Below, in pieces: positions 1 through 39,574 of a stretch of DNA of 39,574 nt. The position numbers and the translations under genes were made by a program. How positions within the stretch are numbered: position 1 is the stretch's first letter; every line of letters begins with the position of its first letter. A model generated the notes under the pieces. It was given only the letters and a program-made list of their open reading frames with translations. It had not been told where the DNA came from and did not search any database. This DNA is from Octopus bimaculoides (taxonomy: Eukaryota). The DNA is taken from the NCBI RefSeq assembly GCF_001194135.2, contig NC_068985.1, positions 16,576,672 to 16,616,245 on the forward strand, given 5' to 3'.

Positions 1-970
1 TATATATATATATATATATATATTATACTAGTGACTTTTACTGATGATAATTATTTCTACATTGTTTTTATACTAATTACTTTGAAATAAAATCTTGGAG
101 TGAAACATAAATACACAAAGTTTATTCACATATCAGTTTGCTTGTGTGTGTATGTGTGTATAAATGTTAGTTTTTATGTCAAGTTATATATGAAAACAAT
201 TAAACACTAAATTGAGGAATTACTCAACGCTTTTTAATGGAGCACCTGCTTATTAAACTTTTACAAGGGCTTACAGTCAAATGGAGGCTAGCATGTTGAA
301 ACTTCAAAGTCACTGATTCCTCTCTTGTAAAAGTTTAATAAATGTGTGTGTGTGTGTGCACATGTAGACATGGCCATGTGGTTAAAATGTTTGTTTCAAA
401 ACCACATGATTTAGACTTCATTTTCATTGCCTAGACACTTTTACCTGATGTCTTCTACTATAAGCTATAAGCTACATATGTATATGCGTGTGTGTGTGAT
501 CAGTGTGTCTGCTTCTCAAGGCAGGCCTACTTAGCCACAAGCCTGATCATGGAGGTTTCCTTGTCCACACTGATATCTAGCGTGTTCTCTCTCACACCTT
601 GTGTAGCAGTGTGTGTGGGTCAGTCAGTGGACTCATTCAGCATTGTAGGTCCCAACATCCAGATGGTCGGACTTTTGCTGGAAGGCTGGTTTGAGGTTTG
701 TGTGAAAGAACTTGTAGGTGCCTTGCAGGCCTTTGGAGCCATATGAGCCATCATCAGCAATGGGGAGACCAAACTTAAAATGTTTCTTACAATGAAGTTT
801 ATCTAAGCAAGGGTCTTTGTCAATCATGAGTTGACTTCTAACACATGGGGAGAGAGAGAGAGAGAGAGATTTTTACAGCTTTCTTTTTATCTTGGGAGAA
901 TGGTTCTGGAAACATATTATGTAACTCGAACAACATGAAGGAAAATACTTGACTTACTTTTATTTTTCAG

Positions 971-1106
971 GTCCTTTAGCACAAAAATATCGTACCCATT
1001 CTGGTTCTGCAAATGCTGGTTATGGAATGGAAAACTACAACCAAACCACTGCCTTAAATCCAGATTATTCTAATAAAAGTTCATACCAACAACAGAGTTA
1101 TCCTAG
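971..1106 (+). CDS. SEC31: SEC31 internal exon (Pro/Gln/Tyr-rich disordered region), phase 1-2
   Basis: Acceptor tatttttcag|GT and donor CCTAG|gtttgt. Encodes (G)PLAQKYRTHSGSANAGYGMENYNQTTALNPDYSNKSSYQQQSYP. Phase 2 joins the 2707 exon in frame (AG+T=Ser). Identity rests on splicing continuity with the diagnostic downstream exons. The gene starts upstream of the window. Confidence 0.75.
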
Positions 1107-2706
1107 GTTTGTATATGGAGATATTTTATTAAAATTTCCAAATTACTACTGTTTATTGCATTTTACTATTATCCTTTATTTTTATTGTTTAATCAGGAAA
1201 AAAAGATTGTGCTCAGAACCTTGACTGGCCCTTACAAATTGCAAGAGAACCTGGGTGATTGCAAATTGTGGTTGGTGCATGTTCTGGAGAGGTAGACATA
1301 GTATAGCTAATGAGAGAGAGAGAATGTATAACTAGTAGTAGAAAGGAAAAGTAAAGAGACAATATATCTATGAGCCAGAGATCGGTGTGTTGGCAAGTAA
1401 AACTTTATCAACCAAGATGACTTTCCTTTGGATATGATTTAGGATATTCATGTGAATATAGCAGCAGTACCCCAGATGTAGGAGCAGCATTCCATTGTGA
1501 GTTTCACTTTAGCCTAGTAGAAACTCAGAATTGTTTACTCACTCTAAAGAGAAATGCTAGTTTTCACTCCACCTTTTATATAAATTAACATTGGGAACTT
1601 TTTTATTGTTTGAAATTAGTAATAAGGAAAATGTTTCAGAAGTCTGTAGCTCCAAATAGAAACTGATGCAGGGTTGATGGTGTAGGAAGGTGTTCCTTAA
1701 TCCTGTCATAAACAGGCTCACTTCTACTGGTGGCATGATAAAATACACCCAGAGGACTCTGTAAGATGAAAAAAAAGAGCATCTAACCACATAAAAATAT
1801 ATCAGAAATGGAATATACAAACAAGACATGAACTCCACAAGTTGCATTGCAAGCTTCCCATCTAGAAACTATATGGTTAGAGGTCTGATCCCTTACATGA
1901 ACACAGTTGGCTGGGATCCTCTACTATACACATATGTAGCAATGAAATATCGCCACTTTCAGCACACAGAAAGTGTTGTATATGGTACCTTGTATGGCTA
2001 TAGCCCCTGTTCAGATGCCATATGGTTGAAGTCATTATCTTCATTAATTATCAATGAACAAACTTGATGGCTCTAAGCATCTTCTGTTTCCTTCTTTGTT
2101 TTTTGGCAATTGCTCAGTCATTATCAAAGTTTACAGATTAACTATCAAATGTGTTTTAATTGTGACATACTGTTCATTTTGTAGCTAACATGCTAGTAAG
2201 GGCTATTTATATATGGATTCTGTGATAAGTTGATATAAGTTAGGATTTTGGTGGAGGGGTTTTGCTGATAATGTCCTGGTTAGTAATAATGCCTTTTTGA
2301 GCTGGAGTTGTCTAGAGGACATAATTCTAATTTCATACAGTTGATTTGCGTTTCTTTTTGTTCACTCAGTTTCTTAGGTGTTGTATAATGACATAACCTT
2401 TTATTAGCGGAATTGTACTATATGAGACTTTGATATAAATTTTATTAAAGAGTTAGCATAATCTGTGAGTGCTTAGAGAAAAAAGAAAGACTACATAAAT
2501 TCAGGAACTTACCTGTAGACTATTTTTATAATTTTTGCTTATTCATTTAAAAAAAAAATTTGAACTTTCTGATTAGATTTTGGGAATGAATTTATTCCTC
2601 ATATTACAGAAATATACAAGAAATCACCTTTATATTTCTCTGCATTCTAATTAAAATTGCACCTTTCAATAATTAAAACAGTAATCTCTTCTCTTCTATA
2701 TTTTAG

Positions 2707-2792
2707 TCCAAATTCTTACCAAACTTCAAATACTTATCATCCACAACAACAAATGCAGCCATCCAATGTATACAATCCAATTTCAACACCAG
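2707..2792 (+). CDS. SEC31: SEC31 internal exon, phase 2-1
   Basis: ctatattttag|T CCA AAT ... ACA CCA G|gtaaaa. Encodes PNSYQTSNTYHPQQQMQPSNVYNPISTP. Phases match both neighbours. Confidence 0.8.
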
Positions 2793-4210
2793 GTAAAATA
2801 TTTAATTTTGTCCTATGTAATAATATGCAAGTGTTGTATCATAGTAGTTTTGAAAGTGTGCATGTGTTAATGATTGTGTACTGTTAAAAGTAAAACTAAT
2901 TGTAACAAACATAATAGGGTGGACATACATCATGATTTTAATTCATATCATTCAAGTGTTACTTTTTCTCAGAGATTGTTTATTTTTCAACTTACTTAAA
3001 ACCAGAAACCAGTGAAGAAAATTCTCTGGAAATATGTAGTGTACTGGTGTTGTGCAGAATGCATCGCTTAACCAATTTCTTCCAATTCTAACATTGCATC
3101 CACATGTTTCTGTCTTAAATTATAGGTCAATAGCTTAGCAAGTATGGTTTGGTTACTAGTATAATATTATGATATCCATGATAGACATTAACAGGCAGAA
3201 CAAAAATATATGGGAAAAGAAACACATTATCAGAAGTCTACAAGAACAAGTTACAACTTTTTTGTAGAATCAAGATCTGAAGTTGGAGCTTCTACATCTG
3301 TCTTTACTTACTGTCTTAATTTAAATATATACACTCAGAAGATCCCCATCATTTCATCTTGTTACATATACATGCTAAACCTTCATAAAAATTTCAACCC
3401 AAATATATTGAGAAATTAGTAATTATTTTATGCATTGAGACATAAATATACTCAGAAACTACCAAAAAAGATCATTGTTGTCAGTTGTGTAAAACACCCA
3501 AAAAATTTGAATAAATTTATAATTTACTCTACAAATATGTTTTGTGAAGGTTTAGTTTTCTAAGTTAACAAGGATTAAATGTCTTTATATATATATATAT
3601 ATATATAATACAACCAGATACTCTTCATATTGCTAACCCATACCTGTTTTTCAAGTAATGGATTCTTTAATCCACACATCCTCAAGAGCACAGAGCCAGC
3701 AAACTTATTAAAAGGAAAAGAACAAACCTTAAGGATTATAGCTCAGAGCTTTTTCATTCAAAGTGCGCAGGATATAAACATGCACTCACTCACATACACA
3801 TGACAGGCTTCATATAGTTTTTGTCTAGTAAATTGACTCAAAAGGCATTGGTCAGCTCTGGTCCACAGTAAAAGACTCAGAGGATGCTACACAATAGGAC
3901 TGAAGTCAAGACCACATGATTATTGGTTGTGAAGTGAACTTCTTAACCATAGTCACATCTGCACCCAAACCAAATAACATCAATAAGTAGTCATTTGTCT
4001 GATCCCTGTTTTTTAACTTGCAGAACATCAATTATACAATTAAAGTAGTCAAGTTATTGAAACCCAAAAGCAAATTGTCACACAAAACCATTTGTTTTTC
4101 TTGTTAAAAACATTCATACTGAAAATGTTACAGTAATTTAATGTATTAAATGTTGTTTATACATTGGCAATTTTAGACATATTTTCATTTTTATATTTTC
4201 TGTTTTCTAG

Positions 4211-4323
4211 TAGCTCCACAAGCTTCTGGTCCAATGGGAGATATTCCTTCCTTTCAAGAAATGAAACCTCACACACCTTGGAATGATCCACCTGTGTTTA
4301 AAGATAAAGTGAACAACTCACGT
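4211..4323 (+). CDS. SEC31: SEC31 exon with WNDPP active-fragment motif, phase 1-0
   Basis: ttttctag|TA GCT ... TCA CGT|gtaagt. Encodes (V)APQASGPMGDIPSFQEMKPHTPWNDPPVFKDKVNNSR. WNDPP (4279-4293) matches the conserved Sec31 motif (human SEC31A GWNDPP). Confidence 0.9.
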
Positions 4324-5179
4324 GTAAGTCAATCAAATCTAAAATGAGACACTGGTCTCGTATCCTATTTAGCAAAGTATTTTGTGGTTTTTTTCTTTTC
4401 TTATTATGTATTTAGCTTTTGTTGCAGAAAGTTCTTTTATAATGTGATATAAAGGTTCTTACCAAATATGATGGTTCTTAGATTGATTGCATATATAGTA
4501 AACATTGCAACACTTTTCACATCTCAACTATAGACCTTTTATTATTGATGTAACAATTCATTTTTCTCTTCGTTATCTTTCATGATGTCATTTCAACAAA
4601 ACAATTGAGAAACAAAAATTAAATGTTTGTAAATTCATTATTTTGTCATCTCATCAGAATTTATTCATTGAAATTGTTATTAACATATTCTCAGAGATGT
4701 TTTGTTACAGATAACTAACATTAAATTAGTATCATCATGTATATTTATTCTAATGGTTGAATTACAAATATTTTGTATTATGTTTGCTTTAGGGGTTACA
4801 AAAGTAACTTCTTACTTTTTCTGCTCAAAATATGTAGTAATTTCAATATTTTTCCCCCCAAAACAGGTAGAGAATTACTATGCAGTCATGAAACCTACCA
4901 GAAATAGTAGCCAAAAACACATTAGATAACAATTACACTAGTTATACTTTAATCTGAAATCAAGATTGGATAATCTGGGTTTGAATACCTTTGCTCATAG
5001 ATTAACTGGATCAATAGTTGCCTAAGATTAAACAGCTTTTTTTTCTCAGAGCTTTTTAGGAATTTTGATTATAAAAGATCACCACATTGAGTTTAGCAGT
5101 TTCTCTCACACCTTATTCAAAGTTACATGTTTATAGTATGTGATTATTATTTTTCTAATCTCCGAAATAGTAATAGTCC

Positions 5180-5392
5180 TTTGTACTGTAAGCACAAAGC
5201 TTGAAATTTCGAGGGAGATGGTCAGTTGATTGCATCATCCCCAGTACTGAACTGGATCTTATTTCATCAACCCTGAAAGGATGAAAGACCAAGTTGACCT
5301 TGGCAGAATTTGAACTCAGAATGTAATACCAGAAGAAATGCCACCAAGCATTTTGTCTGGCGTGGTAACAATTGTGCCGGCTTTCTGCCTTC
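5180..5392 (-). mobile_element. tRNA-derived SINE, family B, diverged
   Basis: Reverse complement matches the 37877-38116 copy (ctgagttcaaattctgccaaggtcaac...tttcatcc). Confidence 0.65.
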
Positions 5393-7206
5393 CCCAAAAT
5401 AGTAATAATAATAAATAGTAATGAGCTTATTGTATGGTACTCAGCTGCTAAGTGCTTCTTTGACTTTGTTGCTCATGTAAGCCTGTTGATATAATGAAGG
5501 CTGATATTTATAGATACATAAACTACTAATGAAAGTAACATAATACAATAACTTAAGATTATATTTAATTTAGTTTAAAAGCTGAAATGATGAAATATAA
5601 TTTCAAGGTAAAAGTAAATTTGAATTGTTGTGTATCATGTAACCAATGTTACTGGGAAAACTCTTTGATTACCTCAATTACCATTATTATTAATTTCTTA
5701 CTTAAGTACAATATTTATAGAGGAAGAGAATACTTTTTTGCAAGGATAATAGCAGAGTTTATCTCTTATTCTTTGACTTTTGTCTACTAATGTGGATTGC
5801 AGTTATATAAAAGTTAAAGCTTTTATTTATATGCTTGATATTTTTTATGGCATATGATTATTACTTTTATAATAGTCTGTGTTGTTTGCAGTTCCTTACA
5901 AACTAAAATCACAGAGGAAAATTTTTTAATATTTTAAAAAATTTTAATTATTTGTTATGATTTTATATCATTTTACTAACAAACAAGTTTGAAAATGTTA
6001 ACTTCACCTTGTTCTCTTTAATATTTCTCTTGATTTGCACTTGTTTCATTGAATTAAATTTGGATTGTGTCGCAAAACACAACACAACACAACACAACAC
6101 AAAGCAACATGTCATAAACTGAACTAGATCAATCATTATGATAATGGTTGTGTTACAATTAATAAAAATTATGTTAACATGTTTTTTTTTCAAAGTGACA
6201 CACATAGATTAAGGAAAAACTGCAAATTAATCTGGTTATTTCCTTGGCGAACTTCTGTTTAGAAATTCTTATATTTGAAATAATTGAACATTTTTCAATA
6301 GATAATATATGAATAACATATTTTAATAAGAATTATGCTAAACATCATTGTAGGCTAAACATCTTTTTTTCCATATCTGTTCCAATGTTTGGGGGTCAAA
6401 TGTTGCCTGAGAACTTTTCATAGCTGTTTAGAATGTCTTAAGATATCTATTTTACTTGGGGCAAATGTTAGAACAAAAGCCAATCTAAAAACATTTGCAG
6501 GTTCTATAAATATTCAATAGATAAAGGTGAGATCAATTACTGATAAAGAAAGTAAAAGAAAGGCAAAAATTTTTCATTTATCTACCTTAACTTTGATAAT
6601 AATACTTGATAATATAAAATGGATTTCACCAAGTTTGTTGATAAAGAAAAAAAAACTATTGAATATCAAGAATTTGTCTTGTAAAATTATAAATCTACTT
6701 TCCAATAGGAATAGAAATTTGATGGTACTACAAATTTATAGATATGTATAATAATGTATATATTTTATAGCTAAATATATCATAATATTCACTTCTGGAG
6801 TGGAAAAAATTCACTTCAGTAGATGTAAAGTATGTTGAAAAATGTGTATACCTGAAGAGCACAATGAATGGAAAGGACAAAGTTGAAGTTTAACATTGAA
6901 CTATTTTTAACTTTTAAACCACTGTTAACTTAGTTTCAACTGCAATGGTTTGAAGCAATGGAAATAAAGCAAACAATTGGAAAAGAACAAAATAAAAATA
7001 CACCGTTAGCAGTACTATAAAATATTTTATATTTAAATATTCCATTGAGTTAAGAGTAATCTTTATAATTAACTATGAATAATCTAGAAAATTAAATACT
7101 CAACTAATATTTACTACAATTAGATGGAGTAAATATGGTTCATTCATAAAATAATTCTTCATTAAGGATACATACATATACATATATATATATATATGTA
7201 TGTTTG

Positions 7207-7856
7207 TACTACACTACCTATGACCTGTTGGGTCACCAATAATTCAAGGTACCCGAAGAAACCACAAATCTCGGGAACCAGTGGTCCAATTTACACAAAA
7301 CTTGTTTTATTATGTTTGTATTCACACTTCAATGGTACCTTACTTTCAAAATATTTTCTAATTATGCACCGGTTTGGCTGTAATAAATTACAGACAAGCA
7401 AGCGTGCAAACAAGCAATCATAAAGGTACCTGAGAAAACCGTGTGTCTCAGGAACCTGTGGTTTGATTTACATGAAACATGTCTTATTCCATTTGTATTC
7501 CCATTTCAGGAGCACTTTACTTTCAGAGTATTTTCTAATTATGCACCGGTTTGGCTGTATTAAATTACAGACAAGCACACATGCAAGCACGCACACAAAC
7601 AAAGCTATGCAGGTGTTCACAATAAAGGGCAATAACTCCAGGTTTCACTGCTTCAATTTGTGAAAACAAACCCACAAAAAACATTTATCTTAGGAATCCT
7701 TGGTCTGATTTACATGAAACTTATTTTATTCTGTTTGTATTCCCATTTCAGGGGTATCTTACTTTCAGAGGCTTTTCCCATTATGCGCCAGTTTCGCTGT
7801 ATTAAATTAGACAAGCACGCAAGCAAGCAATCACAGACTTTTAGTATTATATAGAT
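7207..7856. mobile_element. Helentron/DINE-1-like non-autonomous element with ~3 internal tandem units
   Basis: Units begin near 7248, 7425 and 7662 (first period 177 nt), each ending in acagacaagca(agc)n. Short TGACC..GGTCA inverted repeat at 7221-7235. Terminus ttagtattatatagat. The superfamily call is from recalled architecture only. Confidence 0.5.
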
Positions 7857-8179
7857 GTATATATCTCATTTAACATTTCCAAATAATAGACAAACTAATT
7901 GACATGAAAATAACAGTTAATGATTTTGTGTATTGTTTTTTTCTTTATTTTAACAAAAAAAATTTATTGTATAAAACTATTATATTATGTTTTCAACAAT
8001 TGATAAAATAATTTTTCCTGCTTGTCACATTATTTTGCAAATGTTGCTTAATGCAAGCTAGAATGTGATTATTAGTTACCTCTGCACTTAATGCCTGCGT
8101 TGCCTTAAGGTTTTATACAATATTTCCCTAGTGAGAATGTGGTAGTTACATTTTTATTGAGTTATCAATCTCAATATCC

Positions 8180-8640
8180 TTAACCATTTTCCCCCCTACA
8201 TCCTAGATCGAAGGAAAGGGCAGCACTTGTGGCCTTTGCAGGGCCTTCTAGACTGGCGAGAGTGATGCCATTAATGGTACTCTTAAACCTTTGTATGTTA
8301 AACACTTGCTAGAAAGATAGAGCAGGAAGGGGGTTCCAGAGAGGTTCCAAAGAGTTGATGTTCTGGGACGGAAGGACTTGCATAGGGATTAGTGTGAAGC
8401 TTAGGGAGTTGAACAGAACAACGGTGATGAGGAAAAGAGAGGTGAGGGGAATAGAAATGCTGGAGAGTTGGGGTCATGAGCCCAGGCAGCTCTGAGGAGC
8501 AAAAGCCAGATGGTAGCAGTAGAAGAGATGGAGAGGGGGTAGACAGTGTGCCTATGAATCAGTGGTTGGAGCATGTCTGTGAGTGACTCTATGTCAATCA
8601 GTCAAGGGCCCTTTTCTAGACGTACTCTGGGTTGTCTCAT
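8180..8640 (-). mobile_element. Decayed CR1/L2-group LINE ORF2 C-terminus and 3' end
   Basis: The minus strand reads, across frameshifts, LIDIESLTDMLQPLIHRHTV..FYCYH..FCSSEL...RTSTLWNPLP, matching the LQPLSHRR..SLFYRYY.G.CS.EL...RT..LWN.LP pattern of this group. Confidence 0.75.
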
Positions 8641-9234
8641 TACTATTTTGGTCCATGACTGCTATCTTTGCATCAATGATAGTGTGTTCTGGGTAGTTAA
8701 TGTTTATTTGGATATATGAGAGTAGGAAACAAAGCCCTAATGATTGACTTCAAATGATGTAAACAAGAATAACACATCATAGGATGGTGATGAGCCAACT
8801 GCAATAAACAGACCACCAACTTAGAAACATCAAAACCTATATAATATTTATAGAAGATGCTAGAGGAGATATACAGCTCTGTTATGAATAAAGACTAAAG
8901 ATTGTGATAGCATGCACACTGCCAATAAACTAGTTGACATTTTCTGGTTAGCTTTAGATGGGAAATGATAAAATGAAGATGTAGTGATTTGAATATGATT
9001 AAATTAATCAATTTCGTGTATATAAATATACTTTGTTTTGGAGTTGATGTACAAAATAACGAAACTATAAAATATATAATTAACCTTGCTTACTTTTTGT
9101 CAAATCAACATAACGTTTCTATCTATACATATCTGAATGAGGGATTAAATGACTTGTGTGTTTGTGTGTGTGTAATAGTGAATCTCTATTGACAAGGATT
9201 CTGTTATTCAATCAACCAAATTACCAGCTCCTGA

Positions 9235-9515
9235 ATTAATGTGTAAAGGACTGAGTATTCCAAACATGTGTACCCTTATTGTAATTCTCAGGCAGAGTCA
9301 GCATGACACAGGGTGTGACAAGGCGATGCCTCTTGAACTGCTGAGATAATCCACCCAATAGGCTTCTACACAGTTCCCATCTGCCCAGTTTCACTTACTA
9401 AACATGGATTGACCTCAGCTGAGAATATAGTAACATATACTCAAGAGGCCACATAATGGAATTGAACCCAGGATTTTGTGGTGGTGCTATGAACTTCTTA
9501 ATCATATTATACCTG
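9235..9515 (-). mobile_element. Adjacent diverged SINE remnants (families C and A)
   Basis: Reverse complements of SINE segments seen intact at 24485-24810 and 9781-10150. Confidence 0.5.
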
Positions 9516-9650
9516 TGTGTGTATTTATTTATATATATTAGACTTGGTGAGAGCTTATGGTGACAGGTGTATCTCATTTGTTCTGTTACTGATTATCATT
9601 TGATCTTTCTTAACCTAAACAAATCTTCACTCCAACATTGGGTGTATTTA

Positions 9651-9739
9651 TATATATATATATATATATATCTGGGGCTAAAAGCAACAGTAACATCCAC
9701 CCTTAGGGGTCAGCCACATTTAAATGGCAAATATACTTC

Positions 9740-9779
<40 letters not shown>
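9651..9779. repeat. Two (TA)n microsatellites (further TA, GA, CT and CA tracts at 1-22, 849-869, 16212-16235, 27216-27304, 34317-34349)
   Basis: Directly visible dinucleotide runs. Confidence 0.95.
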
Positions 9780-9780
<1 letters not shown>

Positions 9781-9781
<1 letters not shown>

Positions 9782-10150
9782 CGCAGGAGTGGCTGTGTGG
9801 TAAGTAGCTTGCTTACCAACTACATGGTTCCGGGTTCAGTCCCACTGCGTGGCACACTATAGCCTCGGGCCGACCAAAGCCTTGTGAGTGGATTTGGTAG
9901 ACGGAAACTGAAAGAAGCCCGTCGTATATATGTATATATATATGTGTATGTGTGTTTGTGTTTGTCCCCCCACCATCGCTTGACAACCGACGCTGGTGTG
10001 TTTACATCCCTGTAACTTAGCGGTTCGGCAAAAAGAAACCGATAGAATAAGTACTAGGCTTATGAAGAATAAGTCCTGGGGTCGATATGCTCGACTAAAG
10101 GCGGTGCTATAGCATGGCTGCAGTCAAATGACTGAAAGAAGTAAAAGAGT
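9781..10150 (+). mobile_element. Near full-length tRNA-derived SINE, family A, inserted in (TA)n
   Basis: A-box-like tggctgtgtggtaag, B-box-like ggttcagtccc, central (TA/TG)n and tail aatgactgaaagaagtaaaagag. TA tracts on both flanks. Many homologous copies in the window. Confidence 0.85.
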
Positions 10151-10416
10151 AATATATATATATACAATATTGGGTTCAGAACATGAAATGAGTGTGCTGT
10201 ATAACTAAACCAGGAATATTTAGATCTTATCAGTTAAATCAAAAGTTCCACAAGTCTGCATGTGAGGAAAAAAGACTCCAAGATGCTAAGTTCTCATTGA
10301 CAAAGTTTATCCCAAAGAGAATGTAAATCTAAAGTATTTTGCATCTATGCTTATTAAATTTAGCTTTGTGCACTATAAATTTATCCCTTGTAGAACTTCC
10401 ATTTTTATCTCTGTAG

Positions 10417-10464
10417 CATTCAGGCTGGAATGATCCCCCCTTGGTTGACCCGGCACCTGTACAG
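10417..10464 (+). CDS. SEC31: SEC31 48-nt mini-exon with a second WNDPP motif, phase 0-0
   Basis: ccatttttatctctgtag|CAT TCA GGC TGG AAT GAT CCC CCC TTG GTT GAC CCG GCA CCT GTA CAG|gtaagg = HSGWNDPPLVDPAPVQ. Strong acceptor and donor, in frame with both neighbours. Confidence 0.8.
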
Positions 10465-11029
10465 GTAAGGATTTGGTGTATAGGGCCCATTTGTTTATAA
10501 ATTTCTCCTGGAAGTCCTTAAGTCCTTTAGATATTCATATATGCATGAAATCTTCTGCTTCTTTTACCTAATAATATGCATGCGTCCTTACACTATTTTT
10601 TTTTTTTGCATTAGTTCTCAGCAGCTTTTATTACCATTGATTATCTACAAATATTTCATAAGACTTTCTAAAACTCTTCTTTTAATGGATCAGTTTTCTT
10701 TAAATTCATTTTGTTATTTAACATTCTCTGCATGAAACTCAACAAGCATGTTTTCATTATAAATACTTCTTCATATTTAATTCTTCTTTATGTTTAATAT
10801 TGTTTCTTCTGTCTGAGGGTAAGTAAATAACAAATGATGGCATTATATACACTATACACTGAACTGCAAAAATTATCTCAGAATTATCTATTGTTTAATC
10901 TCTGAATAATGCAATCCCTGATTTATTCAAACAAACCAAGAATATTTGATATTATGCATTAGTAAGATTTCTAGTCATCACTTATTCATAAAGTCATCAA
11001 CCAACTATGATTTTTTAAAATTCATTGTT

Positions 11030-11400
11030 ATCATCATCGTCATCGTTTAATGTCCGCTTTCCATGCTGGCATGGGTTGGATGGTTTGCTTGAGGACTTGC
11101 AAGTTGGGAGGCTGCACCAGGCTCCAATCTGATTTGGCAAAGTTTCTACAGCTGGATGCCCTTCCTAACGCCAACCTCTCCAAGAGTGTAGTGGGTGCTT
11201 TTTACATGCCACCAGCACAGGAGCCAGTCAAGTAGCACTGGTACCAGCCATGCTCAAATGGTGCTTTTTGCATGCTACCAGCATGGGTGCCAGTAAGGTG
11301 GCACTGGCATTGGCCACACTTGAAGGTGCTTTTTACATGCCACCAGCACAGGTAGCTGTCAGGCAACACTGGCGTTGGCCATGCTCAAATGGTGCCAGTC
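11030..11400 (-). mobile_element. RTE LINE 3' end (5'-truncated)
   Basis: (cat)n-cgtttaatgtccgctttccatgc tail plus tandem 3' UTR units. Homologous to the 3' UTR attached to RT coding sequence at 22196-23632 and 34770-35622. Confidence 0.8.
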
Positions 11401-12309
11401 ATTTTATACAAAATGATAACTGAAAGATACTAGAAATTTACAAGAGAAAAAAACTCTATGTAGTCACTGGACTTGCTATGAATAGTTGCCAGATCTCCTT
11501 CAATTCTCACTCTTCTATCTCAAATGAGGAAGGTAACATTGGAGAATGTACTCTTAGCTATATTATGAGGCTGAGAATATGCATGGTTATGGCTCAGTAC
11601 TTTTGATCATTTGTCTGTTCAATCAAAGCTGACTTAAAGCTAATCAACAATAATAACCAAAGATTAAGTGGGGGGAAAAAAGCACTTTTGAAGAAAAATA
11701 ACTGCTGATGAGTATGCTCTTTGATGTTGTAAAAACAGAAAATATAATCCTGAAAATAATTTCAAATAAAATTTGTATGTTAATGCCTATAAGTGTCAAC
11801 TTTACTCATACTCTATCACCACTACTTTCAACATCAATCTTATGTGAAGCAACAAAGAAATCAACAAGTCAAGGTAGCTTTAATGTGGTTGTTAGAGATA
11901 TCAATCAATCCAATCCTTTTACATGGGACTTGATTTGTTATAAATAGCAATCAGATATCCCTGCCGTCTTAAGAAAAAAAAAAGGAAGCAACTGTATAAA
12001 TTTATTTTGGTTGTATGTGATTTTTATTTTTTTTGTAAAGTTTCTGTTGTTATTATGAACCAACAAATAAGTCATTAAACCAATAAGGGAACTTCTCTGT
12101 GGTCACATGTGCTGCTTTTTTATTGTTATATTTTGTCACTTTGTCAGAGGTTGAAGGACCAGCCCACCTGACATTTGGAAGGTCTCTGAGACTGAAACCA
12201 TGGCCCAAGAATTACCCTCAGACTAGAGACACGAGCTAAATGCTTACAACAGAACAGACTCTGCTAAAGCACTTAAGGACCTAGTGGTACTATATTAAAT
12301 TTTCAACCA

Positions 12310-12432
12310 GATTCTGCATAGTTTCCATCCACCCAGTTTCACTTACAATACTTGGGTTGACCCAAGGCTATGGTGTCCTGCAGTGGGATCTTGTCTAGAG
12401 CCTTGAGAGTGTGACATAAACTCATTAACCAC
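12310..12432 (-). mobile_element. SINE family A remnant
   Basis: Reverse complement aligns to 9790-9915 (cccactgc..atagcc..gg..accc/aaag..gtgagtg..gatggaaact). Confidence 0.55.
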
Positions 12433-13194
12433 ATAGTTATATTTGTTAGAAATATAGCAGTTGTACTTTATCTGATTTTCCCATCATCTTAAGAAAAATG
12501 TCTGTATGATTGCTACTTCAGCAGTTTGATAAGACTATAAATAGTATCTCTATTACTTGATATGCTATCTATAGATAGCATATTTCTGAGGTTATAAAAT
12601 GAAACCTTGTAGAAACATCTTAACAATTATTTCATATCTTTAACAATGCCATGGGAAGTATTTCATTTCAGGTTGTAGGTGGATCAGAAAACATTTTGAC
12701 ATTTTATAACATACTGTCAAGAAATCAAACAAAATTAAATATAGTGTGTGTGTGTGTTGACTTTTCTCACAATGTAAAGCATTTCAGTTTCAACACATGG
12801 TCTCATAGCAAGCCGTTTGTCAAGCAATTAAAATTCCAACAGTTTTATAATTATGTTGGTGTGTAGTATAGTCTCACAACTGGTTCTAGTTGTGGGAATA
12901 TTTATTTTACAATTGTATCTAAAAACAGCAAGTGTTTAGTTTAAGCCATTGTGGGTTTTAGCCTTGCAGCTGCTTTTATCCTTTTCTGCTTTAGCTTGGA
13001 GAAGGAACAGTGCCCATGACTTTCCCAGGCCCTTCAAGATTGGTGAGATTCATATGAATCAGTTTGAGCATTAATAGACTGACATTTATGGAAATAATGT
13101 AGATGGAGAGGAAATTCCTGATGATTGGCACTCTACAGAAGAAGGATTGGTTAAAAGGGCTAATGTAAATAAAGTGGGGTTGGATTTGGCAATA

Positions 13195-13470
13195 AGATGA
13201 GGGCTCAGGTTCAGTCCCTCTCTATAGCATCTGAGGCAAGCTTTGAAGGTGAAACTGGCTAGACAAGAAATATGAAAGACTCAAATGGATTGTTCTTGCA
13301 ATTCAAAGGGTTTCCTTTGTCTCAGAGCGTCATGCTAATTTAGTCTGAGAACTATGTTAAGAGTACATGTGCTTTTTGAGTACTCAGCCTTTTACATACT
13401 AATTGAATGAGTAGGTAGTTCAGTTGTTCAAATAACTGGGCACTCATCATTAAAACTGATGGAGGACCCT
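13195..13470 (+). mobile_element. SINE family C remnant
   Basis: ggttcagtccc B-box-like segment and gagaactatgttaagagtacatgtg, shared with 24485-24810. Confidence 0.45.
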
Positions 13471-14024
13471 TTGTGCCAGGTCAGAGGACCAGAGGGCTTT
13501 TATAACAACAACAGAACAGGCAGTGAGAGGAGACAGTATGTCTGTGCTCCATTACACTACAAAAAGACTTTCTGAGATACCAGTCTGTTTTTGCTTAAAA
13601 AAGATAGACCGTTAAATTGACATGTTATTCATATTGACCTATGAGTATCCTTCTAAAACAATGGTCAAGACTGAAGAAGGACAGTGGTGCTACAACTATT
13701 GATGAATTAAAGCAACTAATGATGGAACTGGACATGAGCCATTGTCAGTTTCTATACACAGTACAAGTTGTAGACGATCACTCACTCGTTTGTTTTACAT
13801 TTACAACACACACACAAGTACATACTGAGGCATTGCTTTACAGCTGGATGCTGTTCCTTTCACTAACCTTTCTCTGTTTTATTTTTAGTAAGGAGTTTTC
13901 ATTCCACTTATCTTCAAGTGTGGGGCTGCTGTAATATTTGCTGACACAAAGATGTAAACAAACATCACTGTCAATAGCTTAGCTCTGTGCAGAATTCAGA
14001 CATTCAAATTGGCATGCATATGCA

Positions 14025-14345
14025 TGCAGTACACTTTGTAAAGGGGTGGGCATTAGGCAGAGCATTCAGCTGCAAAAACCATGCCAAAACAGACAGTGAA
14101 GCTTGGTGCAGTCCTGTCAAACCATCCAGTCCATGCCAGCATGGAAGATGGATGTTAAATGATGATGATGATGATGTGCATATACACACACACACATGAA
14201 AGGCTTTGTGCAATTTCCATCTATCTAATTCATTTACAAAGGATTGCTCAACCTGGGGCTACAGTAGAAGACATTTGCCCAAGGTGCCATACTCAAGGAC
14301 TGAACTCTAAACCACATGGTTTTGAAGTGAACTTCTTGATCAAAC
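14025..14345. mobile_element. Diverged RTE 3' end (+, to 14176) followed by SINE A remnant (-)
   Basis: ccatgccagcatggaagatggatgttaaatgatgatgatgat tail, then the reverse complement of the SINE A head. Confidence 0.6.
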
Positions 14346-14755
14346 TGCCAAACCTGCTCCAATCAATGGTGATAATTCATATTGATTAATAATGCTCAAC
14401 TTCATATTATAAAAAAAAAATGTGTTTCTTTTTACAAATTATTTTCTGCCTTTATTTCTAACTTTCATTAACTACGTGTTCACCAAAGAGTGAATATTTG
14501 AACTTTATTATAATGCTAAAATTCATTAACCGTTTAACAACAATCACATTGTATTGATATGATATTGTTTTCATGTTCAGTCTCCTGTAGGTGCACCAAA
14601 CATCATATATTTGAGAGAGACTGAAAATTAAACTAAAAATCGCCTTTTAATATTAATGGTTTCTTCTATCTACAGACTTACCTGAATTAAGCTTATGTTA
14701 TTTTTAGAAAATTACCTGTAGAGCTGCTGTTAATCTTTGCTTATGTAAATTGCAG

Positions 14756-14881
14756 CAATTTGAATCTCCAAATGCAATTCCCAATCAAATGTATGGAATT
14801 CCTGGAAACACTGATCAACAACAACCTGTCAACAGTTATCCAAACATTTACAACCCCCAGGAACATCAGCCTCAATTGCCG
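14756..14881 (+). CDS. SEC31: SEC31 exon, phase 0-0
   Basis: aaattgcag|CAA TTT GAA ... TTG CCG|gttaga. 42 codons, QFESPNAIPNQMYGIPGNTDQQQPVNSYPNIYNPQEHQPQLP, followed by a 100-nt intron. Confidence 0.82.
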
Positions 14882-14981
14882 GTTAGATATTTTAATAATA
14901 TTTCACTTTTATGATTTCACTTATAAATTTAAACACCTGTATGTTTTATTGAAACTTATTAAAATATTTTACTGTTTGTAG

Positions 14982-15119
14982 CAATCAGCACCTGTAGTTA
15001 ACCCAGCTCCAGAACCTGTACCTGAAGTTGTAAAAGGACCTTTGCCAAATGAACATCAAATTTTACAAGAGATATTTGATGCCTTGGTTGAAAACTGTTT
15101 AAAAGTTGCATCAAATGCT
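14982..15119 (+). CDS. SEC31: SEC31 exon, start of C-terminal helical domain
   Basis: tgtttgtag|CAA TCA ... AAT GCT|gtaagt. QSAPVVNPAPEPVPEVVKGPLPNEHQILQEIFDALVENCLKVASNA resembles human SEC31A KKPIPDEHLILKTTFEDLIQRCLSSA. Confidence 0.92.
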
Positions 15120-15562
15120 GTAAGTAAAACAATGAAATATCCTTATTTCATAATTTTAATCTAGATATGCACTGCAATACATACGTATGTACATATGTAC
15201 ATTCGTACCTATCATCATAAGTGCATTAGGCTTTGAACCTAGAAATGCTAGGTTTTTCAAAGAAAGAGTAAAAAAATTGATGCAGATTCTCCAAATTCAA
15301 ATTATTAGTGACACAGTGAAGATCTGTTAGTCATTCCAAAGATTCTTCATCTGAGATTCTTTAGGTCAACAAATGCACAAATTTGAGTGAACTCAACCAC
15401 ATATTTACAAACACTGGGCACTCGCAACTCAAAAAGTCTGGTCATTTTGTTAGTGACCAGCTTGACTTCGCTTAAGAAGAACTTAAATGAAACTCAAAAA
15501 CAAACAAACAAACATGCATGCATACAATTGAATTAATGAGGCTAATTATTCAGTAACATCAT

Positions 15563-15890
15563 TTGACACCTTGGGAAAGTGTTTTCTGCTATAGCCTCGG
15601 GTTGACCGAAGCTTTGTGAGCATTTGGTGAACAAATACTGACAGAAGCCTGTTGTATACATGTGTGTGTGTGTGTGTATCTTTGTGTCTGTGCTTCTCCC
15701 CTACTGCCACTTGACAAACAGTGTTGGTGTGTTTATGTCCCAGTAACTTAGCAGTTTGGCAAAAAGAGACTGATAGAATAAGTACAAGGCTTTAAAAAAA
15801 AATAAGTACGGGGATTGATGTATTCAAAAATTCTTCAAGGTGGTGCCCCAGCATGGCCACAGTCTAATGACTGAAACAAGGAAAAGATAG
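15563..15890 (+). mobile_element. SINE family A lacking its head
   Basis: caccttgggaaagtgttttctgctatagcctcggg ... aatgactgaaacaagg, collinear with 9781-10150. Confidence 0.75.
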
Positions 15891-16100
15891 AAGAAAAATC
15901 CCACCATCTTTTATCCATAACTTTCTAATACAATATAGTAATAACAATCTAACAAGTTCTGAGATTCTTAATTTTTTTCTTTTTTAATTATTTTAACAAA
16001 ACATGGTTTTCGTTTATTTACTTCTTTCCCTTGATATTTTATGATGTAGGATGTCCACTTCAGTTTTTTAAATGTTGATTTTTCTCTTTTTCATATTTAG

Positions 16101-16172
16101 CAAACTAAAAGAAAACTGGAAGACGTAGTTAAGAAACTGGAAGCGTTATATGACAAGCTAAGAGAAAATGCG
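16101..16172 (+). CDS. SEC31: SEC31 penultimate coding exon
   Basis: tcatatttag|CAA ACT ... AAT GCG|gtatga. QTKRKLEDVVKKLEALYDKLRENA resembles human QTKRKLDDASKRLEFLYDKLRE. Confidence 0.95.
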
Positions 16173-16539
16173 GTATGATACTTTGCAGTTTTATAACTCC
16201 CCCTCCTTCGTCTCTCTCTCTCTCTCTCTCTCTCTTTCCTTCACATAAACAGACTTGTACTTTATATTGCAATTATCATCAGTTTTAGATAGTTGTTTTA
16301 ACTTCGGGATTCAATTTCACCAACTGACCTTTTCTTCTTTTATCGAAGTAGCTCAGCAGTGATCTTCAGAAAAATTGTAATTCTTTGATCAATTGGCCCC
16401 TTGTTTATAGATGAGGTTAATAGTCTAAAATCATTTGATGATTTTTAAACTTCTAATTTTCTAGTTATCATTTTATTGATATTACAACAGAATGTTTTGT
16501 CACATATTTCTGTAGCTGTAACCCAGTACATTTAACTTT

Positions 16540-16799
16540 CATCATCATCATCGTTTAACGTCCGCTTTCCATGCTAGCATGGGTTGGACGATTTGACTGA
16601 GGACTGGTGAAACCGGATGGCAACACCAGGCTCCAATCTAATTTGGCAGAGTTTCTACAGCTGGATGCCCTTCCTAACGCCAACCACTCAGAGAGTGTAG
16701 TGGGTGCTTTTACGTGTCACCCGCACGAAAATGGCCACGCTCGAAATGGTGTCTTTTATGTGCCACCCGCACAAGCCAGTCCAGGGGCACTGGCAACGA
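16540..16799 (-). mobile_element. Young RTE LINE 3' end
   Basis: Intact (cat)n tail; nearly identical to 39347-39574. Confidence 0.85.
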
Positions 16800-17050
16800 A
16801 ATATTAACTTATCACTAAATATACATAATCCCTTTTGATTTTCTTTTCTACTCCCATCATATCATACCTAGCTTCTCACTCGTAGCATCCACCATTTTTT
16901 GTAGACCTAAAAGATGTAATCAAGAACATTTTTATGTGTCTAGGAAGAAGCAGACTTTGTTGTCTTTCTGTTTTTTTTTTTCTTTTTTTCAAGCATTTTT
17001 TCACCCTCTATTTAAGTAAACATTTCCATCTTTTATATTGTTTATTTCAG

Positions 17051-17233
17051 CTGTCCCAGAACATCATTCAAGGCTTGCATCAAATTGTACAATCATTGCA
17101 ACAATATGACTATGATAGAGGACTACAAATCCATGCTCACATGATTAAGCATGGAAATTTTTCTGAAATTGGAAGCTTTATGCCTAGTCTAAAAGTATTA
17201 ATGCAAACAGCAAACAATCTTCAAGTACGATGA
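17051..17233 (+). CDS. SEC31: SEC31 terminal coding exon
   Basis: tttatttcag|CTG TCC ... GTA CGA TGA. LSQNIIQGLHQIVQSLQQYDYDRGLQIHAHMIKHGNFSEIGSFMPSLKVLMQTANNLQVR* resembles the human SEC31A C-terminus (SNFSETSAFMPVLKVVLTQANKLGV). Confidence 0.95.
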   Translation: MSQNIIQGLHQIVQSLQQYDYDRGLQIHAHMIKHGNFSEIGSFMPSLKVLMQTANNLQVR

Positions 17234-18863
17234 ACAATGGGTGATGTAAATCTCTCTATTGCATTTATTCTGATTATTCATAAATCCTTAACTACAAGAA
17301 AAGAACTGAACATTTCTCTGAAATCGTGTTAGCAGTTTCTTACGTCTACACAACTGCTAAATACTGGAAACTCGGGTGAGTCAGCAGAATGTTAGCGATT
17401 TGGAATCTATATATTCTTTTGACATCATGATTTATTAATAAAATGTCACGTTCTGAGATTTTTTTTTTTTCCAAACAATTCTCAAGGAACCTTCATTAGA
17501 ATTTAATTAAACATTTATATGTTTATTTATTATTATTATTATTATTATTTTTTTTTTTTTTTTGCTGCTAATTCTTAAATTAAACTTCATTTGATCTATA
17601 GTATAATTCTTCTGATTACTGCATGCACTTCGCCTGTTACTTGTCCCCCAAACAGGATGATTTGATCACACATTGATAAAACTTCTGCTGATAACTCAAT
17701 AAATTTTAATATTTCAACAGAATTTAATTCTGTTAAAGGTTTTATTTGTTTCTTTATTCCTATCTTGTTCTGTTCATGCTTCTAATTAACTTGTTAAATA
17801 TCTACTTGTTTACTTAGTTATGGTTTCTTAAACCAATCATCCTCATGTTCATAGATTAAATATCTCATTAATAAAAAAAAAATTAATTAATTTTCTGGGA
17901 ACAGGGCAGAAAAACAAATATCTATCTTTATTGTACAGAGCAGTGTGACTTTTCTTTCCTGAAGATAAAATCATTATTTTTATTTTTATTTATTTTTTTT
18001 TTAATATTTTTAGTGTCAACAATCAGAATTTTGATAATAATGCAAATTTGACTGAATATTATTATTATTTTTTTTTTTTGTACATTGTATATTATTAGTC
18101 AAATTTTATAATTATATGGTAAATTTATATTTCATTGTATCTGTTACACTAAATACTGGATGAAATTGTTTTGAAATGATCAAATTTGTAAGTTCAATAC
18201 TTAGAATGTTTCAAACTTGTATAGTTATGATTTATGATCAAAATTTCTGTAACCATGTTTTTAATCTTTCCTACACAGCATCTCAAATAAGTTGAATTTG
18301 TCTCCAAACTTGTCATCAGTATAAAATACAAACTAAATCAGGCTTGTGTATAAATTAGTTACTCAAACAATGACATATTTGTATACAAATCTGGCACTTT
18401 AAGCATCCAATTGAGGCTTTGTGTAGTAAAAATTTATTATAAAAGACATTTAAAAAAAAAATTCTTATTGATTTGGTGTTATTATAAGTTTAGGCTAATA
18501 CTCTTCATTGAAAAGTGTTGTTATCTTAGAAGTTAGGTAAATGATAAATCTGTCAGAAAATAGAATAGCGATTTTTTTTCATAAATTTTTTTTTAGAAAA
18601 ACAAAAAAAGCAAATCATGATGCATAAGGTGTATAAATGTACAGCAAGTAAAAAAAAAAAAAAGAAAAATAGTTCTTTTTCTTTTGAGAAATTGGGAAAA
18701 AAAAAAACAACAAAAATTTGTTTTCAGACCAATATTGAAATATTTATTTTTGTATATTTTTTCCAGGAAATAAAATTGTTTTCTGATAAATTTAACTTCT
18801 TCCCAAGTGTTAAATGATTGTCTCATTTGTACTCATTAAGAATAATGCATTGAAAATGTATGG

Positions 18864-18960
18864 AATAAACTTGTAATTGTATTACAGTTAATTAACACAT
18901 TAAAAATGTGCAATAAACTTTGTTCAATAAACATCTGAAGCTGTTTTTCTTTGTTTATCA
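18864..18960 (+). terminator. Probable SEC31 polyadenylation region (end of a ~1.7-kb AT-rich 3' UTR)
   Basis: Three AATAAA hexamers (18864, 18912, 18926) followed by a GT/T-rich tract (ctgtttttctttgttt). Dense repeats resume just after. Earlier AATAAA sites in the UTR are alternative candidates. Confidence 0.5.
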
Positions 18961-19057
18961 AATTTAAGGTCAACAACTAATAAATTTATTTTCTGCCAGT
19001 AATAATAATTTTCTTGATTATTTTACTCCTGTAAAAAAAAAAACTGGGATTAGTGTA

Positions 19058-19369
19058 GGGTGCAGGCATGGCTGTGTGGTTTAGGAGTTTAATTTCCAAC
19101 CACACGGTTTTAGGTTCCGCTCTGATTGTGTGGCACCCTGGGCAAGTGTCTTCTACAATAGCCCCGGGGCAATCAAAGCCTTGTAGTGGATTTGGTTGAG
19201 GGAAATATGTGAATGAGTGAATGGTCATACTTGGATATATGTGAGTGAGTGAATGGTCCTGCTTGGAAATTTGTGAGTGAGTGAATGGTCATGCTTGGAA
19301 ACCAGTAAGGATTGGTGACAGAAGGAGCATCGACCATAGAAAATCTGCCTCGGTGATGATGATGATACT
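19058..19369 (+). mobile_element. SINE with family A head, 3 x 32-bp tandem repeat and RTE-like (gat)n tail
   Basis: Head ggcatggctgtgtggtt. 32-nt units at 19201, 19233 and 19265. Tail agaaggagcatcgaccatagaaaatctgcc..gatgatgat. Confidence 0.65.
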
Positions 19370-19559
19370 TTCTTGGACTAAAACTAAAGCTTTCCTGCAT
19401 TGTAAATGTTTCAATTTCTACTAACCTCATCTCTAGAGATGACATTCATCTGTCCATGGCCAAATAGATAAGCAGGTGATATTACTTGTTGTTCAAATCC
19501 AGTTTGGTACTATGTTATGGTAGGTATCGTCTGCAACAGGATGGATAATGAACTTTCAA

Positions 19560-20400
19560 TAACATCACCTTCTTCAGATGCTAACCAGCTTTTAGAATGA
19601 TTAAAGAGGTTTCATTACATTTTCTCCATTAAATTTTTTTCCAATAAATTAGGAGGTACTCAAACATAGCAATTCCCATATCCAAGTGTTTTTAAATGCC
19701 TTATAACTTTCATGAAATAAGTGGGGTATCTGCGATATCTTGTATTGCGTGACCTAGATTATTTTTTATTAGAGTTTTGATTCAATCAACAACAAACTAT
19801 AGGCTTTCTGCAATATTCATGGTCTTCTAGATCAAAATTTTCACTCTTGATTCTAGCAAACTCCTTACAAAGTAGTTGTATGCTGTCAACTTAATGTGAC
19901 AGTCCCCTGAAGGGAATAATACTACTGTTGGTTAGACCTAGGAAGCTGCACCGCTTCCTGTCGGCCTTGACACATTTCCTGTGTCCTTATGTTTTATGAC
20001 ACAGGAAATGTGTCGANNNNNNNNNNNNNNNNNNNNNNNNNNNNNNNNNNNNNNNNNNNNNNNNNNNNNNNNNNNNNNNNNNNNNNNNNNNNNNNNNNNN
20101 NNNNNNNNNNNNNNNNNNNNNNNNNNNNNNNNNNNNNNNNNNNNNNNNNNNNNNNNNNNNNNNNNNNNNNNNNNNNNNNNNNNNNNNNNNNNNNNNNNNN
20201 NNNNNNNNNNNNNNNNNNNNNNNNNNNNNNNNNNNNNNNNNNNNNNNNNNNNNNNNNNNNNNNNNNNNNNNNNNNNNNNNNNNNNNNNNNNNNNNNNNNN
20301 NNNNNNNNNNNNNNNNNNNNNNNNNNNNNTTCCTTTCTTGAAATAAAAGAGCATCATCTTCACTTCTAATGTAAAAACAGTAGAAAAATCTATCTATACA
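19560..20400 (-). mobile_element. Decayed mariner transposase N-terminal half (spans an assembly gap)
   Basis: The minus strand reads MLFYFKKG (near 20330-20360), then FARIKSENFDLED, IKTLIKNN, RHLKTLGY and *VPPNLLEKNLME (eroded WVPHEL), with stops and frameshifts. Confidence 0.75.
20017..20329. other. Assembly gap (others at 23835-24161, 27242-27251, 33180-33315, 34350-34727)
   Basis: Runs of N. The poly-X ORFs across these gaps are artefacts. Confidence 0.99.
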
Positions 20401-20451
20401 GTAATCATATAGAAAGATGTGTTGAAATGTCACCTTTCAGAAAATATATGT

Positions 20452-20739
20452 ATCATCATCGTCGTTAAACGTCTGCCTTCCATGCTGGCATGAGTTGGAC
20501 GGTTTGAGTGAGGGCTGGCAAACCAGAAGGCTGTACCAGGCTCCAATCTGATCTGGCAAGGTTTCTACAGCTGGATGCCCTTCCTAACGCCAACCATTCT
20601 GAGAGTGTAGTGGGTGCTTTTTACGTGCCACCAGCATGGAAGCCAGTCAGGCGGTACTGGCAACGACCACGTTCAAATGGTGCTTTTTACGTGCCACCAA
20701 CATGGAAGCCAGTCAGGCGGTACTGGCATTGGCCACGAC
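20452..20739 (-). mobile_element. RTE LINE 3' end in a TA-rich site
   Basis: (cat)n tail and two tandem 3' UTR units. atatatgt occurs on both flanks (20444-20451, 20746-20753). Confidence 0.8.
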
Positions 20740-21329
20740 ATATATATATATGTCACATACTCCTGTCATGCGAAAAAATAATGATGTTTAAACACCACCC
20801 ATTGGAAAATAGTACCAATATTTGTTCCAATTTAATATAGTAGTGCACCTGAGCACTTTATACAATAACTTCATTACATTGATATGTAGAATGACTGGGG
20901 GAAGTAACCAGGAATATCTGCAGCATGAAAACTAAATTGTAAAGTAGTCACTAGCATGCTTAATGCAGCATATTGCAAAACTATTGTTAGAATTATGCAT
21001 TTACTGACGTAACAATTATTTTCTGATTGTAAGTAGTTAAGGTAGGGGAGACAACCTTGAAATTTTGATTAAGTTTAGAATGCAATTAGGAAGTTTTAAT
21101 CTGAAGAAATGCATACATATATATATATATATTAGGGATAAAAATCCAAAATTACAGGTAAAAACTCAAAATCAATTTATTAAAAATTAAAATTAAATTA
21201 AGTTTCACAGTATTAAATATATATATATATATGTATATTTGACAATGGATTTTCATCAATGAGTTCATGAACATTGGTTCTTTTCCCTAAAACTATATAT
21301 ATATATATATATATACAATGGAATTTTTT

Positions 21330-21460
21330 AAATTTTCTATTTACAAGATCTACTCAGAAGGCTTGATTTGACCCAAGGCTATAGTTAAAGACAATTGTCG
21401 AAAGTGTCACACAGGAGGACTGAAACCAAATCCATGCAATTGGAAAGCAAACTTAACCAA
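21330..21460 (-). mobile_element. SINE family A remnant
   Basis: gacccaaggctatag..aagac..ggactgaaaccaaatccatg is the reverse complement of the SINE A head. Confidence 0.5.
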
Positions 21461-22195
21461 ACACATCTGTTGCAGATGTGGGAACAGTATTTCATTGTGA
21501 GTCACAACTGAGCTATGGATGTGGGTGAGTAGCTGTTGGGGTTTGAAGTATTTTCTAACCCTGAATGGAAGGGTCAATCTTTGTAATACAGTCTCTGCTA
21601 TGTTAAATATGTTCACCGGTTTGAAAGAGACCCACAGTGCAATTTCTTGTGGTGGCCACTGGTATACACCACAGTTCAGAGAAATAGAATAAATCCTAAG
21701 ATTCCGAGTTCAATCCCCACTAAAGGTGACATTTCAAAGACATCTGAAAGACAAATAGGAGTCATGATCTAGAAGGGCTCAGCTCCCGTAGAAGGTCTGG
21801 AACTAATGGGCCAAAATGCTTGATGAAAATTCTTCCTCAAAAGATTTATCTTGCTGTCTGCTCTTCACATAGCAAGTTTCCACTGACTAAATGACCTTGA
21901 CGGTTCTAATCACATGATATTCATATCTAGAGGAGGAAAAGTATAAGAGTATTTTTCTTGCTATGTGTAGTGATTGTGTCTGACTCATAGCTAATGATAT
22001 TGAGATACTGAGGTGATTCAAAGCATGTTTGAGGGGCAGGGATAAGCAAAATTTCAAATTAGATTACATTTAGGAATGATACCATCTGCTTCTCCTTAAT
22101 CACCATTTAACAGTACTTTTTTATCTCTCTCTCTCCACCTATGTCTGACTCTTGCTCTCTCTCCTTCCCACCTCACCCCTCCTCTTCGCTAATCT

Positions 22196-23632
22196 GACGG
22201 TACTGGCAACTGCCACGTGCAAATGGTAATTTTTACGTGCCACTTGCACAGGAGTCAGTCTAATGTTTTGTTGACATGCCACCGGCACAAATGCCAGTAA
22301 GGCGAAGTTGGAAACGATCGTGCTCAAATGGTGCTTTTTACGTGCCACCGGCACAGGAGCGAGACTGCTGCTCATGCAGTGATCCTGCTCAGATGGTGCT
22401 GTTAGTGCTCCACTGGCACGGGTGCCAGTCATCAAATTTGATTCACTTTCGTTCTCACTTGCTCCAACAGGTCTTCACAAGCTAAGTTTAGTGTCCAATG
22501 AAGGAAGGTTGGCATGGGTGCCAGTCATCGAATTTGGTTCAATTTCAATTTTGATTTCACTTGCCTCAACAGGTCTTTGCAAGCAGGGTTTTGTGTCCAA
22601 AGAAGTAAAGGTATGCATAAGTGGGCTGGCTACACCCCTGGTAAAGGCCATGGGTTATGGTCTTACTTGTCTTGCCAGGTCTTCTCACACACAGCATATT
22701 TCCAAAGGTCTTGGTCACAAGTCATTGCCTCAGTGAGGCCTAATGTTCAAAGGTCGTGCTTTGCCACTTCATCCCAGGTCTTCCTGGGTCTAACTCTTCC
22801 ACAGGTACCCTCAACCGCTAGGCTGTGGCACTTTTTCACAGCTATCCTCATCCATTCTCACCAAATGACCATACCAGCGCAATCATCTCTCTTGCACACC
22901 ACAACTGATGCTTGTTAGGTCCAACTTTTCTCTCAAGGTACTTACACTCTGTCGAGTATGCACGCTGACATTACACATCCATTGGAACATACTGGCTTCA
23001 TTCCTTGTGAGCTTACGCAAGTCCTCAGCAGTCACGGCCCATGTTTCACTGCCATGTAGCATGGCTGTTCATACACATGCGTCATACTGTCTGCCTTTTA
23101 CTCTGAGTGAGAGGCCTTTTGTCACCAGCAGAGGTAAGAGCTCTCTGAACTTTGCCCAGGCTATTCTTATTCTAGTAGCTACACTTTCAGCGCACCCACC
23201 CCCACTACTAATTTGATCACCAAGATAGCAGAAGCTATCAACCACTTCTAGTATTTCTCCCTGGAATGTGGCAGAAGTTGTTTTCTGCATATTCACAGTG
23301 TTTATTGCTCTTGAACATCTGCCACATACAAAAACTAACTTCCTAGTTAACCTTCCTTTGATATTGCTGCACCTTTTATGTGTCCATAGCTTACACTGGG
23401 TACACCTTATAGAGTTTCTACCTATACCTTTTCTACAGATCGTGCAGGGCCGTCTACCTGAAGGGGTTTGTGTTTTGTCTACCTTCCTACTTATTAGGAC
23501 TTTGGTTTTAGCTAGGTTGACTCTAAGGCCCTTCAATTCTGGACCTTGCTTCCACACCTGAAACTTCTCCTCTAGTTCTGATAGTGACTCAGCAATTAGA
23601 GCAAGGTCATCAGCATAGAGGAGCTCCCAGGG
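22196..23632 (-). mobile_element. 5'-truncated RTE-clade LINE: RT remnant (22663-23632) with PHD insertion, plus 3' UTR
   Basis: PWELLYADDLALIAE (YADD at 23606-23617), GLRVNLAKTKV, LEVVDSFCYLGD, RL-WYGHLVRM and R.RKTWDEV. Three TGA stops and one frameshift make this copy inactive. Confidence 0.92.
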
Positions 23633-23650
23633 GTGTGTGTGTATATATAT

Positions 23651-23834
23651 ATCATCATCACCATCATCGTTTAATGTCCGCTTTCCATGCTAGCATGGGT
23701 TGGATGATTTGACTGAGGACTGGTGAAACCAGATGGCTACACCAGGCTCCAATCTGATTTGGCAGAGTTTCTACAGCTGGATGCCCTTCCTAACGCCAAC
23801 CACTCAGAGAGTGTAGTGGGTGCTTTTACATGTC
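23651..23834 (-). mobile_element. RTE LINE 3' end running into an assembly gap
   Basis: (cat)n tail and consensus 3' terminus. Confidence 0.8.
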
Positions 23835-24484
23835 NNNNNNNNNNNNNNNNNNNNNNNNNNNNNNNNNNNNNNNNNNNNNNNNNNNNNNNNNNNNNNNNNN
23901 NNNNNNNNNNNNNNNNNNNNNNNNNNNNNNNNNNNNNNNNNNNNNNNNNNNNNNNNNNNNNNNNNNNNNNNNNNNNNNNNNNNNNNNNNNNNNNNNNNNN
24001 NNNNNNNNNNNNNNNNNNNNNNNNNNNNNNNNNNNNNNNNNNNNNNNNNNNNNNNNNNNNNNNNNNNNNNNNNNNNNNNNNNNNNNNNNNNNNNNNNNNN
24101 NNNNNNNNNNNNNNNNNNNNNNNNNNNNNNNNNNNNNNNNNNNNNNNNNNNNNNNNNNNNNNCATTGTCTGGAAAGCATGTGATCTTGCATTTAGTTAAT
24201 AAATAATGTTACCTCTTATCTATATATAGTTAGTTATAATGATAAAAGGTGACAGAAATGTTTTATATTTTCAACATCCTGTTACTGTAATTTACTGATA
24301 AAAGTCAAAGAAAATAAATCATGTGGCATTTTTCATAAATTCCCATGAGTTTTGATATCTTTTCTTTGTCAATTTCTTTCCTCCCCCATTTCCCTTTCTC
24401 CTTCTTTTCTCTCTCTCTCTTTTTCTTGTTTACTTTCTTTTTAATGTTTTGTAGGGTATTTGTACACCTCATTCAGCGGAAGTC

Positions 24485-24810
24485 ATATGGCTCAGTGGTT
24501 CGGGTATTTGGCTCATGATTGTAAGGCCATGAGTTCAATTTCCAGCAATGCATTGAGCCCTTGAGCAAGACACTTTATTTCATGTTTCTCCAGTCAACTC
24601 AGCTGGCAAAAGTGAGTAGTACCTGTCATTCAAAAGGGCCAGCCTTGTTACATTCTGTGTCATGCTGAACCTCCTTGAGAACTATGTGAAGGGTATGCAT
24701 GTCTGTGGAGTGCTCAGCCAGCCACATGTTCATTAATTTCATGAGCAGGCTGTTCCGTTGATCAGATCAACTTGAACCCACACTATCATTGTAACTAATG
24801 GAATGCCAGT
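24485..24810 (+). mobile_element. tRNA-derived SINE, family C
   Basis: tggctcagtggtt A-box-like and gagttcaattt B-box-like segments, then cttgagcaagacact..ctccagtcaactcagctg core shared with 25190, 31690 and 37340. Confidence 0.7.
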
Positions 24811-24922
24811 ACATCCAGAGGAATAAAGACTTCATTCCATTCCAACTTGTTCAGTACACACTTTTATTTAACATGAATAATTAGAGACAGGTAATTTGTA
24901 TTATATTTATTGCTTATACCCA

Positions 24923-25150
24923 CTGACTGGTCCCTGTGCTGTTGACATGTAAAAAGCACTATCCAAATGTGATCGATGCCAGGCCTGCCTGCCCGACTGG
25001 CTCCTGTGCCAATGGCATGTAAAAAGCACCTACTACACTCTTGGAGTGGTTGGCGTTAGGAAGGGCATCCAGCTGTAGAAACATTGCCAGATCTGATTGG
25101 AGCCTGGTGCAGCTGCATGGAAAACGGACATTAAACGATGGTGATGATGA
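24923..25150 (+). mobile_element. RTE LINE 3' end with internal deletion
   Basis: ggcgttaggaagggcatccagctgtagaa ... ggacattaaacgatggtgatgatga, followed by (TA)n. Confidence 0.75.
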
Positions 25151-25189
25151 TATATATATACATATATATATATACACATGCATATATAT

Positions 25190-25450
25190 TGCTCAGTGGG
25201 TAAGGTGTTGCACTTATATTGCAAAATCATGGGTTCAATTCCCAGACTGGATGTTGCTTTGTGTTCTTGAGCAAAGTGCTTCATTTCATGTTGTTCAGTG
25301 TTCATTTCGTCATCTGACATGTGGCACCCATTGCACCTGCACCTGTACAGGTAATGTCGATTTGATGGAGGGAGTGAGCTTATGTCTACACAAACGTTTG
25401 ATCACTATAAACAAATCATCTGTGTGGTCTTTCGGTATGAAATTGTCAAA
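25190..25450 (+). mobile_element. tRNA-derived SINE, family C-like
   Basis: gctcagtgggtaagg..gggttcaattccc..gttcttgagcaaagtgcttcatttcatgttg. Confidence 0.6.
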
Positions 25451-25555
25451 CTTTTATATGTCATTTTAAGGCAGGAGAGTCCATCATTTAATATGTATAT
25501 ATTATGTATATATATGTAAGCACAAGTGTGGCTGTGTGGTAAGAAGCTTGCTTCC

Positions 25556-27017
25556 GGTTACTGCACATGCATTGATTCAGTTGCTGGTTTGTTTCTTTTG
25601 AGAGTCAGACGGAAATTTTGTGCTGCTTGGTAGCGGTTTAGAGAAAATGTATTCAGACCTTAGTGGGTCTGAGTTGTCTTCAGTGGAAGAGGAGCTGGTG
25701 AAGGCGGTGAGAAGAATAGACGGAATATTGGAGAGAACAAGAAATTTTTCTGAAGCGACGGAGGTGGAGAGAAAGGATGTAGACCTAGCTGGACTAAAGG
25801 AAAATGGAAAAATGATGCAGAGAGTGGGCAGTGATGTGAAGTTGTTGCCCCTCTAAAAGAATTATGGAGCAAATGGAGAGGAAAACTATTACCTATAGGA
25901 TGCACTCGCTCAAGAACAAAAAGGCTGAACAGGTGGAAGCGGAAATAATAGAAGAAGCACTAAGGAAACAGTTGAACCAAAGGATGTATATAACCAAAGG
26001 ATGTAAATACAGGACGGTGGTCGTCCAGTTTAGGACAGTGAAGGAGGCAAGAAGGCTGGCGAGTGTGGCGGTGAGGACGGAAGAGGTGGTGCTTCTGCCC
26101 ACATATCTTGGAAGAAAGACTTCCAAGCAATCCCACCTGATATAGAAATGGCTTGGGTCGTGGCAGCCATCCTTGTTGGAAGTGAGGAGGAGGTGGCTGT
26201 CCTCCAAGCCACGAAAATGGAAGAAGGAGGATGGAAAAGGAAATCACTGGATCTTATCATGCAGGCAGAGGAGAAGCAGCTAGAGAGTCTGGCAGAGACG
26301 GTGACGTTGGGAGAAATTGTGTTAAGAGTGTGGGTGGAGGGCAGAGTCCCACGTTGTTTTAAATGTGGCCAAAGGGGCAACATTAGAGCACAATAGAAGA
26401 AAACAATAGATGAGACAACAGATGAAGCAGTTGTGGAGACAGAGGAGAAAAGGGAGGAAGAAAAGACAGGCGGGGGAAAGGAGGAAGAATGGGCAGCAGC
26501 AGAGAGTAGAAGGAAGAAGAGGAAGAAAAGAAAGAACACTGAGTATGATGTGGTACCCCAGTCCAACTCCATCCCACCCAAGACCACTCAGACCCACCCT
26601 CTCCACACAGACAACAAACCCACCCACCCCCTTTTCCCACAGGAAAAAAAGAAAAAGAAAAAAGAGAAGACACCACAGAATTCAGAAGACTCCTTCCCTG
26701 GTGAAAAAGGTTACAAAAGAGTGTTGTCATTGAGCGGTAGCGAGAGTGGAAATAGAAGGACTAGAAACGGGACTAAAGAGAAATTAGGACTCAGTGGTGG
26801 CGAGTGGTGTTACTCAGTGTGGGGTGAGTAGCACACTCTTCATATTTTCATTTTCAGATATCATGCATGTTATCATAACCTTTATTTTTCTCATGTTTAT
26901 TTTCACATCACTCATAGTATCATATTTAATTTTTACATATTTTTAATTGTTATATGTCCCCCACATGTCTTGTAGTGTCCCCTCTATGTTATGCCTTTAT
27001 GGCAAAATATTGAAATA
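25556..27017 (+). mobile_element. ORF1-only non-LTR retroelement (HAL1-like) with decayed gag-like ORF1 (about 25647-26831), inserted in a SINE A head
   Basis: Broken ORF with a zinc-knuckle remnant CFKCGQRGNIRAQ* and a K/E-rich tail with EEW..ESRRKKRK. A short T-rich 3' UTR ends at AATAAA. Direct repeat aagaagcttgctt at 25541-25553 and 27018-27030. No RT or endonuclease sequence seen. Confidence 0.75.
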
Positions 27018-27565
27018 AAGAAGCTTGCTTTCCAACCACATGGTTTGAGGTTCAGTGCCACTTCGTGCCACCTTGGGCAAGTGTCTTCTACTATAGTCTT
27101 GGGTCGACCAAAGCTTTGTGAGTGGATGTGGTATATATATAGCAATGAGAAAATGGAGGAGAATATGCGGTATCCATCAACTTGCAGGCAATGTATTCCG
27201 TTGATTAATCTGTTTATATATATATATATATATATATATACNNNNNNNNNNGGCAATGTATTCCGTTGATTAATCTGTTTATATATATATATATATATAT
27301 ATATACAACAGGCTTCTTTTAGTTTATATGGGCTTCTTTCAGTTATGTGTGTGTGTGTGCGTGTGTTTGTCCCCACTGCCATCACTTGACAACTGATGCT
27401 GGTGTGTTTATGCCCCCATAGCTTAATGGTTTGGCAAAAGAAATCGATAGAATCAGTACTAGGCTTACAAAGAGTTAGTCCTGGGGTTGATTTCTGCAAC
27501 TAAAACCTTTTGAGGTGGTGCTCCAGCATGGCCTCAGTCAAATGACTGAAACAGGTAAAAGAGTA
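27018..27565 (+). mobile_element. Remainder of the interrupted SINE A (head start at 25521-25555; second interruption near 27132-27340)
   Basis: Resumes as ccaaccacatgg..ggttcagtgccac and ends aatgactgaaacaggtaaaagag. Confidence 0.8.
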
Positions 27566-28605
27566 TGTATATATGCGTGTGTGTGTGTGTTACTTTCTCT
27601 TAAATCACACTTACTACAGTCTTTAAAAATTGAAGGACACAATGTAATTCATGGTCATGGTCATGGTTAGAATGCCTTTAATCCTAAGTCTACCGAAGCA
27701 TAACTAAACCTCAGTTTAAACAGTAACATGTAAGGGAACATCTGTGTAGTAACTAATGGCAGAATTTCTGAGTGGTCATCATGTCTGCAAGAAAAAGCAG
27801 GTAAATCTTACCCTAAATCTCTCAAATCTTAAAACAATGGACACATATACACAGGCTTTTATCATAGGTTTGGGAATCGTCCATACTCTGGGAATCAACT
27901 GCTAATGAAACCCACTTCACTGTAGATTAACCAGCTAAATGTAGAGCCAGTGTTGCTTCAAACCACATCCTACAACTTTCAAACTACAGAATATAGTTCC
28001 TGATATACAGAAATATGGATGGAAGGCTTTCATAGTGGGTCTACTCAAACTAGAAATAACCAGACAAATTTCCCCCAGATTACTCATCCTACCGTCTATC
28101 AAAAGGAAGGTCATCATGTATGAAAACCAATGTCAGTGACAAATGCATTATCCTAAAGATAGCGTGTTTGCGCTAGTGTGTGTGTGTGTGTGTGTGTGTA
28201 TACTCGCGTACACACACATATGAACTTTAATTCAACCTGTGTATATTTTATCGTTTATTATTAAATTCATTACATATGCTTATCAAAGTACACTGATAAA
28301 AAAGTAGACCAGCATGACATGAATGGAGCAAAATTACCATCATACAGATATTATTTTGGTATCTTTGAGAAAATTTATAAAATCTATAATAATTCTATTT
28401 GCTTTGTGTACTATTTTGAATGTCCAATTAAAAAGAATTTTGCATATTTCAAAGATAAGATTTGGCAATTTTCGTTTTATAGATAAATTGTACGAAAGTA
28501 AACCGGATATTGATAATAGTTGTTGATTAAATATATGTATCAGGTGTCCTTTGATTCTGCTTCAAATAGCATTCGTGTTGCCGTCCTGTGAACTACCCCT
28601 GCAAT

Positions 28606-28818
28606 ATGTCAAAAACACTCAAATTCAGCATGGATATGACCTGTGATGGCTGTACGTCGGCTGCAAAGAGGGTCCTCCAAAAGGCCGAAAATATTGAAAA
28701 CGTTGATGCGAGTTACGAGACCAAAACTGTGTTAGTTACAACAACACAGACCTCTGACTATGTTTTGGAATTTTTAAAGAAAACCGGGAAAACTGTCACA
28801 TATGTTGGAACAGTGTAG
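28606..28818 (+). CDS. ATOX1: Copper chaperone ATOX1/Atx1 (HMA domain), 70 aa, single coding exon
   Basis: MSKTLKFSMDMTCDGCTSAAKRVLQK...LKKTGKTVTYVGTV*. Has the MxCxxC Cu-binding motif and the conserved KKTGK end, as in human ATOX1 (FSVDMTCGGC...LKKTGKTVSYLG). True ATG at 28606; the ORF-track start at 28588 is a GTG extension. Confidence 0.93.
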   Translation: MSKTLKFSMDMTCDGCTSAAKRVLQKAENIENVDASYETKTVLVTTTQTSDYVLEFLKKTGKTVTYVGTV

Positions 28819-30739
28819 AGTCATGTAACTGGATCTGCTGACTGCTCTTGTAAGAACCAACATTTCTTGTGTCCAGTCATTCGCTTCTTCGTTCTGTTTG
28901 GAATAATGATTTGTTTAAAAGTCTCATTAACTGGTATATCTAGGCAACACCTACCACGACTTTAATTTTTCTTTCTTTCAGTTCGTGTATATACCGTCTT
29001 TTGTTTATACATTGGACTCACTGAAAATGTTTCATACTACGTAAAAAAACATTAAAAAAAAAAATGAAAGTGGACTTTACATGGTTAAACCAATGCATTC
29101 AATAATGTATTGTAAATCTCGTTACATATTTCTATTTGACTTCAATGCTTTATATCTCATATCGTTATTTTTATGTCCAAAATAAAAAAAAAGAAAGATT
29201 TATTTTAGTTTTGCTTAATTTTTCAAATCTCTTTCAGTTCTTATAGTATGAGTTAGTTTGTGCCGGTTATATTGCGTTAGATCACTTTTTCATTTTGTCC
29301 TATATTTTTGTTGAATTTCCACTTTTGTTTCCCCACACCTTCCCATTTTTGACAACGTGTAACCGAATTATTGTATTTCTTTATATGTTAAATGTGAGAT
29401 TGTTTAACTTGGTGTTTTTATATTTAAAGCACACATGAGGCGACAATTTCTTTTTATTAAATTAGTGTTGTATTAAACTCCAAGTATTCTACAAAATGTT
29501 CTTCCTGAGTTTATTACAAATAAAGTTTCGATAAATTATTACAAATGAATTAATTTTTACAGGTCACATGACTTTCCTCTGGTGAGAAATGTTTAATAAA
29601 CGCCCGTGTCATACCGGCGGTAATTAGCACCATTAATTTGGCCTTAAGTGATCTTTTTGAATCCTCTTAAAATGCTCGTCTTCATTAGCAATACTAAATA
29701 AAATCCTATTTGGAAGTCAAGTTTGTTTTGTATTCAAACTATTTAGACATGAATCTACAGATTTTTGGGGGCTAATGTGTTCGCAGGTATTAAAACTTTT
29801 CCTGTTTCGTCCCGACAAGAGCTAACTGTTGAATCCAACGTTCTAGCTATAACTAGATTATTTATCCATCATCCCAAAGATACCGGACTCCTGACAGCAA
29901 AATTTAATGGGCGTTTTAAGACAGCAGGAGTGTGATTTCAACGAAATTCAGCTAATTCTTGCAGGTCAAGCGACTATAGAATTTCCTAAGTCGATTCGAA
30001 GCTATTAATATTTTCTATGACAGGTTGAGCTACCAATGAAATAAACTACGGAGATTCTTTTATCTCTTACATGTTTGTCATTGGACTGCAGCACCGTCTT
30101 AGGTGTAGTTTAATTTGCTTCTTGTCGATTGTAAACTTAGATTTTGCGCGTTAAAACAAGTGCTACAGAACATAAATCTTTGTTTTTCATAACTCGTTAC
30201 AATTTCTACTGTTTATTTCATTGCTTTGGTATTTAATCTTCAATAGAAGAAATTAATTAAAGCTTGCTGAGTAATTGTTCTGTATCATCTTGAAGCAATA
30301 CGTTCCACGAAGATGTGAACATTCTGCCCCGATGAGGAATTGCTTGCACTAAAGGCCATCTAAGTGACCAACCTGTCTTTTACAGTATTTTAGCTCAGGA
30401 CTTCGAAAAAGCTTGGTATGTCTCAGTATGTATGTGTGTTAGCCCACCAAATTTTTCTTCGTATTAAATTCCGATATAATCGTAATCTACACCATCTGAG
30501 AGGTATGTCCAGAATATTGCATAAAAAAATACCCATTTTTCTTGAAGTATGCAGAGACCGCTGACTTTGAATTTTCAGAAACTCCCCTCAACACCTTCAG
30601 AAAACATTTTACACAAATCAGAATCTGTACCGTATGAAAATGACATCCAGTTTTCTGGAAGTCTCAGGGAAACCAAATGGGTGATGTGTGTGTGGAGGGG
30701 GCACATTTGTGGCGGTATTCCTGAATTGTATGATTTTGT

Positions 30740-31328
30740 GGGGCTAATGCAGTTTCGATGCAAAAAAATTTTATCCCCCTCCCCCCATTAAAATTTTTGA
30801 TTTTGTTTACTTTAAAGATATCGTAATGAATTGACGAACATATGCAGATCGAAATTAAATACAGACAAAAACATTAAAGTGAAACGAATTTGCGTTTTAC
30901 TTGTGTTTGCCTTAAATAATCGTAAATAATAATTTAATGTAAATTAAATGTACACTATTTTATGAGAAACAAACAATGTTTAATAATTAATGTTATAAAG
31001 TTTAATAAGTGGCTCAAAATTCACCCCTTCCCCCAATTTTAAATTTTGAACTTCATATGTATTTATCGATCTCTTTATACACATATCTGTATGCTTATTG
31101 AATTTAAAATTTTGAAAACGTGGTTTATTGCTTATTCGAAATCTCTGTCATCTAAAACATAGGGGGAAAAAAATTCGGAAAAGTTCAAAATTTTTAAGGA
31201 GGTGGGGGGGATTAAATCTTTTTTATTTGCATATTCGTAATCTCTGACATCCAAAACGTAGATTACGAAAAAGTTTTTTTTCTTAAAAATGCATTTTTCA
31301 AGGAGAGGTGCGAAACTGCATTAGCCCC
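30740..31328. mobile_element. MITE / non-autonomous DNA transposon, 589 bp
   Basis: Perfect 18-bp terminal inverted repeats ggggctaatgcagtttcg (30740-30757) and cgaaactgcattagcccc (31311-31328). Internal C-rich/aaattttgaactt motifs occur in both orientations. No ORF. Confidence 0.75.
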
Positions 31329-31689
31329 GATTTTTGAATTACATTGGTTCTAATGATGTAATTGGCAAAGAAACTGACAGTGCAGCTAGCAATTGCTGCA
31401 TTCACATCTAATCGGAATGATTGTGTGTGTGTGTGTATGACAGTTTTTGCAATGACTTTATATTTCTATTTATTATACATTTAATAGATGGTCTGTAAAA
31501 TATTATGGAAATATTTAATAGTGGAACTTTCAAAATATCTTTTTGTAATTTTGTATTCATTTCAAATGTGTGTGTGTGTAAAAGATCACCTCACAAAAGT
31601 CTGGCGCAGACATCTGCATAAATACATACTCATGAATACTGTATGTGCATTTTAAATGGTTTTTGCGACTCTTCAGTTTTTCTACAAGT

Positions 31690-31915
31690 AAAAGTACTAT
31701 TGTTGAGTCCTAGGGGACACGCAGGGCCAGTACCCCAGTTTCCATGGCTCATAAGTGACCAAGATCACATTTTCCATGAACAGGACAGCAAACCACCACA
31801 GGGTGACCCATTTACAGCTGAGTAGACTGGAGCAGTGTGAAATGAAATATTTTGCTCAAGAATACAATGCACCACCCACTCTGGGAATCGAAACCACAAT
31901 CTTGTGATTACAATA
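31690..31915 (-). mobile_element. tRNA-derived SINE, family C
   Basis: Reverse complement has ggtttcgattcccag, gtattcttgagcaaa and tgctccagtctactcagctgtaaatggg. Confidence 0.65.
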
Positions 31916-32060
31916 CTGGTATGGTAGGTCATGCACCTTCTCTTCATCACATAATATCAGTTAAACTAAATCATTTGTCAAGGAAATTTTATGTTTATAA
32001 AAATTTGAACTCAGGGGGAAAAAATGGAAAACTTCCTTAAAAACGATCTTTGAATTTGTG

Positions 32061-32589
32061 GCCTATGCCAGTGGTGTAACCAGCCCACTTAGGCGTACCT
32101 TTCTTTCTCTGCTTGTGAAGACCTGTTGAGGCAAGTGAAATCAAATTCGATGACAGCACTGCATGACTGGCATCTGTGCTAGTGGAGCGCTAAGAGCACC
32201 ATCCAAGTGTGATCGTTGCCAGGGCCGCTGACTAGCCCCCATACCAGTGGCACAAAAAGCACCATTCGAGCGTGATGGTTACCAGCGTCGCCTTAATGGC
32301 ACTTGTGCCAGTGGTACATGGAAAGCAACATTTGAGTGATGTGCCGCTGGACTGGCTCCTGTGCAGGTGACACGTAAAAACACCATTTGAGCGTGGCCAT
32401 TGCCAGTGCCGGTGGTATGTAAAAGTACCCACTACACTCTCAGAGTGATTGGCGTTAGGAAGGGCATCTAGCTGTAGAAACTCTGCCAGATCAGATTGGA
32501 GCCTGGTGCAGCCATCTGGCTCACCAGTCCCCAGTCAAACCATCCAACCCATGCTAGCATGGAAAGCGGACATTAAACGATGTTGCTGA
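32061..32589 (+). mobile_element. RTE LINE 3' UTR copy
   Basis: Reverse complement of 22200-22650 plus the terminal ccatgctagcatggaaagcggacattaaacgatg. Confidence 0.85.
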
Positions 32590-33575
32590 TTTAATAAATC
32601 ATAATTTTTGCTTTTCATACATGTACAATGTCAATAAATTGAGCTATTGTGTTCAAGTCAGACATCATCAGTTAGTAGTAACTTGAAATATTATTTGTTC
32701 GCTTAAAGTATTATTTATATTTAACTCGAGGACAGAATTCCTCAAGGTTGTGAGGATTTAAAAAGTAAGTAGACAAATCATCATATACGTATAAAAACGC
32801 CTTTATTAACTTTATTTCGTTTATATATTCATGCTCTGTTTAAGGCTTTATTACTTTTATGTGCAGGAAATATTGTTATAATGGAGTTCATGATACTCAG
32901 TGAGTTAGATTTAAATTTACCTTTTTACTAGTGGTTTCAATGAAACATATTTTTTTTCCTGTAATCTATTTTCCAAACTACAATTGTGACTTTCTTTCAG
33001 TGACATTTTTTTCTTTTCACTCTAGCTATGACCTTTATATCTTTGATTATATTCTCTTTGGACATTAAACCCTGTATTCCTTTCTTCCTGCTACCTCCTA
33101 TGAAAATAATGAAATTACAGCTAATATTGATATAGCAAGACATTTTAGGTTAGGTCAATAAAAACAGGAAATGTAATAANNNNNNNNNNNNNNNNNNNNN
33201 NNNNNNNNNNNNNNNNNNNNNNNNNNNNNNNNNNNNNNNNNNNNNNNNNNNNNNNNNNNNNNNNNNNNNNNNNNNNNNNNNNNNNNNNNNNNNNNNNNNN
33301 NNNNNNNNNNNNNNNATCCAAGTTGACTAAAGGTGGGGCTTTTATATCAACATGTTGCTAACCTTTCAATTGCTTTGTCTGAAACATCAATCAAAATCCC
33401 AGTTGTCTCACAGCACAGGTGCTGACAAGGCTGTATGATTAGAAAGGTCACTTTGCATCTACATGTTGTTCTGTTCTATTTGGCTGTGGGTCAACTTGAA
33501 TAAGAGAGTCTTCAACCAAATTTTTGTGAGTGAAATTTGTTCTTTTCTACTCTAGGCACAAGGCCCTAAATTTTG

Positions 33576-34316
33576 GGGATAAACTGGAAAATGGTCATTA
33601 GTAATGTGGAAGTGCTTGAGAGGAGTGGCTGTTGAAGTATAGAGTCAATGATTTTGCAAAGACGTTTGAGGTGGTGGGGGACATTTAGTAAGAATGAGTG
33701 ATGAGTGACTGCCTAAGCAACTACTGTATGGTGAGCTGGAAGATGGCAGGAGAACAGCACATAAGCCTAAACTAGGGTTTAAGGATTGCCTTAAAATGCT
33801 CTTAATACAGACAGGAATTGCAGCTGGTAAGTGGGAGAGGGAGACACAAGACCATATTGGTTGGTCAAAGTTTGAGAGGGAGAGAGTGAGGTATGAGAGA
33901 ATTAGGAGGGGGCTTACAAGGAGGAAACCTGTGAAGAGTGAGAGAATGTTGCTTTTTATGTGTGTGGTTTGTGGGTGGAGTTGTATGAGTTGTGCAGGCC
34001 TTGTGAGCCGTCAAAATTCTCATAGAAATCAACCCATGATAAACAATGTGGCTATTAAAATTCGTAAGAGAACATGCGTAAAATGTGGAAGGGTGTGCCA
34101 CTCAATTGGAGGTCTAAAAAGACATGTTACGAGAGTGCATATGGTGGCACCTGTTTCTCCTGCCAGCCAGCATAGTTGTCTGGTATGTAATAAAAGTTGT
34201 AAATGCGTGGCCGGGCTTAAAAGTCATATAAGGGCATCACATGGCAACAATCAGGAATCATTTCAGTAAGTCTTCTTGGCAATGGCTTTTCTTGTGTAAT
34301 GAGAATGCAGCTGTCA

Positions 34317-34318
<2 letters not shown>
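33576..34318 (+). mobile_element. Second RTE-clade LINE remnant ending in three tandem C2H2 zinc fingers
   Basis: QRRLRWWGHLVRMSDE*LPKQLLYGEL..KPKLGFKDCLK with one +1 frameshift in a G run and two TGA stops, then three fingers. Stop at 34267-34269, followed by (TA)n. Confidence 0.85.
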
Positions 34319-34349
<31 letters not shown>

Positions 34350-34769
34350 NNNNNNNNNNNNNNNNNNNNNNNNNNNNNNNNNNNNNNNNNNNNNNNNNNN
34401 NNNNNNNNNNNNNNNNNNNNNNNNNNNNNNNNNNNNNNNNNNNNNNNNNNNNNNNNNNNNNNNNNNNNNNNNNNNNNNNNNNNNNNNNNNNNNNNNNNNN
34501 NNNNNNNNNNNNNNNNNNNNNNNNNNNNNNNNNNNNNNNNNNNNNNNNNNNNNNNNNNNNNNNNNNNNNNNNNNNNNNNNNNNNNNNNNNNNNNNNNNNN
34601 NNNNNNNNNNNNNNNNNNNNNNNNNNNNNNNNNNNNNNNNNNNNNNNNNNNNNNNNNNNNNNNNNNNNNNNNNNNNNNNNNNNNNNNNNNNNNNNNNNNN
34701 NNNNNNNNNNNNNNNNNNNNNNNNNNNTATATATACGTATATATATGTATATATATATATACGTATATA

Positions 34770-35622
34770 TCATCATCATCATCATCATCGTTTAACGTCC
34801 GCTTTCCATGCTAGCATGGGTTGGACGATTTGACTGAGGACTGGTGAAACCAGATGGCTACACCAGGCTCCAATCTGATTTGGCAGAATTTCTACAGCTG
34901 GATGACCTTCCTAATGCCAACCACTCCAAGAGTGTAGTGGGTGCTTTTGCGTGCCACCGGCATGAAAGCCACTCAGGAGGTACTGGCAACTGCTACACTC
35001 AAAATGGTGTATTTTACATGCCACCTGCACAGGAGCCAGTCCAGCGGTACTGGCAACGAACTCGCTCCAATGACTTTTTACATGCCAGGAAGGCGACGTT
35101 GGTAACGATCACGTTCAAAGAGTGCTATTTACGTGCCCCTGGCATGGAAGCCAGACAGCTGGTGCTCTGGCAACAATCACGCTTGGGCGGTGCTCTTAGT
35201 GATCTACTGGTACAGGTGTCATCACGATTTCGCTTTCGCTTACCCCAACAGGTCGTCTCAAGCTTAGTTTAGTGTTCAATGAAGAGATGTTGGCATGGGT
35301 GCCAGACTACAAATTTAGTTCGATTTCGATTTCACTTGCCTCAATAGGTCTTCGCAAGCGGAGTTTAGTGTCCAAAGAAGGAATGTTACGTGTAAGTGGG
35401 CTGGCTACATCCCAGGCAGAGACCTTGGATTTTGGTCTCACTTGGCTTGCCGGGTCTTTTCACGCACAGCATATTTCCAAGAGTGTAGTGGGTGCTTTTA
35501 CGTGCCACTGGCACGAGGGCCAATCAGGTGATACTGGCAATGGCCACACTCAAATGGAGTTTATTACGAGCCACCTGCACAGGAGCCAGTCCAGCGGCAC
35601 TGGTAACGTCCTCGCTCAATGG
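34770..35622 (-). mobile_element. Composite RTE 3' end (3' UTR to ORF end, joined to a second 3' UTR segment)
   Basis: (cat)n tail and tandem units. The ORF end KYAVREKTRQAK* lies near 35440-35480, then the sequence jumps back to agtgtagtgggtgc. Confidence 0.8.
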
Positions 35623-35745
35623 AATAAATACTAGGCTTAAAAAAAATAAGTAGTGGAGTCGATTCATTTGACTGAAAAACATTGTTCAAGGCAGTGCCCC
35701 AGCATGGCCACAGTATAATGACTGAAACAAGTAAAAGATAAAAGA
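35623..35745 (+). mobile_element. SINE family A 3' end
   Basis: gccccagcatggccacagtataatgactgaaacaagtaaaagataaaaga. Confidence 0.65.
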
Positions 35746-36256
35746 TATAATTTCCAATAGGATGTACTTCGACAATCTAAGGTCAGTAAATGGTAACTAG
35801 AAAATTAAAAGTTTAAAAATCATCAAATGACTGATATTAGGCGTTGTTAATTTCACAAGCATGATCAGATCAACTGGAGGCCTCATTGTTGTAACCGATG
35901 GAATGCCAGTTTTAAGTCTTGTATCTGATTGGTAATCTTTTGATAATTTTGTCATAAAATTAAAATTAAAGATAAAATATTTTTGTCTTAATATAATTCA
36001 GTTTGATAGAACCATTAAATCGTTGGGTCAAATGCTCTGCAGTATTTGTCCTGGCTCTTTGCATTTTGAGTTCATATCTTGCCATATCTTGCCCCATGGA
36101 ATAAATTACCAGGATTGTACCAAAAATAATAGAAATGTGGGTATAACTTTTTTTTTATAAACTGTTTTAGGTCATTCATGATGAACATGTTGGTAGAATA
36201 ATTTTTCCTCTTTAGCAATTTTTCTTCTTGTTCTTCTTCATTGTAGGCAAAAACTG

Positions 36257-36421
36257 GATTTCAAGGAAAAGCATCATGCTGTTATTGAGTTCTTGACGAA
36301 GAAGGGGTGCAGGCAGTCAAACACCCATTGAAAGTTGCAAGTTGTTCATGGAGATGATGAGAGCAATATGCATAGACGGATGAAGTTTAAAGAACGGAAA
36401 ACTAGCAATGAAGACAAACCA
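36257..36421 (+). mobile_element. Mariner transposase N-terminal remnant
   Basis: DFKEKHHAVIEFLTKKGCRQSNTH*KLQVVHGDD...KFKERKTSNEDKP fits the R.VIEFL..EG....IH..L..VYG...FK.G.TS.ED.P helix-turn-helix pattern. Confidence 0.65.
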
Positions 36422-37339
36422 CAACCTATATCAGTCAATAAAAAAAATCATGCTTGTTTTGCATTACATTCGGTACAACTATCGTACTTCCAGTAAACTT
36501 TTTTAATGCATCTACATAAAACAATATTAACTTAACAACCATATTTGATAGCATATAAGACACACTTTTTCCAAAATAAAATGTCTCAAAAATACCCCGG
36601 GTCCTATATGCAAAGTTAAGTCTCTCATAAACTAATTTTGTTCCTGGCGCTCTTTTTCCTGAATATGTCCTGCTGAAATTTGGTGGCGTCTAATATTCCT
36701 TTGCACGTTATACACGGACAGATACGGTGCTCACATTTTTTGGTTGTCAACTTTTAGAGTTGTTTCCCTTAATTGTAAGCTGACAAAAACAAATTCAAGA
36801 AAACGTATTAGTCTATTTAATATCCCAACTTATGCCGATATTACAAAGGTGCATCCTGCATACTAAATATAAATGCGGTGGGATTTTACGAATGTAATAT
36901 AGTAAGTTGAAAAGCTTCGAACAATTATAATTTTTCATGCAGTTAGTGGGCAAAAACTCTGTCCAAAGGTGCTGAAACTTTATAACATAATGCAAACTAG
37001 AGTGGATCAGATTTTTAAAGTTAAATACTGAGAGTAACGATTATTCTCAACGAAATAAATTTTATTCTGTTAGCAATTAGAAATAAAAATAGAGCTATTG
37101 AATGGCATACGCGAAAATTCTCTGAAATCTCCCTCAAAATTTGAACCGGTAAATAATTGTTAGCAACTATCAGTCAAAGGGAGATAATTTTGTGGAATTT
37201 GAAATTAGCGAAAGCGAAGTTGTTTCCCTTATATTCGAAAGTCGCTGACATTTATACAACCAACCACTTTCGATTGAGTGACTTGGCAACATAGACGCCT
37301 TCTCATCCCCGTTACCTTTGATTCAGCAGTATATCCAGG

Positions 37340-37505
37340 ATGTGACAAATGGTAGGAGAGAGATCTGCACCAGCAACGAACTTGTACCTATTTACAGTTG
37401 ACTGGAGCAACATAAAAGGGAATACCTTGTTCTCGAACTCAACGCACCCACCAATCAAGGAGTCGAACCTGCGACTTCATGATCGTAAACCGAATACCTT
37501 AACTA
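37340..37505 (-). mobile_element. tRNA-derived SINE, family C-like
   Basis: Reverse complement reads gttaaggtattcggtttacgatcatgaagtcgcaggttcgactcc (A/B boxes), then the core tgctccagtcaactg. Confidence 0.6.
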
Positions 37506-37876
37506 TGTCACATGTCTTCACCAGTAACCAGGATGTGGAATGACAGATGTCATATTTCTAGAGGGACAACTACAAGAAAAGTTATTATGTAATAACAAAG
37601 TGACACAATTTTCATTCATTAACTGAAGGCCATTTTGACATGGTCCTCTCTCTGCAGCGTGGGGAACGTACCTTTAGTTTAGGGCTGGTGACAAATTCAG
37701 AGAAGTATTGAGATTACAAGCGAGTGTTTACAGAAGCTCTGTTCTCATCTCATATATTATTAATAGTTCAGCACTGCTTGTTCTTTTAAACTTTTGTGGA
37801 CTGATGACTTGATTCTCATTGCAAAATATACTGATGAATGGTAGAAAATGTTTTATACTTAATGGAATGGTCTCAA

Positions 37877-38116
37877 AGGCAGCGAGCTGGCAGAAACGTT
37901 AGCACGCCGGGTGAAATGCTTTGCTGTATTTCGTCTGCCGCTACATTCTGAGTTCAAATTCCGCTGAGGTCAACTTTGCCTTTCATCCAATTGGGGTCGA
38001 TAAATTAAGTACCAGTTATGCTTACGCACTGGGGTCGATGTAATCGACTTAATCCCTTTGTCTGTCCTTGTTTGTCCCCTCTATGTTTAGCCCCTTGTGG
38101 GCAACAAAGAAATAAG
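37877..38116 (+). mobile_element. Full-length tRNA-derived SINE, family B
   Basis: ggcagcgagctggcagaaacgttagc head, gagttcaaattcc B-box-like segment, tail gccccttgtgggcaacaaagaaataag. Confidence 0.8.
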
Positions 38117-38910
38117 AATGGTCTCAAATACAAGTCCTATAAGGCAATAATAGAAAAAAAAAATCTAACTCAGTAGTCCTCAACTAGGGTCTGTGTGACC
38201 TCTGGGGGCCCATATAAGTTTTTTGGGGGTCTGCACAAGCAAAATAGTAAACTGAGAATTCACAGTTGTATTTTAAGGATTCGTGAAAAATACTACTGTT
38301 GATGATGATGACAACGATAATGATAGTGATGAACTTTATGATGAAAATATTTTACTTCAGTAAATTATAATAATCAATTTTTGGCCATTTCATCATAACA
38401 GAGATGTCAGATTCTGTAAAATACATCTGAAAAAAACTAATTATAATTTAACATCATGTAAAATTACAATGTAAATATTGAATATTCTTTAAACATAAGC
38501 AACAAGATTACATTTCAGCAAAACAGTAGCAAATAAGTAATTAGAAGAAATATTTACATATATTTATGAAAAAGAAGTAGATTTTCAATAAAATTTATGT
38601 GATCTTTGATTTTATTTATAAAAGATTACATTGTCTAGATAAATATGTTGTTGTTTTTAATTGTTTTAGTATATATAAGTACAGACATGTCTGTGGGGTT
38701 ACAAAATTTATATTATTTTCAAGTGGTTTCACTTCCAATTCCACCACTTAGAATTTCGGGGTAAATGTTTTCTAGCACATATTGTTTTGTTTCATTTTAA
38801 CACCCATATTTCCATGTTTGCATGGATCAGACAAAATTCAAAAAATAAAACAGGAAAACATACATAGATGCATGAAAGCAAGCATGCATACATACATACA
38901 TGCATGCATG

Positions 38911-39303
38911 AAGGAGTATTGGTGCAATGTTCCATTGAAAACTTCAATAAAATGTAAACACAGTTGACCTGACATAGTGATTTGGGACAGAGAAAAGAAA
39001 CTGTGTACAGTTATGGAAATCAGCTGCCCAGCAGATATTAACATAAAGCTAAAGATCAGTGAAAAAGAATATACCTACATTGAACTACTGAAAAATCTAC
39101 AGTTACTCTACTCAGATTACAAGTTCAGGTTTATACTTGTAATTATTGGGACACTGAGATATGTAACACACTGCCGAAGTACCAATCTTGAGAAATTAGG
39201 CTTCTCAAAACCAGAAAGGAAAAAGTTGATTTGAAGACTACAGATCCAATCCATCACTGGAACTGCAAAAATTTGTAAAACTTTCCAGAAGTTTATCATT
39301 TAA
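38911..39303 (+). mobile_element. Restriction-like endonuclease C-terminus of an RLE non-LTR element (R4/Dong-like), decayed
   Basis: KCKHS*PDIVIWDREKKLCTVMEISCPADINIKLKISEKEYTYIEL..LY..YKF...IIGTL, a (R)PD..E/D..K..Y RLE motif. One frame with two TGA stops. Confidence 0.8.
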
Positions 39304-39346
39304 GTATATATGTGCATGTCTAGACAAGCAATTATATGCATGAAAT

Positions 39347-39574
39347 ATCATCATCATCATCATCATCGTTTAACGTCCGCTTTCCATGCTAGCATGGGTT
39401 GGACGATTTGACTGAGGACTGGTGAAACCGGATGGCAACACCAGGCTCCAGTCTGATTTGGCAGAGTTTCTACAGCTGGATGTCCTTCCTAACGCCAACC
39501 ACTCAGAGAGTGTAGTGGGTGCTTTTACGTGTCACCCGCACGAAAACGGCCACGCTCGAAATGGTGTCTTTTAT
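39347..39574 (-). mobile_element. Young RTE LINE 3' end (continues past the window edge)
   Basis: (cat)n tail; nearly identical to 16540-16799. Confidence 0.85.

What the first reader, a model, noticed from the sequence alone, without database searches (positions are those of the whole stretch)
10417..10464. A 48-nt SEC31 mini-exon adds a second WNDPP GAP-stimulating motif, possibly a splice-tunable COPII switch
Seen: an isolated exon with strong splice sites, 6 kb and 4.3 kb from its neighbours, encoding HSGWNDPPLVDPAPVQ. It places a second W-N-D-P-P 18 residues after the first (PHTPWNDPPVFKDKVNNSR|HSGWNDPP). It is phase 0-0, so skipping keeps the frame and leaves the usual single motif followed by QFESP. 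No PPP triplets occur in the exons visible here. Established: the Trp-Asn of the Sec31 active fragment binds Sec23/Sar1 and accelerates GTP hydrolysis; the human SEC31A and yeast Sec31 fragments as I recall them have one such motif. Inference: a duplicated, possibly alternatively spliced motif could change coat avidity or the Sar1 timer, for example in neurons or in tissues exporting very large cargo such as haemocyanin. I cannot tell from the sequence whether the tandem motif is already known in other molluscs.
Basis: partly seen in the sequence, partly recalled or inferred. Interest (0 to 1): 0.75.

Follow-up and report, generated by a model that had tools for sequence, protein, structure and literature searches.

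The report
SEC31 mini-exon with second W-N motif
A 48-base exon inside a long intron of a mollusc-type SEC31 gene encodes a second copy of the short Trp-Asn motif that speeds up the GTPase timer of the COPII vesicle coat, which none of 89 related proteins examined has; whether it is spliced in always, sometimes or never could not be tested here.

Summary
Window 10417-10464 (+) is a 48-nt, phase 0-0 open segment flanked by a pyrimidine-rich acceptor and the best donor in the interval. It encodes HSGWNDPPLVDPAPVQ and lies between two SEC31 exons. W-N-[DE]-P-P occurs only twice in six frames (0.0035 expected), so this is not chance.

The first motif (exon 4211-4323) is the ancestral one. The mini-exon motif is an addition. 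It is absent from the homologous intron of two gastropod genomes and from all 89 SEC31/SRA1-family proteins covering this region.

Inclusion does more than add a motif. It moves the ancestral W from the usual 23 residues to 39 residues from the conserved downstream segment, and puts the new W at 21. The new motif lacks the basic linker found in 76 of 78 relatives.

Three TGCATG hexamers within 270 nt downstream (P about 6e-4), the frame-preserving length and the GC contrast suggest a regulated cassette exon. No transcript or orthologue of the source lineage could be reached, so inclusion is unproven.

Splice tuning of the Sec31 active fragment is already known in vertebrates (SEC31A exon 24c). 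The tandem W-N is the new part: a new variant of a known kind, of moderate interest.

The parts
10417..10464 (+). 48-nt mini-exon, phase 0-0, encoding HSGWNDPPLVDPAPVQ. The second W-N-D-P-P is at 10426-10440.
   Evidence: GC is 0.58 against 0.31 in the flanks.
10394..10416 (+). Acceptor region: pyrimidine-rich tract (80% C/T) ending in ctgtag. An AG 24 nt further upstream (10391-10392) would bring in an in-frame TAG if it were used.
10465..10473 (+). Donor CAG|gtaaggatt, the top-scoring donor of 566 GT sites in the 4324-14755 interval.
   Evidence: rough consensus matrix written from memory.
10542..10734 (+). Three + strand TGCATG hexamers (10542, 10577, 10729), 78-265 nt downstream of the donor, with a UCUU-rich tract between the first two. 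A fourth lies at 10257, 160 nt upstream of the acceptor. This is a candidate RBFOX-type intronic splicing enhancer.
   Evidence: Poisson P about 6e-4; about 1% of 300-nt windows reach 3; not a tandem repeat. That these sites function is inferred.
4211..4323 (+). Obligatory exon c, carrying the ancestral motif ...SFQEMKPHTPWNDPPVFKDKVNNSR (WNDPP at 4279-4293). It has a tagtag tandem acceptor (start 4211 or 4214).
   Evidence: Skipping it shifts the frame.
14756..14881 (+). Exon e. Its start, QFESPNAIPNQMYG (14765-14797 = SPNAIPNQMYG), aligns with the conserved P-I-T-x-P-I/[FY]-G segment of the active fragment.
971..1106 (+). Exon a (Gln/Asn/Tyr-rich disordered region).
2707..2792 (+). Exon b (disordered region), ending in phase 1.
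14982..15119 (+). Exon f, start of the C-terminal SRA1/Sec31 domain (…KGPLPNEHQILQEIFDALVENC…).
16101..16172 (+). Exon g (QTKRKLEDVVKKLEALYDKLRENA).
17051..17233 (+). Last coding exon, ending in TGA.

Best explanation
The segment is a genuine, selectively maintained coding micro-exon of a lophotrochozoan (mollusc-type) SEC31 gene. It arose after the split from gastropods, inside the intron that follows the exon carrying the ancestral active-fragment W-N motif. It is most likely a regulated cassette exon.

When skipped, the protein has the standard Sec31 active fragment: one W-N, a basic linker, and the conserved downstream segment 23 residues after W.

When included, 16 residues are inserted 10 residues after WNDPP. 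The ancestral W-N and its basic linker move 16 residues further from the downstream Sec23-contacting segment. A new G-W-N-D-P-P, followed by an acidic/neutral Pro-rich linker, sits at nearly the canonical distance (21).

The predicted consequence is an active fragment in a different register. The new W-N would be the one positioned at the Sec23-Sar1 catalytic site. The old W-N would act as a spare or competing ligand just upstream. This would change the affinity for the inner coat, the stimulation of Sar1 GTP hydrolysis, or both.

Shown: the anatomy, non-randomness, reading frame, spacing, charge, and absence in relatives. Inferred: expression, regulation, and the effect on Sec23/Sar1.
For: (1) Motif statistics: two WN[DE]PP in six frames against 0.0035 expected, both in the SEC31 frame and strand.

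(2) All six residues of the family-wide GWNDPP core are intact, while the flanks share nothing with exon c beyond 11 nt (TGGAATGATCC) and the two Pro codons differ. This is the pattern of an old copy kept by purifying selection, not of a decaying duplicate.

(3) Exon signals: the best donor of 566 GT sites, an 80% pyrimidine tract, and the largest exon/flank GC contrast.

(4) The mini-exon is phase 0-0, and both isoforms reach the same stop. Exon c cannot be skipped.

(5) Exon c carries the lophotrochozoan signature S[FY]Q[DE]xKPxx-WNDPP and the same intron position as Plakobranchus and Littorina. Their homologous introns (1.5 and 1.0 kb) and whole loci hold no second motif.

(6) Spacing from W to the I of the P-I-T-x-P segment is 23-26 in 42 of 50 relatives. 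The skip isoform gives 23. Inclusion gives 21 for the new W and 39 for the old W. Of 78 relatives, 76 have K/R within 10 residues after WNDPP; exon c has net +2, the mini-exon has net -1 and no K/R.

(7) Three TGCATG lie within 300 nt downstream, a density reached by about 1% of 300-nt windows here, and they are not part of a repeat.

(8) Precedent: vertebrate SEC31A exon 24c (39 nt, 13 aa) at the active fragment is tissue-specific and alters lipid transport. RBFOX2 also regulates a Sec31a exon.
Against: - No transcript, EST or protein from the source species or a close relative could be retrieved. Inclusion is therefore untested.
- No orthologous locus from the same lineage was available to test conservation of the exon or of the TGCATG cluster.
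- The strong splice sites would also fit a constitutive exon.
- The new motif lacks the basic linker and sits 2 residues closer than almost all relatives, so it may be a weaker or non-equivalent ligand.
- The TGCATG cluster was noticed post hoc.
- The donor matrix was written from memory.
- An upstream AG (24 nt before the acceptor) would introduce a stop codon if used.
Confidence: 0.55

Rival explanations
1. The mini-exon is constitutive. In this lineage SEC31 always carries two tandem W-N motifs, and there is no splice switch.
For: The donor is very strong (rank 1 of 566) and the pyrimidine tract is good. The exon/intron GC contrast is high. Nothing here demonstrates skipping.
Against: The exon is short, symmetrical (3n, phase 0-0) and flanked by 6.1- and 4.3-kb introns. 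It has a cluster of TGCATG just downstream, which is a typical profile of regulated cassette exons. The skip isoform reproduces exactly the canonical family spacing of 23, which suggests the single-motif form is still in use. Vertebrates regulate an exon at the same functional site.
Confidence: 0.27
2. The segment is an unused relic or pseudo-exon: a remnant of an old partial duplication of exon c that is not spliced into mature mRNA.
For: No expression evidence is available. The motif is absent from all relatives surveyed. Its linker is atypical, non-basic and shorter.
Against: The flanks have lost all similarity to exon c, yet the 6-residue core, the open frame, the AG and the consensus GTAAGG are all intact. 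That is hard to explain without selection. It is the best donor in 10.4 kb. The sharp GC peak is confined to the 48 nt.
Confidence: 0.13
3. The segment is a chance open frame that happens to spell WNDPP, or a fragment of a repeat or transposable element.
For: Introns here are rich in repeats: a SINE-like family occurs in many copies.
Against: Expected WN[DE]PP is 0.0035 per window in any frame, before requiring the right strand, the right intron, frame-compatible AG/GT and a preceding Gly. The mini-exon with 300-nt flanks has no other copy of the exon in the window; only short matches to positions 5-53 of the flank were found. It is not a tandem repeat.
Confidence: 0.02
4. The mini-exon and exon c are mutually exclusive alternative exons, with one W-N exon chosen per transcript.
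For: Both encode the same motif, as tandem-duplicated mutually exclusive exons often do.
Against: Exon c is 113 nt (phase 1 to 0) and the mini-exon is 48 nt (phase 0 to 0). Omitting exon c shifts the frame and gives a stop after 6 codons, with or without the mini-exon.
Confidence: 0.01

Closest known systems
Vertebrate SEC31A exon 24c (Ostwaldt et al., RNA 2025, PMC12265942)
   Same: It is a frame-preserving micro-exon (39 nt, 13 aa) in the disordered region of Sec31, at the active fragment that contacts Sec23/Sar1. It is tissue-specific and controlled by intronic elements downstream of the exon. It changes COPII output, measured as lipid transport.
   Different: Exon 24c lies upstream of W-N (residues about 989-1001, with W at 1008) and contains no W-N. 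It is regulated by RBM47. The exon here lies downstream of the ancestral W-N, in a different intron, and carries its own GWNDPP. It therefore has an independent origin and a different predicted mode of action.
Yeast/human Sec31 active fragment (Bi et al. 2007, PDB 2QTV; Stancheva et al. 2020, PMC7594496; Hutchings et al. 2018/2021)
   Same: Both have the W-N core that inserts at the Sec23-Sar1 interface to accelerate GTP hydrolysis, embedded in a fragment of about 50 residues within a multivalent disordered region.
   Different: All described fragments have one W-N. Here two lie 18 residues apart, too close for two complete 50-residue fragments. The second lacks the basic linker.
Other alternative events in SEC31: SEC31A exon 24 alternative 5' splice site (Neumann 2019, cited), the RBFOX2-regulated Sec31a exon 23/21 (PMC9771820), and the Littorina saxatilis X1/X2 36-aa cassette
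   Same: They show that the Pro-rich region of SEC31 is a recurrent target of alternative splicing, including by RBFOX.
   Different: None duplicates the catalytic motif. The Littorina cassette lies about 70 residues downstream of W.
SRA1 protein (SRAP)
   Same: It shares the GWNDPP motif and the PF07304 C-terminal domain with SEC31 (the SRA1 sequence is recalled from memory).
   Different: It is a short protein with a single motif and no Pro/Gln-rich upstream exons. The window's gene aligns with full-length SEC31 proteins through the disordered region.

Membership tests
SEC31 (COPII outer-coat subunit) gene | C-terminal SRA1/Sec31 helical domain | tested here: met
   Pfam PF07304 scores 23.6 bits against a cutoff of 23.3. 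Identity to SEC31 C-termini is 40-48%.
SEC31 (COPII outer-coat subunit) gene | Disordered Pro/Gln-rich region containing the W-N-D-P-P motif, upstream of the C-terminal domain | tested here: met
   Exons a-e. The alignment covers this region in full-length Sec31A of Littorina, Larinioides and Logan transcripts.
SEC31 (COPII outer-coat subunit) gene | N-terminal WD40 propeller and alpha-solenoid | not testable with these tools
   These lie upstream of the window. Only the 3' half of the gene is present.
Sec31 active fragment (GAP-stimulating W-N motif) | Invariant W-N-[DE]-P-P core, usually preceded by G | tested here: met
   The core is present in both copies. The mini-exon has G-W-N-D-P-P, the majority form among the 78 relatives.
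Sec31 active fragment (GAP-stimulating W-N motif) | Basic linker within 10 residues after WNDPP (76 of 78 relatives) | tested here: not met
   Mini-exon copy: LVDPAPVQQF, no K/R, net -1. Exon c copy: VFKDKVNNSR, net +2, which meets the feature.
Sec31 active fragment (GAP-stimulating W-N motif) | Canonical distance (23-26, range 20-31) from W to the conserved P-I-T-x-P-[IVLMF] segment | tested here: inconclusive
   The skip isoform gives 23, which meets the feature. With inclusion the new W is at 21, the low edge (2 of 50 relatives are at 22 or less). The old W is at 39, outside the range except for two outliers.
Sec31 active fragment (GAP-stimulating W-N motif) | Binds Sec23-Sar1 and accelerates GTP hydrolysis | not testable with these tools
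   This needs biochemistry or complex modelling. Only single-chain structure prediction was available.
Regulated cassette micro-exon (as SEC31A exon 24c) | Frame-preserving length with functional AG/GT, both isoforms open | tested here: met
Regulated cassette micro-exon (as SEC31A exon 24c) | Transcripts both with and without the exon | not testable with these tools
   No RNA data or proteins from the source lineage are in the collections.
Regulated cassette micro-exon (as SEC31A exon 24c) | Intronic regulatory elements next to the exon | tested here: inconclusive
   There is a TGCATG cluster downstream. Without an orthologue, no conservation test was possible.
Regulated cassette micro-exon (as SEC31A exon 24c) | Positional homology with exon 24c | tested here: not met
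   Exon 24c precedes W-N. This exon follows the ancestral W-N.
Tandem-duplicated mutually exclusive exons | Same length and phase, so that one substitutes for the other | tested here: not met
   The exons are 113 nt (phase 1-0) and 48 nt (phase 0-0). Omitting exon c shifts the frame.

The most novel reading that the evidence does not exclude
This would be the first natural Sec31 with a tandem catalytic W-N. It would be delivered by a lineage-specific, RBFOX-type regulated micro-exon that switches the active fragment between two registers: a canonical basic-linker form and a shorter, non-basic form with a spare upstream W-N. That would set the Sar1 GTPase timer or coat avidity per tissue. It would be an independent, convergent invention of the vertebrate exon 24c principle, but acting on the catalytic motif itself.
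Probability: 0.3. Interest if true: 0.72.

Novelty: new variant of a known kind. Interest (0 to 1): 0.55.

Why it matters
How COPII balances coat stability against GTP-driven disassembly, and how it adapts to different cargo, is an open question. The Sec31 active fragment is the element that sets the hydrolysis rate. Vertebrates were recently shown to tune it with a tissue-specific micro-exon.

A natural protein with one or two W-N motifs, depending on a 48-nt exon, would give a ready-made pair of variants to test three things:
- whether motif number, register or linker charge controls GAP stimulation and inner-coat avidity;
- whether two W-N motifs can bridge neighbouring Sec23-Sar1 protomers;
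- whether splice tuning of this site evolved convergently in protostomes and vertebrates.

If the exon proves constitutive or silent, the finding is a lineage curiosity.

Tried and rejected
- **Source-lineage proteins.** The word-indexed protein search with the spliced 255-aa C-terminus found no SEC31 from the source lineage. Best identities were 43-48%. The exhaustive profile search of 1.84 billion representatives also found none: best 45%, with 0 of 78 motif-bearing hits carrying two motifs.
- **Exact-protein look-up.** The window's ATOX1-like ORF is not on record. A 91%-identical ATOX1 exists in Logan run SRR11869385, on a contig colinear with the window at 77% nt identity. The run number appears in no paper.
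- **Organism identification.** A search with the retroelement ORF gave unnamed hits only.
- **Metagenome/metatranscriptome scan.** The scan for two WNDPP codon strings 8-18 residues apart gave 16 loci. All are satellite-like repeats or unrelated repeat proteins, and none has a SEC31 C-terminal domain.
- **PDB sequence search.** The 96-aa active-fragment region gave no hits. Bi et al. 2007 is not held in the library.
- **Rfam scan.** No hits in the window.
- **Literature searches.** 'WNDPP', Sec31 plus octopus, and cephalopod microexons gave nothing on a duplicated motif.
- **Recent-duplication hypothesis.** Rejected: there is no flank similarity.
- **Mutually exclusive exons.** Rejected by phase.
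- **My own error.** My first exon b boundary was one base short and briefly made the exon-c-skipped form look in frame. This was corrected.
- **Structure prediction.** Not used. The region is disordered and only single chains can be modelled.

Full report
**What is in the sequence**

Window 10417-10464 (+) reads ...ccatttttatctctgtag|CATTCAGGCTGGAATGATCCCCCCTTGGTTGACCCGGCACCTGTACAG|gtaaggatt... and translates to HSGWNDPPLVDPAPVQ. The upstream exon ends at 4323 with ...SFQEMKPHTPWNDPPVFKDKVNNSR|gtaagt. The next exon starts at 14756 with QFESPNAIPNQMYG.

I rebuilt the whole 3' half of the gene. The exons are:
- a: 971-1106
- b: 2707-2792
- c: 4211-4323
- mini: 10417-10464
- e: 14756-14881
- f: 14982-15119
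- g: 16101-16172
- h: 17051-17233

All have AG/GT borders. With and without the mini-exon, the reading frame runs to the same TGA. Omitting exon c shifts the frame, so exon c is obligatory and the two W-N exons are not mutually exclusive alternatives. An off-by-one error in my first exon b boundary was corrected. The two introns around the mini-exon are 6093 and 4291 nt and contain no assembly gaps.

**The gene**

The C-terminal 125 residues match Pfam PF07304 (SRA1/Sec31) just above the curated cutoff. The spliced 255-aa product is 40-48% identical to SEC31 C-terminal halves. These include Sec31A of the gastropods Plakobranchus ocellatus and Littorina saxatilis and full-length Logan transcripts. 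The WD40/solenoid part lies outside the window.

I could not name the source organism. Nothing closer than 45-48% was found for SEC31. The only close relative I found is an unnamed Logan run whose ATOX1 contig is colinear with window 27990-31715 at 77% nucleotide identity.

**Is it more than chance?**

WN[DE]PP occurs exactly twice in the six-frame translation of the window, both times on the + strand in the SEC31 frame. The expectation from 2000 composition-preserving shuffles is 0.0035.

- The mini-exon's donor (CAG|GTAAGG) is the best of 566 GT sites between exons c and e. It is better than the donors of the neighbouring exons by a rough consensus matrix that I wrote from memory.
- The acceptor has an 80% pyrimidine tract.
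- The 48 nt are 58% GC in a 31% GC context, the sharpest exon/flank contrast of all eight exons.
- The segment is not part of a dispersed or tandem repeat.
- The flanks share nothing with the flanks of exon c. Only 11 nt (TGGAATGATCC) are common, and the two Pro codons differ.

If this is a duplicate of part of exon c, it is therefore old. Yet the six-residue core, the open frame and both splice sites have survived. That pattern argues for purifying selection, and so for use as an exon.

**Which motif is ancestral, and how widespread is a double motif?**

Exon c carries the signature seen in the closest relatives, S[FY]Q[DE]xKPxxAWNDPP followed by a basic linker. It ends at the same intron position as in Plakobranchus and Littorina, 10-13 residues after PP. 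In those two genomes the homologous intron is only 1.5 and 1.0 kb. The entire loci (27.6 and 39.9 kb, six frames) contain a single W-N-D-P-P.

- None of the 78 motif-bearing proteins among the 11 first-search hits plus the best 150 of an exhaustive profile search of 1.84 billion cluster representatives has two motifs.
- Adding the isoform sets of Littorina, the spider Larinioides and Logan transcripts gives 0 of 89. None of those isoforms varies at the motif.
- A scan of the JGI metagenome/metatranscriptome collection for two WNDPP codon strings 8-18 residues apart returned only satellite-like repeats and unrelated repeat proteins.
- The literature searches found no report of a duplicated W-N.

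The second motif is thus a derived, apparently lineage-restricted addition. There is one caveat: the lineage itself is missing from every collection I could query.

**What inclusion would do to the protein**

Established facts, from papers read here:
- The active fragment spans about 50 residues of the disordered region.
- It lies across Sec23 and Sar1 and inserts W922/N923 (and L925) at the catalytic interface to accelerate GTP hydrolysis.
- PPP motifs and basic clusters provide further, partly redundant contacts.

In 50 relatives that have the conserved downstream P-I-T-x-P-[IVLMF] segment, the distance from W to its Ile is 23-26 in 42 cases. Of 78 relatives, 76 have Lys/Arg within ten residues after WNDPP, typically net +2 to +3.

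| | W-to-Ile distance | Linker after WNDPP | Net charge |
|---|---|---|---|
| Skip isoform | 23 | VFKDKVNNSR | +2 |
| Inclusion, ancestral W | 39 | VFKDKVNNSR | +2 |
| Inclusion, new W | 21 | LVDPAPVQQF | -1, no K/R |

The skip isoform is fully canonical. With inclusion, the ancestral W moves outside the normal range and the new W lands at the low edge of it.

The two Trp are 18 residues apart and a full fragment needs roughly 23-25 residues on each side of W-N. By inference, the two motifs cannot both be engaged as complete fragments. The most economical reading is a register swap rather than a simple doubling. The mini-exon's W-N would take the catalytic position with a different linker. The old W-N would become a nearby spare or competitor. 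Whether this raises avidity, speeds or slows the Sar1 timer, or bridges neighbouring inner-coat protomers cannot be decided in silico with the tools available.

**Constitutive, alternative or silent?**

Features pointing to a regulated cassette:
- It is 48 nt, a multiple of three, and phase 0-0.
- It is flanked by long introns.
- The skip product is exactly canonical.
- Three + strand TGCATG hexamers lie 78, 113 and 265 nt downstream of the donor, and one lies 160 nt upstream. Only 21 such sites occur on this strand of the whole window. About 1% of 300-nt windows reach three, and the Poisson P is about 6e-4. The other such place is a low-complexity stretch at 38.8 kb.

UGCAUG downstream of an exon is the classical RBFOX enhancer arrangement (established knowledge, not tested here). 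RBFOX2 regulates a Sec31a exon in mouse and human liver. Against this, the cluster was noticed post hoc, and strong splice sites fit a constitutive exon equally well.

My estimates are about 0.55 for a regulated exon, 0.27 for a constitutive exon, 0.13 for an unused relic, and 0.03 or less combined for chance, a repeat or mutually exclusive exons.

**Comparison with what is known**

The closest known system is vertebrate SEC31A exon 24c. [quoted passage not shown] It is highly tissue-specific, activated by RBM47 through a downstream intronic element, and promotes lipid transport. [quoted passage not shown]

The principle of a splice-tunable COPII switch at the active fragment is therefore already known. 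What differs here:
- the exon lies in a different intron, after rather than before the ancestral W-N;
- it carries a copy of the catalytic motif itself;
- it occurs in a protostome.

This implies independent origin. I therefore classify it as a new variant of a known kind.

**Limits**

All three word-indexed protein searches, the single exhaustive search and the single metagenome scan are spent. No RNA-seq, no orthologous locus of the source lineage and no complex modelling were available. The decisive tests are junction counts by tissue, conservation of the 48 nt and the TGCATG cluster in sister genomes, and GAP/binding assays with one-motif, two-motif and W-to-A variants.

Noticed in passing
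window 28606-28818 (+): An intact single-exon ORF of 70 aa with a heavy-metal-associated domain and an MTCDGC metal-binding motif, i.e. an ATOX1-like copper chaperone (Pfam HMA, E 7e-10). A 91%-identical protein lies on a Logan contig (SRR11869385, L019). That contig is colinear with window 27990-31715 at about 77% nucleotide identity, so a related species exists in Logan.
   Followed up: partly
window 4209-4213 (+): The acceptor of exon c is a tagtag tandem (NAGNAG) acceptor. Either AG keeps the frame, giving ...STPVAPQ... or ...STPAPQ..., a possible one-residue isoform difference.
   Followed up: partly
window, e.g. 11011-11232, 16601-16804, 23717-23830, 34838-35269, 39416-39574 (+), and several copies on the - strand: A SINE-like dispersed repeat is present in many copies on both strands. 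Its translation reads GLVKPDGNTRLQSDLAEFLQLDALPNANHSESVVGAF.... It fills much of the introns and intergenic space.
   Followed up: no
window 33709-34266 (+): A 186-aa open frame combines a retroelement-type tail (LPKQLLYGELEDGRR...) with C2H2-like zinc fingers (weak Pfam hits). The closest relative is an unnamed Logan protein at 53% identity. It sits between assembly gaps.
   Followed up: partly
window 25000-27000: A GC-rich island (0.41-0.45 against about 0.33 elsewhere, with strong positive GC skew) carries long Lys/Arg/Glu-rich open frames on both strands (for example 25840-26142 and 26410-26730). It could be a low-complexity repeat or the start of another gene.
   Followed up: no
L009 (JGI contig Ga0181573_10160239), - strand, 309-aa open frame: An unknown protein built of QSEW[DN] repeats. 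Four consecutive units read QSEWNDPPxKGKQPS, that is W-N-D-P-P plus a basic cluster in tandem. It has no SEC31 C-terminal domain and its relation to COPII is unknown.
   Followed up: partly
L002 10001-11107 (ENA contig ctg30332l): An intronless 368-aa ORF equals the spliced 3' half of a SEC31 (single HSGWNDPPLL motif) fused to an unrelated N-terminus. It is probably a processed retrocopy in an unidentified eukaryote.
   Followed up: partly
L020 25194-25304 (Littorina saxatilis SEC31A): Littorina isoforms X1 and X2 differ by a 36-aa cassette exon (PSIPSYNPPPASNSYNPLPAGTLTPASTQPSHTPKP) about 70 residues downstream of W-N. This shows alternative splicing of the SEC31 disordered region in another mollusc.
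   Followed up: partly
window 10391-10392 (+): An AG lies 24 nt upstream of the mini-exon acceptor. If used, it would extend the exon through an in-frame TAG. This is a possible unproductive alternative 3' splice site.
   Followed up: no
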